From contig CAWETV010000001.1 of assembly GCA_963812095.1 (NCBI GenBank), positions 354,690 to 418,689 of the forward strand: a DNA stretch of 64,000 nucleotides. The letters are read 5' to 3'. Source of the stretch: an uncultured Acidobacteriota bacterium (GTDB taxonomy: Bacteria > Acidobacteriota > Terriglobia > Terriglobales > Acidobacteriaceae). The translations under genes were made by a program, and so were the position numbers. Below the pieces are notes generated by a model that was not told the origin of the DNA, did not search any database, and saw only the letters and a program-made list of their open reading frames with translations. This document shows, in pieces, positions 1 through 64,000 of this stretch (the stretch's first letter is position 1; the number at the start of each line of letters is the position of its first letter).

Positions 1-3000
1 CGGGCAGCACACAGAACGGTACCCAGACTCTAACCAGCAATTTCCTGTTGCAGGCGCCTCCGCCCCCGCCCACTCCGTACATCGGATGGGAATCGCCTAC
101 TTCCGGCCTGCCCGGTCAGACGTTGACCCTCGACTTCTACGGCGTCTACACGGAGTGGAATCCCACCACAACGTTGACGGGCTTCTACAGCAGCGAGCCC
201 GATAGCGGCATCACCATCAACTCTCAGCAGATGGTTACCCCGACACACTTCACTGCCAATATCACCATTGGACCTAATGCGACGGCTTCGTGGAGCACGC
301 TGACGCTGACCACGCCGGGCACGCAGGATTACGGTCCAGAGGTCGATTATGGCTCCTTCGCCGTTGTGATCGCGCAGCCCACGCTGAGCATCGTCGATCC
401 CGGCTCAGGAATGCAGGGTGCGCAGAATCAGGACATCAACGTCATCGGCCAGTTCACCGCCTTTAAAGACGGGGACACCTCGTTCAGCTTCGGCACCGGG
501 ATCACCGTGAACTCGGTGAAGGTTCTCGGGCAGACAATTGCTACCGTCAACATCAGTATCGACCAGCTGGCGAGCCTGGGCGGCCGCAGCGTAATTGCCA
601 CCACGCCAAGCGCCCAGGGATCGCTGGCGTACCAGGTCAGCGGCGCGGGCTTCTCGGTGAACCCCAGCCTGGCACAGATGACAGCCGTCACTCCGAACAC
701 CACGCAGCAGGGCCAGAGCGTCGACGTGGCCGTGACCGGCGCTAACACGCACTGGAGCGCAGCGACAACCTTCAACTTCGGTTCGGGCATCGCAGTGCAG
801 AACGTCCATGTCGTCGACCAAACCGACGCGACCATGACGCTGGTGGTGCCGGCGCTCGCATCGGAAGGCCCAACCTGGGCCTCCGCCACCACTCTGGGCG
901 AAGTGGCCTCCATGAATAACGCCTTCGTGGTCACGGCGGGCACTCCGCTGCTGCTGTCGAGCGGGCCCGGCTCACTCCCGCAGCAGAGCGGCGCCACCTT
1001 CACCATTCTGAGCCAGGCCACGCATTGGCTCTCGAACCCGCCCATTGTGAGCTACGGCTCGGGAGTCGTCGTAACCAATACCTCCGTCACGTCGGACACC
1101 TCGCTGACGGCGCACGGCTATGTGCAGCCCACCACATATACCGGCTGGCGCGACCTCACGGTGACCGCCGGCTCGCAAGTGCTGACGCTCTACAACGCCC
1201 TCTACGTCGCTCCGGGACCGGCGGTGATCAACAGCGTGCTCGACAACGCCACAGGTCTGCCGCAGGGCGGGCAGAACGCCACGCTCAACGTGACCATCAC
1301 CGGCATCAATACCAACTGGCAGCAGGGAGTCACGAAGCTCAACTTCCCGAACGTGCTTGTGAACACCTGGTCTGTCACTTCGCCGACCACCATCACCGCC
1401 AACATCACGGTCAGCATCACCGCGCCGGCAGGCCAGGTTTCGGTGACAACCACCACGCTGGGCGAAGTGGCAACAGGCATCAATGTCTTCAACGTCATCC
1501 AGACCCAGCCGGAGCTTCTGGGATTGAGCCCCACCAGCGAGACGCAAGCCTGGACAGGGACGGTCAACCTCACCGGCGCCTTCACGCACTTCAACAGCGA
1601 TCCAACTCAGGGAGCCGTTACCACAGCCAACTTCGGCGCGGGCATCGCCGTCAACTCGGTAACGGCAACCGACGCCACCCATCTCACCGCCAACATCACC
1701 GTGCAGCCTACGGCCAATCTCGGCTATCGCAATGTCTCGGTAGCGACGGGGACTGAAGCTCTCTTACTCACCAACGCCTTCCAGGTGATGGTGGGCAACG
1801 CGGCAATCAGCAACCTCAGTCCGGCGTACGGCCAGCAGAACGCCTCTTACACCATAAGTGTCACCGGCAGCCAGACTCACTTCTGCTATCCGTACGACGC
1901 AACCGTTTGCCCGAATGCGACTTTGGCACACTTCGACGGCGGCATCGGGGTTACCAGCATCAGCGTTACAGACACCGAGCACGCTACCGTCCACATCACC
2001 GTTCCCCCTGGCACCCAGCCCGGCTACTACTATGTCTCTCTCACCACGGGCGGCGAGGTCGCCAGTATCGGCGTTCCGGGCATCAGCACCGGCAACACCG
2101 GCTTCCAGGTGACCAGCGGAACCGCGATTGTCTCGGCCGTGAACCCGCCCACCGGCCACCAGGGCGCCAAGCACCTCAGCGTCGCGCTGACCGGCACATT
2201 CACGCACTTCGACTCCATCAATAACCCCACCACGAGTGTCGCCAGCTTCGGCTCCGGCATCACGGTCAACTCGCTCACAGTCATCGACGCCACCCACGCA
2301 GCAGCCGACATTTCCATCGATGCAAATGCCACCATCGCTTCCAGAAACGTGACTGTGTCGACGGCAATTGAGACAGCCACCCTGACAGGCGGCTTCTCGG
2401 TGCTGGCCGGAGTTCCGGCGCTCGTCTCAGTTGCGCCCACCAGCGGCGCGGCTGGAAACACGCTGAATGTCACCATCGCCGGCCAATTCACAAAATTCCA
2501 GTCCGGCTTCTCATCGGTGAACATGGGATCGGACATCCACGTCAACTTCATCACCAACGTAACGTTCACCTCGTTGACCGCGAACGTCACCATTGCGTCG
2601 AACGCTGCGCCGGGGAACCGCGACGTTTCGGTTACCACCAATGGGGCGACACAGACGCTGAGCAGTGCCTTCACGGTGCTCGCAGGCACGCCCGCCATCA
2701 CCGTAATCACTCCGAACATCGGGGTACGCAATTCCCAGGTGACGGTGAGCATCACCGGCCTCTATACCAACTGGGTCAACGGAACCACGGTAGTGAGCTT
2801 CGGCCCCGGTATTGCTGTTGGCTCAGGGGCGGAAGGCGCAGCCGGGTCCGTGACTGTGAACAGCACAACTTCACTCGCGGCAACGCTGACTATCGATCCC
2901 AGTGCGGGCTACGGACCGCGCGACCTTACCATCACCACCGGTTCAGAGGTGGAAACGGTGCCCGGCGGCTTTACAGTACAGCCGCAGTCTGTCTCCCCGC

Positions 3001-6000
3001 CATCTCTCATATCCATCAGCCCCGGAATCAACGTGGGCGGCGACATAACCATCAACAGCAACATCGTTGTGGTCTTCAGCCAGCCCATGGACCGCACCAC
3101 CATCAACACCGGCTCGATGACGATGCAGCTGTATCAGAACGGAACCTTTATCTCGGTTCTCGGCACTGTGAGCTTGGACGCCGCGGGCCGCGTCGCTACC
3201 TTCACGCCGAATTCCCTGCTGGCGCCCAACTCGCAGTTCTACTTCACGCTGTCAAGCAACATCAAGGACGCTACCGGCAACGGCTACCCGGGCAATAGCT
3301 GGTGGCTGTACACGAACTTCAGCTACGCCTTCGCGCCGACGGTAGTTGCGGCCAACCCACCGGCCACAAGCACAGTTGGAAATAACGTGCCCATCCAGAT
3401 TGAGTTCAGCTCGCCCATGGATCAGTCCATCGCCTCCGGCCTGACAGTCACCGCCAATGGCAATCCGGTCGCCGGCACCTACAGTTGGAACTCGACCGTC
3501 AACTGCTGCTCGTGGGGTCCGGGCACGATTCTGTACTTCTCGCCCACCTCGCCCCTGTCGGCCGGCAGCTATACGGTGAGTTGGGACTCTCCGCTGGTCG
3601 ACACAGCCGGCAACCTGGTGACGCCAGGATCGTTCAGCTTTACTGTCGGCAGCAGCCCCGATACGGCTCAGAATTACACCGGTCCAGACTTCCAGAACGG
3701 CGTTGGCAACGTGGGCACCAACTTCGCGCCCAAGGTCAACTTCTCCAAGCCGGTCGATCCGATCGACATCAACACAGGCACGCTGCTGCTCTACAACGGC
3801 GACAGCGGCAAGTATGTGAACGGCGCGGTAACCCTGGCCCCCGGCGGCATGAGCGCAACCTTCACGCCGACGGCGGCGTTGTTGCCCAACACCTACTACC
3901 GCATCCACATGGCGTGGGGCAATTACGACGCCGACGGCAACTACCTCTACGGAACCGACAGTTACTTCACCACTGGCGCTGGAACCGATAGCGCCGGACC
4001 GTCAGTGGCTTCCATTTCACCCGCTGATCAGTCCATCTCCATCCCCGTCAACACCGAGATCGTGGCTCACTTCAGCGAGCCCATCGATCCCTCGGCCTAT
4101 TCGATCACCGTCACGCCTTCCGCTGGATCGCCGGCCGCAGGCACCGCAACACTGTCAAGCGACAACCTGACGCTGACCTTCGTGCCCACGGATTTCCTGC
4201 AGCCGGGCACCCTCTATACGGTGCAGGTCAGCGGCTTCCAGGATATGGTCGGCATTTCGGGCACGACCTCCACAACCACCTTCACCACAGCAAATTCTGC
4301 CGTGCTCTTTAACCTCTCCACCGGACTGGATGCCTCGGGCAACCTGATCACAACGGGCGACACCGTGGATCCGCACTGGAGCTACGTGTCCACATCCCCC
4401 AACACTTCAGGCGAGAGCAACTTCCTCTATCCCGGAGATGCTTCTTCCGATGCCTACACCGGTTCGCTCAAGGTAGTGGCGCCCGGAAACGCCGGCTGGT
4501 ACGGCGGCTGGGGAGCCAACGGCCCCAGTTCCTCGTGGATCGCCATCAACCCGGACAGCGTTCAGGGCAACACCTACGGCTTCTACTCGACCTCATTCAC
4601 GATGCCCAGTGTCCTGCCCCCCAGCACTCACATATGCCTGGCCGGCTACTGGAGCCACGACGACAACGCCCTGCTTGCCCTGAACGGAACGCCCATCATG
4701 GGCGACCAGGGGAACGTATACTCCTTGTCTCCGCTCAACATCGACATCACCAGCAACCTGCTGCTGGGATCAACCAACTACCTGACCGTCGGATTTGGCT
4801 CTACCGACAATTCCTATGAGGGGGCGCGCGTACAGGCTGTCGTCGAAAGCTGCGGGGCCAGCGAAACCGCCGGGACCTCGTTGACTGGCACCACCAGCAA
4901 CCTGGTCCTGACCAGCGCGACGCCGGGCTGGAATGCCCAGAATGTACCCACCAACACCAACATCGCCCTGACCTTCAACAACGCGCTCGATCCGGCTACC
5001 GTGAACTCTTCCACCCTGCCGGTAATGATCAGCAACCAGGTGATTGCGGGCGGCTACGTGGTCACTGGTAGTGGAGTCAATTTCACTCCGGACAGTCCAT
5101 TCCCGACCAACACCCAGGTCTCGGTCAACGCCTGCAATGGCCCGTACGATCTGGCGGGCGACTCAGCCGCTTACAACGGCTGCGGGACGCAGCTCGACTA
5201 CTTCAACACCGGGTCCACTGCGACTCCGGCCTCCACGCCCTTCCAGGCGACCGCCATCACCCCTGCCGCAAATGCCACCAATGTCGGCCTGCGCGCGCCG
5301 GTTACGGTTACCTTCAATCGCTCGGTCAACCTGGGCACAGTGAATCAGAACGACTGGGGTCTGTTCGCCGGCGACGGCCAGAGCCCATGGTGCTCCACCA
5401 ACTACTCGCACTCGCAGGACGACGCCACGCTCGAGTTCAACTGCTACCCGCTGCCCTCCAGCGCAACCATGACCGGCATGGTGAACTCCGGCCTTCAGGA
5501 TTGGCAGGGCAACGGCTTCACCGCCAATTCGGTGCTCAATGGCCAGTGGCAGTTCTCAACCACCAACTACGATTCGAACACCAACGGCACCTTTATCACC
5601 ATCCGGCCCGGCAGCGGCGCCGGTGGTGTGGACCCCAATCTCCCGCTGACGTTCTACAGCAACCTGCCCATCGATCCTTCTACGGCCGCTGGCGGCCTTC
5701 AGGTGGCCGTCAACAACACCGAAGTATCGGGAACGGTACAAGTGCTGGGCAGCGGCTACACGATGGAATTCACGCCGAATGCGCCGTGGCCTGCCGGAGC
5801 GCTCGTCCAGTGGTGGACTACCGGCAGCATCATGAACACCACTTACGAAACGCCGTTCAACACCACCAGCGGCTACTTCTACGTCGCCGGCGATACCAGC
5901 CAGGCAGCGCCGGCGGCGCAAACAGTGTCGCCGTCGCAAAATACTTCCAACATTCCGTTGAACTCGGTTTTCGACCTTCAGTTCAATGTGCCCATCAATG

Positions 6001-9000
6001 CGTCGACCATCGGCGACGGCACCATCTATCTGTATGACTCATATACGAGCCTGCACATCCCCGTCGTCTACTCCGAGCCACAGCCCAATGAGGTGCTGAT
6101 GACGCCGGTCTCCTCGACCGACATGACCACTCGGGTCGACCTGCCGGCCGGCCATTACGTCTATTTGTACTTCAACAACGGCCTGACCAGCACAACCAGC
6201 GTGCCCGCCAATTCCACCGGCTGGTACTACTACACCGGTGGCGCCGACGACGCCACCACTCCCATAGTGACCAACGCCGTGCCGTTCAACGGAGCCAAAA
6301 ACGTCGGCGTCAACGCCACGCCGGGAGTGGCCTTCAACAAGGCCATCGATCCGGTAAGCGTGAACGCTGGCACCTTCCAGGTGTTGGACGGAAGCACGCC
6401 TCTGGCGGGCAGCTTCTGGCTCAACTCCAGCGACACGCGGGCCACGTTTGTGCCCAATGGGCCATTGCCGCCGAGCTCGCAGCTCACCATCAGCCTCAAT
6501 GGCGTCATCGATCCCGAAGGCCACGCGGTCACCTACAGCTCGACCTTCGGTACTGCCTCCGGTCCCGACTACACCGCGCCATCCGTCGTTTGGAGCAGCG
6601 TCACTAGCAATACCAGCATTCCCACCAACTCCATGATCACGGTTCAGTTCAACGAATCGATGGATTCGACCACTTTCACCGCGGGCCAGCCCGGCAGTTG
6701 CGGCAACTTCGATATTTACGACTTGCTGAATGGCTGGAATTGCATTGGTACCACGCTTCAGTGGAGTCCGGATCAGTCCGTCGCCTATCTGACGCCCACG
6801 ACGCCGCTCGCCGCCGGCCGCCAGTACTACCTCAGCATCAACAGCGGTACGGATCTGGCCGGCAACCAGATGAGCGGCGATAACTTCTACTTCTCCGCCG
6901 AGTACGGCGCATCCACTTCCGGCACGGCCCCGGCCGTAGTCGCCTACAACCCTATCAATGGCGACACAGTAGGAACCAACGCGATCGTTGAAGTGCGGTT
7001 CAGCGCGCCCGTCGATCCCACCACCGTCTCCGGCGTAACGCTGGCGGGCGGCGGCTCCACGGTGCCGACTACGCCGGTGCTGAGCGCCGGCAACACCGTG
7101 CTGCAACTGGTGCCCGCTGCCCCGCTGGCAGGCGGCACAACCTACACAGTGTCCGTCCAGAGCGTGACCGATGCCGCGAGGCATGCGGTGACGGGCACGT
7201 TAACCAACAGCTTTACCACCGAAGCCACTTACGACATCAATCCGCCGTCTCTGGTCAGCTACGATCCGCCGAACAACGCCACGGTGGGAACCAATACAGT
7301 CCCGAAGATGGTTTTCAGCAAGCCGCTGAACCCGATCTTCGTCAGCAACAGCACCTTCCAGATGGTCCTGTGTGACACCAATCAATGGATTCCGCTTGCG
7401 GTGACGCAGTCTGCCGACGGCAAAACGATCACGATGACGCCGCAGGTGGCCCTGCTGACCGACACGCGGTACCAATTCTATGTCGGCTGGGGCGCACAGG
7501 ATGAGGAAGGCAACACCTTCGGGTATGGCTGGTATTACTTCTATACCGGCGACAATGCGGTCAAGGTGGGCCCCACGGTCTCTGTGAGCCCGGCAAACGG
7601 CGCAACCGGCATGCCGCTGAACACCGACGTAATCGTTTCGGTCAGCGCGCCCATCGACCCAACGAGCTGGAACCAGAACTCAATCCAGTTGCTGGACGCC
7701 TCGATGAACCCCGTCGCGGGAACCGTGAGCGAGCCCAATAACCAGACGCTCGTCTTCAGGCCCTCGGCCAACCTGGCGCCAGGTGCGGCCTACACGGTCA
7801 ATGTGGGCGCCGGCGCCTTTGCCGATGCCAACGGCAACCCGGTATCGGCATTCCAGAGCACCTTCACCACCGACACCGCGGGGACAATTGGTTCTGGCGG
7901 GCTCTACTTGTCCAATTCCCCGAGTGTCACCACCAACTCTTCGGGCGCGCAGGTGTTCACGCTTACCTTCAGCCAGCTTCTGGATCCGAACTCAGTAAAC
8001 CCCAACACACTGAAGTTCATGTATGGCCCCAACCAAAGCCTGGCCATTTCCGGGACTTATGCGGTAAGCAGCAACCTGGTAAGCTTCACGCCTACCACTT
8101 CTTATCCGGCAGGAACGAACATTTATGTGTATACCTGCAACGGCCCCACCGATGTGCTGGGCGAGTATTTCAGCGGTTGCTGGAACCAACTGACGAGCTT
8201 CTATGTCAGCTCCGGCCTCGCGGATACCGTGCCCTTCTATGTTTCCTCGGTAAGCCCGGCCAATGGCACTGCCAACGTGGGACGCGAACAAACCATATCG
8301 GTGACCTTCAGCAAGGCGATCGATCCCAGCAGCATATATAACAACGATGCCGTGGTTTACGCGGGACAGGACGTGCAGGATCGCGGCAGCTTCACTTTGT
8401 CCTCCGACAACCGCACGTTGTACTTCAACATCGGCGCGCTGTCGAACGGCACAACCTACACCATCAGCCTGCCCATGAACGGAATCACCGATCAGTCGGG
8501 CAACTACCTGACTGCCGATAGCGCCGGCGATCCATTAGCTGGGCCCTACATCAGCACCTTCACCACCATGGCCGATCCGGCGACGGGCGACGGCAGCGTG
8601 CAGGGCGAGAACCCGGGCAACAACGCCACCGGCGTGCCGATCGGCACAATGCTGACGCTCTACATGAACCGCCAGGTCAACCCGTCGACGGTGGCGGCGA
8701 ACGTGATCGTCTCCATCAACGGCGTGGTCGACACCGGCGGATTGGTGACGACGGCGGCCGACAACTACGAGATCCAGTTCTCGCCATCGGCAGGGACATT
8801 CCCGAACGGGGCCACGGTACAGTGGTGGCTCTCGTCGAGCGTAATGGATGTCTACGGCAACAACTTCAACATCGCCAGCGGCGTCTTCTACACCGCGGCG
8901 GCAGTAGATCCCTCGTCATCGCCGCAGATCGTAGCCGTAAGCCCGTCGTGCTGCGGCTCCGTCAACGTGCCCACAAATGCGGAGATCGACATTCAGTACA

Positions 9001-12000
9001 GCCTGCCGATCGACGCAACAACCTTGAGCGGCAATGTCTGGCTCAATAGCGGTCAGTCCACGCCGTATACCGTCTCGCTGGCCTCGCCCAATGTGGTTCG
9101 CATCGCTCCCAACGGCACAACATGGGATAAAAACAGCTGGTATGGCTTCTGCGTCAACAGCAACGTGAAAGGCCTCAACGGCGTTGGAGTCCCCTACAGT
9201 TGCTACGCCACCTACTTCACAACCACTTCCAGCCCGGATTCGAACGCCGGTACAGTGACCATCGGGCCGCCCAACGGCGTCTCCAATGTCGGCACCAACG
9301 CCGACATCCGGGTGCAGTTCTCCAAGCCGGCCGACAGGACCACGGTCAACTCCAGCACCGTCTCGGTAACGGCGCAAAACAATGCAGTTCCGGTCACCTT
9401 CACTTACAACTACAATGGAGCGGATCTGGTGGGCGCCAACGTCTATCCGGTCAACCCGCTGCCGCCGTCCACGCCGGTCACAGTGAACGTGAACGGAATT
9501 CTGGATTACGCCGGCAATGCATTCAACCAACCCTCGGCCACCTTCACCACAGCAGCCCTGCCCGATTACACAAACCCGAGCGTTGCCATGGACTTCTCCT
9601 GGTGGCAGACTGGCATCGCCACCAACGCATCGTTCACCTGCCACTACTCCGAGCCAATCGATCCCAGCAGCGTAAGCACCTCGAACACCTACGTCTACAG
9701 CTTCGTCACCAACAGCGCGGTTCCTGCGACCTACGTGTGGTCGCCGGACATGATGTCCCTGACCATGACGCCTAAGGCGCCTCTCGATGCCAACTCTGAG
9801 TACTACTACACGTGCCAAGGCGCTATCGATCTGACCGGCAACGGCCAGAACGGCGATACCCGCTACTTCTACACCGGCAACGGCGCTTCGTCATCAGGTC
9901 CGCAACTGGTCTACGCCAACCCGCCCAGCGGCATGCAGAATGTACCCATCAACACCAGCGAAGGCCCGTGGTATGGCAGCAGTCTCTACCTGCTCTTCAA
10001 CGAACCGGTCTCACAGCAGTCGATCGGCAACATCACGCTCACGCCGCAAAACGGCAGCGCGATGCCGATCTCCGTTTACTTCGTGTATGAGAACGAAGCT
10101 GTCTCGGTGCAACTGCCGTGGTCGCTCTCGCCGAACACCACCTACACCTTCGACGTTTCAGGCGTGACGGATTTGAGCGGCAATCCCGCCTCCGCCACAA
10201 CCACAAGCAGCTTTAAAACCGGCTCCAGCTACGACTGGACGAGTCCGACCGTGGCATCTACTGACCCGGCAAACGGCGACACGCCGGCCACGATGCCCAC
10301 GTCCGTGTCGATCACCTTCAGCGAGGCGATGGATCCGGTGCTGATCGGTTCGAACAACGTCTATCTCCAGCTCCACAATACGCAAACCGTCGTTCCAACC
10401 ACGATCAGCTTCTCGCCGGATTACGTGACGGTCACGCTCACGCCGGTCACGCCGCTGACCGAGTCCACCATCTACGATCTCGTCGTCTACGGCAACAATT
10501 GGTGGCCATACGACATCGCCGGCAACCAGTTCAGCACAGGCGGTTATGTCAGTTGGAACAATGGCTATGTCTTCTCCACCTTCACCACCCCCTCAACCGG
10601 CGCGATAGACGGCCAATGCGACTCAACCACCAACGGCAAGAGCTTCTCCACGCCGCCCACAGCCAACCTCTGCTCGGCAGGCGCCGCGGGCTCCATGAGC
10701 CTGTCGAACGGCAGCATGACGTGGATGTGCAACAGCCCGAATGGCGGCAACGACGCCTCCTGTTCGGCTACAGTCTCTCCCACTTCCAATGCCAACTCTT
10801 GCACGCCGCAACCTTCGGGCCTTGTCTCCTGGTGGCCGGGCGACTTGAATACCAACGATCTGATCGGCGGCAACAACGGCACTCTCGAGAATGGCGCCGG
10901 CTTCGCGACGGGCCTGTTGGACTACGCCTTCTCGCTCGACGGCAGCAACCAGTTCGTGTACGTCTCCCAGCCCGTGCCCACCAATCTGCAGATCCAGAAC
11001 GCGATGACCATGTCGGCCTGGGTCTACCCGACCGCCTATCCAACCAATCAAGGCGGCGGCCCTTACGCCATGATCATGGGCAGCCAGCAGGACGGAGCCT
11101 CCGCCGGCGCCGCGCTCTTCTACAACGCTCAGGTCAACAATGGTGGAATCAGTGGAGTGCCGGTCGGCAGTGTCATTTTCAACCTAGGCAACGGTTCCGG
11201 CTTCGCCGGCGCTGAGACCATGAGCCAGGTTCCGCTCAACCAGTGGACCCTGGTTACGGGCGTTGCCTCTGCCAACAATCCAACCCAGATCTACTTCAAC
11301 GGTACCCTCCAGCCCACTGCCTCCTATGGCGGCACATGGAATGGCACCGTCGCCTACCCCCAGACCGACTGGTTCTCTATCGGCCAGCAGGTCGATAGGA
11401 ACCGTCCCTTCACTGGCCTGATCGATGACGCGCAGGTCTACAATGTCGCCTTGTCCTCAGCGCAGGTGCAGTCCCTCTACACTTCCGGCAACTCCGGCAG
11501 CGGCATCTGTCAGGTGCAGACCGCTTCGACAACTACGGTGAGCTCTTCCGGCAGCCCGGCGCAGGTGGGCGACCAGGTCACCTTCACGGCGGACGTTTCG
11601 CCCAGTTCGGCTACCGGCACAATCACCTTCATGGATGGCTCCACGCCGCTCGGCAGCGCTGTATCGCTCAGCAGCGGTGAAGCGCAACTCACCACGTCGG
11701 CTCTAACGCTCGGCGTTCACAAAATCACTGCAGTCTACAGCGGCGACAGCACTTACTCCGGCAGCGTTTCATCCCTCTTGAATCAGATCGAAAATCTCGA
11801 TGGCGCGCTCTGCGCACCGCAGCCGGCCGGTCTCCTCGACTGGTATCCGGCTGAGCTCAACGCCAACGATATCATCGGCGGCAACAATGGCGCCGTCGAG
11901 GGCAGCGTGGCCTATGCGCCGGGAGTTGTCGGCCAGGCTTTCAGCATGAACGGCTCCGGCGACGTCGCCCTCTCGCTGCCATCGCTCAACACTTCGCCCG

Positions 12001-14924
12001 GAAGCAAGGCGACTGTCTCGTTCTGGATGTATTGGAACGGCGGAAACTGGCAGGGCGTCTTTGAAAACGGTTCCGCTGGCTTGTTCTTCCTCAATGACGC
12101 CTTTGGCTTCACCACCGGGAGCTACGACGTCTGGGGTATCCCGAGCAGTGGTCTGGCTAACACCTGGACATACGTGACCGCGGTGTTCAACAACGGCGAT
12201 CCGCATCTGAACCAGCTCTACCTCAACGGCGTTCAACAGACGCTTTCCCAACAGCTAGGCACGACGCCTTCCTCTGCCCAGGTCACGACGCAGGCTAAGA
12301 TCGGCAGTTGGGACAACGCCGGCTACTACTTCACCGGCCTCGTCGACGAGGTGCAGATCTTCAACGGCGCGCTCCCAGCCTCGCAGATCCAGTCCATCTA
12401 CGAGTCCGGCGCGGCGGGCGTCTGCGTTGCAGAAACCCCCACCACCACGGCTGTTACTTCTTCCGAGAATCCGGCGAACACGGGCGATACGGTGACCTTC
12501 ACGGCCACATTCACGCCCAGCGCGGCCACCGGGACGATCACCTTCATGGATGGCACAACGCAGCTCGGTTCGCCCATCACGATCAGCGGCGGGCAGGCGC
12601 AGTTCCCGACTTCGGCGCTGGCCTTTGGAACGCACGCCATCACCGCCGTTTACAACGGCGACACCAACTATAGCGGCAGCACTTCCTCGCCGCTCAGCCA
12701 GGTGATCACGATCAACGGATCGCAAAGCGCCCCGCTGCCCACGGGCCTGGTGTCATGGTGGAAGGGCGACGGCAACGACGGCGATCAGACCGGCCTCAAT
12801 CCGCTCACACTGTTCAACGGCGCCGGGTATGCGCCGGGCATCGTCAACCAAGCCTTCTCCTTCACCAATTACAACGGGTGGAGCAGCAGCTATGCGCGCA
12901 ACAGCAGCGCGCAGTCGATCCCGGCATCGGGCCCAATCGGGTTTGCCGCCTGGGTCAAATACAACTCGAACGACTCGGCAGGAAATAATCCTGAGGTGCT
13001 CACCCTCGACAGTTCCAATGCCTGCGGCGGCAACGGGATTCTGCACGGGATCCTACTGGGGGGCAGGAACACTGTCGCAATCGCCCGCGGTTGCGGCGCC
13101 ACTCCCAACTTCAACTGCTCCGCCAACGTCAACATAGGCGACAACAACTGGCACCTTGTCGTTACCGGTTGGGATGGAACCAACGCGACGGTCTACGTCG
13201 ATGGGGTACAGAAGGCGCAATGTTCGGGCACCGACTTTACCCGCGACACGAGCTATGTTTCACTCGGCGGCCGGCCGGATCAGGACGGCTATAACTCGCC
13301 CTACAACGGCCTTGAAGACGAGGTCCAAATCTACAACCGCGCGCTCACCGCAGCGGAAGTGCAGCAAATTTACGCCGCCGGCAGCTACGGCGTCAGCGAA
13401 GGCGGCCTACCCTCCAACGAAGGGCTCAAGGTCGCCAGCAGCGCGTTGCCCGCCGGTTATGCGGGCACCCCATACACGCAGCCTTTGTCCGCTTCGGGCG
13501 GCTCGGGCACGGGATATAGCTGGACAGTGCCTTCGATCGGCGACCAGTCGTCGTTGGCCGCCCTCGGACTCAGCCTGTCACCCGGAGGCGTGCTCTCCGG
13601 CTCCAATCCTGTCCAAGGCAGCGCTACATTCACCGTGCAGGTCACCGATTCAGCCTCGAACACGGCTACGGCCCCCCTGTCGATCACGATCAATCAGGGA
13701 CTCACGATCACCGGCCCCTTCCCGCTGCCGACAGGCGTACAGGGCCATCCTTACGGGACCCAGTTGAACGTTACGGGCGGGTCGGGCACAGATTACACCT
13801 GGACGGTCGTTTTACAGGACCAGCCCTCTTTGGCGGCGCTCGGCCTGAGCCTCTCGAGCGGTGGTTGGCTCTCCGGCTATCCGAACGCGGGCGAGATGAC
13901 CTTCGGCGTGAATGTCACTGACTCCGTCGGCAACGTAGCTAACAAGACGTTTCCTGTGACGATTAACCCACCCTTGACCATCACCACCAATTCTCTGCCC
14001 TCTGGCACCGTGGGAACCCCGTATTCTCAGCCGCTGAGCTACTCGGGCGGTTTAGGCCCCACTTTCACTTGGTCGGTTTCGCAATCTGACCAAACCCAAC
14101 TGTCGAATCTCGGCCTGAGCCTTTCGAGCGACGGCGTTCTCTCCGGATCCAACCTGACTGCCGGATCGGCAACCTTCTGGGCGCAGGTAACCGATTCGCT
14201 CAACGACCATGCCATGACCGGCCTTTCCGTCACCATCAACAGCAGCGGTCAGAACATAAGCGGCCAGATTTCGCTTACCGACAGCAACTCCTGCAGCAGC
14301 GTCTCTCTGCCCCCGTTCACGGTGAGCATCAACTATCCGTCCGCCCAAACCCCGACGCTCACCACCACCGACAGCTATGGAAATTACAACTTCACGGGCA
14401 TCCCCAGCGGCACCTACACCATCACGCCATCGATGACCGGTTCCAACCTGCCTGAGTACCTCTTCTATCCCTCTTCGTCCGGCGTAACGGTAAACAACGC
14501 CGACGTGACGGGTCAGAACTATCAGGTCGAGCTGGGCTACACAGTCACCGGCACAGTGAATTACAGTGGCTCGGCCACGGGGCCCATTTACGTGGAGATG
14601 ACTCCGAATTGCGGCGGCAACAACAGCGCCACCAACGGCACCAACATCAGCGCGCCGGGCCCCTACACCATCCACGGCGTTCCGCCCGGGAACTACACCA
14701 TCAATGCGTGGCGCGATAACCTCGGCTACGGCCAGCCCAATGCGTCGAATGCAACGGGGTCTACCTCCGGCGTGGCCATCACAACCTCCAATCTCTCCGG
14801 CCAGAACGTCACGCTGAGCGATCCCTCGGCCGTTTCGCTCTCCGGACAGACGCCCAGCTTCAACGTGGCGGGCGCATTCAACAACGGCGTGTTGTTTATG
14901 TTCAACTCGATCACCCAACAATAA
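1..14924 (+). CDS. Giant secreted/cell-surface Ig-like repeat protein (adhesin-like), 5'-partial
   Basis: The reading frame has no stop from nt 3 to TAA at 14922-14924. The TTG at 48 is only the first start-like codon, so the gene continues upstream of the window. The product consists of ~90-105-aa beta-rich repeats. N-terminal type: GQ..L.V.ITG.FT.F...FG.GI.VNSV.V. SbsA/Big_5 type: P.NGATNV..N..I.V.FS.P.DP.T...TFTP...L...T.YTV.V. Three LamG-like blocks, ITFMDG...AVY.GD Ig blocks, He_PIG-like blocks and CarboxypepD_reg-like blocks follow. Confidence 0.9.
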   Translation, partial: GSTQNGTQTLTSNFLLQAPPPPPTPYIGWESPTSGLPGQTLTLDFYGVYTEWNPTTTLTGFYSSEPDSGITINSQQMVTPTHFTANITIGPNATASWSTLTLTTPGTQDYGPEVDYGSFAVVIAQPTLSIVDPGSGMQGAQNQDINVIGQFTAFKDGDTSFSFGTGITVNSVKVLGQTIATVNISIDQLASLGGRSVIATTPSAQGSLAYQVSGAGFSVNPSLAQMTAVTPNTTQQGQSVDVAVTGANTHWSAATTFNFGSGIAVQNVHVVDQTDATMTLVVPALASEGPTWASATTLGEVASMNNAFVVTAGTPLLLSSGPGSLPQQSGATFTILSQATHWLSNPPIVSYGSGVVVTNTSVTSDTSLTAHGYVQPTTYTGWRDLTVTAGSQVLTLYNALYVAPGPAVINSVLDNATGLPQGGQNATLNVTITGINTNWQQGVTKLNFPNVLVNTWSVTSPTTITANITVSITAPAGQVSVTTTTLGEVATGINVFNVIQTQPELLGLSPTSETQAWTGTVNLTGAFTHFNSDPTQGAVTTANFGAGIAVNSVTATDATHLTANITVQPTANLGYRNVSVATGTEALLLTNAFQVMVGNAAISNLSPAYGQQNASYTISVTGSQTHFCYPYDATVCPNATLAHFDGGIGVTSISVTDTEHATVHITVPPGTQPGYYYVSLTTGGEVASIGVPGISTGNTGFQVTSGTAIVSAVNPPTGHQGAKHLSVALTGTFTHFDSINNPTTSVASFGSGITVNSLTVIDATHAAADISIDANATIASRNVTVSTAIETATLTGGFSVLAGVPALVSVAPTSGAAGNTLNVTIAGQFTKFQSGFSSVNMGSDIHVNFITNVTFTSLTANVTIASNAAPGNRDVSVTTNGATQTLSSAFTVLAGTPAITVITPNIGVRNSQVTVSITGLYTNWVNGTTVVSFGPGIAVGSGAEGAAGSVTVNSTTSLAATLTIDPSAGYGPRDLTITTGSEVETVPGGFTVQPQSVSPPSLISISPGINVGGDITINSNIVVVFSQPMDRTTINTGSMTMQLYQNGTFISVLGTVSLDAAGRVATFTPNSLLAPNSQFYFTLSSNIKDATGNGYPGNSWWLYTNFSYAFAPTVVAANPPATSTVGNNVPIQIEFSSPMDQSIASGLTVTANGNPVAGTYSWNSTVNCCSWGPGTILYFSPTSPLSAGSYTVSWDSPLVDTAGNLVTPGSFSFTVGSSPDTAQNYTGPDFQNGVGNVGTNFAPKVNFSKPVDPIDINTGTLLLYNGDSGKYVNGAVTLAPGGMSATFTPTAALLPNTYYRIHMAWGNYDADGNYLYGTDSYFTTGAGTDSAGPSVASISPADQSISIPVNTEIVAHFSEPIDPSAYSITVTPSAGSPAAGTATLSSDNLTLTFVPTDFLQPGTLYTVQVSGFQDMVGISGTTSTTTFTTANSAVLFNLSTGLDASGNLITTGDTVDPHWSYVSTSPNTSGESNFLYPGDASSDAYTGSLKVVAPGNAGWYGGWGANGPSSSWIAINPDSVQGNTYGFYSTSFTMPSVLPPSTHICLAGYWSHDDNALLALNGTPIMGDQGNVYSLSPLNIDITSNLLLGSTNYLTVGFGSTDNSYEGARVQAVVESCGASETAGTSLTGTTSNLVLTSATPGWNAQNVPTNTNIALTFNNALDPATVNSSTLPVMISNQVIAGGYVVTGSGVNFTPDSPFPTNTQVSVNACNGPYDLAGDSAAYNGCGTQLDYFNTGSTATPASTPFQATAITPAANATNVGLRAPVTVTFNRSVNLGTVNQNDWGLFAGDGQSPWCSTNYSHSQDDATLEFNCYPLPSSATMTGMVNSGLQDWQGNGFTANSVLNGQWQFSTTNYDSNTNGTFITIRPGSGAGGVDPNLPLTFYSNLPIDPSTAAGGLQVAVNNTEVSGTVQVLGSGYTMEFTPNAPWPAGALVQWWTTGSIMNTTYETPFNTTSGYFYVAGDTSQAAPAAQTVSPSQNTSNIPLNSVFDLQFNVPINASTIGDGTIYLYDSYTSLHIPVVYSEPQPNEVLMTPVSSTDMTTRVDLPAGHYVYLYFNNGLTSTTSVPANSTGWYYYTGGADDATTPIVTNAVPFNGAKNVGVNATPGVAFNKAIDPVSVNAGTFQVLDGSTPLAGSFWLNSSDTRATFVPNGPLPPSSQLTISLNGVIDPEGHAVTYSSTFGTASGPDYTAPSVVWSSVTSNTSIPTNSMITVQFNESMDSTTFTAGQPGSCGNFDIYDLLNGWNCIGTTLQWSPDQSVAYLTPTTPLAAGRQYYLSINSGTDLAGNQMSGDNFYFSAEYGASTSGTAPAVVAYNPINGDTVGTNAIVEVRFSAPVDPTTVSGVTLAGGGSTVPTTPVLSAGNTVLQLVPAAPLAGGTTYTVSVQSVTDAARHAVTGTLTNSFTTEATYDINPPSLVSYDPPNNATVGTNTVPKMVFSKPLNPIFVSNSTFQMVLCDTNQWIPLAVTQSADGKTITMTPQVALLTDTRYQFYVGWGAQDEEGNTFGYGWYYFYTGDNAVKVGPTVSVSPANGATGMPLNTDVIVSVSAPIDPTSWNQNSIQLLDASMNPVAGTVSEPNNQTLVFRPSANLAPGAAYTVNVGAGAFADANGNPVSAFQSTFTTDTAGTIGSGGLYLSNSPSVTTNSSGAQVFTLTFSQLLDPNSVNPNTLKFMYGPNQSLAISGTYAVSSNLVSFTPTTSYPAGTNIYVYTCNGPTDVLGEYFSGCWNQLTSFYVSSGLADTVPFYVSSVSPANGTANVGREQTISVTFSKAIDPSSIYNNDAVVYAGQDVQDRGSFTLSSDNRTLYFNIGALSNGTTYTISLPMNGITDQSGNYLTADSAGDPLAGPYISTFTTMADPATGDGSVQGENPGNNATGVPIGTMLTLYMNRQVNPSTVAANVIVSINGVVDTGGLVTTAADNYEIQFSPSAGTFPNGATVQWWLSSSVMDVYGNNFNIASGVFYTAAAVDPSSSPQIVAVSPSCCGSVNVPTNAEIDIQYSLPIDATTLSGNVWLNSGQSTPYTVSLASPNVVRIAPNGTTWDKNSWYGFCVNSNVKGLNGVGVPYSCYATYFTTTSSPDSNAGTVTIGPPNGVSNVGTNADIRVQFSKPADRTTVNSSTVSVTAQNNAVPVTFTYNYNGADLVGANVYPVNPLPPSTPVTVNVNGILDYAGNAFNQPSATFTTAALPDYTNPSVAMDFSWWQTGIATNASFTCHYSEPIDPSSVSTSNTYVYSFVTNSAVPATYVWSPDMMSLTMTPKAPLDANSEYYYTCQGAIDLTGNGQNGDTRYFYTGNGASSSGPQLVYANPPSGMQNVPINTSEGPWYGSSLYLLFNEPVSQQSIGNITLTPQNGSAMPISVYFVYENEAVSVQLPWSLSPNTTYTFDVSGVTDLSGNPASATTTSSFKTGSSYDWTSPTVASTDPANGDTPATMPTSVSITFSEAMDPVLIGSNNVYLQLHNTQTVVPTTISFSPDYVTVTLTPVTPLTESTIYDLVVYGNNWWPYDIAGNQFSTGGYVSWNNGYVFSTFTTPSTGAIDGQCDSTTNGKSFSTPPTANLCSAGAAGSMSLSNGSMTWMCNSPNGGNDASCSATVSPTSNANSCTPQPSGLVSWWPGDLNTNDLIGGNNGTLENGAGFATGLLDYAFSLDGSNQFVYVSQPVPTNLQIQNAMTMSAWVYPTAYPTNQGGGPYAMIMGSQQDGASAGAALFYNAQVNNGGISGVPVGSVIFNLGNGSGFAGAETMSQVPLNQWTLVTGVASANNPTQIYFNGTLQPTASYGGTWNGTVAYPQTDWFSIGQQVDRNRPFTGLIDDAQVYNVALSSAQVQSLYTSGNSGSGICQVQTASTTTVSSSGSPAQVGDQVTFTADVSPSSATGTITFMDGSTPLGSAVSLSSGEAQLTTSALTLGVHKITAVYSGDSTYSGSVSSLLNQIENLDGALCAPQPAGLLDWYPAELNANDIIGGNNGAVEGSVAYAPGVVGQAFSMNGSGDVALSLPSLNTSPGSKATVSFWMYWNGGNWQGVFENGSAGLFFLNDAFGFTTGSYDVWGIPSSGLANTWTYVTAVFNNGDPHLNQLYLNGVQQTLSQQLGTTPSSAQVTTQAKIGSWDNAGYYFTGLVDEVQIFNGALPASQIQSIYESGAAGVCVAETPTTTAVTSSENPANTGDTVTFTATFTPSAATGTITFMDGTTQLGSPITISGGQAQFPTSALAFGTHAITAVYNGDTNYSGSTSSPLSQVITINGSQSAPLPTGLVSWWKGDGNDGDQTGLNPLTLFNGAGYAPGIVNQAFSFTNYNGWSSSYARNSSAQSIPASGPIGFAAWVKYNSNDSAGNNPEVLTLDSSNACGGNGILHGILLGGRNTVAIARGCGATPNFNCSANVNIGDNNWHLVVTGWDGTNATVYVDGVQKAQCSGTDFTRDTSYVSLGGRPDQDGYNSPYNGLEDEVQIYNRALTAAEVQQIYAAGSYGVSEGGLPSNEGLKVASSALPAGYAGTPYTQPLSASGGSGTGYSWTVPSIGDQSSLAALGLSLSPGGVLSGSNPVQGSATFTVQVTDSASNTATAPLSITINQGLTITGPFPLPTGVQGHPYGTQLNVTGGSGTDYTWTVVLQDQPSLAALGLSLSSGGWLSGYPNAGEMTFGVNVTDSVGNVANKTFPVTINPPLTITTNSLPSGTVGTPYSQPLSYSGGLGPTFTWSVSQSDQTQLSNLGLSLSSDGVLSGSNLTAGSATFWAQVTDSLNDHAMTGLSVTINSSGQNISGQISLTDSNSCSSVSLPPFTVSINYPSAQTPTLTTTDSYGNYNFTGIPSGTYTITPSMTGSNLPEYLFYPSSSGVTVNNADVTGQNYQVELGYTVTGTVNYSGSATGPIYVEMTPNCGGNNSATNGTNISAPGPYTIHGVPPGNYTINAWRDNLGYGQPNASNATGSTSGVAITTSNLSGQNVTLSDPSAVSLSGQTPSFNVAGAFNNGVLFMFNSITQQ
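2990..10590 (+). repeat. Array of roughly two dozen ~100-aa SbsA/Big_5-type Ig-like domains inside the giant ORF, interrupted by one non-Ig insert at ~4290-4870
   Basis: The motif (V/I).S..P..G.T.V..N..I...FS.P(M/I)DP.(S/T) recurs, followed by ..TF.P...L...T.Y.. and D..GN. Boundaries were estimated from the translation, not from an HMM. Confidence 0.6.
10800..13400 (+). other. Three LamG/ConA-like lectin modules alternating with two Big_3-type Ig modules (domain block of the giant ORF)
   Basis: Each LamG-like block starts C.PQP.GL..W(W/Y)P...N.D.IGGNNG and ends DDAQVYNVALSSAQVQSLY, VDEVQIFNGALPASQIQSIY or EDEVQIYNRALTAAEVQQIY. The Ig blocks read ATGTITFMDG(S/T)..LGS....S.G.AQ..TSAL..G.H.ITAVY.GD.(T/N)YSGS. 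Confidence 0.6.
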
Positions 14925-14925
14925 T

Positions 14926-17900
14926 GTGGAGACTCCCACCGGCTACACCTTGCAGTGGAGCACGAGCAGCAGCACCAACAGCGACGGGTCGTTCACCAGC
15001 CCCGCCGGCCAGACCACCTTCCCGGCCACCGGGAACAATAATGCCAACCTCTGGTTCCTGAACAGCGCCAACGTCAGCGGCCTCGCAGGCGGCGGCACCT
15101 ACTACTTCGTGGAGCAGGCCTCGGCGGGCAGCTCCACCAGCAACTACTCTCAGGTCGTCGGTCCGGTCACGCTCCAGGATCCGCAGGATTCGGGCTCCAA
15201 CAACCTGGTCACCGGCCAGGTCTCATGGACGGGCGCGGCCAACGGCCCGCTCTACGTGGGCTTCTTTGACACGAGCAACGGCCAGGCCTATGTCACCCAG
15301 GTGGGCAGCAACGCGACCCCGCCCACCAGCCCCGCGACTTACTCCGTCTATGTGCCCTCCGACAGCAGCTTCTACTTCTTCGCAGTCATCGACAACAACA
15401 ACAACGGTCTCGTCGACCCCGGCGACTTCCAAAATGTCAATAGCAACTCCGGCCCCGGTGTCGTCAGCATCCCCATGAGCGGTTCCCAGTCTCCCGACCT
15501 GACCCTGCCCACCGGCAATGTGATCGTCGGAGTCCAGACCGCATACACCCAGACCACCAATGGGGACTACACCAATAGCTGGTACCAACTGAGCTTTGGC
15601 GTGGCGCCGGGCGCCAAGCAGCCCATCGCGGCCACGCTCCTCTCCGGACCCAATGTCTACAACCCGGTGGACATGGGATGGTGCGGCGGCAACTGCAACA
15701 ACAACTCCGCCTTCCAGTTCAGCATCGAAATCGCCGGCATCCCGCAGGTGGGTGACACCTACACATTCAACGTCACCTATACCGACGGAACCTCCGACCC
15801 CGCCCCGCAAACTGGAACGGTCCAGAGCGTGCTCGGCTCCAGCGCCCTGGTCGTCGGAACTGCGCCCCTGGGCAGCGGCATCAGCGAAACGCCCAGCTTC
15901 GATTGGACCTATCCTTCCAACCCCGGCAATTACGCCTACTCCTTCTACGTGTGCTGTGGCAGCAACGGAACCATCTGGCAGATACCCGGCCAGAACTCGA
16001 AGTCGAACGGCTTCGCGTATACCGATATTCCCTCTGCGCTCACATGGGGCGTGGATCCCACCAACTCCAGCAACACGCCGTCGCCTTCGACCCTCAGCGG
16101 CGGCGGAACTTACCAATGGTCGGTTGAGTCGCGCGACATCTATGGCAATACTGCCAGCGACCAAATGAACTTCCAAACCGTGACCACGCCACTCACAATG
16201 GGAGCGTCCTTACCCGCTCCGGTTGTGGGCGTCCCTTACGGCGGCTACTTCACCGCCTCCGGAGGCGTGGCGCCGTACAACTGGACCGGCACCTTCCCAG
16301 TGGGCAACAACAACCTGAGCTATTCCCCCAATAGCGACGGATCCAGGCTGTATATCACCGGCGCACCGACCAGCACCGGGCAGGTCCAGTTCCAGGTGAC
16401 ACTCAACGACTCGGCGAGCGACCAGGTAGGGCCCAGCACATACTCCGTCAATGTAGGAACCGACAACCAGATTGGGCTGCCCGGAGCCGGCAACGCTCCG
16501 CTGGGGGCAGGACTGGTCGGCGTCGCGTACGGGCAAACCCTCTCCGCCAGCGGCGGCCCGGGCGGCAACTACTACCAGTGGGCAGTCAACGGAACCTCCA
16601 TCCCGGCCAACAAAGTGGCCACTGCGGCCACCGGCAGCGATGGGCTGACCTTCACCAGTAACGGCAGCAACGTGCTCACCATCGGCGGAACGCCCGCCAC
16701 CGCCAGCGCCGGGCTTTCGCTCGCCATCACGGTCACCGACGCCACCAACTCCATGAACACGGCAACCGCCACCTATTCGGTGCCCATCAACAGTCCTCCT
16801 GACAGCTCCCTCAACGGCAACCTGACCGGCACCTACGTCTGCCTGACTCAGGGCTTCAAAGACAGCGACAGCTCGCGCTGGGCCTCGCTTTCAAGCGTCG
16901 TCCTGAACGGCAGCGGCGCCATCACGAGCGGCGTATGGGACCAGAACAGCCGCAACAGTTCCTCGGCAGCGTCCGGAACCGTCACCGGCACCTACAGCGT
17001 CGGCTCCGACTACAACGGCATCCTCACCACAACCTCGACGGTCACCTCGGGCGGCTCCGGCTCGCAAACCGACAGCTGGGCCATTGCCATCACCGGCGCC
17101 ACCAGCCCGGCGCAGGAGTTCCGGATGGTGGAAAGCGACGATGTGGGCTCCTCGCCCTCGGGCCAGCACGCGGCAGCCGACTGCTACCTGGCCGACAAGG
17201 GCGCCTTCAATTCCGCGCTCAGCGGTAACAGCTTTGTCTATAGCCTGACGGGAGAGAGCGGCAACGGAGCTGCGAAAACATCGGCCGGCCAGTTCGCTCT
17301 CGATTCCAGCGGCGACGTGACCTCCGGCTACATGGATCAGGCCAAGGGCGGCCAGGCAACACTGAGCTCCAGCGCTTTCACCGGCGGCAGCTATGGCACG
17401 CCGGACTCCACCACCGGCCGTGCCACGCTTTCGCTTACCAGCAGCAACGGCACAGGCGACTTTGCGCTTTACCTCATCGATGCCAACCGGGGATTTCTGA
17501 TGGGAACCGACACGGGCGGCGTGCAGGCGGGCCAGTTGCGCAAGCAGCAGCAGAGCTCCTATTCCATCTCCAACATGGAAGGAAACGCGGTGATGTACAT
17601 CCAGGGCGTCTTCTTTGGAGGCTCCGGGACCACCGCCACCGGCTACTACTCCGAGGTCTACCAGGTCTCTGGCGACTCCAATGGCGTCACCTTGAACCAG
17701 ACCTATCTTGACGCCAACGGCACATACACCGCGAGCCAGAAACCTGTTGGTCCCGCGCCGGTTACTTTCGGCAACGTCCCGGGACGCGCGTCCATCAGCT
17801 CAGGCCCCGTCTTCTACCTCTACGACAACGGCTCCGGCTTTGAAATTACCGCCAACTCCAGCGGAAGTGGAGGTCTCTCCAACCCCATCGAATCCGGCGC

Positions 17901-18231
17901 CATGGAGCCGCAGACGCAGACCACCGCGTCAGGCGATTACATGGAAGGCCGCCTGGCGCCGCTCAACCCTACATATCCGAACAAGGCAGGTCAGTACGAT
18001 CTGGACAGCATCGGCGATATTTCCGGCGGCGTCAGCACGGGCAACATGGGTGCCTTCCTATACGATGCGCCCCTGAACTCGTACGCCTACAGCTTCGACA
18101 ACACAACCTACGGATCGCTCGTGATGACGCAGTCAGGAAATGGGAACTCAAGCTGCGTCGTCATCAACCCCACGCGCATGGCATGCACCACGCAGACGGG
18201 GGCTCCGGCAGTGTTCATTCTGCAGCAGTAA
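14926..18231 (+). CDS. Large surface protein (1101 aa); probably the C-terminal continuation of the upstream giant ORF
   Basis: The ORF starts with GTG one nt after the upstream TAA, in the +1 frame. That +1 frame is already open upstream (..SPNNNVETPTGYTLQWS). It shares domain vocabulary with the upstream ORF: He_PIG-like VPYGGYFTASGGVAPYNW and VAYGQTLSASGGPGGNYYQW, and a CarboxypepD_reg-like block. Confidence 0.8.
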   Translation: METPTGYTLQWSTSSSTNSDGSFTSPAGQTTFPATGNNNANLWFLNSANVSGLAGGGTYYFVEQASAGSSTSNYSQVVGPVTLQDPQDSGSNNLVTGQVSWTGAANGPLYVGFFDTSNGQAYVTQVGSNATPPTSPATYSVYVPSDSSFYFFAVIDNNNNGLVDPGDFQNVNSNSGPGVVSIPMSGSQSPDLTLPTGNVIVGVQTAYTQTTNGDYTNSWYQLSFGVAPGAKQPIAATLLSGPNVYNPVDMGWCGGNCNNNSAFQFSIEIAGIPQVGDTYTFNVTYTDGTSDPAPQTGTVQSVLGSSALVVGTAPLGSGISETPSFDWTYPSNPGNYAYSFYVCCGSNGTIWQIPGQNSKSNGFAYTDIPSALTWGVDPTNSSNTPSPSTLSGGGTYQWSVESRDIYGNTASDQMNFQTVTTPLTMGASLPAPVVGVPYGGYFTASGGVAPYNWTGTFPVGNNNLSYSPNSDGSRLYITGAPTSTGQVQFQVTLNDSASDQVGPSTYSVNVGTDNQIGLPGAGNAPLGAGLVGVAYGQTLSASGGPGGNYYQWAVNGTSIPANKVATAATGSDGLTFTSNGSNVLTIGGTPATASAGLSLAITVTDATNSMNTATATYSVPINSPPDSSLNGNLTGTYVCLTQGFKDSDSSRWASLSSVVLNGSGAITSGVWDQNSRNSSSAASGTVTGTYSVGSDYNGILTTTSTVTSGGSGSQTDSWAIAITGATSPAQEFRMVESDDVGSSPSGQHAAADCYLADKGAFNSALSGNSFVYSLTGESGNGAAKTSAGQFALDSSGDVTSGYMDQAKGGQATLSSSAFTGGSYGTPDSTTGRATLSLTSSNGTGDFALYLIDANRGFLMGTDTGGVQAGQLRKQQQSSYSISNMEGNAVMYIQGVFFGGSGTTATGYYSEVYQVSGDSNGVTLNQTYLDANGTYTASQKPVGPAPVTFGNVPGRASISSGPVFYLYDNGSGFEITANSSGSGGLSNPIESGAMEPQTQTTASGDYMEGRLAPLNPTYPNKAGQYDLDSIGDISGGVSTGNMGAFLYDAPLNSYAYSFDNTTYGSLVMTQSGNGNSSCVVINPTRMACTTQTGAPAVFILQQ

Positions 18232-18253
18232 GCCTGCACGCCGATCCGGCCTA

Positions 18254-19921
<1,668 letters not shown>

Positions 19922-19923
19922 CG

Positions 19924-20859
19924 CTAGCTTGACTCTCCGTTCGTAGCCTTCGCGTCCAGAAACCGGCTCGTGATCCCCCCGTACGCATCCACTCTCCGGT
20001 CGCGCAAAAACGGCCAGTTGCGCCGCGTCTCCTCAATCAGCGCTACGTCCACTTCGCCGATCAGAATCTCCTGGGCTTCATGCGAAGCCTTCGCGATCAC
20101 CCGGCCGAAGGGATCGGCCAGAAAACTCCCGCCCCAGAACTCGATTCCCTGCCCTTCCGCCCGGTGGGCAATTAGGACCTCGCCATGCTCGAGGCCCACG
20201 CGGTTCACCGCCGCCACGTAGACTCCGTTGGCGATGGCGTGCGAGCGCTGGATCGTCTGCCACGCCTCGTACTGCGCCTGACCGAACTCGGCCTTCTCCG
20301 CCGGGTGCCAGCCAATCGCCGTCGGATAGAAAAGAACCTCGGCGCCCTGCAAGGCCGTCAGCCGCGCGCCCTCGGGGTACCACTGATCCCAGCAGACGAG
20401 CGTCCCAATGCGGCCGAAGGCCGTGTCGACAGCCTGAAAACCCAGATCGCCGGGCGCGAAATAATATTTTTCGTAATAAAGCGGATCGTCGGGGATGTGC
20501 ATCTTGCGATAGACGCCGGCGATCGAGCCGTCGGCGCCGAGCGTGACGGCTGTGTTGTGGTAGAGCCCAGGCGCGCGGCGTTCAAACAGCGATGCAACAA
20601 TGACCACGCCCAGTTCGCGAGCCACGGCCCCGAGCCGTTCTGTTGTTGTTCCGGGAATCTCCTCCGAAAGGTCAAAGAGCGCAAGCTCCTCGCGCTGGCA
20701 GAAGTACTGTGTCTTGAAAAGCTCGGGCAGGCAGACGACCTGAGCGCCACGCCGCGCCGCCTCGCGCACATGCCCCAGCGCGGCGGCAAAGTTGGCCTCC
20801 GCGTCCGGGCCCATGCGCATCTGTACCAGGCCGAGTTTGTATCTGCGTTGGTCGATCAT
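19924..20859 (-). CDS. aguB: N-carbamoylputrescine amidase (nitrilase superfamily)
   Basis: MIDQRRYKLGLVQM...VVCLPELF...RKMHIPDDPLYYEKYYFAPGD...LVCWDQWYPE carries the nitrilase-family E-K-C catalytic context. I chose ATG 20859 over the long upstream ORF extension. Its stop lies 2 nt before the aguA ATG. Confidence 0.85.
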   Translation of the reverse strand: MIDQRRYKLGLVQMRMGPDAEANFAAALGHVREAARRGAQVVCLPELFKTQYFCQREELALFDLSEEIPGTTTERLGAVARELGVVIVASLFERRAPGLYHNTAVTLGADGSIAGVYRKMHIPDDPLYYEKYYFAPGDLGFQAVDTAFGRIGTLVCWDQWYPEGARLTALQGAEVLFYPTAIGWHPAEKAEFGQAQYEAWQTIQRSHAIANGVYVAAVNRVGLEHGEVLIAHRAEGQGIEFWGGSFLADPFGRVIAKASHEAQEILIGEVDVALIEETRRNWPFLRDRRVDAYGGITSRFLDAKATNGESS

Positions 20860-20933
20860 CGGACTCGAGAATTCCTCCTCCTCGCGCGCCCTCTCAGATG
20901 GCGTTGACCGAACTGAATCGACCTTGGCCGCGC

Positions 20934-21617
20934 CTACTTCGATTCCGCCGGGCCCTGGAAGGTCCCCATGAGAGAGCCCTTGGCCAGCACGTGGCCTTGC
21001 ATCGCCTCCCACAGAGACTCGCGCGAGGCTTTGGCGTCGAGAGCCAAAATCGTGTCGAGCGCGAAGATCTGGTAGGCGTATTTGAAGGCAGCCTCCGACG
21101 GCGCGTGAGGACCGACGTAGCGGGCCTTGCCGTCTTTGCTGTCGCGGGGCACGCAGCAGGCCGCGACCGTCCCATCGGGCATCGTGGCTCCCTCAGCCAG
21201 CGAGGTGATTCCGGCCGGCAGGTTGAAGACCATCCAGTGGAGGTTGCCTTTGCGGTCCATCCCGAAGGTGGCATCCTCCAGGATCAGCGCGTAGGATTTC
21301 GTCCCCGCGGGGCCCGCGCTCCAGTTCAGAGCCGGGGAAACCGATTCGGCGTACGAGGTGTAGCGCAGTGGAATCGTGCCATTCGCCTTGAAGGCGGTTG
21401 AAGTCATTTCCATAGGCGCGTCGGATTTGGCCTGAACGCGATCGATGGAGAGGATCGGCGGCGGACCAGCGAGGATGGTTTTGAGATCAGGCGGGCCTCC
21501 GCCCTGCTGCTGGCCGCTCTGGGCCAAAGCAGGATGCGCGGATACGGCAGCGAAGAAAAGCACGGAAATCGCCAGAGTTGACCACGTACAGCGGGCAATT
21601 AAGCCAGTGTTCGTCAT
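20934..21617 (-). CDS. YbhB/YbcL (PEBP/Raf-kinase-inhibitor-like) family protein with signal peptide
   Basis: Signal-like MTNTGLIARCTWSTLAISVLFFAAVSAHPALAQ, then FKANGTIPLRYT...SPALNWS..P.GTKSYALILEDA...HW.VFNLP...YVGPHAP...H.Y.F.IFALD, which is typical of bacterial PEBP proteins. Confidence 0.75.
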   Translation of the reverse strand: MTNTGLIARCTWSTLAISVLFFAAVSAHPALAQSGQQQGGGPPDLKTILAGPPPILSIDRVQAKSDAPMEMTSTAFKANGTIPLRYTSYAESVSPALNWSAGPAGTKSYALILEDATFGMDRKGNLHWMVFNLPAGITSLAEGATMPDGTVAACCVPRDSKDGKARYVGPHAPSEAAFKYAYQIFALDTILALDAKASRESLWEAMQGHVLAKGSLMGTFQGPAESK

Positions 21618-21740
21618 TCGAACTCCTCCCCAAAAAATGTTGTTTCTGAAAACGGCCCCACTGTAACACACGCGCAGCAGAAGATCAGCCGATCCCGAAC
21701 GGACGGAATCGGCCTCCCTACTTTTTCAATCCGGATTCCT

Positions 21741-22289
21741 CTACGGTTCCAGGATGAGCACGGCGGCGGCAATGGCGGTGGTCCACAGCCCGCGTTTGTC
21801 GCCCACTGCTGACTGCGTGATGTTGCTGGTCCGGACGATCTTGTTCGAGATGCGGTAGATTTCTTTCTTCTCGTCCCAGCTCTTGTCCGGATCGAAATCG
21901 ACGTCGAGCGTCGTGGCCAGCATCTCGGCGGCCAGTTCCTCGGCGTACTCGCCGGCCTGGTCGTCGGTCTCGCCGAAGCTGTGGTGCTCGCTCAGGTACC
22001 CGTAGGTGTTGCGGTCGGCGGGAATGGCGACGCCGATGCTCGAAGCGATCAGCCGGTGAGGCTCGCGGGTTGAATTCTCTGCAATCACGGCAAAAACAAC
22101 CTCGCCGTCGTCCAGATATGTCAGTCCCTCCTTGCGCGGCACGATCTTGCAATGGGGTGGAAAAATCGATGAAACGCGCACCAGATTCTGCGACGCAATG
22201 CCCGCATCCCGAAGCGCCAGCTCAAAGGAGGTTAACCGCTCTTTGTGCTTACCGACGCCCTTGGTGAGGAACAGCTTCTTCGGGACCAT
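21741..22289 (-). CDS. pdaD: Pyruvoyl-dependent arginine decarboxylase
   Basis: [45 protein letters not shown] matches the PdaD family, including the V-S-S self-cleavage region. An alternative TTG start lies at 22301. Confidence 0.8.
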
Positions 22290-22469
22290 GCTTTTTCCCA
22301 ATTTCTATGTAGCCCTCCGTGGCTGATGGAAATCTTTTTTCGGGGTGTACCCGCAAGAGAATATCGCATCCAGGCCCGGCGGGAAAGGATTTACGGGGAA
22401 ATTTTTCGCGATTCTCATGAAAGCCCCCGCGCGAGTCTGCGGCGGCCGCTCCGCAGGCCCCCAGACCAC

Positions 22470-22528
22470 GAAGGGGTGCCCCATCCTGAACGCGTTGTCT
22501 GCGTTTAGAGTGGGAGGGCAGGAAACCT
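22470..22528 (+). repeat. REP-like hairpin element (GGGTGCCCCA-box family)
   Basis: GGGGTGCCCCATCCTGAACGCGTTGTCTGCGTTTAGAGTGGGAGGGCAGGAAACC. The box, inner hairpin (AACGC/GCGTT) and GGGA..GAAACC tail recur at 43180-43359, 45108-45150(-), 47164-47196(-), 47408-47450(-), 48862-48923(-), 54429-54457, 56961-57003 and 61228-61284. Confidence 0.7.
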
Positions 22529-22589
22529 GAAAGCATCGCCGCAGCCGCACCGTCGGTAACTTTTTGCCGTGCGCCGCGTTTAACTCAAC

Positions 22590-23204
22590 ATGAGGGGCCT
22601 ATCGATTTTCGCAGCCATCCTGGGGAGCGCCATCTTGTCTGCCCCGGCAGCGCCGGCGCAGACAAACGCTGAAACGCCAAATGGAGCCGCCGTCGAGCCG
22701 CACGCCGCTCCCGTCACGGTCGACCTGGAGTGGACGCCGCCGGCGCTGGCCGAACTGGGCAGGCAGGCGCAGGTCAAGTCGGACTTCACGCTCGACCGCG
22801 CCATGCTCGCCGCGGCCGTGGCCCTGGTGCCCGACGCCGACGACGAGTTGAAGCAGGCGGCCGCGAAACTCGACGGTGTCAGCGTTCACGTGCTGCATTT
22901 CACCGCCCCCGGTGCCCCCGATCCCGAGCAGATTGACGCGCTTCGCGCCGCTTACCACCTGCACGGCTGGAAGCACCTGGTCAGCACGACGGCCCAAACC
23001 GCACACGGAGAGGTCACCGATATCTGGCTGGCGATGGACGGCAGCAACGTCCGCGGCGGCGTAGTGCTGGTCCAGTCTCCCAGGAGCCTGACCCTGGTCA
23101 CGGCGGCCGGCAACCTGAGCCCGCTGGACCTCCTTCGCCTGCGCGGCCATTTCGGCATTCCGCGATTTGAGAGCGACCATTTCAGCGACGCGCACGGGCA
23201 GTAG
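22590..23204 (+). CDS. Secreted hypothetical protein (possibly DUF4252-like)
   Basis: Signal peptide MRGLSIFAAILGSAILSAPAAPAQ. The C-terminal half (LDGVSVHVLHF...GEVTDIWLAMDGSNVRGGVVLVQSPRSLTLVTAAGNLSPLDLL) resembles DUF4252 topology. This is from memory, not from a search. Confidence 0.55.
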   Translation: MRGLSIFAAILGSAILSAPAAPAQTNAETPNGAAVEPHAAPVTVDLEWTPPALAELGRQAQVKSDFTLDRAMLAAAVALVPDADDELKQAAAKLDGVSVHVLHFTAPGAPDPEQIDALRAAYHLHGWKHLVSTTAQTAHGEVTDIWLAMDGSNVRGGVVLVQSPRSLTLVTAAGNLSPLDLLRLRGHFGIPRFESDHFSDAHGQ

Positions 23205-23247
23205 CGGCAGCGGCGGCTCCAGCAAGAGCGAGATTCAGACGAACAGT

Positions 23248-23678
23248 TCAGGATTCGAGCGGATTGACCCAGCGCAGGCCCGGGAAGCGAGCGAAGTCGC
23301 GGTCGGTGGTGTACAAGACTCCGCCGTGCTCAAGGGTCAGCGCCGCCAACTGGGCGTCAGTGGTCATTGAGCCCTTTGCCTGCCCATCGAGAAGCATTCT
23401 GCGCAGCAAGCCCCAGTGACCTTCTCCGGGCGCCAGTACACGAACGTTAGGCAGGCTCAGCCACTGCCCGACCAGAGCGAGTGCGTGCTCCATCGGCACC
23501 TGATTGCCGGAGATGCGCGCGTCTGTGGAGATGCGCAGGAAGCCATGAATCGTCTGCCAGGGAAGTCCAATCAGCTCTTGCCCGAGATCGCCGATTGCCA
23601 CCACAGCCGCGCCTGCTTGTGGAAGGTGGACCTGCCGTCATATGCGTACAGAAGCAGATTGACATCGAGAACGATCAT
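23248..23678 (-). CDS. vapC: PIN-domain toxin VapC, frame interrupted by a 1-nt indel near 23580
   Basis: MIVLDVNLLLYAYDGRSTFHKQARLWWQSAISG reads in one frame, then QELIGLPWQTIHGFLRISTD...DAQLAALTLEHGGVLYTTDRDFARFPGLRWVNPL in another. The PIN acidic residues are in context. The ATG overlaps the vapB TGA (ATGA at 23675-23678). Confidence 0.8.
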
Positions 23679-23920
23679 CTGTGGAGCGGCCCTTCCAACT
23701 CCTCTATGAGCGCCTCGATGTTGTCGTAGTTCTGTCCTGGACGCAATCCCATGAAAAGAGGCTTCACCTCAAACGGTGCTCGTTCGGCATTCTTGTCTCT
23801 GGCCGTCAATCCACGTCGCAGCAGCCGATTGATTGTCCCCTTGAAGGTGCCGCCTTTGCGGCGGACCTCTTCTTTCACGAGTGCAGCAACGTCATCGTCG
23901 AGGGTGAGAGTGGTTCGCAC
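23675..23920 (-). CDS. vapB: VapB-type antitoxin
   Basis: An 81-aa product, MRTTLTLDDDVAALVKEEVRRKGGTFKGTINRLLRRGL, lies immediately upstream of and overlapping vapC. GTG start. Confidence 0.75.
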   Translation of the reverse strand: MRTTLTLDDDVAALVKEEVRRKGGTFKGTINRLLRRGLTARDKNAERAPFEVKPLFMGLRPGQNYDNIEALIEELEGPLHR

Positions 23921-23952
23921 ATCATGATGCTCACATGAAAGGCATCATGATG
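23920..23952. promoter_or_regulatory. Putative VapB operator: two copies of the 10-bp palindrome CATCATGATG
   Basis: CATCATGATG occurs at 23920-23929 and 23943-23952, 23 bp centre to centre. The copies lie at and just upstream of the vapB start codon. Confidence 0.5.
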
Positions 23953-24043
23953 TCAAGCATGCGCCGGCGGCCAATCAGCCTCTGCAATTTCGCCCTTCGC
24001 ACCGCCGTTGCCGCCTGCGATTTGCAAATGTTAGCCTCGTACT

Positions 24044-25444
24044 ATGCAAGCCACTTATAACGGGCTGGAACTGCCCAAAGATGGCCGTCCGATCGGGTAC
24101 CGGAACGGACAGTTCGAGGTTCCCGATCATCCCATCATTCCCTACATCGAAGGCGACGGCACGGGCCGCGACATCTGGAAAGCCTCCAAACGGGTCTTTA
24201 ATGCGGCCGTAGAGAAAGCCTACGGGGGCAAGAGGGCCATCCGCTGGTTCGAGATCTTCGCGGGCGAAAAGGCATTCCGCCGCTTCAATTCCTGGCTCCC
24301 TGACGACACGGTGGCGGCCGCCCGCGACCTGCGCGTCTCCATTAAAGGCCCGCTCACAACGCCTGTCGGCGGCGGCATCCGTTCGCTCAACGTGGCTCTG
24401 CGCCAGCTTTTGGACCTTTACGCCTGTGTGCGCCCGGTGAAGTACTACCGGGGCGTTCCCAGCCCGGTAAAGCACCCCGAGCAGCTTGACATCGTGATCT
24501 TTCGCGAGAACACCGAAGACGTCTACGCGGGCGTGGAGTTCAAGGAAGGCTCTGAGGACGCGGCAAGGCTGATCTCGTTTATCAACGACGATCTTTTGTC
24601 CAGGACCAACAAGAAAATCCGCAGCGACTCGGGCGTGGGCATCAAGCCGATCTCGCTTTTCGGAACCAAGCGCTTGGTGCGCTATGCCATCCACCAGGCC
24701 CTGGAGATGGGCCGCAAGACCGTCACGCTGGTCCATAAGGGCAACATCCAGAAGTTCACTGAGGGAGCCTTCCGCGAGTGGGGCTATGAGGTGGCCACCC
24801 GGGAGTTCCGCGCCGAAACAGTGACCGAGCGCGAGAGCTGGATTCTGGGCAACCTCGAGGCCAATCCGGGCCTGTCCATCGAGGAAAACGCCGCCCTGAT
24901 CGAGCCGGGAATGGAGTTTGCCTCCGAAAACTTCCGGCAGGCGGTCTGTGCCGAGGTGAAATCGGTCCTCGACGAAATCGGCAAGACGCACGGCAACGGC
25001 GCCTGGAAGTCGAAGGTGCTGGTCAACGACCGCATCGCCGACTCGATTTTCCAGCAGATCGTCATCCGCCCGGCCGACTACAGCGTCCTGGCCACCTCTA
25101 ACCTGAACGGCGATTACATCTCCGACGCCGCCGTGGCGCAGGTCGGGGGCCTCGGCATCGCTCCGGGCGCCAACATCGGCGACGGTTACGCCGTCTTCGA
25201 GGCCACCCACGGAACCGCCCCCAAATACGCCGACAAGGACATGATCAATCCCGGCTCGGTGATCCTGTCGGGCGTGATGATGCTCGAGTTCCTGGGCTGG
25301 AAGGAAGCGGCCTCCATGATCGAGACCGCGCTGGAGAAGACGATTCTCTCGAAGTTCGTCACTTACGACTTCGAGCGCCAGACCGCCGGCGCCACGAAGG
25401 TTGGGACAAGCGAGTTTGCAACACGGATGATCGGCAATATGTAG
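24044..25444 (+). CDS. icd: NADP-dependent isocitrate dehydrogenase
   Basis: [15 protein letters not shown]......[19 protein letters not shown]...[10 protein letters not shown]....[12 protein letters not shown] are hallmark motifs of the prokaryotic homodimeric IDH. Confidence 0.95.
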
Positions 25445-25454
25445 AAGCAGTGCT

Positions 25455-25503
25455 CAGTCAACAGTTGTCAGCGGTCAGTCAACAGTTGCGAGTGGTCAGT
25501 TTT
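25455..25503. repeat. Tandem heptamer array (CAGNNNN)x7
   Basis: cagtcaa cagttgt cagcggt cagtcaa cagttgc gagtggt cagtttt, directly after the icd stop. Small GGGCTT(T/C)AGCCC-type hairpins follow (25505-25660). Confidence 0.8.
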
Positions 25504-25655
25504 GAAGGGTACGGGCTTCAGCCCGTACATTGGTTGAGTAAAATCATCGTGGGTCACGGGCCGCGGATAGAGTCAATCAAAGAGGCTTTGTAACAAGGGC
25601 ACGGCTTTAGCCGGGCCGTAAGCGTCGCCGAACAAGAGCGGGCTTTAGCCCCTGA

Positions 25656-26666
<1,011 letters not shown>

Positions 26667-26670
26667 GACT

Positions 26671-26712
26671 TAGCTTCTAGCTCCTAGCTTCTAGCTGCTA
26701 GCTCCTGGCTCT
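26671..26712. repeat. Tandem heptamer array (TAGCTNC)x6
   Basis: tagcttc tagctcc tagcttc tagctgc tagctcc tggctct, starting 5 nt after the mdh stop. It is the inverted partner of the array at 26892-26936. Confidence 0.85.
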
Positions 26713-26891
26713 TGTTTCGCAACTGCCGGCCAGTTGGTTGCTGCGAGAGAAAGCTGGAAACTAATGGCCAGTGCCGTGACGGCATGATTCGGTAATGACC
26801 AGGATGTAGCGCCGGTCTCCAGACCGGCTGTCGTGCGGGCGTCCACGCCTGCACTTGCCCGGAGCAATTACCAAATTACGCGGTCACGGTA

Positions 26892-26936
26892 CTAGAGGCT
26901 AGAAGCTAGTAGCTAGAGGCTAGAAGCTGAAAGCTG
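26892..26936. repeat. Tandem heptamer array (CTAGNAG)x6
   Basis: ctagagg ctagaag ctagtag ctagagg ctagaag ctgaaag. Its reverse complement is (CTNCTAG)n, which matches the 26671-26712 array. It ends 10 nt before the phoU stop. Confidence 0.85.
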
Positions 26937-26945
26937 TCCTCTCCG

Positions 26946-27665
26946 TCAAACCGCCATGCTCAACTGATGGCGCAGGTCGGCGCCGCGAATCCAGAAGACG
27001 ACGTCGGTAGCGATATTTGACGCATGGTCGGCGATGTGTTCCAAAGTTTTGGCCACCAGGATGCCGTTCATCGCCTGCCGGGTGTACTGCGGCTTCTCCT
27101 GGATGAGCTTGAGCAGGCGATCGAAAGCGGCCGCATACATGCGGTCGATCTCGTGGTCCATACCCCGAACGGACTCGGCCAGCGCCGCGTCGCCCTCCAG
27201 CAGAGCCTGCACCGCCGACCGCGCCCTGTGCAGGGCAAATTCGCTCATGGCGGCAAAATCCACCGGCAGCTCGACCGGTTCCAGGCCGAGGGCTTCCTTG
27301 GTGCGCTTGGCGAGGGCCATGGCCTGATCGCCCGTCCGCTCCAGATCGCCGCCGATCTTGATAACGGCCACGATAAAGCGCAGATCGACGGCCATGGGTT
27401 GCTCCTTGGCCATCAACTCATACGCCATCCCGTCTAACTCGTTCTGCGCCCTGTCGATCGCTCTCTCGCTTTGCTTGACGAACTTGCACAATGCCCTGTC
27501 GCGGCACAGATAGGCCTCGACCGCGTTCTCGGCCGCCTGCTGCGTCAGTGCGGCCATGCCCAGCAGCTTGTCTTTGAGCTCGTCCAGTTGCTGGTGAAAG
27601 TGAATGCGCGGCACGAGAGCCTCCTTCCGGCATTCTTGCATCAATTCCTGCTCCCGGGAACTCAT
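26946..27665 (-). CDS. phoU: PhoU-family phosphate transport regulator
   Basis: Two PhoU repeats (..D..E..ID........I....P...DLR.I...IKI..DLERTGD.A..IA and the second ..E..ID.......L........LV.K.LE.I.DHA.NIA). ATG 27665 is preceded by AGGAAA. Confidence 0.85.
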   Translation of the reverse strand: MSSREQELMQECRKEALVPRIHFHQQLDELKDKLLGMAALTQQAAENAVEAYLCRDRALCKFVKQSERAIDRAQNELDGMAYELMAKEQPMAVDLRFIVAVIKIGGDLERTGDQAMALAKRTKEALGLEPVELPVDFAAMSEFALHRARSAVQALLEGDAALAESVRGMDHEIDRMYAAAFDRLLKLIQEKPQYTRQAMNGILVAKTLEHIADHASNIATDVVFWIRGADLRHQLSMAV

Positions 27666-27903
27666 TTTCCTGCCCCGCATCAGGAAAGTTATGGGGCCGG
27701 GATTTTCCCCGGCCCTGGCCGTAAGCGCGCGGCCGCGCATGCCCGGTCACTTTGATTGGACGCGCGGCCCAGTCTTTTGTTGCACCGGAGACAGAGTCGC
27801 CCGCCACTTCCCTCTTCGGCAGTCCGGAGCCGGGACTTCAGCAAAATTTCAGAGTGCCGCGCCGGGCCTGTCAAAACTACCTGAAATGGCCGTAGCGCGG
27901 GCC

Positions 27904-29385
27904 TTAGTAGAACCGGTTGATCCAGCTCTGCAGCAGCGCCGGGAAACAGCCCAGCACGACGACGGCCATAGCCATGGCGCCAACGGTCACCAGCAGTATC
28001 GGGTGAGCGCGGATCGGCTCGTCATCCACGGGGGGCATCACCCAGGCCCGCTTCAGAACCTGCAGGTAGTAATAGAGCGAGACGGCGCTGAAGGCAATGG
28101 CCAGCGCAACCAGCGAGAACGGAACCGCGCCCGCGTCCGCCCTCAGTACCGTGGCAAAAAGGTTGAACTTGGCCCAGAAGCCAACCAGCGGCGGAATTCC
28201 CGCGAGCGAAAGAAAAAAAACCAGCAGCGAAGCGGCCAGAACTGGGCTGCGCTTGTACAGGCCGAGAAATGCCTCGAGGTTGTCCGATCCGGCAGCGTAC
28301 TCGACCTTGCCGATCACCACGAACGCGCCGATCACGGTCAGGCCATAAGTGAGGATGTAGTAAAGGACGGCTTGGCCACTACTGACTCCCGAGAAAAATG
28401 CCAGGCCAAGCAGGATGTAGCCGGCGTGGGCAATTGCGGAATAGGCGACGAGGCGGCGAACGCTGATCTGAGCCAGCGCGGCCAGATTGCCCAAAATCAT
28501 GGAGGCAACGGCGAGGAAGATAAGGATGAGCGTCCACGATGTCTGCAGAACCGCATCGGCGACTCGGGGCAGGAGCGCCGTGCTGATGGAAATGAGCAGG
28601 GCGAAGCTCGCCACCTTCGAAACCGACGCGATGAACGCCGCTACCGGAGCCGGCGCGCCTTCGTAGGCGTCGGGCGCCCAAAAATGGAACGGTGCTGCCG
28701 CCACTTTGAAGCCCAGACCCGCGGCAACCATGACCAGTGCGACGTCGAGCAGAGCGGAGCCGCCCCGTGCCTCGACTGTCTGCAGCCCCATAACCACACC
28801 GTGCAGGCTGGTCGTGCCGGTCAAGCCGTAGAGATAGCTGAACCCGAACAGCAGAAATGCCGTCGACATGCCGCCGAACAGGTAGTACTTCAGCGCCGCT
28901 TCGGCGCTCGATCCTGACCTCTTGGCGAAGGCGGTAAGAACATAAAGGCTCAGCGAGAGCAGTTCGAGCCCGACAAAGATCACCAGCAGATCCTGCGCGG
29001 CGCTGATCAGCAGACCGCCCGCTGCCGCCATCAGCACGAGCGTGACGTATTCGCCCGGATTACGCGTGAACTTCGAGCCGACGAGAGGCAGCAGCGTAAG
29101 CACGGTGAGCACCAGCAAACCGCACTGCGCCACGCCCGCCGAACCACCGGCGGCGAGCAGCGTTTCCCCTGGCAGAGTCGAACTGCCGGCGAACAGGGCA
29201 GGCGCAATCCCCACGGCCCACAGCGCAGCCGCGCATCCCGCGATTCCGATGATGGTCGCCACAAGGTGGCGCGTGCGGCTTGCGGCCTTGCGCAGAAAGC
29301 CGAGATCAACGGTCAGCACGGCCACAGCGGCCACTTCGAGAATCGTTTCGGGCAGTGTCGCGCGGAAGAGATCGAAGTAGTTCAT
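27904..29385 (-). CDS. nuoN: NADH-quinone oxidoreductase subunit N
   Basis: LELLSLSLYVL...AALKYYLFGG...GFKVAAAPFHFWAPDAYEGAP. The ATG overlaps the upstream stop (ATGA). Confidence 0.9.
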   Translation of the reverse strand: MNYFDLFRATLPETILEVAAVAVLTVDLGFLRKAASRTRHLVATIIGIAGCAAALWAVGIAPALFAGSSTLPGETLLAAGGSAGVAQCGLLVLTVLTLLPLVGSKFTRNPGEYVTLVLMAAAGGLLISAAQDLLVIFVGLELLSLSLYVLTAFAKRSGSSAEAALKYYLFGGMSTAFLLFGFSYLYGLTGTTSLHGVVMGLQTVEARGGSALLDVALVMVAAGLGFKVAAAPFHFWAPDAYEGAPAPVAAFIASVSKVASFALLISISTALLPRVADAVLQTSWTLILIFLAVASMILGNLAALAQISVRRLVAYSAIAHAGYILLGLAFFSGVSSGQAVLYYILTYGLTVIGAFVVIGKVEYAAGSDNLEAFLGLYKRSPVLAASLLVFFLSLAGIPPLVGFWAKFNLFATVLRADAGAVPFSLVALAIAFSAVSLYYYLQVLKRAWVMPPVDDEPIRAHPILLVTVGAMAMAVVVLGCFPALLQSWINRFY

Positions 29386-30890
29386 TGCAACCCTCCCGCC
29401 AGCATGGCCCGGACGGCCGGTTCGATCTGATCCAGCAGAATGCGCGGATAGAGCCCGACGGCAACGCTTGAGAGTCCCAGCAGCGCCACGCCGGCCACTT
29501 CGGGCCAGGTAATCGGGTCCAGCTTGTGCGCGTGCTCTGCTTCAAGCTCATGCGCCGTCGGCAACGCATCCGTGAAAAAGGCCTTCTGCAGCGCCCGCCA
29601 GATGTAGGCCACGGCGATGACCAGACCGACCCCGGTCGCGACCGCCCACCAGGGACGCGCCTGCCAGGCTCCAACCACGATCTGCAACTCCGCGACGAAG
29701 CCGGAAAATCCCGGCAGGCCCATCGACGCCGCGCCTGCCACCACGAACGCCCAGGCAGCGAAGGGCAGCCGCCGGGCCAGGTGCATCTTCTCGAGATCGG
29801 CGAACTGGCGCGTGTGCGTCCGGTCGTAGACGATGCGGCCCACAATGGCGAACAGCAACCCGGCGAGCACGCCGTGCGAGAACATCTGCAGCACCGCGCC
29901 GTCGAGGCCGATCTGGTTCAGCGTCATCAGTCCCAGCAGCACCAGGCCCATGTGGCTGACCGACGAGTATCCGATGACGAACTTGAAGTCGGTCTGAACC
30001 AGCGCCACGAGCGTCGCATAGACGATGCCCACGATGGCCAGCAGGGCGAAGACGTCCCGCCACGAACCAAGGCCGAGCAGCGAAAATCCCCATGGGTCGA
30101 GGCCGTGCGGAAAAACTCCCATGGCCACGCGCAGGCAGCCGTAGGCGCCCAGCTTCATCACCACGCCGGCCAGCAGCATCGAGGCAGCAGTGGGCGCGGC
30201 CACATGGCCCGTAGGCGCCCAGGTGTGGAAGGGCCACATGCCCGCCAGAATCCCAAAGCCCACAAAGACCAGCGGAAAGCACCACATCTGGAAGCTCACG
30301 GGCAGTCCTGCATGGGCCAGATCGACAAGTCCTGTTGAGTGCGCGCCTGAAAGGGTGTACGCGGCGAGCAGTCCGATCAGAACCATCGCCGAGCCCACGA
30401 AGGAGTAAAGCGCCAGCTTCATGGCGGCGTATTCGCGGCGCGTCGATCCCCAGATGGAGATCAGAAAATACTTGGGAACGATGGCGATCTCGTAGAAGAC
30501 GAAAAGCAGAAAGAAATCAAAACTCAAAAAGACGCCGTAAACGCCGCCGATCAGGGCCAGGTAGAAGGCGAAGAACTGATTGGTGCGCACTTCGATGTTC
30601 CAGCTGAACAGAACACCGGCCACTGCGGCAATGCCTGTGAGCAGCACTAGCACACGGCTGATGCCGTCAGCCGCAAGCAGGTAGCGAATGCCCATCGAGG
30701 GGATCCACGCGGAATCGGCCACCACCACGCGGCCCTGGCCCATCTGCGCAGCGTATGCGGTGATGGCGATCCCGAGCCCCGCAAGCGCCACAACCAGCGC
30801 CAGCCAGCGCGCCAGGGCAGGCTTTTCCCTGGGCAGCAGCGCACAGATGAGCGCGCCGGCAAACGAGATGTAAATCGCGAACGCCAACAT
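29382..30890 (-). CDS. nuoM: NADH-quinone oxidoreductase subunit M (copy 2)
   Basis: FYEIAIVPKYFLISIWGS.RREYAAMK...MWPFHTWAPTGHVAAPTAASMLLAGVVMKLGAYG. ATG 30890 overlaps the TGA of the upstream nuoM by 1 nt. The track start 30893 is a TTG. Confidence 0.85.
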   Translation of the reverse strand: MLAFAIYISFAGALICALLPREKPALARWLALVVALAGLGIAITAYAAQMGQGRVVVADSAWIPSMGIRYLLAADGISRVLVLLTGIAAVAGVLFSWNIEVRTNQFFAFYLALIGGVYGVFLSFDFFLLFVFYEIAIVPKYFLISIWGSTRREYAAMKLALYSFVGSAMVLIGLLAAYTLSGAHSTGLVDLAHAGLPVSFQMWCFPLVFVGFGILAGMWPFHTWAPTGHVAAPTAASMLLAGVVMKLGAYGCLRVAMGVFPHGLDPWGFSLLGLGSWRDVFALLAIVGIVYATLVALVQTDFKFVIGYSSVSHMGLVLLGLMTLNQIGLDGAVLQMFSHGVLAGLLFAIVGRIVYDRTHTRQFADLEKMHLARRLPFAAWAFVVAGAASMGLPGFSGFVAELQIVVGAWQARPWWAVATGVGLVIAVAYIWRALQKAFFTDALPTAHELEAEHAHKLDPITWPEVAGVALLGLSSVAVGLYPRILLDQIEPAVRAMLAGGLQ

Positions 30891-32417
30891 CAAAATCTCC
30901 AGTGCGAGAGCAGGTTCACAACCGTGGGATTGATGCTGTCCACGATCAGCCGCGGCGCAAGGCCCACCAGGAACATCAGCCCGATCACAGGCGCCAGCGC
31001 CAGCCGCTCGCTATGGTGCAAGTCGGGGAAGGCAGCCCAGTGCTCGGGCACGGGGCCCGTGAAGACCTTCTGAATCACCGTAAGAAGAACCGCGGCCGTC
31101 ACCAGCAGGCCGAGCACCGAAACTGTGGCCGCAACCCAGGCGAGTGGAAACACGCCGCGAAAGATCAGGAATTCGCTGACAAAGCTGTTCAGGCCCGGCA
31201 ACCCCAAGAGAAGAGAACAGCGCAATCCCCATCAGCCCTGCGAGCACTGGCGCGGGTTTGCGCAGCCCGCCGAAGTCGTCAATGCCGCGCAGCCCGCCCG
31301 ATCGCATTTGAATCATGGCCATGAACCAGAAAAGCGTTGCGGCGGTAATGCCGTGGTTGAACATCTGCAAGATGACGCCGTTGAGCGCTGCGACCTGGCT
31401 GGCGGCGGCTGCCGGAGACCCATAAGCCGGAATCGCCAGCGCGAAGATTCCAAGCAGGCAATAGCCCAGGTGATTCACCGACGAGTAGGCAAAGACGCGC
31501 TTCAGGTCCTTCTGCGCGGCTGCGGCCCATGCGCCCATCACGACGGTGATCACGGCCAGCACCAGCAACGGCGTGCGAAAGGCCGTGATCTGCGGACCGA
31601 AGATCGGCAGCGCAATCCGCAACAAGCCGTAGACCCCCATCTTCGACATGGCGCCCGTCAGCAGCATCGTCACCGGCGAAGGCGCCTCCGCGTAGGCCGC
31701 GGGCAGCCAGGTATGAAAAGGCATCAGCGGCACTTTGACGGCGAAGCCCGCAAGCACTCCAATCGCAAGCCACGGCATTACATGGCCCAGATGGGCAACG
31801 ATCATGGGCTCAAGCTGCCCCGCCGAAGTGAGCATCGTGAGATGCAGAAAGTCCATGCTGCCGGTGGAAAGAAAAACGCCAAGGAAGCAGACCAGCAACG
31901 CCACCGATCCGGCCATCGTGTAAATGAAGAACTGCGTCGCCGCCGGGCCGCGCTTCGGCCCGCCCCACAACTTAATCAGGAAGAACGCGGGGATCAGGCT
32001 CAGCTCCCAGAACAGAAACCAATGGAAGAAATTGAGCGCAGTGAAGGAGCCGAACAGCCCCGACTCGAGGATGAGAACAAGACCATAGTAGAGCCCCGGC
32101 GCAGGATGCACGCGGTGAGCCGCATCCACCGACATCAGCGTGACAATGGCCGAAAGCACAACCATCAGCGCGCCCAGCCCGTCGACGCCCAGGTGGTACT
32201 CGATGCCCAGTGAAGGCGCCCAGCCCACGTGTTCCACCAGGCCCATGCCGCCGCCTGCGGGCACACAGGTCCACACGTAGAGCGCCAGCACAAGCGAAAC
32301 GAGCGAGGTGAGCAGGGCCACTCCGCGCGCGTGGCGGGCACAGAACATTGCAATCATCGCCCCGGCCAGCGGTAGCACAGTCAGAACCGTGAGAATGGGA
32401 AAGCCTGTCGCGATCAT
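30890..32417 (-). CDS. nuoM: NADH-quinone oxidoreductase subunit M (copy 1), frame interrupted by a 1-nt indel in a C4 run at 31202-31205
   Basis: FWELSLIPAFFLIKLWGG.KRG.AATQFFIYT..GS...KVPLMPFHTWLPAAYAEAPSPVTMLLTGAMSKMGVYG. After ..GIALFSSLG the conserved continuation LPGLNSFVSEFLIFRGVF... reads in the 30890-31225 frame. ATG 32417 forms an ATGA overlap with the nuoL stop. An alternative ATG lies at 32432. Confidence 0.85.
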
Positions 32418-34489
32418 GGCCGGCTGCTCCATATAAGAATTGCAGCCAGGACCGCAACGGCCAGGGCCAGAATGCGAAGGTAGTTCTGCACAAGCCCGTC
32501 CTGCATGCGGCCGATCAATCCGCCGCCCGTCGTCAGTTCGTCGCAGGTTTTGTCGAATCCGCCGTCCACCCAGTTGACGTCGAGGAAGCGGTTCAGCCGT
32601 GCCAGCAGCCGGAAGGTCCCCGCCACTGCTGCCACAATGCCTCCCCAGACGCGGCGGTCAAGCCAGTCGGCCACGCGCGCCCACCAGCCGTAGAAGGCGA
32701 TGAACGTTGCGCCGTAGAACTCATCCACGTAAAGGCGATTGTGCAGGCCCGTCCAGAGCCAGGGCGCGGACTTCTCAAGCGCATCAGGTTCCTCGGCTTT
32801 GGGCGAACGGTTGCCGTAGATCCACCAGCCAAGCCCAAGGCCAAGAAACACGACGATCGACGAAGTGAGCATCAACATCACCCAGCCCCGGCTCGGCAAA
32901 TCCGCCCCAATCAAACGAAATGGCGCGATGGTCCAGGAAGGCGCGGAACCACGGCCACGCGGGCGTTCCGATGGCGCCCAGCGCAATCGCGAAAAACGCC
33001 AGGATCGCAAGCGGCATCGTCATCACCGCGCGGGCTCTCGTGGGCTTGCTTCTCGCCGGCGGCTGCGGCCAAAAAACACGTAAGACACCTGGCGCGTCAT
33101 GTAAAACGCCGTCAACAGCGCGCCAAAAACCAGCATGTAAAACGGCCCGCGAGAGACGTTCCACCCCTTCGCGGCTTCCAGAATCCCGTCCTTCGACCAG
33201 AAGCCTGAAAACAGGAGCGGAAACCCGCAAAGGGCCAGCATACCGATGGCATAGGTGGCAAAGGTGACCGGCATCTCGGTTCGCAGTCCGCCCATCTTGC
33301 GCACGTTCTGCTCCTCGTGGCATCCGTGGATCACCGAGCCTGCCCCCATGAACAGCAGGGCTTTGAAGAAGGCATGCGTGATCAGGTGGAACATGCCCAC
33401 AGCCACGCCGCCCATCCCCAGGCCGGCCATCATGTAGCCGAGCTGTGAGACGGTGGAGTAAGCGAGGATGCGCTTGATGTCGTTTTGCGCAACGGCGATC
33501 AGCGCAGCGAACACGGCAGTGAATGCGCCCACCCAGGTAACCACGGTCAGCGAGGAGAAAGCCCCGCCGGTGAGCGACCCCGCCTGCATCAGCGGATAAA
33601 CGCGCGCGACAAGATAGACGCCGGCAGCCACCATCGTCGCCGCGTGAATCAGCGCGGAGACCGGCGTGGGGCCTTCCATGGCGTCGGGCAGCCACACGTG
33701 CAATGGAAACTGGCCGCTCTTGCCCATCGCTCCCAGAAAGATCAGCAGCCCGATGGCCCCGGCAGCAGTCAGGCCAAAGGCCGCGTGCTGCGCCAGCAGC
33801 CCGCCGAGCGCCGCCGGCTCCAGCGAGCCCGCTCCGCCGCTGTAAAAAAGCAGCGTTCCGCTTTGCGAGAAGAGCCAAACGATTCCCAGCAGGAAAAACA
33901 CGTCGCCAACGCGCGTGGTCAGGAACGCTTTTTTCGCGGCGGCGGCGGCCGAGGGCTTCTGGTACCAGAAGCCGATCAGCAGATACGAGGTCAGCCCCAC
34001 CAGTTCCCAGCACATGAACAGCAGCAGCAGCGAATTCGCGATCACCACGCCAAGCATCGCCCCGGCAAAGAGCGACATGAAGCAGAAGAAGCGGGTGTAG
34101 TTTTCGTCGTGGGCCATGTAGCCCACCGAGTAGATGAAGATCAGCAGCCCTACCAGGCTGACCATCACCAGCATCACCGCCGCCAGCGGATCGAGGACCC
34201 AGCCCAGATCGACAGAAGTGGCCCCGAAGTGGAGCCAGGCGAAATTGACTGTCTCGCGCACCGCCGTTCCGCGCACCCAGCCGGAGAGCACATGCGCGAA
34301 GGCGGCCAGCGAAAGCAAAAACGATATGCCAAGCGATCCGATGGCCAGCGCGGCAGCAGACTTCCGCTTCGGTTGCCTCAGAAAAGCAATCGCGCCCGAC
34401 GCCACCATGGGCAGCGCGGGTATCAGCCACAGGATTCCCGTGATCGGCGAGGCCGGGTTTCCGGGAGTGAAGGAACTTACCACTTGCAT
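32414..34489 (-). CDS. nuoL: NADH-quinone oxidoreductase subunit L, elongated (~691 codons), frame broken at about three sites (~33076, ~33030, ~32887)
   Basis: WELVGLTSYLLIGFW...HVWLPDAMEGPTPVSALIHAATMVAAGVYL. After ..YVFFG the sequence continues in other frames as AAAGEKQAHESP, then AVMTMPLAILAFFAIALG..FDWGGFAEPG, then WVMLMLTSSIVVFLGLGLGWWIYG...lateral-helix region...LAVAVLAAILIW. The shifts sit in or next to an A6 run and a C4 run. Confidence 0.85.
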
Positions 34490-34496
34490 CGGTCGT

Positions 34497-34808
34497 TCAC
34501 CCCTTCATCCTGTTCATGTGGTCGAGAGCGAAGGTGTGCGCATGGCGGTAGATTGCAATCACCAGGCCCAGGCCCACGGCCGCTTCGGCAGCAGCCACAG
34601 CAATCGAAAAAATAGCAAAGATCATGCCTGTCAGCTCTTCCGGATGAGGACCGTAGCGCCAGAAGGCGATGAAGTTCAGGTTGGCGGCGTTGAGCATGAG
34701 CTCGATGCCGATAAGAACGATAATCGGATTGCGCCGGATCAGCGCTCCAGCCAGCCCGATAGCAAACAGCATATCGGCTACGGCCAAATACGCGGCAAGA
34801 GGGTTCAT
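34497..34808 (-). CDS. nuoK: NADH-quinone oxidoreductase subunit K
   Basis: A 103-aa product, ..[17 protein letters not shown]....[21 protein letters not shown] overlap with the nuoJ stop. Confidence 0.9.
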
Positions 34809-35305
34809 TTCTCCCCCCCGTTCTCAAGCACGGCGATGATCACGCCGCCAATGGTAGCTGCGGTCAGCAGCAGCGCCAGAATTTCGAGCGGCAGCACGTA
34901 GCGGCCCACGATGGCATTGCCGATGTCGCGCACGGTTACTGCCGGAACGGCCATCTCATGCGGCAGAACCGCGAGGCTCTTTACCAGTGCGCCGCCCAGG
35001 ACCGCGAACATCACCACGGCAATCGCCACCCCTGCCGGCCAGTTGGGGCTGAACACTCCTCCTCGCGGCAATCCCGCGCTGCGCGTGAGCAAAATGGCGA
35101 ATATCACCAGAATGGCGACCGCGCCGATGTAGATCAGGATCTGCACAAGACCGGCGAATTGCGCATCGAGCGAGAGAAACAGCATCGCCAGCCCGGCAAA
35201 TGCCACCGTGACCGCAAGCGCGCAATGCACCGTGCGCTGCAGCAGCATCGCTGCCAGGCTTCCGGCCAGGGTCAAAGCCGCGATCAAATAAAAGACTGGA
35301 CTCAC
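34805..35305 (-). CDS. nuoJ: NADH-quinone oxidoreductase subunit J
   Basis: A 166-aa membrane protein, ..[31 protein letters not shown], in the expected operon position. GTG start. Confidence 0.85.
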
Positions 35306-35325
35306 CTGATCTTTCCCTTTCTCTG

Positions 35326-35373
35326 CCCCTTGTTCCCTCAGTCCCTTGTTCCCTATTCCCTATTCCCTATTCT
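35326..35373. repeat. Intercistronic C3-tract heptamer array (CCCTATT family) between nuoH and nuoJ
   Basis: ccccttgtt ccctcagt cccttgtt ccctatt ccctatt ccctatt ctt. It abuts the nuoH stop at 35373. Confidence 0.85.
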
Positions 35374-36560
35374 TACTCGGCATAACGGTACCTCCGCGGG
35401 CCGATGCTGCGCCGCCGCGTTTCTATGAGGCCCATCAGCGCCCAGGCAGCCACCAGGATCGCCGTGCTGACCACCCATCGCAGCCAGCCCTCGCCCATGA
35501 ATCTCCACAGAGCCGTCACCAGAAGATCGAGCAGCGTAAAGGGCAGCAGAAACTTCCAGGCAAAATTCATCAACTGGTCCTGCCGGACGCGCGGCATCGT
35601 GCCTCGTATCCAGATATAGACGATCAGGCAAAAGAACACTTTCGCGAAAAACCAGAACCACGACGGGACCCAGGTGAGGAACGACAGAGGCGCCGACCAC
35701 CCGCCCAGAAACAGCGTCGTGCCCAGTCCCGACATGGAAATCATCGCCAGGTACTCGCCGATAAAAAAGATCGCGAATTTAAAGCCCGAGTACTCGATGT
35801 GATAGCCGGCGATGATCTCCGACTCACCTTCGGGCACGTCGAAGGGCGAGCGATTGGTTTCGGCCATGCCGGCGATCACGAAGACCACGCAGGCGGCCAG
35901 TCCCCAGGGAGTAAAGACGTACCAATGGGGAAACACGCCCGTGTACCCGTTCTGAGCTTCGACAATTCGCGGCAACGACATCGAACCGCTAATCATCACC
36001 ACGGTCACGGTGGAAAGCAGCAGAACCACCTCGTAGCTGATCATCTGCGCCACGGCGCGCATCGCCCCCAGCAGCGAGTACTTGTTGCGGCTCGACCACC
36101 CCGCCATGAAAACGGCCAGCTCCGTTGCGGCGCCCATGGCAATGAAGAAGAGCAGGCCCGCGTCCATGTCCACCAGCACCATGTTCCGCCCCACGGGCAG
36201 CACAGCGTAGCCCATGAACACGGTAACCAGCAGCACCAGCGGCGCCAGAAAATGCACGAGCGCGTCGGCGCGGGAGGGAACAATGTCTTCCTTGATCAGC
36301 GCCTTGATGCCGTCGGCGATGGGCTGAAGCAGTCCGTAAGGGCCCACGCGGTTGGGTCCGTACCGGTTCTGGATGCGCCCCACTCCCTTTCGCTCAAAAA
36401 CGACCACCAGAGCGAACATCGACGGAAAAACGCAGATAATGGCAACCACGCCAATCACGACCTTGGCGATCGGCTGCAGAGCGGCGGGAATAAAACTCAC
36501 CACCCAGTCCCGAAAAAGAACGAAGATCTGGTCCAGGTTTGCGGCCAGAGAACCGTGCAT
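35373..36560 (-). CDS. nuoH: NADH-quinone oxidoreductase subunit H
   Basis: FERKGVGRIQNRYGPNRVGPYGLLQPIADGIKAL.KED...SLLGAMRAVAQMISYEV...PFDVPEGESEI.AGYHIEYSG. I chose ATG 36560, 4 nt after the nuoI stop. The Arg/Pro-rich upstream ORF extension is rejected. Confidence 0.9.
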   Translation of the reverse strand: MHGSLAANLDQIFVLFRDWVVSFIPAALQPIAKVVIGVVAIICVFPSMFALVVVFERKGVGRIQNRYGPNRVGPYGLLQPIADGIKALIKEDIVPSRADALVHFLAPLVLLVTVFMGYAVLPVGRNMVLVDMDAGLLFFIAMGAATELAVFMAGWSSRNKYSLLGAMRAVAQMISYEVVLLLSTVTVVMISGSMSLPRIVEAQNGYTGVFPHWYVFTPWGLAACVVFVIAGMAETNRSPFDVPEGESEIIAGYHIEYSGFKFAIFFIGEYLAMISMSGLGTTLFLGGWSAPLSFLTWVPSWFWFFAKVFFCLIVYIWIRGTMPRVRQDQLMNFAWKFLLPFTLLDLLVTALWRFMGEGWLRWVVSTAILVAAWALMGLIETRRRSIGPRRYRYAE

Positions 36561-36564
36561 CGTG

Positions 36565-37182
36565 CTAGTCTCCTCCCGCGCGCGGCGTCTCGGCGGACGC
36601 CGTCGCCTTGGCCGCCGCGGCCGCTTTGGCTTTGGCCGCCTCGGCGGCCTTGGCTTCGGCCTTGGCCTTTTCCTCGGCCAGGCGAGCATCCACCTCGGCA
36701 GCCTCGGTTGGATGGATGCTGTGATAGTACTCGTTCGACCGGGCCAGGTGCTGGCGGTCTAAGAGCAGCCCTCCGAATCGATTCTCGGTGGCCAGCTCGA
36801 ACTCAGTATTCATTTTGATCGCTTCGAAGGGGCAGACTTCCACGCAGATCTGGCAGCTCATGCACACCGAAGTGTCGATGTCGAAACGCGTCGGGTAGAA
36901 CTGCTCCTTGCCGATGAAATCCGGCTTCTTGTCCTTGCTCTTCTCAATCAGGATGCACTTGGGCGGGCACTCTTTCTCGCAGATCTGGCAGGCCACGCAG
37001 CGCAGCCCCGCCTGCCAGTCCGCGCCATCGTAGACGAGGAAGGGAAAGACGCGCGCGGCCTCGAACGACGGCTCCCGCTCTTCTGGATACTCCACCGTCG
37101 TCAACCGCTTGGCGGAGAAAAAGCTGCCGAAGAAATTCTTCGCCGTCTCCGCCAATCCCTTCAGTATGCCTTCACCCAGCAA
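36565..37182 (-). CDS. nuoI: NADH-quinone oxidoreductase subunit I (2x[4Fe-4S]) with Ala/Lys-rich C-terminal tail
   Basis: CVACQICEKECPPKCI and CMSCQICVEVCPFEAI ferredoxin motifs. The tail reads EEKAKAEAKAAEAAKAKAAAAAKATASAE. TTG start. It is located before nuoH, not after it. Confidence 0.85.
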   Translation of the reverse strand: MLGEGILKGLAETAKNFFGSFFSAKRLTTVEYPEEREPSFEAARVFPFLVYDGADWQAGLRCVACQICEKECPPKCILIEKSKDKKPDFIGKEQFYPTRFDIDTSVCMSCQICVEVCPFEAIKMNTEFELATENRFGGLLLDRQHLARSNEYYHSIHPTEAAEVDARLAEEKAKAEAKAAEAAKAKAAAAAKATASAETPRAGGD

Positions 37183-37201
37183 CTTCCCCGCTCCTTCAGC
37201 T

Positions 37202-37248
37202 CTTAGCCCCTTAGTCCCTCGTTCCCTATTCCCTATTCCCTATTCCCT
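37202..37248. repeat. Intercistronic heptamer/octamer array (CCCTATT family) between nuoD and nuoI
   Basis: cttagcccc ttagtccc tcgttccc tattccc tattccc tattccc tgc. Confidence 0.85.
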
Positions 37249-37251
37249 GCT

Positions 37252-38424
37252 TCACCTGTCCACTTCCCCCAGCACAATGTCCACGCTGCCAAAGATCACC
37301 AGCACGTCGGCCACGTTCAGCCCCAGGCACATGTCCTCCAGAATCGTCAGATTGATCAGGCTCGGCGGGCGCACGCGGTAGCGGTACGGGTTCAGACTGC
37401 CGTCGCTGATCAGATAAAAGCCCAGTTCGCCCTTGGGAGCCTCGATGCGGCCGTAAGCCTCGCCCGGCTTGGGACGGAAGCCGCGCAGCTTTGCCTTGGG
37501 GTCAATGATCGGCCCCCCGGGAACCTCCTTCAGAGCCTGCTCCAGGATGCGGAGCGACTCGCGCATCTCCAGCATACGAATCATGTAGCGGTCGTAGACG
37601 TCCCAGTGATCGCCCAGCGGGACGCGGAACTGGAAACGGTCGTAAATGCCGTAATGATCAACCTTGCGGATGTCGTAATTCACTCCGGAAGCCCGCAGCA
37701 TGGGTCCGGTGACGCCGGCGTTCACGGCCAGCTCCGGGCTGAGCACGCCGATTCCCTGGCAGCGGGCCATCAGAATCTCGTTCCCGGCAAGCAAAGACTC
37801 GAACTCGTCGACAAAGCCCGGCAGTCCGGCCACAACCTTGCGCGTCTTCTCGAGCCAGCTTTCGGTAATGTCTACCCGGCAGCCGCCAAAGCGCATGTAG
37901 TTACACATCATGCGCGCGCCGGTCAGCTCCTCAAAGAGGTCCAGAATCTTCTCTCGCTCGCGGAAGGCATACATCAGCGGCGTTCCGCTGGCGCCCATCT
38001 CCTGAACCAGAAAACCGATCGACGAGGCGTGGTTCTGAAAGCGCGTCAGCTCGCCCAGAATCACGCGGATATACTCGGCCCGCTCGGGAACCCCGATGCC
38101 CTCAAGCTTCTCCACCGCCAGCGCATAGGCCCAGTTATTGGTCAGCGGGCAGATATAGTCGAGCCGGTCGGTATAGGGCATCGAGGCCAGGTACGTCTGC
38201 CCTTCCGCGAGCTTCTCGTGATTGCGGTGGAGGTAGCCGAAATACGGCCTGAGGGCAATCACCCGCTCTCCGTCGAGCTTCAGGTCCATGCGGAAGACGC
38301 CGTGGGTAGAGGGATGGTGCGGCCCCATGGCGAGTTCGAGCAGTTCGCCCTCACCCGTAGGAGTGATGACCGGCGGCTGGTTCCACCCTGCCGCTTTCTC
38401 CGTCTTTTTCTCCGCTACGCTCAT
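37252..38424 (-). CDS. nuoD: NADH-quinone oxidoreductase subunit D
   Basis: [13 protein letters not shown]...GYLHRN.EK......PYTDRLDY......E.P.GE.G.Y......RVRPPS, the NuoD/49-kDa family signature. Confidence 0.95.
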
Positions 38425-38430
38425 TCGCTC

Positions 38431-38520
38431 CAGTTCACAGTTCGCAGTTCACAGTTCGCAGCTCACAGTTGTCAGTTCGTAGTTCGCAGTGTCCCTAATG
38501 CCTATTGCCTATTGCCTGCC
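38431..38520. repeat. Intercistronic compound heptamer array: (CAGTTCN)x9 then (CCTAWTG)x4
   Basis: cagttca cagttcg cagttca cagttcg cagctca cagttgt cagttcg tagttcg cagtgtc cctaatg cctattg cctattg cctgcc. The last units contain the nuoC stop codon and its final codons. Confidence 0.85.
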
Positions 38521-39159
38521 TTTATATTCCTGCGCCCTCTTCAGCACGGCATCGTGCGCCGTAGGCTCGTATTCGTAATCGTCGGGGTCCACGTAATCCT
38601 TGCGCATGGGGTGATCCTTGAACTCATCCCACATCAGCAGGCGGCGCAGGTCGCGGTGCCCTTTGAAGACAACCCCGTACAGGTCGAAGATCTCGCGCTC
38701 CTGAAACTCGGCCGACCGCCACACCGAAGTCAGCGAAGGCAACTCCACCTGATCGGTCCGGTTCACCGTCTTCATCCGGATCACCAGCGGTCCGTATTTC
38801 CTGCTGACCGAATAAAGGTGATAAACCACCTCGAGGCAGCCCGGCTCGATCCGTTTGCGCGTCTCCTCTACTGTCTCCTCAACCGTCTGCTCCACGCCGT
38901 CGACGGTTTTCTTAACCTCACGTGTTACTTTCACTTTTTCCGCGATCTCTTTGTCGGGCCAGTCCACTCCCGTCGCGTTCGACAGGTAGTCGAAAGCCAT
39001 CTCGGGATCGTCGCATAGAAACGCTGCCACGCGCACGGCGCTTGAGGGCTCCAGCCGCAGCGAGTGCTGCGCCGAAGGGCTTGGGTTCGGCACAAAGGTG
39101 ACGACCGCGCCCGGAACAGCCGCTTCAATCGCCGCCTTGATCTCCTCAACCGTCTTCAA
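38509..39159 (-). CDS. nuoC: NADH-quinone oxidoreductase subunit C
   Basis: ..LTSVWRSAEFQEREIFDLYGVVFKGHRDLRRLLMWDEF.DHPMRKDY is the NuoC/30-kDa signature. TTG start. Confidence 0.9.
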   Translation of the reverse strand: MKTVEEIKAAIEAAVPGAVVTFVPNPSPSAQHSLRLEPSSAVRVAAFLCDDPEMAFDYLSNATGVDWPDKEIAEKVKVTREVKKTVDGVEQTVEETVEETRKRIEPGCLEVVYHLYSVSRKYGPLVIRMKTVNRTDQVELPSLTSVWRSAEFQEREIFDLYGVVFKGHRDLRRLLMWDEFKDHPMRKDYVDPDDYEYEPTAHDAVLKRAQEYKGRQ

Positions 39160-39164
39160 TTCAG

Positions 39165-39205
39165 TCCCCTATTCCCTAATGCCTATTGCCTATTGCCTAA
39201 TGCCC
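39165..39205. repeat. Intercistronic heptamer array (CCCTATT/GCCTAWT) between nuoB and nuoC
   Basis: tcccctatt ccctaat gcctatt gcctatt gcctaat gccc. Confidence 0.8.
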
Positions 39206-39210
39206 GCTCT

Positions 39211-39825
39211 TCAAAGAATTTCAATCGGCGGCTCCCACACACCCTCGTTGAATGGAGGCTCCAGGTCGTGCTCGCCGGGCTCAGGAACGGGAAATTCGCC
39301 CCGCGCCCCGGCATCGAGAAAACGCGGCCGCCCCTCGCCCGTCAAAGTCTGGCCGTCGATCTTCTTCTGCAGCGCCATAAACGCCTGAAGCAGTGCCTCG
39401 GGCCGCGGCGGGCAACCCGGAATATGAATATCCACCGGAATATAGCGATCAATCCCCTTCAGCACGTTGTAGCCCTGTTTGAAAGGCCCTCCCGAAATGG
39501 CGCAAGCGCCCATCGCAATCACATACCGCGGCTCAGCCATCTGGTTGTAAAGCCGAACCACCTGGGGCGCCATTCTCTTGGTCACCGTACCGGAGACGAT
39601 CATCAGGTCGGCCTGGCGCGGCGAGGGGCGAAAGACCTCAGCTCCAAACCGGGCAAGGTCGTAGCGCGCCATGGTCGTGGCAATCATCTCAATGGCGCAG
39701 CAGGCCAGCCCGAACTGCATCGGCCATACCGAGCTCCGCCGGCCCCAGTTGTAGAGATCCTGGATCGTCGTGACGAAAACGCCCTGTTTCCCCATCTCGT
39801 TCTTCAGTTGTTGGTCAACCGCCAT
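39211..39825 (-). CDS. nuoB: NADH-quinone oxidoreductase subunit B
   Basis: [14 protein letters not shown]...[17 protein letters not shown]....[19 protein letters not shown]......[14 protein letters not shown]. Confidence 0.95.
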
Positions 39826-39941
39826 CCGTTCCCGTGCTCCTCAGGCTCTTCGCCTCTGGCTCCTGGCTTCCGGCTCTTACGTGCCTCTTTTATATTTGAT
39901 GACCGGCAGCTGGAAGCCGGACGTGATCAACCCCGTGCAGA

Positions 39942-40331
39942 TCAATTCCACGTCAGAACGCCCCGTGCCCAGGCCCAGGCAAGCCCCTCTATCAGCAACA
40001 AAACAAAAACCAGCATCGATACGCAGGCCCCCACACCCAGCCCGTTGAATGCGACGGCAAAAGGCAGCAGAAAAACTGACTCGATGTCGAACACCAGAAA
40101 GATAATCGCATAAAGGTAATAGGCCGGCCGGAACTGCACCCACGCATCGCCTTTTGACACCAGCCCGCACTCGTAAACTGCATTCTTTGTCGGGTTTGAT
40201 TTTCGAGGCGCAAAAAACCTGGCCCACAAACGGGCCATCCCAAGCGCAACCAGGCCAAATGCCAGGGCCGCCGCGAACAAAACTGCCAATGAAAAATATG
40301 CGCCTAAAAACATAAGAGTCAATCGATCCAA
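39942..40331 (-). CDS. nuoA: NADH-quinone oxidoreductase subunit A
   Basis: ..SNPTKNAVYECG......F...YYLYAIIFLVFDIESVFLLP. The start is uncertain: TTG 40331 in the track, or ATG 40313. No clear SD precedes either. Confidence 0.85.
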   Translation of the reverse strand: MDRLTLMFLGAYFSLAVLFAAALAFGLVALGMARLWARFFAPRKSNPTKNAVYECGLVSKGDAWVQFRPAYYLYAIIFLVFDIESVFLLPFAVAFNGLGVGACVSMLVFVLLLIEGLAWAWARGVLTWN

Positions 40332-40385
40332 ATAGAACCAACATCAACCTACCAGTTCAAGGGTGATTTTGGCTAAGGTATTTGC

Positions 40386-40411
40386 TTCGAATAAAGTATC
40401 TGTTTCGAATA
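40386..40411. promoter_or_regulatory. Direct repeat TTCGAATA x2 in an AT-rich patch of the nuoA / aminotransferase divergent region (putative operator or promoter element)
   Basis: TTCGAATA occurs at 40386-40393 and 40404-40411. TTCGAA is palindromic, and the surrounding 45 nt are the most AT-rich part of the intergenic region. Confidence 0.25.
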
Positions 40412-40668
40412 GTGAAACGGTGCCGTGCCCACGTCTCTCTGCCGCGGCTCAAGGCGGCCCTCCGCCGGTCACCGGGCTGCGCGCGCGGCAGGGCCAGATC
40501 CGCCATCAAACCCTTTAGTTGAGGCTTTCGCCTGTTCACCGTCGTAGAATAGGTGGGTCCCGGCGCCGCTATGCGGCTCGCCGAAGAAGTTGTTCACGCT
40601 CCGGCACGTCCGGACGGTAGATCGCAAGGTGACCGCCTCCTGGCTGCCGATTGGAGGAGTCGTTCATC

Positions 40669-41859
40669 ATGGCAGCGATCACCGAACACGAATTGCTTCT
40701 CTCGCGCCGCGCCTCGAGGCTCGGCCAGGAAACGGCTTTCGAGGTCCTGAACCGGGCCCGCGCGCTCGAGGCGCAGGGCCGCAGCATCATTCACCTCGAA
40801 ATCGGCGAGCCTGACTTCGACACCCCCTCTAACATCGTGGAAGCAGCCGTCGACGCTCTGCACACCGGCTGGACCCACTACGGCCCTTCGGCCGGACAGC
40901 CCGAACTGCGCCAGGCCATCGCCGCATACGTCAGCCGCACGCGCGCGATCGACGTCCGCCCCGAAGAGGTGGTTGTGGCGCCGGGCGGCAAGCCCATCCT
41001 CTTCTTCACCATCCTGGCGCTCATCGACGATGGCGACGAGGTCATCTATCCCAACCCCGGCTATCCCATCTACGAGTCAATGATCGAATATATGGGCGGC
41101 AAAGCTGTGCCCATCCCCCTGCGCGAGGATCGCGCCTTCACCATGGACGTCGCCGAGCTCGCCCGCCTCATCACTCCGCACACCAAACTCATCATTCTCA
41201 ATTCGCCGCAGAATCCCACCGGCGCCGTCCTGCCGCGCGAAGACGTTGAGCAGGTCGCCCGCGCCATCGGCGATCGCAACATCCTCGTGCTCTCCGACGA
41301 GATCTACACGCGTCTGCAGTTCGAAGGCAGCCCGTTTTCCATCGCGTCCGTTGCTGGAATGCAACAGCGCACCGTCATCCTCGACGGCTTTTCGAAAACC
41401 TATGCCATGACCGGCTGGCGCGTCGGTTACGGCGTGATGCGCGCCGACCTGGCCGCGCACGTCACCAAGCTCATCAACAACTCCGTCTCCTGCACGGCCA
41501 GCTTCACGCAAAGGGCCTGCCTCGCCGCGCTCAGCGGCGACCAGAGCCCCGTCGACCGCATGCGCGCCGAGTTTGAGCGCCGCAGCCGCTTCTTCGTCGA
41601 CGGCCTCAACAACATCAAGGGTTTCCATTGCCACATGCCCAAAGGAGCGTTCTACGTCTTCCCGAACATCTCCCGCACGGGATGGAAGTCAAAGCCCTTG
41701 GCCGACGCCCTCCTGGAACAGGCTGGCGTCGCATCGCTCTCCGGCACTGCTTTTGGCAGCTACGGCGAAGGATTCCTGCGCTTCAGCGTGGCCAACTCGC
41801 TCGACAATCTCAATGAGGCTCTCAAGCGCCTGCGGCAATGGACGACCGCCAGCCTTTAG
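40669..41859 (+). CDS. Class I/II PLP-dependent aminotransferase (aspartate/aromatic type)
   Basis: ..IIHLEIGEPDFDTP......Y....G...LR.AIA.......PGYPIYES....LNSPQNPTG......SDEIY......GFSKTYAMTGWRVGY. GGAGGAG lies 9 nt before ATG 40669. Confidence 0.9.
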   Translation: MAAITEHELLLSRRASRLGQETAFEVLNRARALEAQGRSIIHLEIGEPDFDTPSNIVEAAVDALHTGWTHYGPSAGQPELRQAIAAYVSRTRAIDVRPEEVVVAPGGKPILFFTILALIDDGDEVIYPNPGYPIYESMIEYMGGKAVPIPLREDRAFTMDVAELARLITPHTKLIILNSPQNPTGAVLPREDVEQVARAIGDRNILVLSDEIYTRLQFEGSPFSIASVAGMQQRTVILDGFSKTYAMTGWRVGYGVMRADLAAHVTKLINNSVSCTASFTQRACLAALSGDQSPVDRMRAEFERRSRFFVDGLNNIKGFHCHMPKGAFYVFPNISRTGWKSKPLADALLEQAGVASLSGTAFGSYGEGFLRFSVANSLDNLNEALKRLRQWTTASL

Positions 41860-41940
41860 CTGGGTAAAACAACTCAAGGTCCTGGTGGCCCGGATACATT
41901 TTGGCGAAAGCGGCGAGGATCGGCTTTCAAAAGCCGCGCT

Positions 41941-42420
41941 CTAGGCCTGAGGCGGCGGTGGAGCCGGAGTCAGACCGTGGCGGCGCATGACCTCTGCCAT
42001 CGTTGCGCGGTCCGGCAGGCTGCCTGCTGCGGCGTTGATCACCTCGGCAGCCTCGCGAAAATATTGTGGACCGATTGCCGCCGGCGTGATCAGGCAGAGC
42101 GCCTTCACATCCCGGGTCGTGTTGTTGTCGAAGCGGTGAACGGCGCCGCGCGGAATGCAGAGCGTCTCTCCCGGACCCACGTTGATCAGCTTGCCGTCCA
42201 CGGTCCACGTCAACACGCCGTCGACGCCGTAAATCGTCTCCTCGTAGTGGTCGTGGCTATGGGCTGGAGCCGCCAGGCGCTGCGCGCCCGGGACAATAAC
42301 CTCGAAGACCGCAATCGTGCCCGACGAGTCCTCGCCGGTTACGAGAAAATGCACTGTCAAATGTCCCACTCGGATGACCTCATTGGAAGGATTGATGCCA
42401 TAGGCGGCCGTTTGTGGCAT
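41941..42420 (-). CDS. Cupin-domain protein
   Basis: A 159-aa product with the cupin core PAHSHDHYEETIYGVDGVLTWTVDG....GPGETLCIPRGAVHRFDN. Confidence 0.7.
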   Translation of the reverse strand: MPQTAAYGINPSNEVIRVGHLTVHFLVTGEDSSGTIAVFEVIVPGAQRLAAPAHSHDHYEETIYGVDGVLTWTVDGKLINVGPGETLCIPRGAVHRFDNNTTRDVKALCLITPAAIGPQYFREAAEVINAAAGSLPDRATMAEVMRRHGLTPAPPPPQA

Positions 42421-42447
42421 AGCGTTCCTCCTCTGAGGAGATGCTGT

Positions 42448-43005
42448 TCACTGTCTCTCAGGCACTACAATTTCCAGGCCATATCGCGGAGCAACCTCGA
42501 GCATCCTTTGTACGTCTTGATAGGGCTCTTCAGTCGCTGGCGGCAACTTCATGGCTGGCGCGGGCACGCTGAATTCCTTGAACCATCCTTCAAATCCGGC
42601 GGGAGTCATGAGAATCAGCATCCGCGCCTGCTCCGACTCGACCGCGAAGGTGTGCGGGATGTTGCGTGGCAAGTAGACCATCGTTCCAGGCACAGCCTTC
42701 ATGGTGCGACCGCCTACCGAAACGCTCACCTCGCCCTCCAGTACGTAGAAGGTCTCATCTTCCCGGCGATGGATGTGCGGAGGAGGTGAATTGCCTTTCC
42801 TGCCCACGGCCTCAATCAACGCGAACCGCCCTTGGGTGTCTTCGCCTGTAGCCAAAAAAATCATCAGCGAGCCGTTGTACCAGATCGAACGATCCAGAGA
42901 TTGTCGTCCACGGTTAAATGCGATGGATCCTGTTGGTTCGATCTTTGCGGCGGCCTGCGTTGCCGCCGAAGGAAGGACATCGCTTTCGATGGTCCGCATG
43001 GTCAT
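42448..43005 (-). CDS. Cupin-domain protein (paralog-like neighbour)
   Basis: A 185-aa product with the cupin core PPHIHRREDETFYVLEGEVSVSVGG......GTMVYLPRNIPHTF. Confidence 0.7.
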   Translation of the reverse strand: MTMRTIESDVLPSAATQAAAKIEPTGSIAFNRGRQSLDRSIWYNGSLMIFLATGEDTQGRFALIEAVGRKGNSPPPHIHRREDETFYVLEGEVSVSVGGRTMKAVPGTMVYLPRNIPHTFAVESEQARMLILMTPAGFEGWFKEFSVPAPAMKLPPATEEPYQDVQRMLEVAPRYGLEIVVPERQ

Positions 43006-43179
43006 CTCTTTCTCCTCTCTTCACGATCGTGAATGTGGGGTACTCCCGAGGTGGCCCACGTGAAAATTGCGTAGCCTTAAGTCCTTGCCTGTTTGATTCC
43101 TAAACATCTCGACGCAGTTGCCTCGCAGATCGGAACGGTGGTCCGGCCTGAACGCTTTGGGGATCGTTCTCCGGCCACA

Positions 43180-43359
43180 GAGGGATGCCCCATCCAAGCC
43201 CGCCGCGGCGGGCTTGGGCGGGAAACCACAGAAGTCGGATGGGTGCCCCAGGTCTCGATTTTGAGACCTGGGAACCACCAAAGCTCACAGACGGTAGGGC
43301 TGGTTCTCCCACCACAAATGGGTGCCCCAGGTCTCGATTTTGAGACCTGGGAAACCACC
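43180..43359 (+). repeat. Three tandem REP-like hairpin units (~79-bp spacing), GGGTGCCCCA-box family
   Basis: Unit 1: GGGATGCCCCATCCAAGCCCGCCGCGGCGGGCTTGGGCGGGAAACCAC. Units 2 and 3: GGGTGCCCCAGGTCTCGATTTTGAGACCTGGGAA(A)CCACC, with the 10-bp perfect stem CCCAGGTCTC/GAGACCTGGG. Confidence 0.85.
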
Positions 43360-43378
43360 GCATTCAACTCGGGGACCC

Positions 43379-44254
43379 CTACAGCCCCCGCAGAAACTCC
43401 GGCCGCAAATACCGGTGGTCCCTCGAGCGCAGCACCTGTTCGATCGTCCCGAGCAGTTCCGCCTTCTCTTCCGGTATCCATCCCCTCAGGGGCAGATAGT
43501 TCGAAGCGTGCATGGAGGTGAAGTACATGTGTCCGCCTTCGATCTCGGACAACATGGTATGCAGCTCCTCGAGCTGCATGTACACACCGGGAACCTTGAA
43601 GGCGCCGCTGGCCTCTTCTTCAGCCAGGGGCGTGCCCGGAACCACCGTGACGCTGAGAGCGGCGCCGAAATCCGGCTGAATGCGGCTAAGAAACTGCCCC
43701 GTGCGCTCCGCATGGATCTGGCTGCGCTCCACCCCGCCCAAACCCAGCACCACACTTGCGGAAATGAGAATGCCGGCGGCCTTCACCCGCTCGACAGCGG
43801 CGGCGGTATCGTCAAGGCGCGTGCCTTTGCGGATACGGTCCAGGATCTCCTGGTCCCCGGTCTCCACCCCGAGATAGATGATGCCGAGGCCCAGCTTGCG
43901 CAACTCCGCAAGCTCCTCCGGGCTCTTTTTCAGAATGGACTTGGTATTGCCGTAGACGCCGACGCGCTCGACCCCGGGTAGAGCCTCGCGGATCGCCTCC
44001 AGCATGGGCAAAATCATGCGCTGCGGCATGATCAGGGCGTCGCCATCGGCCAGGAAAACGCGGCGCACGAACGGGGCATAGGGCCGCGCCTCGTCGAGGT
44101 CGCGCTCGACATCCTCCAGCTTGCGGATGCGGAAGCGCTTCTCCTTGTAGGCGCCGCAGAAGGTGCATTTGTTATGCGAGCACCCAATGGTCACCTGCAA
44201 GATCAGACTGTCCGCCTCGCTCGGCGGCCGATAAATGGTCCCCTCGTATCTCAT
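43379..44254 (-). CDS. Radical SAM enzyme of unknown specificity
   Basis: MRYEGTIYRPPSEADSLILQVTIGCSHNKCTFCGAY.. with a downstream GDAL / GVETG radical-SAM core. The Cys spacing as read is C-x4-C-x2-C. Confidence 0.8.
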   Translation of the reverse strand: MRYEGTIYRPPSEADSLILQVTIGCSHNKCTFCGAYKEKRFRIRKLEDVERDLDEARPYAPFVRRVFLADGDALIMPQRMILPMLEAIREALPGVERVGVYGNTKSILKKSPEELAELRKLGLGIIYLGVETGDQEILDRIRKGTRLDDTAAAVERVKAAGILISASVVLGLGGVERSQIHAERTGQFLSRIQPDFGAALSVTVVPGTPLAEEEASGAFKVPGVYMQLEELHTMLSEIEGGHMYFTSMHASNYLPLRGWIPEEKAELLGTIEQVLRSRDHRYLRPEFLRGL

Positions 44255-44397
44255 TCACTGTCCCTGTGAGCTGTGCTGCGTTCTTAACCATTTTATCGGG
44301 AGATTGGGGCGCCGGCCGGGGGTTGGGAGGGGCGGAAAGGCCTGCACAGTTTCACCGTTTCACGGGAACTGTGAGATTGTGCATTTTTCGGCGGTAA

Positions 44398-44859
44398 CTA
44401 GTTGATTCTATTCTTCCGGGTGGACTTCACAGTTTCACCGCCCGAAAAATGAACTTGCGAAGTGCAAGCCTGGAGCGGCGATTTCGAATCGTGAATCAGG
44501 GTACTGTGAGAATTAGCGGGGCTGGCGGAGTTGGCGGCTTTAGCGGAGTTAGCGGAGTTAGCGGAGTTGGCGGAATTAGCGGGGCTAGCGCGGTGAGCCT
44601 GGGGTTGCGAGGCGGCCAGGGTCTTTTCAGCCAGCTCGATTTGCGCCCGGCGGAGGTCGTCCATGGTCCGGAGCGGGGGGAAGGGCGACTTGATGACCCT
44701 GTTCACGATGGCAATCGATCCGTCGCGGCGAAGTCTCATGTTGGGCAGATTCTCGATGCAGAGCTGCACGATGGAGGAGAGGGAACAACCGCGCTCGGCA
44801 GCCCAGACGCGGGCGTTGCGATAGGCGTTTTCGCTGACGTGGACGGTGATGTTGGGCAT
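44398..44859 (-). CDS. Hypothetical protein: RHH (CopG/Arc)-like N-terminus with a low-complexity (ANS)n tail
   Basis: MPNITVHVSENAYRNARVWAAERGCSLSSIVQLCIENL fits a beta-strand/helix/helix RHH pattern. The middle region SPANSANSANSANSAKAANSASPANS is encoded by a 9-nt tandem repeat at 44524-44590. Coding status is uncertain. Confidence 0.4.
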   Translation of the reverse strand: MPNITVHVSENAYRNARVWAAERGCSLSSIVQLCIENLPNMRLRRDGSIAIVNRVIKSPFPPLRTMDDLRRAQIELAEKTLAASQPQAHRASPANSANSANSANSAKAANSASPANSHSTLIHDSKSPLQACTSQVHFSGGETVKSTRKNRIN

Positions 44860-44863
44860 AGGT

Positions 44864-44912
44864 CAGTTCTCAGTTCTCAGTTCACAGTTCTCAGTTCGTA
44901 GTTCGCAGTTCT
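44864..44912. repeat. Tandem heptamer array (CAGTTCN)x7
   Basis: cagttct cagttct cagttca cagttct cagttcg tagttcg cagttct, 5 nt upstream of the ATG of the RHH-like ORF. Confidence 0.85.
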
Positions 44913-45287
44913 CCGGCCCCTGGCCGGGGATCGGGCTCTATTCCGATTGTGCGCCGGGGACGCGAAATGATCTGCAAAGGGCCGATGGCGGCGATAGAGG
45001 GTGGAGCGCGGCGGTTCTGCAGTCCGCCCGGCTCCTGCACACCATTCTGCTACGAAGGGGGGAAATGATGCGCAAAGCGGCGACCGCCATCTTCCCCGAG
45101 ACGCTTGCTTCCCACCCGAACCGCAAAGCACGCGGTCAGGATGGGGCACCGGGCCGGATCGATGGATCGCCCCAGCCGCCCCAGGCTACAGACGCCGGGA
45201 TCGAGCCGCCCCCGTCAGCCAAAGTCGCACTAGGCAGTTTGGCGGACGCAGGCCGAAATTGCTGGTATGAATCCGCCTCGATGAACG

Positions 45288-46373
45288 TTATGCCATCGTC
45301 AGCGTCGGCCTCATCAAGCGCGGACCTTGATTCGAGAACTCCGGCGCATACAGCTTCGCGCATTCTTCCGGGAACAAATTCAAGAGTTGCGCCAAATCTT
45401 TCACATCATACCGAAGCTCTCTGATGTGTGCATTAACCAACTCGCCAAGTAGCGTTGGCCTCTCGATTGGGATGTCAAGCTCGGCTGGTTCCCGCACGTT
45501 GTAATGCAGCTTGCTGAAATTAATGCGCATGTATCGATGCTGCGTTGCGTTGATAGTTCCGAGTTGCTTGGCTCTCTCCAGCAACGCGCCCATCGACACC
45601 CTCCAAACTCCTTTGAGCAACGCCAAATGGGCCAGGCGGACATTTCTCAGTTGATGTCGTATTTCCGATTCCGGCATCAAAAATTCGGAGGCAAACCGAT
45701 TTGCCTCTTCTTCCATCTTTTCAGATGGAAAAGCGTGCATAATCAGGTGGCCAAGCTCATGTGCGAGGGTCCAACGGTAGCGGTCGCCCCCAACGCAGTC
45801 ATCGACATTCATGAGGATAAGCGGTTGATGGCCCGGTATCCACTCGCTCACTGCGTCTGTCCTGGTACTTCCGAATTTGTGCGTGACTATAATCACCCCC
45901 ACGTCCTCGACTGCGGCGGTGAGATTGTTCACCGGTCCCATTGGGAGGTGCAAGAGCGCACGCACCTGACGCGCGATGTTTTCGGGACTTCCAAAATCCT
46001 CGACGGACATGCGAATCAGTTCGATCTCCGGGGAAATGGATGCTGCCAGCATAAGGCGGCTCACCCGCATCCTCGTAAGGTTCAGAACGGCGTGGATGCG
46101 TCGTAGAGTCTTGGCTGGCATATCTGCGCGTTTCCGATGGAAGAAAACGGATGCATTAAACCCGAATATCCGATCCTCCTGGAACAAGAGACCCTTGGGA
46201 TACCTAAGAGCACTGGCAATCAATGAAACCTGGTCGTCATTGGGCTGCGTGATTCCTGCTTCAAACCGCGAGATCAGCGTTTGGGGAATCCTGGTAGTCA
46301 GCGAAAGATCTGATTGCGAGACCTCGCGAGACTCCCGCGCCAGCGTGAGCAGTCCTGCATTGAAATTTGGCAT
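45288..46373 (-). CDS. XRE-family HTH fused to an ImmA/IrrE (COG2856, M78-like) zinc metallopeptidase
   Basis: N-terminus: ..LTLARESREVSQSDLSLTTRIPQTLISRFEAGITQPNDDQV (HTH_XRE). Centre: WTLAHELGHLIMH (HExxH) followed by EEEANRFASEFLMPE, the ImmA/IrrE signature. GC is lower than the flanks (28/60 at 45661-45720). Confidence 0.85.
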   Translation of the reverse strand: MPNFNAGLLTLARESREVSQSDLSLTTRIPQTLISRFEAGITQPNDDQVSLIASALRYPKGLLFQEDRIFGFNASVFFHRKRADMPAKTLRRIHAVLNLTRMRVSRLMLAASISPEIELIRMSVEDFGSPENIARQVRALLHLPMGPVNNLTAAVEDVGVIIVTHKFGSTRTDAVSEWIPGHQPLILMNVDDCVGGDRYRWTLAHELGHLIMHAFPSEKMEEEANRFASEFLMPESEIRHQLRNVRLAHLALLKGVWRVSMGALLERAKQLGTINATQHRYMRINFSKLHYNVREPAELDIPIERPTLLGELVNAHIRELRYDVKDLAQLLNLFPEECAKLYAPEFSNQGPRLMRPTLTMA

Positions 46374-46377
46374 CTTT

Positions 46378-47145
46378 CTACTCGCTTGTGTTCGACAGCA
46401 GCTCTCTCTGGTCTGGGCCGCGCTTGATCCTGATTCGGGTTCGCGTTCTGAGACCGTCTACGATTTGCAACGGCATTTCCACAACCTTTGATCTGGCGGT
46501 GATCTTCTCCAATTCGATGTAAAACTGCAATTTTCCGCTGGAGTAAAATCGCTGAATCATCACGCTCGTAATATTTCTTAGGGCGTCGTCAGCTGTAAAG
46601 CCAAGAACGAACAGGGGCCTAGCCGGAGCAAATGTGAAACGTCCCTGCATCATCTCTAGTGCCGTCTCGGTTGGGTAATTGGAGGGAAATCCATCCTCGC
46701 CGAGCTGTTTATACCAAAAGACGCAGCCGCTAAACAGATGGTAGGTGGTGGAGTTCTTATCAAAGAATTCGGAGTCTCGAATACCAGCAAAGCGCTGACG
46801 GGCCTCGTCGATGACGTATCCATTCAGAACGTTTGCTGAGATTCGCGGATTGAACGGCAAACGAAGCTCCGCAGGAATCCGGTTATACGTGGCCAGCGCT
46901 GCTTCCGGTATCTCCCAGAAGAGATGCCGCACATTGCGGATTTTTGAAACTGTCCAGTCTTGCGAGCCGATTTCCCTCACCAGGAACTCCTTTCTTCTAA
47001 GATGACTATCGCACAATCGCGCAATTCGTGCAATAATTATTCTTAAATTATTCAGAAGGTGGCCCGGCCCTAACGGCGTTGAGAGCTCGTTCCCAACTGC
47101 ACTGGGTCCATCGCTGACGCCGTTAGCCCCGCTCATCCCGGGCAT
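46378..47145 (-). CDS. Hypothetical ~255-aa protein with no recognisable domain; candidate toxin or effector partner of the HTH-ImmA/IrrE gene
   Basis: Its stop TAG lies 4 nt before the downstream ATG, on the same strand. Low GC (23/60 at 46501-46560). Candidate ATG starts are 47145 and 47136. The track start 47220 runs into a high-GC REP-like sequence and is disfavoured. Confidence 0.6.
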   Translation of the reverse strand: MPGMSGANGVSDGPSAVGNELSTPLGPGHLLNNLRIIIARIARLCDSHLRRKEFLVREIGSQDWTVSKIRNVRHLFWEIPEAALATYNRIPAELRLPFNPRISANVLNGYVIDEARQRFAGIRDSEFFDKNSTTYHLFSGCVFWYKQLGEDGFPSNYPTETALEMMQGRFTFAPARPLFVLGFTADDALRNITSVMIQRFYSSGKLQFYIELEKITARSKVVEMPLQIVDGLRTRTRIRIKRGPDQRELLSNTSE

Positions 47146-47475
47146 TGGCGGGTGGTCGAGACTCTTCCCGCCCAAGCGAGCTTGGACGGGGCACCCCCGG
47201 AAGATTCTGTGGCTTTCCATCCTTCGCGCGAGATTTCCTCAGGGGCTAAAGCCCGCCCTTCTTTTGCGGGCTTAAGGCACCCTTCGGCTTCGCCCAGGGC
47301 AGGCTTTGAAGTCGTGCCCGTGGCTAAAGCCCGCGCAGAATCGGATGGCGTTATGCGGGGGTTGAAACCCCCGCCTCCCTCCATAGTTGGATGGGCTGTG
47401 GTGGTTTCCCAGGTGCCTCCGCCGCGGCGGACGAGGCACCTGGGGCACCCGTTTGTAGCGGTGAAATGCGCCTCG

Positions 47476-47504
47476 CTACGGGTAGATGCCGCGAATCTGC
47501 CCCC
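47476..47504 (-). pseudogene. Relic duplicate of the gdhA 3' terminus (..QIRGIYP*)
   Basis: The reverse complement GGG CAG ATT CGC GGC ATC TAC CCG TAG matches the real end GTG CAG ATT CGC GGG ATC TAT CCG TAA (47563-47591) at 24/28 nt. Within the seven aligned codons plus stop, all differences are synonymous. It is separated from the real end only by the heptamer array. Confidence 0.7.
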
Positions 47505-47566
47505 TCAGTCCCTGAGTCCCTATTCCCTATTCCCTATTCCCTATTCCCTGTTCCCTGTTCCCTTAC
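47501..47566. repeat. Tandem heptamer array (CCCTATT family), 9 units
   Basis: cccctcagt ccctgagt ccctatt ccctatt ccctatt ccctatt ccctgtt ccctgtt ccctta. The last unit contains the gdhA TAA. Confidence 0.9.
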
Positions 47567-48822
47567 GGATAGATCCCGCGAATCTGCACGGCTTCGGCTA
47601 CGCGGCCGATGCCGACCATGTTGGCGGCGATGCGCATGGGCACCTTGCGCTCCTCGTGCATCTTCACGACGTCGCGGAAGCTGGTCTTCATGACCCGCTC
47701 CAGCCGGTTGTAGATGTCCTGCGCCTCCCAGAAGAGGTGCGACTCATCCTGCACCCATTCGAAGTAAGAGACGGTGACGCCGCCCGCATTGCAGAGAATG
47801 TCGGGGATGATGAAAACTCCTTTGCTCTGGAGGAGGCGATCGGCCGCCGGATTCAGCGGGCCGTTGGCGGCCTCGGCGACGATGCGCGCGCGCACGCCGC
47901 CGGCGTTCCGTTCGTCGATGGCGTTTTCAAGAGCCGCCGGGACGAGGATGTCGCAATTCATGGTGAGCAGCTCGGCGTGCGAGATCTCCTCGCTCTCAGG
48001 GAATGCGCGCACGTGGCCGGTGAGCGCCTTCATGCGGATCAGCTCGGGAATATTGAGGCCGTTGCGGTTCAGGATGGCGGTGGCCGAGTCGCAGACGGCG
48101 ATGACTTTGGCGCCCGCGTCGTGAAGCATCTGCGCCGTCACTGAGCCGGCATTGCCGAATCCCTGCACGGCCACGGTGGCGCCCTTGAGCGGCGTCTTCA
48201 GGTGCTCGCAGGCGCATTCGATGGTGTAAAAAACCCCGCGCCCGGTGGCCTCATTGCGTCCCAGTGACCCGCCCAGGCTGATGGGCTTGCCGGTGACCAC
48301 GCCGGGAATTGCATAGCCCTTGGTCATCGAGTAGGTGTCCATGATCCAGGCCATGGTCTGCGAGTTTGTGTAGACGTCGGGCGCGGGAATGTCCTGCTCG
48401 GGGCCGATGAGGGGAAGGATGGCGCTGGTGAAACGCCGCGTCATCCGCTCGAGCTCGACTCTCGACATGCTCTTGGGGTCGCATGTGATGCCGCCCTTGG
48501 CGCCGCCGAAGGGGATGTTCACGACTGCGCACTTCCAGGTCATCCAGGTGGCCAGGGCTTTGACCTCATCGAGCGTCACCTGGGGGTGGTAGCGGATGCC
48601 GCCCTTGGCCGGCCCGCGCACCGAGCTGTGCTGCACGCGATACCCCTCGAAGCGGTGGATATGCCCGGTTTCCATCCGCACCGGGACAGAGACCGTAAGC
48701 ATGCGCTCGGGATACTTGATCATCTCTCGAATGTCAGGATCCAACTCCAGCGCATTGGCCGCGGTATCGAAGTTCTCCATGGCCACGTCGTAAGCATTGC
48801 CAGTACTCTTTGTCTCAAGCAT
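47563..48822 (-). CDS. gdhA: Glutamate dehydrogenase (Glu/Leu/Phe/Val dehydrogenase family)
   Basis: ..RFEGYRVQHSSVRGPAKGGIRYHP.VTLDEVKALATWMTWKCAVVNIPFGGAKGGI.CDP....VAVQGFGNAGS. ATG 48822 is preceded by GAAGGAGA. Confidence 0.95.
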   Translation of the reverse strand: MLETKSTGNAYDVAMENFDTAANALELDPDIREMIKYPERMLTVSVPVRMETGHIHRFEGYRVQHSSVRGPAKGGIRYHPQVTLDEVKALATWMTWKCAVVNIPFGGAKGGITCDPKSMSRVELERMTRRFTSAILPLIGPEQDIPAPDVYTNSQTMAWIMDTYSMTKGYAIPGVVTGKPISLGGSLGRNEATGRGVFYTIECACEHLKTPLKGATVAVQGFGNAGSVTAQMLHDAGAKVIAVCDSATAILNRNGLNIPELIRMKALTGHVRAFPESEEISHAELLTMNCDILVPAALENAIDERNAGGVRARIVAEAANGPLNPAADRLLQSKGVFIIPDILCNAGGVTVSYFEWVQDESHLFWEAQDIYNRLERVMKTSFRDVVKMHEERKVPMRIAANMVGIGRVAEAVQIRGIYP

Positions 48823-48991
48823 TCGTTTTCTCCTTCTTGCCTGAGGAAAGGGCCGCTGCCTGCGCCCCACCCTGGCGGCAAAAAGTCGCCGCGCGGCGAC
48901 ACGCCGCGAGGATGGGGCGCCCCGAGAATCGGGCGCAATTCGCCTCCTCAGGCAAAACTTGCTTCAGCGGATTCCGTCGCCCCTACGGGGC

Positions 48992-50011
48992 TTACGCAAT
49001 CTCCTGTGTTGTTCCCAGGACTTCGTCCTGGGCTAACTTCCTGGCTCCCTCCGGGAGCCGCTCTGCCCTTCTCCGCCCATCTCCGTACACCGGCAAAAGC
49101 CATTTGCGATATGCCGCCATGCGCCCGCGCGTAGCGTCGACGTAAATCTGCCTCAGCCGGCGGGTGAGGGCGCCGATCTGGCCGTCGCGGACGGGCCGGT
49201 GATCGACGCGCACAACCGGCGCGACGCCGACCGCGGTGCCGGTAAGAAACAGCTCGTCGGCAACGTAAAGTTCGCTGCGGCCGATGGGCCGCTCCACAAG
49301 CGGCAGCCCCAGCTCGCGTGAAGCCAGCTCCATCACGCAGTCGCGCGTGATGCCTTCGAGCACGTTCTCATTGAGGGGCGGCGTGACCAGCCTGCCCTTG
49401 CGCACCATGAAAACGTTGCACGTGGAGCCTTCGGCCACGGTGCCGTTTTCGTTCAGCATGATGGCCTCGTCGAAGCCGCTGCGCCTGGCGTCATCGCTGG
49501 CCAGCGCGCTGTTCACGTAAGAGCCGCAGATTTTGCCCCGAGGCGGAATGGCATTGTCTTGAATGCGCCGCCAGTTGCTCACGCCAGCGTGCAGGCCGTT
49601 CTCAGAGTGGATGTACTCGCCGAAGGGCAGGGCCACAATGGCCCAGGAGTTGCGCTCATCGGGGCTGACGCCGATGCGCTCGGCGCTTTTGAAGGCGATG
49701 GGCCGCACGTAGAGATCGGTGCGGAAGCCGTTGCGCCGCATCAGATCCAGAGTGATTTCGCAAAGCTCTTCGGCCGAGTGCGGAAGCTCAATGTGCAGGA
49801 TGCCGCAGTTTTGCCGCCAGCGCTCGTAATGTTCCAACGGGCGCAGAACGTACAGCTCCTGCGCGGCCTCGTCCCAGTTGGCGCGGATCCCCTCAAAGAC
49901 ACCTGTCCCGTAATGCAGAGCGTGGGTAAGGATTCCGATGCGCGCTTCGTGGAGTGGTATGTACTCGCCGTTCAAGTTGACGGTCAGATTCGGATCGACA
50001 TCCGTCTTCAT
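48992..50011 (-). CDS. ilvE: Branched-chain amino acid aminotransferase
   Basis: ..LHYGTGVFEGIRA.......RL..S.......PFG.Y.......N.A.P...K..G.Y.NS.LA...A...G.DEAI.LN..G.V.EG...N.F.V..G...TPP....LEGITR. ATG 50011 is preceded by GGGGAGG. The last ~25 codons run through REP-like hairpins (49014-49059). Confidence 0.9.
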   Translation of the reverse strand: MKTDVDPNLTVNLNGEYIPLHEARIGILTHALHYGTGVFEGIRANWDEAAQELYVLRPLEHYERWRQNCGILHIELPHSAEELCEITLDLMRRNGFRTDLYVRPIAFKSAERIGVSPDERNSWAIVALPFGEYIHSENGLHAGVSNWRRIQDNAIPPRGKICGSYVNSALASDDARRSGFDEAIMLNENGTVAEGSTCNVFMVRKGRLVTPPLNENVLEGITRDCVMELASRELGLPLVERPIGRSELYVADELFLTGTAVGVAPVVRVDHRPVRDGQIGALTRRLRQIYVDATRGRMAAYRKWLLPVYGDGRRRAERLPEGARKLAQDEVLGTTQEIA

Positions 50012-50012
50012 C

Positions 50013-51470
50013 TCACACCTCCCCTTGCGACCTCCTGAAGAGCTCGCGCCCGCGCGCGATGGCGCGCTCGTCCAGCTCAACAAATTTGGGATTGCGCACC
50101 AGCCGCCGCAGCGCGGCGCCGATGCTGACCTCGGCGGGCCCGCCTGAGATCTCCAGCAGCGCTCCCATCATGATCATGTTGCCAACACGCGGGTCGCCCA
50201 GCTCATTGGCCGCGATCTCAGTGAACGGCGCGGCAACCACGCGCACATCCGGGCGGATGCAATCGGCCGGAAACTCCGCGCCGTTGTAGATGACCCATCC
50301 TCCCGAGCGCACGGCCTTGTCGAATTTGCGCAGCGAGGGCTCGTTCATGGCCACCAGCACATTCGGCGAGCTGACCAGCGGGGAGTCGATCGGCTTACGC
50401 GAAAGCCGCACATGACAGTTAGATGTGCCGGAGCGCATCTCCGGCCCATACGAGGGTAGCCATGAAACCTCCAGGCCGGCATCGAGGCCGGCTTCGGCCA
50501 GAACCTCGCCCAGCAACAGCACGCCCTGGCCGCCAAAACCGGCGATGCGCACCTGCAGATCTACTTTCTTCTCCGCGCCGGGGTTGCCTTCGGGCAGATC
50601 CTCATCGGCCACGCCCAGCAAGCCGGGAATTCGATCCAGCGCGGGCCGGGCTGCAGGCGCGGGAGCAGGCCGCCCCTCTTTGGTGCGGTCGCACAGAACG
50701 CCCAGCGGGAAGGTTTTTTCCATCTCCTCGCGCACCCAGCGCTGCGCATCGACGGCGGATTTCTTCCAGATCGTCGGGCACGGGGAAAGCACCTCGATCA
50801 GCGAGAATCCCAGCCCTTTCACCTGGTTCTCGACGGCGCGGCGGATCGCTCTTCCGGCCTGCACCACCTGCCGGTTGTCGCCCAGCCCCACGCGCTCGAT
50901 ATAAACCGGTCCTTCAAGAGTTGCCAGCAACTCACTGACGTGCAAGGGATAACCGTCGCGGGCCGCGTTGCGCCCCTCGGGCATGGTCGTGGTCTTCTGG
51001 CCCACCAGTGTGGTGGGCGCGGCCTGGCCGCCGGTCATGCTGTAGACGGCGTTATTGATGAAAATCGCGGTATAGTGCTCACCCCGGTTGGCCGCGTGCA
51101 GAATCTCAGACGACCCGATCGCCGACAGGTCTCCGTCGCCCTGGTAGCTGATCACGACGCTCTCCGGAAGACTGCGCTTCATGGCCGTGGCCACCGCCGG
51201 GGCGCGCCCGTGCGCAGCCGACACGTTTCCCACGTCGAAGTAGTTATAAGTGAAAACGCCGCAGCCTACAGGGCCCACCAGGATGGTGCGGTCCTGTATG
51301 CCCAGCGCGTCGATGGCGCTGGCCAGCATCTTGTGCACCGTGCCGTGGCCGCAGCCGGGACAAAAGTGCGTCGCGTGCTTCAGGTCGTCCTTGCGTTCGT
51401 AGGTGTCGTAAAAAGACCTGGCCTTGCTGAAAGCGATCTCGTATCCGGGGATTTGCTGCTGGTTAGACAT
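50013..51470 (-). CDS. 2-oxoacid:ferredoxin oxidoreductase, fused beta (TPP-binding) and gamma subunits
   Basis: Beta part: FCPGCGHG......GDGD.SAIG..E..HAANRG......NN.VY.MTGGQ. Gamma part: [19 protein letters not shown]...[24 protein letters not shown]...I.SP. Confidence 0.9.
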
Positions 51471-52557
51471 GGGCCACCTGCTCCTCGTCTCTCGCTGACG
51501 CCGTCAAAATCCTCTTCGCATGTTCGCGAACGCAGGCGACCACTTCCTCGTGCGAGGGCACATTGCCGCCCAAGCGGTTCAAAAACTCCACCGGGCGGGA
51601 GCCGTTGAGCGCCAGCCGCACGTCCTCGATCATCTGTCCGTTACTCAGTTCCACCGCCAGGAACATCCGTGCCTTCTCCGCCAATTCGCGGAAGTGTTCT
51701 GCCGGGAAGGGAGAAAGCGTAATCGGCCGCAGCAGCCCCACGGCCATGCCTTCGGCGCGCAGCTCGGCCGTGACAGCCTTCAGAATGCGTCCAACAATCC
51801 CATAGCCCACCAGCACGATCTCCGCATCTTCGGTGTGGAATCGCTCGGCGCGCGCCTCGCGCCGCGCCGCCTCCTCAAACTTGGCCTCCATCTTGCGGAT
51901 GTGGCTCTCCAGCTCGTCGAAGTCCAGATGCAGCGAGGTGATCAGGTTATTCCGGGTCTCGGCCGTGCCGGTCACCGCCCAGCCGGGCGCAGGGACTTCG
52001 ATGGCCGTCTGCGAAAAGGCCACCGGCTCCATCATCTGGCCCACAAACCCGTCGGCCAGCACAATCACCGGCGTGCGGTAGCGATCGGCCAGGTCAAAAG
52101 CCAGAGATGTCAGGTCGGCCATCTCCTGCACCGAACTGGGAGCCAGCACGATGGTTCTGTAGCTGCCATGCCCGCCCCCTTTCACCACCTGGTGATAGTC
52201 GCTCTGGTCGGCTCCGATGTTGCCCAGCCCCGGCCCTCCCCGCATAATGTCGGCGATGACGCAGGGCAGCTCGGCTCCCGCCATGTAGCTGATCCCCTCC
52301 TGCATCAGGCTGATGCCAGGGCCACTGGAGGCCGACATGCATCGCACCCCGGCCGACGCCGCGCCATAGAGCATGTTGATGGCCGCCACTTCGCTCTCGG
52401 CCTGCACGAACACGCCCCCGCTTTTCGGGATGTATTCGGCCGCCGCCTCGGCGATCTCGCTGGCCGGGGTGATGGGGTAACCATAAAAGGCCCTGCACCC
52501 GGCCAGAATGGCGCTCTTGACGATGGCTTCGTTGCCCTTCATCAGCTGCTTGCGCAT
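51463..52557 (-). CDS. 2-oxoacid:ferredoxin oxidoreductase alpha subunit
   Basis: [36 protein letters not shown]........[37 protein letters not shown] chose ATG 52557. The upstream ORF extension overlaps the delta gene and a REP hairpin. Confidence 0.9.
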
Positions 52558-52898
52558 TCCGCCGCTCCCTTCGTGCCCGCTTTCGTGGCTGCCCCAGCTT
52601 TCGTGGTTGCCCCAGGTGCCTCGCTTTTGGGCACCTGGGAGACCCCGTCGCCCGCGCCATCTTCCTGCCGCAGAGCACGATACACGGTGATCGCCCCCGG
52701 CTCGGGGCAAACCAGAAAACAGATTCCGCAGCCCGTGCATCCCGACCCGGCATAGAACGCCGTCCGGTAACCGTAATGGTTCAGCCGCTCGTTCATGCCG
52801 ATCACTTTGGGCGGACAGGCTTCAATACACAGCCCGCAACCCTTGCATTCATCCTGGTCAATCCTGAGGATGCCCCGATCCTGCTTTTCGGCCGCCAT
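52542..52898 (-). CDS. 2-oxoacid:ferredoxin oxidoreductase delta subunit (2x[4Fe-4S] ferredoxin) with a repeat-derived C-terminal tail
   Basis: [12 protein letters not shown] and [12 protein letters not shown] motifs. The tail ..[28 protein letters not shown] is encoded by a REP-like hairpin (52610-52640) plus an 18-nt tandem duplication (52579-52614). Confidence 0.8.
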
Positions 52899-53433
52899 CT
52901 CTACACACCTCTGCTCTGTCGCGCGGCCCCAGCTGCAGCCGCTGCGCCCCTTGATTCTATTGATCTTTGGAATCTTCCCGGAAGGCCCGGAAAGGCCGAT
53001 CGATTCACTTCCAATTGTCCGATTGCGTATTCTTCCGCCCTCAAGAGCAGAAACCGGCCCGTAGCTTGGCCCCGCATTTTCGGAATTACTGTAGACCGAA
53101 ACTTCAGAGCTAAGTGGCTTTTTCATCAAGAAAAAGCCACCCTTCACGGCTCTCAAAATGGCGATATAAATTCCGAAAATGCCGTATCTCCCGCAAATCG
53201 CGCCTCCCGGTACCTGCATCATGCACTCCTCAAGCCCGGGATATTCTGCGCCCTGACCATGGGCCCCGCCGTGATGAGTATCACTTTGATCGTAGCTGAT
53301 TCAGCAGGAACTTCCCACCCCGCGCGGCTTGCCGGCTGCGCGAGATTGAGCGCGGACCCGCGCGACTGGGAAGTCCGCGTTACTGCCGGCTGGGAAGCCG
53401 GCGCTACATAGGCAGGACCACCGGCGCTCCGGC

Positions 53434-53943
53434 TCACGGAAGTGGGATGGCCGGAGTGCTCGCCGGCGTCTGCTCCGCCGGAACCGGACTGACCATTCCT
53501 TCTTTCACGTTGCGAGCCAGCTTCTCAATTCGAGCCAGAGTGCGAAGCTGGTCGGCGGTCAACGTGGTGCTCCTGGAAGCACTCACTTCCGCATTCAGTT
53601 CGGTGGCCAGCCGCAACAGTTCTTCCGTATTCGCCACCACCTGGCTGTATCGCTGCTTGCGCAGCTCGCGAATCTGTTTTTCTCTTATTTCGCGGCGCAT
53701 CGGGTCTACCGATGGAGAGCGGCCCATGCTGTCCTGAGCGTCAATGGATCCACTCTCCGCGCTCTGTCCACTCAAAAACCGGGAGCCGATCGAGGTATGC
53801 TTCGAGGTCTGCGCGCTGCCGGGCAGCGCAAAAAGGACGGAAGCCAGCAGGAGAGAGCAGACGATCACGCCGATCCCGTCTCGCACTGGGGACGGCGGCT
53901 TCAATCCGGCTATCAGACCCGCTACTCCGCCTCTCTTTCGCAT
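53434..53943 (-). CDS. Secreted hypothetical protein (paralog A)
   Basis: MRKRGGVAGLIAG...LLLASVLFALPGSAQ is signal-like. The C-terminal helix NTEELLRLATELNAEVSASRSTTLTADQLRTLARIEKLARNVKEG resembles that of the neighbouring ORF. Confidence 0.6.
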   Translation of the reverse strand: MRKRGGVAGLIAGLKPPSPVRDGIGVIVCSLLLASVLFALPGSAQTSKHTSIGSRFLSGQSAESGSIDAQDSMGRSPSVDPMRREIREKQIRELRKQRYSQVVANTEELLRLATELNAEVSASRSTTLTADQLRTLARIEKLARNVKEGMVSPVPAEQTPASTPAIPLP

Positions 53944-53950
53944 CCTGGCC

Positions 53951-54388
53951 TCAGTTCCTCTTTGTGTCCCGGACCTTGCGCGCCAGTTGCTCGATCTCGC
54001 CGGCCTTGCGCACCACACCCACCGAGAGCTCGTCTTTCGTCGTCTTATCGACCTCCGCCTTCAGGTCGGTGGCCAGCTTCAGCAGGCTGGCACATTCGTC
54101 GGCCACCTGGTTGCCGCCGTTTTCGCCCGTCCCCGCCGCGCTCGCTCCAACATTCGGAGTGGCTTCGTCAGTCGATTTAGGCGTGACCTTGCTGCCCGCC
54201 TCCGGTTGCGCCGCCTGGGCAGGCAGTGGCTCCGGGGCCGAGTCCGCCTCAGGCGAACTCTTCGCCGGTTGCGCTTGAGCAGGAGCCTGCGCTGCGTGCG
54301 CTCCGAAGCCTGAAAGGCCGATACCGGCCATCAGCAGCAGGGCGAGCGCCGCCACAGAAACCAGAAGCTGGCGAATCCGCTTGCGCAT
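53951..54388 (-). CDS. Secreted hypothetical protein (paralog B)
   Basis: MRKRIRQLLVSVAALALLLMAGIG is signal-like. C-terminus: ECASLLKLATDLKAEVDKTTKDELSVGVVRKAGEIEQLARKVRD. The track start 54433 lies inside a REP-like hairpin, so I prefer ATG 54388. Confidence 0.6.
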   Translation of the reverse strand: MRKRIRQLLVSVAALALLLMAGIGLSGFGAHAAQAPAQAQPAKSSPEADSAPEPLPAQAAQPEAGSKVTPKSTDEATPNVGASAAGTGENGGNQVADECASLLKLATDLKAEVDKTTKDELSVGVVRKAGEIEQLARKVRDTKRN

Positions 54389-54479
54389 CAATAAAACCGC
54401 CGATTGAGATTCCATTTTCACTCGGTGCCCCACCCTCGCTGCGGCTGGGGTGGGGAGTCACTGACCACTAATCATTGAT

Positions 54480-54521
54480 CACTATTCCCTATTCCCTATT
54501 CCCTATTCCCTGATCCCTGCC
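54480..54521. repeat. Tandem heptamer array (CCCTATT)x~6 in a divergent promoter region
   Basis: cactatt ccctatt ccctatt ccctatt ccctgat ccctgcc. It is preceded by the hairpin GGTGCCCCACCC..GGGGTGGGG (54429-54457). Confidence 0.85.
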
Positions 54522-54556
54522 TGCTGACCAGTCTAGTCTAGAATTGGGAACCAGGC

Positions 54557-55567
54557 ATGATTCTTCATCTCATCGCCGCTCGCAGCGGCTTGTTTGCAGA
54601 AGGCCGTTTTCTCGGCAAGGTCCTCGACGAGTGGGGCGCCGATGCGCAGGAGTTCGTCCGCCTTCGCCTGCCGCACCTCGTGGTTGTGGCTCTGATCGCT
54701 TTTCTTCTTGCCAGGTTGCTCCGCGTCATTACCCGCCACATGGTGAGCGCCGCCGAGAAGCACGCCGTCGGCGCCGGCCGCGCGGCTCAAGTGAAAACGA
54801 TCGCCGGAGTCATCCGCGCCACCGGCCTGGCCGTCATCGGCGTCATCGCCGGGCTGCAGTTTCTCGATGCCCTCGGATTCAACCTCGGCCCCCTGCTGGC
54901 CTCGGCCGGAATTGCCGGCGTCGCCATTGGCCTGGCGGCGCAGAACATCGTCCGCGACATGCTCAACGGCATTCTCATTCTCATCGAAGGCCAGTTCAGC
55001 GTGGGCGACACGGTGCGCCTGGCCGGCGTCGCAGGCGTCGTCGAAGAGATGACCCTGCGCCGCACCGCCGTTCGCGACGCCGACGGCACGCTCTACGTCA
55101 TTCCCAACTCGCAGATCACCACCGTAGCCAACCTGAGCGCCGGCTACTCGGTCTCCAGCGTGAACATCAGCGCGGATTTCTCGGCCGACCCCGATCGGAC
55201 GACGCAACTGCTCCGCGAGATCGCCATGGAGGTGCGCACGAGCGACGCCTTCCGCGACATCTTCGTCGAGGACCCGAAGGTCCTGGGCATGGATGCGATC
55301 AAGGGCTCGCAACTGGTCTTCCCGGTGATCTTCAAGACGCAAGCCAACCAGCAGTACGGCCCTGTGCGCGAGTTCCAGCGGCGGGTGCGGCTGGCCTTCG
55401 AGCAGAACGGCATTTTGCCCGGCGACCCCGGCCGCATTTTCAACGCCTTTGGCGAGAAACCGGGCGATGGAGTTCCGGCCCGGAATCCATCTCACGAGGA
55501 ACCTGCCGCCGCGCACGATCCGACCGCTGTCAAGCCGCACGAGGGGAATCCGTTCAGCGGGGAGTAG
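54557..55567 (+). CDS. Mechanosensitive ion channel (MscS family)
   Basis: ..LGPLLASAGIAGVAIGLAAQNIVRDMLNGILILIEGQFSVGDTVRLAGV.GVVEEMTLRRT.VRD.DGTLYVIPNS.I. Confidence 0.9.
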   Translation: MILHLIAARSGLFAEGRFLGKVLDEWGADAQEFVRLRLPHLVVVALIAFLLARLLRVITRHMVSAAEKHAVGAGRAAQVKTIAGVIRATGLAVIGVIAGLQFLDALGFNLGPLLASAGIAGVAIGLAAQNIVRDMLNGILILIEGQFSVGDTVRLAGVAGVVEEMTLRRTAVRDADGTLYVIPNSQITTVANLSAGYSVSSVNISADFSADPDRTTQLLREIAMEVRTSDAFRDIFVEDPKVLGMDAIKGSQLVFPVIFKTQANQQYGPVREFQRRVRLAFEQNGILPGDPGRIFNAFGEKPGDGVPARNPSHEEPAAAHDPTAVKPHEGNPFSGE

Positions 55568-55601
55568 GGGCGGCGCATCGGTTGACCCCACGCAGAAATT
55601 C

Positions 55602-56285
55602 CTAAGGCATGCGATTGAGCTGTGCAGCGAGCTTTTTCATGGCTGCATTTTCGCGGGTAACTTCGCCAGTCTCTCGACTGTGCAAAGCGATCTCTGCGGC
55701 GATTGAGCGACCGAGAATTCGCTGGTCAATATTGCCAAACGACCCAGGCACGAGGCTTCCGAACCAACCGACCCAGGCCGGGGTGTGGGCGTTGCCGGCA
55801 ATGATGCCGGGGCGAAAGATGGCGAGGCGGGTAAAACCGACCTTGCGCACGGTGTCTTCCTTCATGCCCATGATTCGCGCATAGCGAATCCGGCTGCGAG
55901 TTGAGCTGCCAGCCGCAGAAAGCAGGCAAAACTGGGCGATTCCGGCCTCATGGCAGCCACGCGCAAAGGCACCGACGACGCCGAGCTCAAGCTGTTTCAA
56001 TTCTTCTTCGCTCCAGCGCATCGATCCGGACCCAACACCCACACAGCTCACGGCGCTGGCGGGACCTTGGCTTATAACTTCGCGGGCAAGGGCGGCAGTG
56101 CGCTCGGCAAAGTCAGCAGCGCCGGTATCAAGAACGACGTTGCGCACCCGCGATCGCGGCGCAATGGGCTTTCTGGTGACCATCACCACTTCCCGGCATT
56201 CGGAAGTTGCCAGCAGTTCTGCGACGGCTGCACCGCCGACTTGTCCGGTACCGCCAAGGATCATTACGGCGAAATTCTGCTCCAC
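55602..56285 (-). CDS. NAD(P)-binding Rossmann-fold oxidoreductase (atypical SDR/HTATIP2-like)
   Basis: AVMILGGTGQVGGAAVAELL...VVMVTRKP is the N-terminal GxxGxxG. GTG start at 56285; an alternative ATG lies at 56264. Confidence 0.7.
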   Translation of the reverse strand: MEQNFAVMILGGTGQVGGAAVAELLATSECREVVMVTRKPIAPRSRVRNVVLDTGAADFAERTAALAREVISQGPASAVSCVGVGSGSMRWSEEELKQLELGVVGAFARGCHEAGIAQFCLLSAAGSSTRSRIRYARIMGMKEDTVRKVGFTRLAIFRPGIIAGNAHTPAWVGWFGSLVPGSFGNIDQRILGRSIAAEIALHSRETGEVTRENAAMKKLAAQLNRMP

Positions 56286-56439
56286 AAGTAGGACCTCCGC
56301 TTAGGTAAGGATGCGACATCCGGCCCCGATCCCACCACGTTATGGATCGGTGGTATCATGATTTCGCACTTTTCCCCGGTTGAACCCGTGCACCTGAGAT
56401 ACAACCGACCACCCCACAATTCAAAATGAATCGAGGAGA

Positions 56440-56880
56440 ATGATGTCAAAATTCAAAGTCCTTGCATTCCTGGCCGTCACCATCGGCTTGTTATGCTGTG
56501 CGCATCGAGCGCCGGCCCAGGTCTCCATCAACATTGGAGTAGCGCCTGTGTGCCCCTACGGGTACTTCGACTATCCCCCGTATAACTGCGCACCCTATGG
56601 CTACTACGGACCCGATTGGTTTGTTGGCGGCGTGTTTATTGGAGCCGGCCGCTGGTTCCACGGCCCCGCCCACTTCAACGGCCATGTCGATAACCGCTAT
56701 GACCCTCGTCATGGTTACAGAGGACCGGTGCCTGCGCGCGGAGCTGAGCAGTTCAACCACTTCCATGGCAACGAGGCGAGGGATGGGAAGGGCCACGTGG
56801 TCAAAGGCGATCATGATGCCGGCAATGAACACGCTCTGCCCGGATATCGTGCCGGCGGCCATGGCGAAGAGCACCGCTAG
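56440..56880 (+). CDS. Small secreted Gly/Tyr/His-rich hypothetical protein
   Basis: AGGAG lies upstream. Signal peptide MMSKFKVLAFLAVTIGLLCCAHRAPAQ. The mature part is rich in Y/G/P/H (PYGYFDYPPYNCAPYGYYGPDWF). Confidence 0.6.
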   Translation: MMSKFKVLAFLAVTIGLLCCAHRAPAQVSINIGVAPVCPYGYFDYPPYNCAPYGYYGPDWFVGGVFIGAGRWFHGPAHFNGHVDNRYDPRHGYRGPVPARGAEQFNHFHGNEARDGKGHVVKGDHDAGNEHALPGYRAGGHGEEHR

Positions 56881-56960
56881 AGCGATTCTGAAATTGCGTG
56901 AGGCCGGCGTTCGAAATCCGGCCCTTCAACCAGGTCTATTGCAACTTGATTTTGTACCAA

Positions 56961-57003
56961 TGCGGGTGCCCCAGGTCCCGCTTTTGGGACCTGGGAAAGC
57001 ACG
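56961..57003 (+). repeat. REP-like hairpin element (GGGTGCCCCA-box family)
   Basis: GCGGGTGCCCCAGGTCCCGCTTTTGGGACCTGGGAAAGCACG, with stem CCCAGGTCCC/GGGACCTGGG. Confidence 0.8.
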
Positions 57004-57043
57004 ATTTTTAACTTCCTATTGTCAGAAGCCTGGGCCTATACCT

Positions 57044-57148
57044 TCAACTCGCCTTCCCCAGCGCCTCCTTGAGCGCCTCGGCGCTGGTGGCTGGCGGCAG
57101 GCAGGTGCGCCCGAGGCAGACGAGTGCCCAGGCCTCGGCCTTGGCAAT
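57044..57148 (-). pseudogene. Relic duplicate of the yyaL-like gene 3' end, in frame directly after the ATPase stop
   Basis: It translates [34 protein letters not shown]. The real C-terminus at 58369-58470 reads ..[33 protein letters not shown]. The nucleotide match is about 95 bp with roughly 10-15% mismatch. Confidence 0.75.
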
Positions 57149-58327
57149 TCAGCTATCCAGGGTTGCCAGCAATTCGGCAAGTTCGCGCACCCCGATGGCC
57201 TGCGTCTCGGCGTCGACTGGGTATTGGCCGCTACCGGCATTCACCACATAGCGGCGATCCGGCTTGAGATCCTTGCAGGCTATGTAGTAGCCCTTTTCCG
57301 GCCGCCCGGTGAGGCTACGCTTGATCTCGATTGCCCAAAGGCCGTGGCCGGGAATTTCCAGCAGGAGGTCGATCTCCGCGCCGGCAGAGGTCCGGTAGAA
57401 GCTGGCCATGGTGCGCTCTGGCGCAGCCTCCAATAGGTTCTCGATCACCATGCCCTCCCACGATGGACCCGCAACTGGGTGACCGGCAAGCTCGTTGAAT
57501 GTTCGGATTCCCAGCAGCGCATGCACAAGACCGCTGTCCCGCACGTAGACCTTGCGTGATTTCACCAGTCGCTTGCCCAGATTGCGATGAAAAGGCATAA
57601 GCTGCCGAACCAGCAGCAGATCAGTCAGCAGGTCGATGTACCGCTGCACGGCGGGCGCAGAGACTTGCAAGCCGGAAGCAAGCCTGGATGCATTCAACAG
57701 GGCGCCCTGATTGTGCGCGAGCATGGTCCAGAACCGTTCCATGGTCCCGGCTGAAATTCGCGGGCCAAACAGGGGCACGTCGCGTTCAAGATAAGTCCGG
57801 ATAAAATCGTTGCGCCAGCGAAGGCTCACCCCATCGTTTTCGGCCAGATAGCTTCCCGGAAATCCTCCGCGCAGCCACAACCGAAGCAGCGTTGACTCGT
57901 CGGCCGGCAACTCGATAGCAGAAAATGGCCCCAGTTCGATGTAAGAAATCCGGCCGGCAAGACTCTCGCCCGATTGCCGGAGCAAGTCGATCGAAGCCGA
58001 TCCAAGAACGAGGAAACGCCCTTTACCCTGTCCCTTGCGCCGACCCTCGTCAATAAGACCACGAAGAGAGCCGAATATCTCGGGTGCGCGATGAATCTCG
58101 TCGAGAACGACGAGGTTCCTTTCGAATTGGCGCAGAAATAGCACCGGGTCAGCTAGCTTATCCCGGTCCGCTCTGGATTCGAGATCCAGATAGAGCGCTC
58201 CAGGCCGGGAATCAGCGAGGCTTCGCGCCAGGGTTGTCTTGCCTGCCTGCCGCGGCCCAAGAATGGCCACAGCAGCCTGCGTATTCAGCGCCTGCTCAAT
58301 TCGAGGTGTAATCCACCTGAATATCAT
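57149..58327 (-). CDS. AAA+ ATPase with DUF4143-type C-terminal domain (COG1373 family)
   Basis: Walker A ILGPRQAGKTTLA and Walker B-like NLVVLDEIH. The C-terminal half (..YVRDSGL.HALLG.......HP..G..WEG.VIE....) is typical of AAA_14/DUF4143 proteins. Confidence 0.8.
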   Translation of the reverse strand: MIFRWITPRIEQALNTQAAVAILGPRQAGKTTLARSLADSRPGALYLDLESRADRDKLADPVLFLRQFERNLVVLDEIHRAPEIFGSLRGLIDEGRRKGQGKGRFLVLGSASIDLLRQSGESLAGRISYIELGPFSAIELPADESTLLRLWLRGGFPGSYLAENDGVSLRWRNDFIRTYLERDVPLFGPRISAGTMERFWTMLAHNQGALLNASRLASGLQVSAPAVQRYIDLLTDLLLVRQLMPFHRNLGKRLVKSRKVYVRDSGLVHALLGIRTFNELAGHPVAGPSWEGMVIENLLEAAPERTMASFYRTSAGAEIDLLLEIPGHGLWAIEIKRSLTGRPEKGYYIACKDLKPDRRYVVNAGSGQYPVDAETQAIGVRELAELLATLDS

Positions 58328-58368
58328 CCTTGCATTTTAAACGCAGCGAGTTCGATTTGCAATAATCA

Positions 58369-60514
58369 TCAACTCGCCCTCCCCAGCGCCTCCTTGAGTG
58401 CCACGGCACTCGTCACCGGCGGCAGGCAGGTGCGCCCGAGGCAGACGAGCGCCCATGCTTCGGCTCCCTCGGGGGCTGGCGCCTGGAGCAGAGTTTCTTC
58501 CAGAGCTTCAGGGATTCCGCCCGGCACAAGCTGCGAAGGGGCGATGCGGAGAACGGTCTTGTTCACGGCGTAACCGGCGACGGCCGCTGCCTCAAGCCGC
58601 TCTGCCTCCGGCCCCGAGCCCACCACGGCCACCTGCACCGGATCTCTGAGCAGCCGCTCCAGCGCGAGCGCATAGCTGCCCGCGTAAAGGCCCAGGTGCT
58701 CCGCGATGCCTGCAAAACCGGCCAGCGTCTTCTCGGCGATCTCGCGATATTCGCCGGCGGCCACTTAAAGCTTCAAGCCGCAGCAGGGCCGCCGCGGCCG
58801 TAGGATTGCCGGCCGGCGTGGGCGCATCCTGCAAGGGCTTGCGCCGCGCCACGAGCGCCCCCAGCGGCGCGCTGTCGCAAGTGTCGAAGAAGCCCCCCGC
58901 CCCGCTGTCATAAAAGCGCGCGATCATGGCGTCGGCGATCTTCACGGCGGCCCGGTAATGCTCCATTTTGCCGCTTGCCAGCCACCCGTCTACGCAGGCG
59001 AGAACGGTAAACGCATAATCGTCGAGCACCCCTGCCGGGCGTTTCCCTGGCGCTGACGCGGCCGCGCCCTGCGCGCTCCCGGGATAGGAAATCACATGGC
59101 TGAGCGCCGATTCCCCGTCCCAGGCCTCGGCCAGCAGGCGGTTCAGGGTCAGCAGCGCGAAATCCCGGGCCGTGTCCATTCGCAGCACGCGCGCCGCCTC
59201 CAGGTACGCGGTCACAGCCATCGCATTCCAGCCGGTGTAGAGCGTCCGGTCGATAAATGGCGTGGGGCGCAGCGCGCGCGCGGCCAGCAGTTCCTCCCGT
59301 GCCCGGTCCCGCAACTCTGTCAGACCGGCCCCGCCGTCGGCCGCCATCTCCTCGATGGGATGATTGACATGCAGCACATTCTTGGCGGGGTTGTGGTGCA
59401 TATCGCCCAACTCGCCGATGTCCCAGTAGAGGCCCGCAAATTGCAGTTCCTCCCCGTCCAGCACGGCTTTCGCTTCGTCCAGAGTCCAGGTGAAGTAGTC
59501 GCCGTCGTCGTCCAGGCCCACGTCGGCGTCCTGCGAGGCGTAGAAGCCGCCGCGCTCGCGGTCGGTCATGGCCGCATCGAGCCAGCCGACGATGTCGCGC
59601 GCAGTCTCGCCGAAATCCGGCCGTGCCAGGCTCTGGAAGCCGTGCACGTAATTGCGCAGCAGCTCCGTGTTGTCGTAGAGCATCTTCTCGAAGTGCGGCA
59701 CCAGCCAGTGCTCGTCCACCGAGTAGCGATGAAATCCGCCGGCGAGTTGATCGTAGACGCCCCCGTGCGCCATCTTCTCCAGCGTCACGGCAAAGGCCTC
59801 GCGCGCCTGCTCATCGCCGCGGGTCAGCAGCAGATCGAGCGCCGCCGGGTGGGGAAACTTTGGCTGCGAGCCGAAGCCTCCGTGGCGCGGATCGAACTGG
59901 CGGAGCATGGAGCCGGCGATCTTGTCGACGAGCGCCAGGGAAAGCTCGCCGCCGCCGGCGCCGGTGAAACTTTCGTTTTGCTCGACAGCGGCCATCACGC
60001 TGGCTGCGGTCTCCAGCGCTTCCTCGCGGCGCTCGCGCCAGACCTCGGCCATGGCCGTGAGCACGCGCGGGAAGCCGGGCCGACCGTAACGGTCTTCAGG
60101 GGGTAGATAGGTGCCGCCGTAATAGGGCCGCCCGTCGGGAGTGAGGAACGCCGTAAGCGGCCATCCCCCCTGCCCGCTGATCGACGAAACCGCCGACTGG
60201 TAGCGCGCATCCAAATCCGGCCGCTCGTCGCGGTCCACCTTCACGGCGACAAACTCCCGGTTGATCAGCGCCGCGATCTCTTCATTTTCATAAGACTCGC
60301 GGTCCATCACGTGGCACCAGTGGCACCACACCGCGCCAATGTCGAGCAGCACCGGCTTGTCCTCGGCCTGTGCGCGGGCAAAGGCCTCCGTGCCCCAGGG
60401 GTGCCACTGCACCGGCTGGTGCTTGGCCGAGCGCAGGTAAGCTGAGGATGCATTTTGAAGCTGATTCGGGCTGGAGTTCAGCGAAGAAGCATCATGCATG
60501 GGCTGAGGATACAC
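58369..60514 (-). CDS. Thioredoxin-domain (DUF255) / six-hairpin YyaL-like protein, frame interrupted by a 1-nt indel near 58760
   Basis: N-terminus: ..[62 protein letters not shown]. After ..[10 protein letters not shown](SG) the conserved continuation [17 protein letters not shown]... reads in the 58369-58764 frame. The start is GTG 60514 or ATG 60499. Confidence 0.85.
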
Positions 60515-60550
60515 GGACGGCGGCTCATCGGGCCAGACGGAGGCGGAGAA

Positions 60551-60607
60551 GGGATCAGGGACTAAGGGACTAAGGGACTAAGGGACTAAGGGACTGAGGG
60601 ACTAAGC
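60551..60607. repeat. Tandem octamer array (GGGACTAA)x~7
   Basis: gggatca gggactaa gggactaa gggactaa gggactaa gggactga gggactaa. The last unit contains the TAG stop of the GNAT gene. Confidence 0.9.
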
Positions 60608-61102
60608 GGCCTCAAGCGGCTTCGCATAAACAAGGGCGGCGCGGTGGCGAGCGTAGTAGTGCTCTTCCCTGCCCCGGCGCGCGTAGCCTCGGCGTTCGTA
60701 GAGACGGATCGCGGCGGAGTTCTCCGCATCAACGTGCAGCCAGATGGATCCGGCGCCGGCGGAACGGGCGGAATCTTCGATGCGCCGCAAAAGCTCGGCG
60801 CCAATGCCGCGCCTGCGGAACTCAGGCGCGACCTCCACGGTCTGGATGTAGGCAGCGCGCGGCCCTGTCTGCGGCTCCCCTTCCCACTCGACAATGGCGA
60901 ATCCGGTCAATTTCCCATTCTCTTCCGGGTTCCCATCTGCTTCCGCGTCCCCATTCTCTTCCGCAATCCAGGCTGCGGAGTCGGGGCCGATGACGATGCT
61001 CCGCATGTACGCGCGGGAGAAGCGCAAGGGCGGCTGGAAGCAGATCTCCTCCACCGCGTAGATCGCGGCGAAGTCGGCGGGCTGGTAGGGGCGGTAGAGC
61101 AT
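60602..61102 (-). CDS. GNAT-family N-acetyltransferase (RimI-like)
   Basis: ..IQTVEVAPEFRRRGIGAELLRRIEDSAR..GAGSIWLHV...N..A..LYE..GY is the acetyl-CoA binding R/Q-x-x-G-x-G/A motif. It contains an in-frame 18-nt x3 repeat (60912-60965) encoding EENGDA/EADGNP/EENGKL. Confidence 0.8.
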   Translation of the reverse strand: MLYRPYQPADFAAIYAVEEICFQPPLRFSRAYMRSIVIGPDSAAWIAEENGDAEADGNPEENGKLTGFAIVEWEGEPQTGPRAAYIQTVEVAPEFRRRGIGAELLRRIEDSARSAGAGSIWLHVDAENSAAIRLYERRGYARRGREEHYYARHRAALVYAKPLEAA

Positions 61103-61106
61103 CGAT

Positions 61107-61165
61107 CAGGTTTCAGGTATCAGGTTTCAGGTGTCAGGTTTCAGGTGTCAGGTGTCAGGTGTCAG
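61107..61165. repeat. Tandem heptamer array (CAGGTNT)x8
   Basis: caggttt caggtat caggttt caggtgt caggttt caggtgt caggtgt caggtgt cag, starting 5 nt upstream of the GNAT ATG. Confidence 0.9.
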
Positions 61166-61318
61166 TAAAAGACAGAGCAGGCCGCCCAGGGGCGGCCCGC
61201 ATGATCGAAAGCGGTCAATCTGAAAGCCGGGTGCCCCACCCTCGGCGTCCGCCGCGGCGGATTTTTGCGCCTAGGGTGGGAGACAAGAATGGACTTGCCA
61301 TCAAAGGAATCTGAGCGC

Positions 61319-62357
61319 TTACACCTTCGCTTCCAAGCTCGCAATCACGTCGAAGAAGCGCTGGTCGAGCCGGCGGTTGGTGGTGATCGCATCCTTGATG
61401 GGGATATCGGCGATATCGGTGCCGCGCAGCACGGCGATGAGGCCCCACTTGCCTATCGTGCACCATGTCGATAGCGTGCAGTCCGTAGCGCTGGCCCAGC
61501 AGCCGGTCAAAGGCCGTGGGTACGCCGCCGCGCTGGGTGTGGCCCAGGTTCACCGAGCGGGTCTCGTAGCCGGTCTTCTTCTCGATCAGGTTGGCCAGCG
61601 CCTCGCCAATGCCCGACAGGCGCACGTGACCGAAGGAGTCCTTGGCGGCAGCCTCGTTGATCACCTGGCCGACCTCGGGCAAATGCGCGCCCTCGGCCAC
61701 CACCACCACGCCGTAGTGCTTGCCGTGGTCGTAGTTGTACTTCAGCAGTTTGCAAACGTGGTCGATGTCGATCTCTTTCTCCGGAACCAGCACCACGTGC
61801 GCGCCGCCGGCCACGCCCGAAGCATAGGCGATCCAGCCCGCGTCGCGGCCCATCACCTCGACCACGATCACGCGGTTGTGCGAGTCGGCGGTGGTGTGAA
61901 TGCGGTCCACGGCTTCGGTAGCGATCATCACCGCCGTGTCGAAACCGAAGGTCTGGTCAGTGCCGCTGATGTCGTTGTCGATGGTCTTGGGCACGCCGAC
62001 GGCGTTGATGCCGTTCTCGCACAGATAGAGCGTCACCGACTGCGTATCGTCGCCGCCCAGCGCGATCAGCGCATCGATTTTGTTCTTCTTCAGCACCTCC
62101 TGCACCTTCTCAATGCCCCCGGGGATCTTCTTCACGTTGGTCCGCGAGGAGTGCAGAATGGTGCCGCCCTTCAACTGAATGCCGTCGATTGCTTCGAGCG
62201 TCAGCGGAATGAAGTTGTTGTCCAGAACGCCCTTCCAGCCGTTCAGAAAACCGATAAACTCGTCGCCGTAGTGGTTAATTCCCTTCTTCACGGCCGCGTA
62301 AATCACCGCGTTCAAACCGGGGCAGTCGCCGCCGCCGGTTAACAGTGCAATTCGCAT
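61319..62357 (-). CDS. pfk: 6-phosphofructokinase with PPi-type signature residues, frame interrupted by a 1-nt indel near 61455
   Basis: MRIALLTGGGDCPGLNAVI...ALGGDDTQS...VGVPKTIDNDI...VEVMGRDAGWIA...LGHTQRGG. After ..HAIDMVHD the continuation GKWGLIAVLRGTDIADIPIKDAI...IASLEAKV* reads in the 61319-61510 frame. Confidence 0.85.
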
Positions 62358-62549
62358 CGTAGAATTCTCCTGATCGAAATGGCGCGGGCCGCTCGAGCCG
62401 CGCCGGGAATCTGTTCCTGAGCCGGGCGCAAAACGGGGAACTTTCCGGTTCCGCGCCCTGTCCAGTTTACTCCCGGGCTTCGAAGCGAAACCTCTCCGCA
62501 CTTGCGCCGGCCGGATGGGATTCCTATGTTGGGAAGAGAAACTCAGGCC

Positions 62550-62933
62550 TCACGCCGCGGTCGCCCGATAGACGCGCACTTCCGAGTCGATGGTCTTTGA
62601 CAGGGCCAACCTGGCCTTGGTGAGATCGTGCATCTGCTGGAGATTGAGCCAGAACTCCGGGCTGTTGTCGAAGAATCGCGCCAGGCGCAGGGCCGTATCG
62701 GGCGTGATGGCCCGCTTGCCGCGCACGATCTCGCCGATGCGGGTAGCCGGCACGCGAATGCTCATGGCCAGCCGGTGCTGACTGATCGCCATCGGCTTCA
62801 GGAACTCCTCGGCCAGCATTTCGCCCGGAGAGGTGGTCACGTACTTGAAGTCCCACCCCTTCGCCGGACGTACGAGGGGCACCTCGCTCGCTTGCTTCTT
62901 TTCCTTAGTGGTAGTCAACGATTTCGACGTCAT
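62550..62933 (-). CDS. higA: HigA-family antitoxin (XRE HTH)
   Basis: ..SPGEMLAEEFLKPMAISQHRLAMSIRVPATRIGEIVRGKRAITPDTALRLARFFDNSPEFWLNLQQMHDL matches the HigA/VapI consensus. It overlaps the higB 3' end by 29 nt. Confidence 0.85.
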   Translation of the reverse strand: MTSKSLTTTKEKKQASEVPLVRPAKGWDFKYVTTSPGEMLAEEFLKPMAISQHRLAMSIRVPATRIGEIVRGKRAITPDTALRLARFFDNSPEFWLNLQQMHDLTKARLALSKTIDSEVRVYRATAA

Positions 62934-63183
62934 ACGCCCCATCCTCCTTCCAGACAAAACAAATGCGAAACTGGTCGTTGATGCGGATGCTGTGCTGTCC
63001 CGCTCTCTCGCTCCTTAACAACTCCAACCGATTTCCCTGAGGTTCCCGGAGGTCTTCCAGCCGGGTCGCGGCCTCAATCCGGTTGAGCTTCCGGCGGGCG
63101 GCGGCTTCAATGTTTCGCCATTTTCGGCTGGTCCCGGCAATCGCCAGCAACGCTGTATCGCGGTCCTTGAAGCTTCGAATCAC
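62905..63183 (-). CDS. higB: HigB toxin (RelE/ParE superfamily, plasmid maintenance killer type)
   Basis: (V)IRSFKDRDTALL........RKL..I..A..LEDL.....NRLE.L...RAGQHSIRINDQFRICFVW.EDGAYDVEIVDYH. GTG start at 63183. The long upstream track extension is rejected. Confidence 0.8.
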   Translation of the reverse strand: MIRSFKDRDTALLAIAGTSRKWRNIEAAARRKLNRIEAATRLEDLREPQGNRLELLRSERAGQHSIRINDQFRICFVWKEDGAYDVEIVDYH

Positions 63184-63308
63184 GAATCCATAGTATGCTG
63201 TCTCGCGTTCAACGTCAACCGTTTCGATGGGACCGCATTTGGAACAACTGCAGATGCCTCCGCTTCGCTTCTCTGGAGCGTCGGGATGACAGGCGAAGGT
63301 TGGGCGGG

Positions 63309-64000
63309 CTATTCGTCGCGCGAGCTGGTCGCCTCGTCTTCGTAGATTGCGCCGATCGCTTCCGCGTAGCGCTCCGAAATTACGCGCCGCCTGAGCTTCA
63401 TTGATGGCGTCAGCTCGCCTGAATCCTGCGTCCACTCCTCGGTCACCAGCCGGAAGCGCTTGAGGGTTTCGAACTTGGCCAGGCCGCCGTTCACCTCGCG
63501 GACGATCTCGCTATAGAGGGCCCGGACGCGGCTGTGGGAAACCAGCTCGTGCCGCGATTCGGCCTCGACCCCGTGACTGCGCGCCCACTCCTCCAGGGCG
63601 GCGAAATTCGGAACAATCAGCGCGGAGATGAACTTGTGCTTGTCGCCCACCAGCGCCGCGTTCGCCACCATCAGGTGGCTCGTGAGCTTGCTTTCGATCG
63701 GTTGCGGCGCCACGGTCTTGCCGCCCGAAGTCTTCAGCAGTTCCTTTTTGCGATCGGTGATGTGCAGGTACCCGGCGCAGTCCATGTGTGCGATGTCGCC
63801 GGTGTGAAACCATCGTTCCGCATCGAGGCATACGGCGCTGGCTTCCGGCTTGTTCCAATAGCCCGCGAAGACCGATGGCCCGCGCACCAGCAGTTCCCCG
63901 TCTTCGGCGATCCTGACTTCGATATTGCCGAGCGGCATGCCGACCGATCCCATGCAGTGGCGCAGCGGAGTGTTCAGCGCGATCACCGGCGAGGTCTCCG
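63309..64000 (-). CDS. AMP-dependent long-chain acyl-CoA synthetase/ligase, C-terminal part (start lies beyond the window)
   Basis: ..GELLVRGPSVFAGYWNKPEA......WFHTGDIA..D..GYL.ITDRKKEL.KTSGGK.VAPQPIE......GELTPSMKLRRRVI. The frame is open to nt 64000. Confidence 0.85.
   Translation of the reverse strand, partial: ETSPVIALNTPLRHCMGSVGMPLGNIEVRIAEDGELLVRGPSVFAGYWNKPEASAVCLDAERWFHTGDIAHMDCAGYLHITDRKKELLKTSGGKTVAPQPIESKLTSHLMVANAALVGDKHKFISALIVPNFAALEEWARSHGVEAESRHELVSHSRVRALYSEIVREVNGGLAKFETLKRFRLVTEEWTQDSGELTPSMKLRRRVISERYAEAIGAIYEDEATSSRDE

Follow-up and report, generated by a model that had tools for sequence, protein, structure and literature searches.

The window, a 64 kb stretch of an Acidobacteriota genome, contained a cassette of two adjoining minus-strand genes. 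The first of these, here called T, encodes a protein with no recognisable domain, and the second encodes an RmrA-type protein (Table 1). The stop codon TAG of T at 46378-46380 is followed by AAAG and then by the ATG of RmrA at 46373, so that the TAG-AAAG-ATG junction described in an earlier note on this DNA was present in the sequence. The 4-nt spacing suggests translational coupling of T and RmrA. In related loci, the spacing varied from an 8-nt overlap to a 9-nt gap, according to annotated or called gene coordinates.

The earlier note had drawn the upstream gene as about 255 aa long, starting at 47145. This start had to be abandoned. All 27 close homologs were about 200 aa long, and their alignments began at a GTG at 46980 that is preceded, 6 nt away, by AAGGAG. 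DNA homology with related loci began only at ~47042-47061 on the upstream side and stopped at ~45259-45334 on the RmrA side, and the stretch 46981-47053 held a conserved promoter and a candidate operator. Because of the homolog starts, the homology limit and this conserved promoter, we placed the feature at ~45288-47053 and the upstream gene at 46378-46980. The 55 extra codons of the longer gene model overlie the conserved promoter/operator stretch. In related loci, the conserved unit consisted of the two genes and the promoter only.

To examine the regulatory region, we aligned 10 upstream sequences from loci sharing only 66-88% overall DNA identity. The GAAT and GAATA cores of the two direct repeats did not vary in this alignment, and the repeats are a candidate binding site of the RmrA HTH domain. 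A GCA...TGC dyad overlies the -35 element and the spacer of the promoter, whose consensus across the family was TTGCAn, 17 nt, TGnGATAAT. A generic promoter scan did not detect the operon promoter, because only 8/12 consensus positions match, whereas the comparative alignment did.

Table 1. Features of the cassette and its flanks, with positions in the window
Feature	Position	Strand	Details
REP-like hairpin ~115 nt upstream of the conserved promoter region	47167..47190	minus	MFE -24 kcal/mol, z=-2.0
Candidate RmrA-HTH operator	47037..47053	minus	two GAATAA direct repeats 11 nt apart, 47053-47048 and 47042-47037
Sigma-70-like operon promoter (predicted)	47005..47033	minus	-35 TTGCAC 47033-47028, 17-nt spacer, extended -10 TG-n-GATAGT 47010-47005
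Shine-Dalgarno AAGGAG, 6 nt 5' of GTG	46987..46992	minus	AAGG.G unvarying in 10/10 aligned loci
Putative toxin/effector gene T (RmrT-like by position), 200 aa, GTG start	46378..46980	minus	start set by 27 homologs of ~200 aa
Intergenic spacer AAAG, 4 nt	46374..46377	minus	TAG stop of T to ATG of RmrA
RmrA-type antitoxin/repressor gene (predicted), 361 aa	45288..46373	minus	XRE HTH + ImmA/IrrE (M78) zinc peptidase + C-terminal region
HTH_3 (XRE) DNA-binding domain, RmrA residues 12-59	46197..46340	minus	Pfam PF01381, E=4.9e-7
Peptidase_M78 (ImmA/IrrE) domain, RmrA residues 156-268	45570..45908	minus	Pfam PF06114, E=2.8e-16
HELGH zinc site, RmrA residues 205-209	45747-45761	minus	
EEEANRF motif downstream of HELGH in RmrA	45693-45713	minus	
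REP-like hairpin ~140 nt downstream of the RmrA stop	45111..45145	minus	MFE -28.6 kcal/mol (61-nt context), z=-2.05

By its architecture, the downstream protein is a full-length, standard RmrA-type antitoxin. Both parts of the fusion read by the earlier note, an XRE HTH and an ImmA/IrrE peptidase, were recovered as Pfam domains. Fourteen PADLOC RmrA profiles matched the protein over its full length (best E=2.2e-54, residues 3-329), which supports the analogy to RosmerTA drawn in that note. The protein also matched phrog_2439 (E=8e-74) and the NCBIfam spr1629 repressor/antitoxin model (E=9e-33). With 113.8 bits, the latter match falls well short of the equivalog cutoff (335), and the RmrA of the window is accordingly not an ortholog of Spr1629. 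The zinc site lies in HELGHLIMH (residues 205-213), and EEEANRFASEFLMPE occupies residues 221-235. The HExxH...E motif was retained by every complete RmrA partner in the 30 related loci. CapH/CapP, the CBASS regulators, were considered and rejected. These are separate HTH and peptidase genes adjoining a CBASS operon. The matches of the window protein to capP (E=8e-15) and capH (E=8e-7) were partial and much weaker than those to RmrA (2e-54), and no CBASS-type gene was found among the annotated neighbours, which are all metabolic.

The cassette was markedly AT-richer than its surroundings, as had been noted. Its GC content of 0.527 was the lowest among all 1.7-kb windows in the 64 kb, and its GC3 was 0.61-0.62, compared with 0.79-0.84 in the neighbouring genes. 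Two earlier hand counts of GC (23/60 and 40/60) were reproduced; the third is 26/60, not 28/60. The REP-like elements, the heptamer array and the relic gdhA terminus reported in the flanks were all real. Both hairpins carry the head motif GGTGCCCCRTCC, of which the window has 8 copies where 1.4 would be expected. The stretches 47517-47563 and 44863-44913 are heptamer arrays, and 24 nt of the gdhA 3' end are copied at 47477-47500 with 92% identity. The hairpin at 45111-45145, which has no U-tract, may serve as a terminator.

The cassette was missing downstream of gdhA in relatives whose gdhA is 80-86% identical, and together with the composition this supports the proposed horizontal acquisition. 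A strict 'empty site' was sought; the relatives lack the cassette, but they also differ from one another along the full interval between gdhA and nuoA/B, so no clean insertion boundary could be drawn. The window genes around the cassette are metabolic or housekeeping and do not form a defence island. The pair sits between metabolic genes, not in a prophage.

The T protein was predicted to be soluble and basic (pI 9.3), with zero transmembrane segments and a maximum KD19 hydropathy of 0.97 (computed). It had no match in Pfam, NCBIfam, PADLOC, PHROGs or PDB sequences, consistent with the earlier failure to assign it a domain, and no housekeeping homolog appeared in the searches. Against PADLOC models nothing was found at E<=1, and the sequence search of PDB chains gave chance matches only (ribosomal protein S3, E ~0.1). 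A profile search collected a T superfamily of 224 cluster representatives at 50% identity. None of the 71 members tested matched Pfam, NCBIfam or PADLOC RmrT models, though a control RmrT from phage Tritos matched PADLOC PDLC03933/34/37/40. We compared the superfamily by profile with one canonical RmrT clade, the enterobacterial clade of Tritos, and the two were unrelated at this level (hhalign probability 0.1%). The sole match of 43 of the 71 members was phrog_15813 (best E=5e-23), which has no annotated function; T of the window did not reach it at E<=1.

Structural comparison gave a similar picture. Two AF2 models had pLDDT values of 84.9 and 89.5. Three Foldseek searches on two independent models (PDB twice, BFVD once) returned no match at E<=0.001, and all the matches, which include PprA and nucleases, were insignificant (E>=0.12, TM<0.3). 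The suspicion that T represents an uncharacterised family was supported by the lack of an RmrT model match, where the control RmrT has one, and of a fold match. The T family is widespread and without explanation in databases or solved structures. The model contains a low-confidence linker at about residues 164-179, and the C-terminal segment is conserved and basic.

The residues conserved across the superfamily are basic or amide: R46, K91 (invariant), K/Q92, N101, T104, Q112, R182, R184 and K186. No conserved column is acidic. We considered a PD-(D/E)XK nuclease fold for T, since the predicted order of secondary structure fits, K91 is invariant and weak nuclease matches recur. The core of this fold runs alpha-beta-beta-beta-alpha-beta and carries, on strands 2-3, the (D/E)xK motif of conserved acidic residues and a Lys. 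Membership was dropped because no acidic residue of T is conserved; the nuclease fold matches were also insignificant (E>=0.14, TM<=0.28).

In all 30 related loci with downstream sequence, which include about 21 distinct T sequences, the HTH-peptidase gene RmrA directly followed T. The link between the two genes that the earlier note had put forward is therefore a conserved one. The pairing held for T relatives at only 16-22% identity, and the identities of T and RmrA dropped in parallel across loci (73/83, 56/73, 54/70 and 42/60%). These loci span Acidobacteriaceae, five proteobacterial plasmids and one Acinetobacter phage, vB_AbaM_ABMM1. The phage protein gp30 (209 aa), annotated only as hypothetical, matched the T superfamily profile with an hhalign probability of 99.4%, and its gene overlaps an RmrA-like gene (genes 30-31). 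Other searches of viral sequences yielded little: a scan of IMG/VR viral contigs with the close-family alignment found zero relatives, and the phage collection gave no tblastn match to the distant member P0074 and, to the ABMM1 member, only that member itself. None of six plasmid protein accessions was present in the NetFlax supplementary files. The neighbours of related loci were often integrases, transposases, restriction-modification genes or PDC-S15/FRG defence candidates, and further ones included an Eco57I/MmeI-type RM gene and HigB. One related locus adjoins RT, SMC-domain and IntS genes.

RosmerTA systems (Millman et al. 2022; Ernits et al. 2023) are toxin-antitoxin systems directed against phage, which combine the zinc-peptidase antitoxin RmrA with varied RmrT toxins (10.1101/2022.05.11.491447; PMC10440598). 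RmrA counteracts toxins of unrelated kinds, and phage defence has been shown for the Kita system (PMC10440598). The cassette resembles these systems in several ways. Its antitoxin combines an XRE HTH with an ImmA/IrrE zinc peptidase, matches RmrA profiles over the full length and has an intact HExxH (HELGH at 205-209). The genes are bicistronic on the same strand, with the pairing kept in other loci and the toxin-first order that is also seen in 58% of NetFlax D25 pairs (PMC10440598). Modules of this type are mobile and have defence-type neighbours. The difference lies in T, which like the 71 superfamily members matches no PADLOC RmrT profile. Because RmrT is defined as variable, this lowers the case for a known RmrT, not for a Rosmer-type system.

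Two studied pairs illustrate the range of such toxins. In the Kita pair RmrT(D5)/RmrA(D25) of a Gordonia phage, the toxin has predicted transmembrane regions and depolarises the membrane (PMC10440598), whereas T appears soluble and has none. In the Rosmer-family pair of Streptococcus pneumoniae, RipA/RipB (Spr1630/Spr1629), the toxin gene also comes first; this toxin is soluble, targets DnaN inside the cell and is ClpX-dependent (10.1101/2025.09.02.673660), and the cassette RmrA matches the spr1629 model. More generally, COG2856-Xre fusions sit in operons with toxins, but the 2009 survey named PIN and RelE as partners (Makarova et al. 2009, PMC2701414), not the T family.

By this analogy, the cassette is probably a small module of the RosmerTA type, two genes in size and acquired horizontally, in which T would be harmful and RmrA would be its repressor and antitoxin. 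T is RmrT-like by the position of its gene, and we infer its toxicity and the anti-phage function by association. A copy of the pair on a Devosia plasmid has a frameshifted T beside an intact RmrA, as expected if T is the harmful partner. This copy also bears on a reversed arrangement, with the zinc peptidase as harmful effector and T as its inhibitor, substrate or antitoxin. The 2009 survey predicted that COG2856 is a protease toxin and noted its frequent fusion to an antitoxin HTH (PMC2701414), and the peptidase active site is strictly conserved. However, a cell with a toxic peptidase would not survive the loss of T beside an intact peptidase gene. The HTH-peptidase was also protective in every tested Rosmer-type system: an rmrA deletion could not be transformed (10.1101/2022.05.11.491447), RipB neutralises RipA, and rmrA was essential in Tn-seq (PMC13566846). 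We regard the reversed polarity as very improbable.

The peptidase family is best known from the ICEBs1 proteins ImmR/ImmA (PMC2701414; PMC10440598), in which Peptidase_M78/COG2856 is likewise combined with an XRE HTH. The pair might accordingly regulate a mobile element as a switch, in which a repressor-protease of the cI-like or fused ImmR/ImmA kind works with T as a non-toxic cofactor, sensor or anti-repressor in the control of excision or lysogeny. In phages, full-length RmrA-like proteins are filed as 'transcriptional regulator' (phrog_2439) and several are annotated as repressor-like; some family members adjoin capsid and DnaB genes, integrases or DUF932 genes. In ICEBs1, however, the HTH and the protease are separate proteins that regulate the integrase of the element, whereas in the cassette they are fused in the 361-aa RmrA of a two-gene unit without an element. 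No integrase, tRNA or phage gene to be regulated was found near the window copy, and an ImmR/ImmA-type module was rejected for it. Phage ABMM1 already has separate repressor and antirepressor genes near its T-RmrA pair. The same pair also occurs in such unrelated contexts as plasmids, IS-rich regions and chromosomal islets, and the RmrA proteins tested so far behave as antitoxins. Such a switch seems unlikely.

A third alternative, slightly less likely again than the switch, is a stress circuit of the IrrE/DdrO type. RmrA would then be a self-cleaving or stress-activated repressor, and T a beneficial, non-toxic stress effector induced on de-repression, such as a nucleic-acid-binding repair or protection factor. 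IrrE-family proteases cut XRE repressors after DNA damage (PMC6868357; PMC2701414). T is basic, its conserved Arg, Lys, Asn, Thr and Gln residues would suit nucleic-acid binding, and PprA and nucleases are among its weak Foldseek matches. Those matches are all non-significant, however. The distribution is patchy and mobile and the GC content atypical, the pair being found on plasmids, in a phage and in IS-rich regions, beside defence candidates and in one copy with T pseudogenised. The mobile distribution, defence neighbours and T pseudogene fit a selfish or defence module better than a core stress regulon.

If the cassette is of the RosmerTA type, its operation may be pictured as follows. The single conserved sigma-70-like promoter would drive T and, 4 nt later, RmrA. 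By analogy with tested RosmerTA systems, RmrA would bind the conserved GAATA repeats and the promoter dyad to repress the operon, and would hold T harmless, possibly with ClpXP. Phage infection or another stress might inactivate or divert RmrA, for example via its peptidase. The freed T would then arrest growth of the infected cell, as abortive infection or addiction. T is predicted not to be a membrane toxin. Its target might be phosphate-bearing or acidic (a nucleic acid, a nucleotide, or a replisome or ribosome component), acted on without metal-dependent catalysis. This target class is a guess from residue conservation and the weakest step of the scheme.

A more far-reaching proposal is that T founds a new-fold, metal-independent effector family in Acidobacteriota, Pseudomonadota and phages, with a target different from the ones that known Rosmer toxins act on. 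Its control by RmrA would be proteolytic, by way of the linker at ~164-179 and the basic C-terminal segment, and would involve ClpXP as well. We consider this conceivable but doubtful. If true, T would offer a soluble, tractable system in which to study how phage is sensed by zinc-peptidase antitoxins and how these release their toxins.

T would add a large partner family to RosmerTA, which is already validated as a toxin-antitoxin family acting against phage. Since T is coupled to RmrA without an RmrT match, detection rules that need both RmrA and RmrT profile matches probably miss T-RmrA systems. The predicted solubility of T, its confident models and its few conserved residues suit biochemical work on toxin action and on control by RmrA. 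Homologs were present in Acinetobacter baumannii, Klebsiella and the Acinetobacter phage, which allow such work without culturing Acidobacteria.

Antitoxin, architecture and genomic context all support a putative RosmerTA-type module (toxin RmrT, antitoxin RmrA), as the earlier note had proposed, once the gene model is corrected. The cassette comprises two neighbouring minus-strand genes 4 nt apart (TAG-AAAG-ATG; stop at 46378-46380, ATG at 46373). The length of about 255 aa originally read for the upstream protein, here called T, did not hold. Each of the 27 close homologs has about 200 aa, and their alignments to the long ORF begin at its residue 81, which corresponds to a GTG at 46980 with AAGGAG 6 nt upstream. 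In an alignment of ten upstream regions, the window copy alone had GTG as start codon, and the others had ATG. Between the window and each related locus, the DNA is homologous only from about 47042-47061 to about 45259-45334. The same ten regions defined a conserved regulatory block, with a consensus of a pair of direct GAATA repeats 11 nt apart, a -35 element TTGCAn, a 17-nt spacer holding a GCA...TGC dyad, TGnGATAAT, AAGGAG and the start codon, in that order. From the homolog starts, the homology limits and this block, it follows that the 55 extra N-terminal residues of the first reading are promoter/operator read as protein.

The proposed fusion of an XRE HTH to an ImmA/IrrE peptidase in the downstream gene, which spans 45288-46373 and encodes 361 aa, was confirmed by Pfam, with both HTH_3 and Peptidase_M78 found. 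Fourteen PADLOC RmrA profiles matched the protein nearly end to end (best E=2.2e-54, residues 3-329), whereas matches to capP, capH and other PADLOC families were partial and much weaker. It also matched phrog_2439 (PHROGs, E=8e-74) and the NCBIfam 'spr1629 family repressor/antitoxin' (E=9e-33), the latter at 113.8 bits, far under the equivalog cutoff of 335 bits. Judged by its profile matches, the downstream gene is RmrA. The HExxH...E signature was kept in all complete RmrA partners across related loci.

As first supposed, no domain could be assigned to T, which had no match in Pfam, PADLOC, NCBIfam, PHROGs or PDB sequences. Its close family (49-90% identity) occurs in metagenomes and Acidobacteriaceae MAGs, one a Granulicella; within the genome collection it was confined to Acidobacteriaceae MAGs, and it was not found in IMG/VR. 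A profile search of 1.84 billion cluster representatives (E<=0.001) yielded a superfamily of 224 proteins, nearly all about 200 aa. Across a 71-member alignment, K91 was invariant and A49, N101, T104, G127 and Y/F128 were at least 90% conserved. None of these 71 proteins matched Pfam, NCBIfam or the PADLOC RmrT models, and 43 matched phrog_15813, which has no assigned function. The protein paired with the RmrA-like gene of coliphage Tritos, used as positive control, matched PADLOC RmrT models PDLC03933/34/37/40 (E=7.5e-10); therefore the library holds RmrT profiles able to detect a genuine RmrT. Tritos RmrT, singly or as a 9-sequence clade profile, showed no relation to the T superfamily (hhalign probability 0.05-0.14%). 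Together with the PADLOC non-matches, this ruled out T as a catalogued RmrT.

AlphaFold2 models of T from 27 (pLDDT 84.9, pTM 0.79) and 71 aligned sequences (pLDDT 89.5, pTM 0.77) agreed in topology. Three N-terminal helices, a three-strand meander (70-93) and a short helix (104-111) were followed by three further strands (123-160), a low-confidence linker (~164-179) and a basic C-terminal segment. Foldseek gave nothing significant against PDB (best E=0.12-0.14, TM<=0.28) or BFVD (best E=0.012, TM 0.12). PD-(D/E)XK-type nucleases recurred among the weak matches; their core is compatible with the alpha-beta-beta-beta-alpha-beta order of T, in which K91 falls on strand three. However, this reading was disfavoured by the lack of any conserved acidic column across the superfamily. 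The conserved polar residues are R46, K91, K/Q92, N101, T104, Q112, S/T135, R182, R184 and K186. T is predicted to be soluble (maximum 19-residue hydropathy 0.97) and not a membrane toxin, in contrast to that of Gordonia phage Kita; it is basic (pI 9.3). T thus represents a large family that none of Pfam, NCBIfam or PADLOC covers and whose fold could not be recognised.

The expected co-occurrence with HTH-peptidase genes was found at every locus with sequence downstream of T (30/30, about 21 distinct T sequences), with an RmrA homolog directly following on the same strand. These loci include metagenomic relatives at 16-22% identity, plasmids of Polaromonas, Rhizobium, Roseicitreum, Devosia and Klebsiella, and Acinetobacter phage ABMM1, whose 209-aa partner matched the superfamily profile (hhalign probability 99.4%). 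T and RmrA identities dropped in step across loci, T diverging faster. On the Devosia sp. A8/3-2 plasmid (L032:3447-4102), a frameshift splits the T homolog into two ORFs; the downstream ImmA/IrrE gene is intact, and an N-6 DNA methylase gene adjoins the pair.

The window copy has gdhA on one side, itself preceded by aminotransferase and oxoacid:ferredoxin oxidoreductase genes, and on the other a 153-aa repeat-containing ORF; beyond this ORF come a radical SAM gene, two cupin genes and a second aminotransferase gene. Its surroundings contain no tRNA, integrase or phage genes. Reading the pair as a mobile-element switch of the fused ImmR/ImmA type is disfavoured, since conservation is limited to the two genes and the window copy lacks an element that it could regulate. 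The nearest relatives, L012 and L013, carry the cassette at the same position with T 90% identical; L013 gdhA is 92% and the L012 radical SAM gene 81% identical to the window, and L012 has an FRG-domain gene in place of the 153-aa ORF. This ORF contains a 9-nt tandem repeat (TTAGCGGAG x8.7, 44513-44590) encoding ANS repeats; it had no Pfam or PADLOC match, and none of the loci compared carried a homolog. Where gdhA is 80-86% identical, relatives retain the synteny upstream, but T, RmrA and the radical SAM gene are missing. Their synteny resumes only at nuoA/B-like genes (window ~39.2-40.3 kb), after 3-6.5 kb of unrelated metabolic genes. The gdhA to nuoA/B-like interval (window ~40350-47560 versus L034-L059) was variable among related Acidobacteriaceae; an approximately 950-aa phosphoesterase/lactonase-like gene, with or without GH39 and araA-like genes, replaces the cassette, radical SAM, cupin and aminotransferase genes there. 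A clean empty site for the insertion could not be shown among relatives.

The cassette was indeed AT-richer than its surroundings, its GC of 0.527 being the minimum among all 1.7-kb windows of the 64 kb; GC3 was 0.61-0.62 versus 0.79-0.84 in gdhA, class IV aminotransferase, radical SAM and other neighbours. Two earlier hand counts of GC (23/60 and 40/60) were right, but the third, 28/60, should read 26/60. The variable interval and atypical composition therefore support the suggested horizontal acquisition next to gdhA. The relic gdhA terminus was recovered as a 92% identical copy of the 3' coding end, which looks as if insertion there duplicated or replaced the last codons. REP-like flanks were found as hairpins at ~45111-45145 and 47167-47190; the motif at their head, GGTGCCCCRTCC, has 8 copies in the window versus 1.4 expected, and elements headed by it are scattered across the window. 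Two heptamer arrays were present where one had been noted, and could reflect repeat-mediated variation or a REP-type element. Several strong hairpins also occur in the gdhA-cassette spacer (47403-47449 and 47345-47384; e.g. -36.5 kcal/mol, z=-4.2), and ORF translations suggest that the stretch separating the cupin and radical SAM genes (~43000-43500) holds further repeats.

Features of the cassette, its flanks and compared loci (L-numbers)
Feature	Location	Strand	Remark
GAATAA direct repeats	47053-47048, 47042-47037	-	counterpart of GAATA repeats
TTGCAC (-35)	47033-47028	-	counterpart of TTGCAn
GATAGT	47010-47005	-	counterpart of GATAAT
AAGGAG	46992-46987	-	counterpart of AAGGAG
HTH_3	RmrA residues 12-59	-	Pfam E=4.9e-7
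Peptidase_M78	RmrA residues 156-268	-	Pfam E=2.8e-16
HELGHLIMH	RmrA residues 205-213	-	sequence motif
EEEANRFASEFLMPE	RmrA residues 221-235	-	sequence motif
TCCCTAT x6.7 array	47517-47563		abuts gdhA stop codon
TCAGTTC x7.3 array	44863-44913		ends 4 nt before ATG of 153-aa ORF
gdhA 3'-end copy	47477-47500 vs 47564-47587		24 nt, just past heptamer array
153-aa ORF	44398-44859	-	FRG-gene slot of sister locus L012
FRG-domain gene (PF08867)	L012:2026-2865	-	PADLOC defence candidate PDC-S15 E=7e-90
FRG-domain gene (PF08867)	L014:675-1571	-	PADLOC defence candidate PDC-S15 E=2e-40
FRG-domain gene (PF08867)	L031:1-1227	-	PADLOC defence candidate PDC-S15 E=3e-85

Elsewhere the pair adjoins capsid and DnaB genes, DUF932 and DUF7168 genes, resolvase and integrase genes, an integrase on its own, a transposase with an Eco57I/MmeI-type RM gene, IS elements, HigB, DNA methylases, and RT, SMC-domain and IntS genes. 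An FRG gene adjoins a Rosmer-type pair in each of three independent contexts: two acidobacterial T-family loci (L012 and L014) and coliphage Tritos (L031), whose pair has a canonical RmrT. The arrangement may be a recurrent co-localisation or point to a functional link. The patchy, mobile and defence-adjacent distribution of the T-RmrA pair disfavours an IrrE/DdrO-like stress circuit whose effector is beneficial.

RosmerTA has been described as a zinc-peptidase antitoxin with varied toxins of unknown type (10.1101/2022.05.11.491447; PMC10440598), and an rmrA deletion was not transformable (10.1101/2022.05.11.491447). In NetFlax, the ImmA/Rosmer antitoxin node D25 acts as a hub to which numerous toxin partners connect, 58% in toxin-first order, and a validated phage-encoded pair has a membrane-depolarising toxin (PMC10440598). 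In the Rosmer-family pair RipA/RipB (Spr1630/Spr1629), a soluble toxin acts on the DnaN clamp in a ClpX-dependent manner (10.1101/2025.09.02.673660); in three Pectobacteriaceae rmrA is essential, likewise clpX (PMC13566846). By analogy with the tested systems, RmrA would autoregulate the operon and neutralise T, possibly with ClpXP, and infection or stress would lift this control so that T halts growth. The sequence itself shows the conserved promoter with repeats and dyad, the tight spacing, the HTH and intact peptidase site of RmrA, and the soluble basic partner. Residue conservation hints that T might bind a phosphate-bearing or acidic target rather than perform metal-dependent catalysis. 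The mechanism is supported by the Devosia plasmid, because T is frameshifted there and RmrA intact. The opposite polarity, with the peptidase as toxin, is disfavoured by the same pseudogene and by all experimental Rosmer data. All functional roles assigned here to T and RmrA are putative. Since varied Rosmer toxins are already expected, a new toxin family would not surprise specialists; the T family is widespread and experimentally tractable, and its systems are probably missed by current detection rules.

At two loci (L014:3561-4025, plus strand, and L007:11837-12298), a 154-aa ORF, 86% identical between them, lies directly downstream of RmrA. It weakly matched PADLOC Cas13-ApeA models (E=1.6e-5) and could be a third gene tied to some cassette copies. 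A giant ORF of 4958 aa (48-14924, plus strand) fills the first quarter of the window.

Follow-up and report, generated by a model that had tools for sequence, protein, structure and literature searches.

In the 64-kb stretch of DNA analysed here (the window), which comes from the 1.41-Mb contig of an Acidobacteriaceae (Terriglobales) bacterium, the 3' end of the gdh gene is present twice, once as the translated terminus of the gene and once as an untranslated copy on the far side of a G-rich tandem array. This arrangement is unique in the sequence examined and is most likely a one-off. We propose, with a confidence slightly better than even, that it is the scar of an out-of-register crossover at a GCAG microhomology between an array-bearing and an array-less allele of the gene. 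The argument rests mainly on the comparison with two related lineages, referred to below as D and E, rather than on the statistics of the silent differences between the two copies.

The gdh gene (48822..47563, minus strand) encodes a 419-aa Glu/Leu/Phe/Val dehydrogenase, as judged from the list of open reading frames, from the upstream sequence, in which an AAGGAG ribosome-binding site precedes the ATG at 48822, and from Pfam, where the product matches PF02812 and PF00208; at the amino acid level it is 97% identical to P0001. On the minus strand the gene ends in GCAGATTCGCGGGATCTATCCGTAA, with the codons GTG CAG ATT CGC GGG ATC TAT CCG TAA, and the translated terminus, here termed T' (47563..47587; Q-I-R-G-I-Y-P-stop), comprises GCAG ATT CGC GGG ATC TAT CCG TAA. 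Read in the same direction, T' (47587..47563) is followed by a 62-nt array (47562..47501) and then by the untranslated second terminus, T (47500..47476), which we call the relic; it reads GCAG ATT CGC GGC ATC TAC CCG TAG (GCAGATTCGCGGCATCTACCCGTAG) and codes for an intact QIRGIYP-stop. A previous reading, made from the sequence alone, had described a duplication of the gdh 3' end on both sides of the array, with the stop codon kept in the second copy, and it is correct on both points, the relic ending in TAG and T' in TAA. It had also given the match as 24/28 nt and all changes in the aligned codons as synonymous. The identity is in fact 22/25, 23/27 or 23/28 nt, depending on the length compared, and the synonymy holds for the eight codons Q-I-R-G-I-Y-P-stop, where the three differences (GGG/GGC, TAT/TAC and TAA/TAG) are all silent, but not for the ninth, which is GTG on the T' side and GGG on the relic side and where the repeat has its edge.

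The match between T' and the relic is not due to chance. The flank-to-flank score at the gdh array is 18, whereas 3,000 random placements gave a mean of 6.7 (standard deviation 1.3) and never more than 17, and a degenerate 25-mer has exactly two sites in the 64 kb when up to three mismatches are allowed, compared with none in 100 shuffles. Each copy lies within 1-2 nt of termini in use by real genes of relatives. The restriction of the differences to silent positions is in itself weak evidence for a crossover: only two or three differences between T' and the relic are informative, and the probability of the pattern is 0.013 (0.236^3) for random changes and 0.056 under duplication in place with one copy constrained. 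Parsimony with distant outgroups leaves the ancestral copy ambiguous, TAT/TAC and TAA/TAG both being common in the family.

The array between the two copies (47501..47562, minus strand) begins at the base directly after TAA, and its G-rich strand is the sense strand of gdh. Previously taken for a pure 58-nt (CCCTATT)n array, it is actually 62 nt long and mixed, reading (GGGAACA)2 (GGGAATA)4 (GGGACTCA)(GGGACTGA) GGGG, i.e. six heptamers, two octamers and a terminal GGGG, with nine tracts of three or more G. Tandem Repeats Finder reports 6.7 copies at 47517-47563. A G-quadruplex motif fits the array, the folding energy of which, calculated for the array alone, is -15.6 kcal/mol with quadruplexes allowed and -4.9 kcal/mol without them, and two three-layer quadruplexes are predicted. 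The relic is followed by a short flank (47451..47475, minus strand; CGAGGCGCAT TTCACCGCTACAAAC), in which GTAGCG/CGCTAC forms a small predicted hairpin, and then by a REP-like (repetitive extragenic palindrome) hairpin (47403..47449; GGGTGCCCCAGGTGCCTC...GAGGCACCTGGGAAACC), recognized as an inverted repeat and by its fold. Members of the latter element family are also found at 43239 and 43318, and the hairpin at 47403..47449 is likely to be the 3' structure of the gdh transcript.

The search for comparable duplications covered other arrays, other gene ends and other genomes. The flanks of the 11 other arrays in the window match no better than background (scores 6-9), and among the 21 testable arrays of period 7-8 in the window and 85 related loci (635 kb), flanking duplicates are found in none of the 20 others; over all the sequence covered, this is the result that the sequence-only reading had named as refuting its proposal. 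A second gdh terminus is absent from about 80 orthologous loci of species-representative genomes and from six closer metagenome loci. When 1,441 long-ORF ends were scanned for a renewed copy of their last 25 nt within 200 nt downstream, gdh was the only one to have it; the matches at L081 and L064 were rejected as gene-end copies, as they represent a REP-like element and a 115-nt tandem repeat. The JGI metagenomes contain no match to a degenerate terminus-gap-terminus pattern with a 40-70-nt gap and none to a DNA pattern of the relic with its flank. An array-less allele with exactly the relic and its flank was not recovered, either there or among ENA contigs reached through their proteins, and exact look-ups for same-species proteins (gdh with two possible starts, the aminotransferase and an oxidoreductase subunit) returned none.

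The relatives that are informative for this locus, from Danish and peat samples, fall into several lineages, which differ in what follows the gdh stop. Lineage A (L081-84; gdh 93.9% identical to that of the window at the nucleotide level) has no array there, and carries REP-like elements and a gene resembling a Y1 transposase (weak Pfam match). Lineage B (L085-87 and L095; 88%) has a (CAGTTGN)5 array, with the same two-gene cassette downstream as in the window. Lineage D (L092; 93.2% over the last 398 nt) has a 1.5-unit seed of the window's own array type, and lineage E (L093/94; 92.7% overall, 96-99% over the last ~350 nt) has a (CACAGTTT)n array. Lineage C (L091) is represented by its nuo operon, not by gdh.

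The termini of D and E are each 1 nt apart from T'. In E the gene ends in CGC GGG ATC TAT CCG TAG CAGGCGGCGC..., with neither the G-array nor the relic. In D it ends in CGC GGA ATC TAT CCG TAA GGGAACAGGGA GGGAC GGCGAGAG CAGGCGGCAC ... TTCACCACAACAGAT GGGTGCCCCAGGTGCC, also with no relic and with about 1.5 array units compared to eight in the window; nonetheless, the TAT CCG TAA GGGAACAGGGA junction is common to both, and the first 11 nt of the array are identical. Because T' and the seed of the array are shared by the window and D, we regard T' and the array as one haplotype block. On the other side of the array, a three-way alignment reveals one homologous stretch, AG-C(A/G)GGCG...TTCAC(C), directly behind the stop in E, behind the seed in D and behind the relic TAG in the window. 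In the latter two the same hairpin comes next, in orthologous copies. The surroundings of the relic are thus those natively found after the stop in an array-less haplotype. Taken together, the shared TAA GGGAACAGGGA junction and the native flank of the downstream copy broadly support the suggestion of the sequence-only reading that a replacement terminus was carried by the inserted DNA. A comparison of D and E further suggests that the old stop codon was split by the array seed (T-AAGGG...GAG-AG, with hyphens at the points of the split); if it was, the change between TAA and TAG would have come about with the array and not as a substitution of its own. The last 64 nt of gdh at one stage looked imported from a distant lineage, with 95% identity to L009 versus 80-83% to A and B (Fisher p=3e-8); this interpretation was dropped, since this type of terminus is native to D and E, and it is A and B that carry changes of their own.

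The surroundings of gdh are a mosaic. The genes of the 2-oxoacid:ferredoxin oxidoreductase (POR) upstream of gdh provide the baseline, with 88-89% identity between the window and A and 88% between the window and B. In the adjacent branched-chain aminotransferase gene the corresponding values are 74% and 86%. Positions 1-1130 of gdh are 96% identical to A and the last ~350 nt are 96-99% identical to E, while the low-GC two-gene cassette downstream (a 200-aa protein and an HTH/Peptidase_M78 protein) is 88.5% identical to B and absent from A and D. It is precisely at the gdh stop that gene order ceases to be common to the lineages. These shifts of identity from region to region make the exchange of gdh-sized and smaller tracts between lineages demonstrable, and a joint at the end of the gene is plausible. 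To the left of the joint there are the affinities of gdh to A and E and, in T' and the seed, to D; to the right, the relic displays B-type states (TAC CCG TAG CG) and the cassette is common to B only. By these affinities, the two sides of the proposed joint differ in ancestry. The cassette itself was considered as the carrier of the relic and rejected: in other lineages it follows a peroxiredoxin (AhpC-family) gene, with no gdh-like end.

We propose the following scenario. Two alleles of the gdh 3' end would have circulated in a recombining group of Acidobacteriaceae: an array-bearing one, with ...TAT CCG TAA-GGGAACA...GGGAC..G.GCAG-GCGGC as in D, and an array-less one of the type of E and B, with ...GT GCAG ATT CGC GGC ATC TAC CCG TAG CGAGGCGCAT TTCACC. 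The predicted parents of the window's arrangement are gdh-TAA-long array-GCAGGCGGC and gdh-TAC CCG TAG-CGAGGCGCATTTCACC. The crossover would have joined the end of the array region of the former to the latter 25 nt before its stop, and the microhomology at the joint would be GCAG, or five of the six bases of GNGCAG. GCAG is present both after the seed in D (GAGAGCAGGCGGC), which serves here as a stand-in for the parent, and at gdh codons 411-412 (GTGCAGATT). In the most likely setting, incoming DNA would have been anchored in gdh and joined by homology-facilitated illegitimate recombination; the position of the crossover, the passage of DNA between cells and the direction of the transfer are what we infer from these comparisons. 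The product would have been a gene kept intact by T', with the last eight codons of the array-less allele turned into an untranslated 3' UTR relic that retained its native flank and hairpin. An intact T' end would have been required, because the C-terminal tail RG(I/L)(Y/F)P is nearly invariant in all 80 gdh loci.

An out-of-register crossover of this kind would explain why the repeat starts at GCAG and why nothing but the array lies between the copies. It would also explain why the relic is a perfect QIRGIYP-stop that differs from T' by silent changes only, and why it is followed by a native flank. The microhomology at the joint amounts to only 4-5 nt, and it counts against this interpretation that in homology-facilitated illegitimate recombination recipient DNA is usually lost and not duplicated.

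The behavior of similar arrays elsewhere bears on how the gdh array itself could have arisen. GGGA-N3-4 arrays occur at five sites in the 64-kb window, compared with one tiny example in 570 kb of relatives. In most of them the heptamers are proximal to the stop and the octamers distal; the array at 60551-60600 consists nearly entirely of octamers. The arrays at 35327 and 37208 follow the stops of adjacent long minus-strand ORFs, and the one at 54487 is post-stop if the ORF 54533-55636 (minus strand) is the real gene. At 60551 the neighbors on both sides are minus-strand ORFs, and the array is G-rich on the plus strand, antisense to both. In the nuo operon, the arrays in the nuoB-C, nuoC-D and nuoD-I spacers occupy orthologous sites in the window and C, with different numbers and types of units; in the nuoD-I spacer, the window has an extra (GGGAATA)3 at the stop-proximal end of the octamer block that is common to C. 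The nuoA-B array is conserved in B and C, and the nuoH-nuoJ spacer, which contains an array in the window, is an empty site in C (TAAGGAGGATTGCCGATG), the comparison revealing no target duplication. Judging from these comparisons, the arrays persist and change in place, at four nuo sites with no target duplication, and the gdh array evidently lengthened in place. The proposal that such arrays come in as discrete insertions and do not grow by slippage finds no support here; it is contradicted by the difference between the 1.5 units of D and the eight of the window at the same stop and by the three nuo spacers with altered units at orthologous sites.

Other histories of the duplication have to be weighed against the crossover. 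The T'-array-T arrangement could be old, formed in the common ancestor of the window and D, with the relic later lost from D by deletion or replacement and kept in the window. This would agree with the presence of T' and the array seed in both, with the length of the D spacer (36 nt, compared with 35 nt for the relic plus 10 nt) and with a weak gapped similarity in that spacer (GCAG..CGGCA). However, the local alignment of the D spacer with the relic is no better than that of shuffled sequences (p=0.23-0.33), and on this ground the reading of the spacer as a decayed relic was rejected. Moreover, the window and D have diverged at 6.8% of gdh sites and at about 4/15 flank sites, and a neutral 25-nt relic of that age is expected to have undergone at least two changes, three quarters of them non-silent, whereas nothing in the relic departs from the consensus terminus. 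We therefore consider an ancient duplication unlikely. Copying in place within the window lineage, by slippage or by a template switch that carried the last 25 nt past the array, with subsequent divergence of the copies, appears distinctly unlikely. It is the simplest mechanism available to a single genome, G-rich arrays can stall replication, and the GCAG microhomology would suit a template switch as well. Nonetheless, a copy made from T' would start as TAT..TAA and require three unconstrained changes to arrive at GGC, TAC and TAG, all of them silent (0.013); a tandem duplication would also copy the array; and the flank after the relic differs from that of D. There is likewise only a slim chance that the assembler concatenated two strain haplotypes, with and without the array. 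T' and the relic do resemble two alleles, the long source contig (NCBI/ENA) possibly belongs to a metagenome-assembled genome, and short-read contigs of relatives (L082 and L083) break exactly at the gdh end; on the other hand, the few nucleotides shared at the joint are far too little for a path switch in a k-mer or overlap graph, and all other arrays of the window, with their flanks, are coherent and match the relatives.

The remaining two possibilities both invoke mobile DNA, and we regard both as highly improbable. According to the first alternative of the sequence-only reading, the array would be a small mobile unit, the insertion of which makes a target-site duplication of ~25 nt. In its favor, the direct repeats abut the array exactly, and most of the five GGGA-N3-4 arrays share the heptamer-then-octamer order. 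However, flanking repeats are found beside none of the 11 other arrays of the window and none of the 20 when the related loci are included, the filled and empty nuoH-nuoJ sites differ by no duplication, and in D the seed follows the same stop, with no copy of the terminus present. In addition, the repeats at the gdh array are non-identical, the edges of the arrays are degenerate and differ from site to site, arrays at orthologous sites vary in place, and no adjoining transposase was detected in the Pfam scan. Alternatively, the locus could be the remnant of a site-specific integrative element at the gdh 3' end (attL/attR with a replacement terminus), reduced to 62 nt. Such elements typically have a functional gene end upstream and a displaced one downstream, the two differing silently, and the region downstream of gdh is variable between lineages, including the low-GC cassette. 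This is countered by the absence of any integrase or recombinase within 8 kb downstream (Pfam, nine ORFs of at least 150 aa) and of any third copy in the 47 kb downstream or elsewhere in the window, by the occurrence of the cassette elsewhere without a gdh-like end, and by the fact that only a repeat array lies between the copies and has a shorter form in D. A diversity-generating retroelement was also considered and rejected, as the differences (G/C, T/C and A/G) are not confined to template adenines; the nine ORFs scanned downstream of gdh gave no match to a reverse transcriptase. For an explanation of the locus by a known RNA no support was found.

As an out-of-register crossover, the gdh locus would be a cleanly resolved case of a short untranslated pseudo-terminus arising beside a repeat array, in which the conserved C-terminal tail of an enzyme filters the rearrangements that survive. 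The 25-nt direct repeats make the loss of the array reversible, in the sense that a deletion between the copies restores an intact, array-free gdh. The fixed post-stop sites and in-place changes of the heptamer and octamer arrays in this group of Acidobacteriaceae bear on the origin of such arrays. It is tempting to go further and regard arrays of the G-quadruplex type as preferred break and join points in the exchange of DNA between strains, moving together with the adjacent gene end as a block. We give this generalization only a slim chance; if it held, 3' ends would be replaced by a route linked to the arrays, which occasionally leaves displaced termini behind and of which the gdh locus would be the first visible example.

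Among known systems, integrative elements bounded by attL and attR enter the 3' ends of genes, namely those for tRNA, tmRNA and some proteins, and bring a replacement for that end with them. They resemble the gdh locus in leaving an intact gene with a new end, the old end being displaced a short way downstream and the product unaffected by the differences between the two; in contrast, the gdh locus has no integrase, no element body other than the 62-nt repeat, no further copies and no recurrence at other arrays. Homology-facilitated illegitimate recombination, said to have been described by de Vries and Wackernagel in 2002 and by Prudhomme et al. in 2002 in naturally transformable bacteria, is closer to what we propose. 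One side of the event is anchored by homology, the other is joined at a few G+C-rich bases of microhomology, and non-homologous DNA comes to be set beside resident sequence. Here, however, the event is deduced from sequence only, the partners would be two alleles of one gene, and the outcome is a 25-nt duplication instead of the usual deletion. The same term is also used in PMC6382021.

Intergenic heptanucleotide repeats have been described as the cyanobacterial STRR (short tandemly repeated repetitive sequences) and as TAACTGA repeats in Beggiatoaceae (PMC4679880). The likeness lies in the abundance of heptamer arrays that take up short spacers between genes and border directly on start or stop codons; their units are different, and PMC4679880 considers spread by mobile elements and shows no terminus duplication. 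The best match to the array itself is the class of non-coding G-rich heptameric repeats able to form G-quadruplexes, with GGGAATC in Xanthomonas and GGGGA(C/T)T in Nostoc (Rehm et al. 2015, PMC4692102); on the sense strand such repeats lie within 50 bp after a stop codon, on the antisense strand upstream of a gene. The gdh array shares with them the 7-nt unit containing a G3 tract, the presence of at least four such tracts and the position directly after the stop on the sense strand, and, as illustrated here by the seed in D and the nuo arrays in C, relatives keep the site but differ in copy number and unit sequence. It differs in the unit, which is GGGAAYA followed by octamers (GGGACTNA), in the host, which belongs to the Acidobacteriaceae, and in the quadruplex being predicted from sequence; no flanking copy of a gene end was reported by Rehm et al. 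(2015, PMC4692102). The gdh array is therefore an ordinary member of this class, with a predicted quadruplex, and the gdh locus is a new instance of known phenomena rather than a new mobile element or system.

The aminotransferase gene (48992-50011) that adjoins the Glu/Leu/Phe/Val dehydrogenase gene gdh on its upstream side has a remodelled C-terminus, as judged from comparison of its 3' region (48948-49090, minus strand) with the related lineages A, B and E. In these relatives the protein ends in ...AEASFA*. In the window, ...VPVY is followed by 30 novel residues, closing with QEIA*, and this tail runs through an inserted stretch that bears small hairpins. The ancestral end, GCTGAAGCAAGTTTTGCCTGA, is kept as an untranslated relic 23 nt past the new stop. 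It is a second displaced gene terminus, in addition to the gdh relic at 47476-47500 (minus strand), and is found without a restored copy. The gdh gene (47563-48822) is itself a mosaic: for positions 1-1130 the nearest relative is lineage A, with 96% identity, and for the final ~350 nt it is lineage E, with 96-99%. The baseline for the genome is about 88% identity.

Arrays occur at several other places in the window. The nuoH-nuoJ spacer (35306-35372) contains a 56-nt G-rich array, whereas the corresponding spacer of lineage C (9457-9468 of locus L091) is empty and measures 12 nt; the window has this array in place of the GGAG ribosome-binding site, and its downstream start codon is GTG rather than ATG. 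Between a pair of convergent genes, two heptamer arrays (26671-26711 and 26892-26935) flank a stretch of some 180 nt; they belong to a single family and are inverted relative to each other, one being (TAGCTYC)n and the other the reverse complement, (GCTAGAR)n. Comparable inverted pairs are found 3' of gdh in the related loci L007 and L033 and in lineage E. Finally, a 9-nt unit (TTAGCGGAG) is tandemly repeated 8.7 times at 44513-44590, inside or beside a 153-aa ORF (44398-44859, minus strand) for which a Pfam search returned no match, and is directly followed by a (TCAGTTC)7 array at the start of this ORF.

A low-GC (50-56%) cassette at 45288-46980 comprises two genes, encoding a 200-aa protein without a known domain and an HTH_3/Peptidase_M78 (ImmA/IrrE-like) protein. 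The same cassette is located 3' of gdh in lineage B and, in other lineages, 3' of a peroxiredoxin (AhpC-family) gene, beside ParDE; because its context differs in this way, it appears to be mobile.

The window also contains three copies (43239-43274, 43318-43353 and 47403-47449) of a dispersed family of hairpins of the form GGGTGCCCCAGGT...ACCTGGGAAACC, which resemble repetitive extragenic palindromes (REPs). Further copies are present in lineage A (L081, 5930-5970) and lineage D (L092, 466-505 and 533-565), in both cases no more than a few hundred nucleotides from a gene with a weak match to the Y1-transposase family (PF01797), which could be a REP-associated transposase.

Follow-up and report, generated by a model that had tools for sequence, protein, structure and literature searches.

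The window analysed here, a 64,000-nt stretch of a contig from an uncultured member of the Acidobacteriaceae, carries between 51.4 and 64 kb genes for PFOR, ferredoxin, MscS, a NAD-binding protein, YyaL, GNAT, PFK, HigBA and an AMP-binding enzyme. The yyaL-like gene (58369..60514, minus strand; DUF255/thioredoxin-domain, Pfam Thioredox_DsbH 9e-70) is read as two ORFs owing to a frameshift between 58752 and 58760 that the preliminary description of this locus had missed; the yyaL protein of a relative matched in one frame as far as 58760 (75%) and in another from 58752 onwards (81%), and the C-terminal 131 aa showed 47–81% identity to relatives. The PFK gene carries a frameshift as well, at about 61500, and both frameshifts may be assembly errors. 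An mscS-like gene lies at 54557..55567 on the plus strand, as indicated by its Pfam MS_channel_2nd domain and by synteny. An Rfam scan of 54.0–61.5 kb gave no match.

At the 3′ end of yyaL a single ATPase gene is bracketed by an ungapped 96-nt direct repeat (57044–57139 and 58369–58464), the copies of which are identical at 85 of 96 positions (89%, 11 mismatches) and spaced 1325 nt apart. The upstream copy (58369..58464, minus strand) forms the functional end of yyaL, namely its last 31 codons and stop, while the downstream copy (57044..57139, minus strand) is an intact but stranded 31-codon yyaL terminus with its own stop, referred to here as the relic. Direct repeats of about 95 bp had been described at this location, correctly as to place and to both quoted translations, with ends at 57140 and 58470 that were a few bases too generous. 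Nucleotide homology ends at both edges of the 96-nt repeat. The window contains the 32-nt perfect core of this repeat, CTCGTCTGCCTCGGGCGCACCTGCCTGCCGCC, exactly two times, and none of 100 shuffles contained it; an exact search for this core in genome and metagenome collections returned no match. On the minus strand only a 41-nt leader, a 392-aa ORF and a 9-nt junction from the ATPase stop codon to the relic (ATTGCCAAG, 57140..57148) lie between the copies, which confirms the earlier account of an AT-rich 41-nt spacer plus ATPase ORF apart from the 9 nt, and also its statement that the cargo lacks a recombinase. The relic does share the reading frame of the ATPase (..LDS* IAK AEAW..), as had been pointed out, and this fits chance, since frame arithmetic placed two of four coding cases in frame. 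The yyaL protein of a relative matched the relic over 27 aa only, and the relic is therefore not the leftover of a tandemly duplicated full yyaL paralog, the origin that had been named as potentially refuting an insertion.

The ORF between the repeats (57149..58327, minus strand, 392 aa) encodes an ATPase-nuclease with AAA_14 (7e-25) and DUF4143 (1e-44) Pfam domains and is a full-length member of the PADLOC candidate defence family PDC-S01 (PDLC04790; E=2e-87, residues 2–384). Among 46 sequences of 55–87% identity, the Walker A/B residues G24..G29-K30-T31-T32 (GxxxxGKTT) and D76-E77 were invariant, as were the PD-(D/E)XK residues E318, D320, E334 and K336. DUF4143 has been classed as PD-(D/E)XK (PMC3424549), and the check for a nuclease fold suggested earlier thus found this motif both present and invariant. 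The AF2 model (mean pLDDT 58.6) was too poor for fold assignment, Foldseek matches were to generic AAA+ proteins, and a PDB sequence search was empty. PDC-S01 is a widespread, unvalidated single-gene defence candidate, reportedly among the most common in prokaryotes and fourth among candidate defence systems, and most such candidates of the core defensome still await validation (PMC12988326). Nucleic-acid-targeting defence is the likely, as yet candidate, role of the ATPase. Members of the family are carried by 234 plasmids, one of which, from Granulicella, has a copy at 76% aa identity; the family extends across many phyla at 55–67% identity with its leader conserved. The exact ATPase protein was absent from the contig index.

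The 41-nt leader (58328..58368, minus strand; 39% GC) was examined by a promoter scan and against the family consensus. It contains a promoter-like site at 58362..58334 (TTGCAA, 17-nt spacer, TAAAAT), the −10 hexamer of which ends 6 nt before the ATG, and a leaderless mRNA is therefore predicted. The consensus of 197 leaders reads AtCcTTGcAAaTt...tttAAt.TgCAAGG-ATGAT, and the conserved 5′ leader CCTTGCAAAT..ATTTGCAAGG is the sole conserved non-coding element of the cassettes; the window leader is a degenerate copy of this family-conserved palindrome, CCTTGCAAAT-N18-ATTTGCAAGG, with a weak hairpin (z = −1.0). Homology to the closest cassettes (L033–L038, 72–79% nt) starts 35–43 nt before the ATG, which is the end of the upstream repeat, and reaches the stop codon in the best match, L033, while fading 29–105 nt earlier in the others. 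This start and the L033 end match the interval between the repeats and so support the cassette borders. At the window locus and its parallels the transferable unit thus consists of a promoter/operator palindrome of ~41 nt and the ORF. Distances from the stop of the upstream co-oriented ORF to the leader showed no striking clustering, and additional leader palindromes that might form the other element end were rare, a regex search flagging 13 of 174 loci, with several of these hits unrelated or artefactual.

Comparison with related Acidobacteriaceae located the empty site that the preliminary description had proposed to look for: none of 32 related yyaL loci carried the cassette, which agrees with its view of the ATPase unit as inserted at the 3′ end of yyaL. 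In 19 of these 32 relatives yyaL adjoins a convergent mscS, 7–92 nt from the yyaL stop, and because this gene is convergent and directly beside yyaL in most relatives it marks the far edge of a variable site. The closest database relatives of the window genes reached at most 81% aa identity for yyaL and 88% for the ATPase, and among these the window locus had neither an empty site from its own species nor a donor state to be compared with.

Similar footprints were found elsewhere; the preliminary description had proposed a genome search for further DUF4143 genes flanked by duplicated host-gene ends. Flanking direct repeats were present at ~16 of 233 homologous cassettes (~1/14) in comparison to 4 of 308 control ORFs (Fisher p = 9e-4), where at least two of the four control hits are simple or low-complexity repeats. 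Most of the control ORFs represent core genes, and this enrichment may therefore mark recently acquired genes in general and not this family in particular. The cassette repeats span 36–381 nt at 80–96% identity, none of the ~16 cases being near-identical, and lie within the upstream co-oriented gene or ORF at the window locus and at L060/L062, L043, L154, L333, L347, L337 and L348. Host genes vary (yyaL, a HAD hydrolase, an APH-family kinase, a TldD-like gene, a toxin-antitoxin pair), the repeats at separate loci consist of unrelated host sequence, and none of ~230 other cassettes sits at a yyaL 3′ end. In several independent loci the gap from ATPase stop to relic is short (5, 9, 13, 16 and 30 nt). 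Inspection of seven junctions by eye revealed no shared motif, segments between repeats and cassettes were not common to different loci, and a protein-level search for older relics added nothing to the nucleotide-level cases. Comparisons of Rhizobium plasmids showed presence/absence variants without repeats. Transfer RNA genes were considered as a source of the 72–74-nt repeats and rejected, as ARAGORN found none.

The divergence between copies bears on which of them is native. In the window 8 of 11 mismatches fall at third codon positions, and the L154 copies differ by 10 nt, including a Ser codon AGC vs TCC, with no aa difference. Across six loci with the repeat inside the upstream co-oriented ORF, the two copies differ by 61 nt and only 12 aa, whereas simulated in-place duplication followed by decay gave 35 aa differences on average and never fewer than 22 (4000 runs); in-place duplication with neutral decay is rejected on this basis, the window alone being borderline (P = 0.046). 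L209 and L210, syntenic empty-site relatives of L060, end in ..KELMR* and continue into the flank that follows the L060 relic (..KELMP*), while the functional L060 copy bears a foreign tail, IDLYPVPPRP*. The downstream relic of L060 is therefore the native end, and the functional end came with the insert. A sliding-window identity scan of L060 against these relatives showed no clear mosaic tract. By analogy with L060, the upstream copy in the window would be the terminus that arrived with the cassette, and the relic is probably the native yyaL end pushed aside by the insertion. The earlier proposal that the element brought a replacement terminus is supported by both the third-position bias and the L060 comparison.

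Taken together, these data are best read as a horizontally acquired, self-contained single-gene cassette that entered when a small DNA derived from a related donor integrated, guided by homology, through a single crossover, an interpretation that we hold slightly above even probability. A cassette consisting of its own promoter/operator leader and the PDC-S01 ORF would have entered the variable yyaL–mscS site along with the terminal 96 bp of the yyaL gene of a related donor, and homologous pairing inside yyaL would have driven the integration, presumably with host homologous-recombination functions such as RecA taking part. The likeliest form would be a Campbell-type single crossover of a circular or re-circularised DNA of ~1.3 kb, the circle being inferred; alternatively, homology would have acted on one side only and the second join would have been illegitimate. 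Following either event the donor-type terminus would complete yyaL, the resident terminus would persist as an untranslated relic 9 nt past the ATPase stop, and the ATPase would have been a passenger during integration. The geometry, the selection signature and the L060 comparison all agree with a direct duplication around the insert whose copies derive from donor and recipient, as in Campbell-type insertion. In E. coli, single-crossover insertions accounted for 56 of 60 integrants, and the 14 that were sequenced had duplicated 109–950 bp of homologous sequence (PMC3240628). Vehicles for such transfer exist, as the family was found on 234 plasmids. Against this route, a 96-bp stretch of 89% identity recombines inefficiently, the 32-nt core alone reaching the usual minimum length. 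The tight 3′ junctions, and the sharp ends that cassettes show where their surroundings are unrelated, also hint that the element has a defined end, something not expected under a purely passive model. Sharp ends could equally be the product of ectopic gene conversion between cassettes, as exemplified by L368/L372, where the cassette is 97.4% and the flanks 87–91% identical.

The cassette could instead be an autonomous single-gene mobile element, the ATPase-nuclease of which breaks the DNA beside its own gene or at or near a target-gene 3′ end, so that the cassette and the donor terminus next to it are both copied when the break is repaired from a template that carries the cassette. We regard this as unlikely for the locus, and the broader proposition that PDC-S01 cassettes are widespread autonomous one-gene mobile elements, with the nuclease promoting insertion beside or into gene 3′ ends and carrying along a replacement terminus, as slightly less likely still. 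The invariant nuclease residues, the tight 3′ junctions and the sharp ends of 88–96% pairs in unrelated flanks (35–59 nt before the ATG, 0–17 nt past the stop) speak for an autonomous element, as do the solo leaders and one-sided context changes that make cassette borders rearrangement hot spots, the 55–67% identity over many phyla with a conserved leader, and metagenome contigs that often break just upstream of the cassette. However, ~93% of cassettes lack a flanking repeat, host genes differ between loci with no common junction motif seen by eye, sharp ends can also be given by ectopic conversion between cassettes, and as a defence candidate the family still awaits validation (PMC12988326). 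The data are accounted for no less well by passive, homology-driven integration than by self-movement of the ATPase. The repeats may also represent attL and attR left by a trans-acting site-specific recombinase or by an integrative island whose other genes were later lost, with the ATPase as residual cargo in the manner of a cis-mobilisable element. A duplicated gene 3′ end with an identical core, here of 32 nt, is the classic footprint of gene-end-targeting integrases; in addition, the L128 cassette has tRNA-3′-half-like fragments on both sides and an integrase gene adjoins the cassette in Rhizobium plasmids. Nevertheless, we consider this origin distinctly improbable, given that no integrase was found inside the repeats, within 5.7 kb on the upstream side or within the 5.5 kb of window on the other side, and that the cassette fills the interval almost exactly (0–6 nt and 9 nt to spare), a tidiness that random deletions rarely produce and that recurs at L154, L053 and L060. 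Many different integrases would moreover be needed, because repeats of different loci share no core. The comparison with integrative islands drawn in the preliminary description was likewise not upheld, in that 51.4–64 kb contains no recombinase, the window lacks tRNA genes, and terminal inverted repeats are absent.

The geometry of the locus also suits a duplication of the 96 bp in place upon insertion, be it a target-site duplication of exceptional length or a tandem duplication of local origin, followed by decay of the relic. That relics decay is indicated by the derived non-synonymous changes of the L060/L062 relic and one further change between these two sister MAGs, and by an in-frame stop in the L347 relic. 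This reading is nonetheless highly improbable in view of the simulated ~35 versus observed 12 aa differences over six loci, the L154 copies with 10 nt and no aa differences, repeat lengths varying from 36 to 381 nt, and near-identical repeats in none of ~16 cases. An IS or transposon was rejected, as the cassette ends carry no inverted repeat, a transposase domain is absent and the repeats of 36–381 nt are not of fixed length; an integron gene cassette was rejected because the leader lacks RYYYAAC/GTTRRRY cores and neither an array nor an integrase occurs at 51.4–64 kb. In homing endonuclease genes with a duplicated host terminus, a hybrid host gene adjoins the nuclease ORF and the displaced terminus comes next; the locus shows this order, the terminus being taken as native by reference to L060. 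A homing endonuclease with a fixed target was rejected because host genes differ and no yyaL 3′ end was the site of any of the ~230 other cassettes.

Several known systems share parts of this arrangement. Integrases that target gene 3′ ends use tRNA genes or, for prophages e14 and 21, icd, where the replacement terminus shows mostly synonymous differences and the native terminus is found at the far junction. Both features would be shared by the window locus and its parallels, which differ from gene-end integrases in lacking an integrase and an att core conserved across loci and in carrying a single-gene cargo. Free-standing homing endonuclease genes of fungal mitochondria (Allomyces atp6, Ophiostoma rps3) duplicate the displaced host-gene terminus, and as in these elements one nuclease ORF follows a hybrid host gene and precedes a relic native terminus; the fungal genes have one conserved target gene, whereas targets here differ and nuclease-driven homing is hypothetical. 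Campbell-type insertion-duplication and homology-facilitated illegitimate recombination (HFIR) likewise use one homology stretch, flank the insert by a direct duplication and need no element recombinase (PMC3240628), although classical HFIR usually combines insertion with deletion, whereas a duplication is seen here. In contrast to those experiments, the footprint in the window is natural and recurrent around one gene family, and its homology comes from a diverged ortholog (7–20% nt divergence) with the circle inferred. In rhs, cdiA and T6SS effector-immunity loci (PMC5361080 and the rhs studies cited there), a segment that is anchored in the conserved portion of a gene similarly brings in a 3′ end with cargo and orphans the old 3′ end downstream, the new end being a different toxin tip and the cargo an immunity gene; here the terminus is an equivalent ortholog and the cargo an unrelated ATPase-nuclease with its own promoter. 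A search of the literature on DUF4143, COG1373, PF13173 and PDC-S01 found nothing on mobility, on a conserved leader or on flanking host-gene duplications.

The footprint, a duplicated host-gene terminus derived from a related donor with displacement of the native one, is recurrent and datable, and it makes the gene-level spread of a defence candidate testable as host homologous recombination on small circles versus nuclease-driven homing. If the cassettes were autonomous elements, they would be the equivalent, on bacterial chromosomes, of free-standing homing endonuclease genes, and the reported fourth-place abundance of PDC-S01 would partly reflect selfish spread. For annotation, short intact "gene ends" located 3′ of such cassettes should be recognised as relics.

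An inverted repeat read from the sequence, CCCAGGTCCC-N6-GGGACCTGGG, lies at 56970..56995 between the relic and a convergent small ORF and could represent either a dispersed repeat or a terminator acting in both directions; it fails the criteria of the terminator scan and has a 45-nt match elsewhere in locus L014. The flank 3′ of the window relic had no homolog beside yyaL in relatives except for a dispersed 45-nt hairpin.

On the minus strand, the yyaL-like gene (60514–58369) is followed by a 41-nt leader of 39% GC (58368–58328), a 392-aa ATPase ORF (58327–57149), a 9-nt junction (57148–57140) and a second copy, or relic, of the final 96 nt of yyaL (57139–57044). The two copies were 89% identical with 11 mismatches and no gaps, and shared a perfect 32-nt core with no third occurrence in the window (0/100 shuffles). 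Their similarity broke off sharply at either repeat edge, confirming the duplicated yyaL terminus around a single ATPase ORF reported in the preliminary description. Only 27 residues of the YyaL protein of a relative aligned to the downstream copy and the relic is therefore not the stump of a full yyaL paralog, an alternative which that description had raised and which was ruled out. Alignment of a relative's protein showed that the yyaL-like gene is frameshifted between 58752 and 58760, and the adjacent PFK gene (61215–62501) is apparently frameshifted at ~61500, with its Pfam domain stopping at residue 346 of 428 and its actual C-terminal end in ORF 61319–61510. The breakage of two core genes within 3 kb makes assembly indel errors more likely than true pseudogenes.

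The source organism is a member of the Acidobacteriaceae, and the collections searched contained no close relative of its genome. Insertion at the yyaL 3' end was borne out by the 32 related loci compared (L001–L032; 47–81% aa identity across the C-terminal 131 residues), none of which had the ATPase at yyaL. A convergent mscS-like gene lay 7–92 nt past the yyaL stop in 19 of these relatives and 0.5–3.8 kb of unrelated DNA followed the stop in seven, so that the convergent yyaL-mscS gap (window 55568–58368) is a variable site in Acidobacteriaceae. In the window this distance is ~2.8 kb and accommodates, besides the cassette and relic, a small ORF of no family that looks secreted (56440–56880) and an NAD-binding gene (55602–56285), the last two present in 0/32 relatives. 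Metagenome contig L129 combines a HipA toxin gene and an ATPase cassette of a different allele (85% aa) with a 326-nt fragment (4129–4451) 91% identical to the window NAD-binding gene (55913–56237) in opposite relative orientation. A HigB/HigA-like toxin-antitoxin pair occurs at 62550–63435, ~2 kb past yyaL.

The ORF matched Pfam AAA_14 and DUF4143 as well as the PADLOC model of candidate defence system PDC-S01 (E=2e-87), which is described as very common, encoded by a single gene and still awaiting validation (PMC12988326). Walker A, Walker B and an E318/D320...E334-x-K336 motif were invariant among 46 homologs of 55–87% identity, and this fits the assignment of DUF4143 to PD-(D/E)XK nucleases (PMC3424549); the structure model was of too low quality to strengthen this motif evidence. 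A promoter-like site within the leader (TTGCAA-17-TAAAAT) has its -10 hexamer end 6 nt ahead of the ATG, so that the transcript is predicted to be leaderless. The leader is a palindrome abutting the start codon, degenerate in the window and kept in 197 distinct loci from many phyla (AtCcTTGcAAaTt...tttAAt.TgCAAGG-ATGAT). When the window was aligned with the cassettes closest to it elsewhere, nucleotide homology started 35–43 nt before the ATG and ended at the stop codon for the best match, L033, and 29–105 nt short of it for the others. Cassette pairs 88–96% identical had unrelated flanks, the common part being the leader and ORF unit only. The family was found on 234 plasmids, one of them from Granulicella, and was nearly missing from phages.

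Mismatches between copies were concentrated at third codon positions, with counts at positions 1, 2 and 3 of 0, 3 and 8 in the window, 2, 1 and 8 in L060, 2, 2 and 8 in L043, 2, 1 and 7 in L154 and 2, 0 and 7 in L333. The L154 copies differed by 10 nt and 0 aa, including a Ser AGC/TCC codon, and their tails terminate at the same codon. Pooled over six loci, the copies differed by 61 nt and 12 aa, whereas 4000 simulations of in-place duplication, in which the functional copy evolved under constraint and the relic neutrally, averaged 35 aa differences with a minimum of 22 (window alone, P = 0.046). The copies thus diverged mostly as parts of working genes in two lineages. Two syntenic relatives of L060 without the cassette (L209 and L210; 82–83% nt across 3.7 kb) end the gene with ..KELMR*, and the flank after it is homologous to the sequence past the L060 relic (..KELMP*), while the L060 functional copy reads on into a foreign tail (IDLYPVPPRP*) that lies 35 nt ahead of the leader. 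This comparison indicates that the L060 relic is native and that the functional end was imported with the cassette; by parallel with L060, we infer the same assignment in the window. Relic decay was seen as derived non-synonymous changes in L060, one extra in L062 and a stop codon in L347. The third-position bias, the empty sites and the native relic in L060 together support the earlier proposal of an insertion bringing a replacement terminus.

Flanking repeats were sought by matching the 700 nt on either side of the ATPase ORF against each other in three sets of homologous loci. Significant direct repeats were detected among 80 loci from genome contigs (L060/L062, L046, L088, L087, L053, L043), 82 from metagenome contigs (L154, L156, L128) and 71 from a second scan of genome contigs (L318, L348, L313, L315, L337, L333, L347). 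Overall, ~16/233 cassette loci had such repeats in comparison to 4/308 other ORFs, a control set unmatched for recent acquisition (Fisher's exact p = 9e-4), and at least two of the four control matches were simple or low-complexity repeats. An 8-nt unit (AGGGACTA; other strand CCCTATTC) repeated in tandem between genes at window 60549–60600, 35325–35372 and 37205–37247 accounts for a false match around control ORF 35346–36818. The repeats varied between loci and are therefore host-derived. In the window, L060/L062, L154, L043, L333, L347, L337 and L348 the upstream copy lay inside a co-oriented gene or ORF just 5' of the cassette and the downstream copy began 5–176 nt past the ATPase stop, the host genes including a HAD hydrolase (L060/L062), an APH-family kinase (L154), a TldD-like gene (L043) and a HicB-like gene (L348). 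The footprint therefore recurs with other host genes, and its interest lies in this recurrence within a very common, uncharacterised defence-candidate family. The L313 repeats resembled dispersed REP-type repeats, and in L088 and L140 the repeated sequence was the leader itself. In L087 (3329–3402/5289–5362) and L348 (192–569/2289–2669) the repeat straddled the gene boundary of a toxin-antitoxin-like pair (MNT/HEPN and HicB-like plus partner, respectively), covering the end of gene one and the initial codons of gene two; the pair is intact upstream of the cassette. The L128 cassette (87% to the window protein) sits between opposite-strand tRNA-3'-half-like fragments (2172–2209 and 3676–3723), one with a CCA end; ARAGORN called no tRNA genes there. 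A distant yyaL homolog (43% aa) at L053 2–817, divergent and ~1 kb upstream of another cassette, is probably a coincidence.

The observations call for related donor DNA that already carried the cassette just downstream of the orthologous gene. This DNA joined seamlessly within the host gene on one side; on the other, its end a few to ~100 nt past the ATPase stop joined a point some tens of codons before the recipient stop. One crossover of the chromosome with a small circle bearing the cassette and a donor-gene piece would yield exactly the observed product, and we give somewhat better than even chances to this passive, homology-driven route. In E. coli assays built for homology-facilitated illegitimate recombination, 56/60 integrants were insertion-duplications, with 109–950 bp duplicated in the 14 that were sequenced (PMC3240628). 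C-terminal displacement at rhs and T6SS effector loci has the same evolutionary outcome with other cargo (PMC5361080). An island-like mechanism was not supported, and searches near the window cassette found no recombinase, tRNA gene or Rfam match. A trans-acting integrase or decayed island is improbable and less likely than the passive or a homing-like route, since the cassette fills the inter-repeat interval almost exactly and by-eye comparison of loci revealed no common core.

A homing-like process involving the encoded nuclease is unlikely, albeit consistent with the tight 3' junction in several independent loci, the sharp cassette ends and frequent rearrangement exactly at the leader border, seen as solo leaders and as changes of context on one side; ectopic conversion between cassettes can explain the sharp ends. 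As an example, between Rhizobium plasmids L368 (2916–4162) and L372 (2759–4004) the cassette was 97.4% identical and the flanks 87–91%, a recombination tract restricted to the cassette; of two sister plasmids, L370 is without the cassette and L371 keeps the leader alone. Solo leaders, comprising the palindrome and the first 14–61 nt of the ORF, occur at L371 4359–4503 and L088 5245–5316, and 5' of the cassette in L041, L075, L084, L099 and L054; they resemble what is left of a cassette after deletion or replacement. Seven independent metagenome contigs carrying one ATPase homologue, P0124 (L119–L125), start 37–134 nt upstream of the same cassette, which suggests strain-level heterogeneity or repeats at its 5' border.
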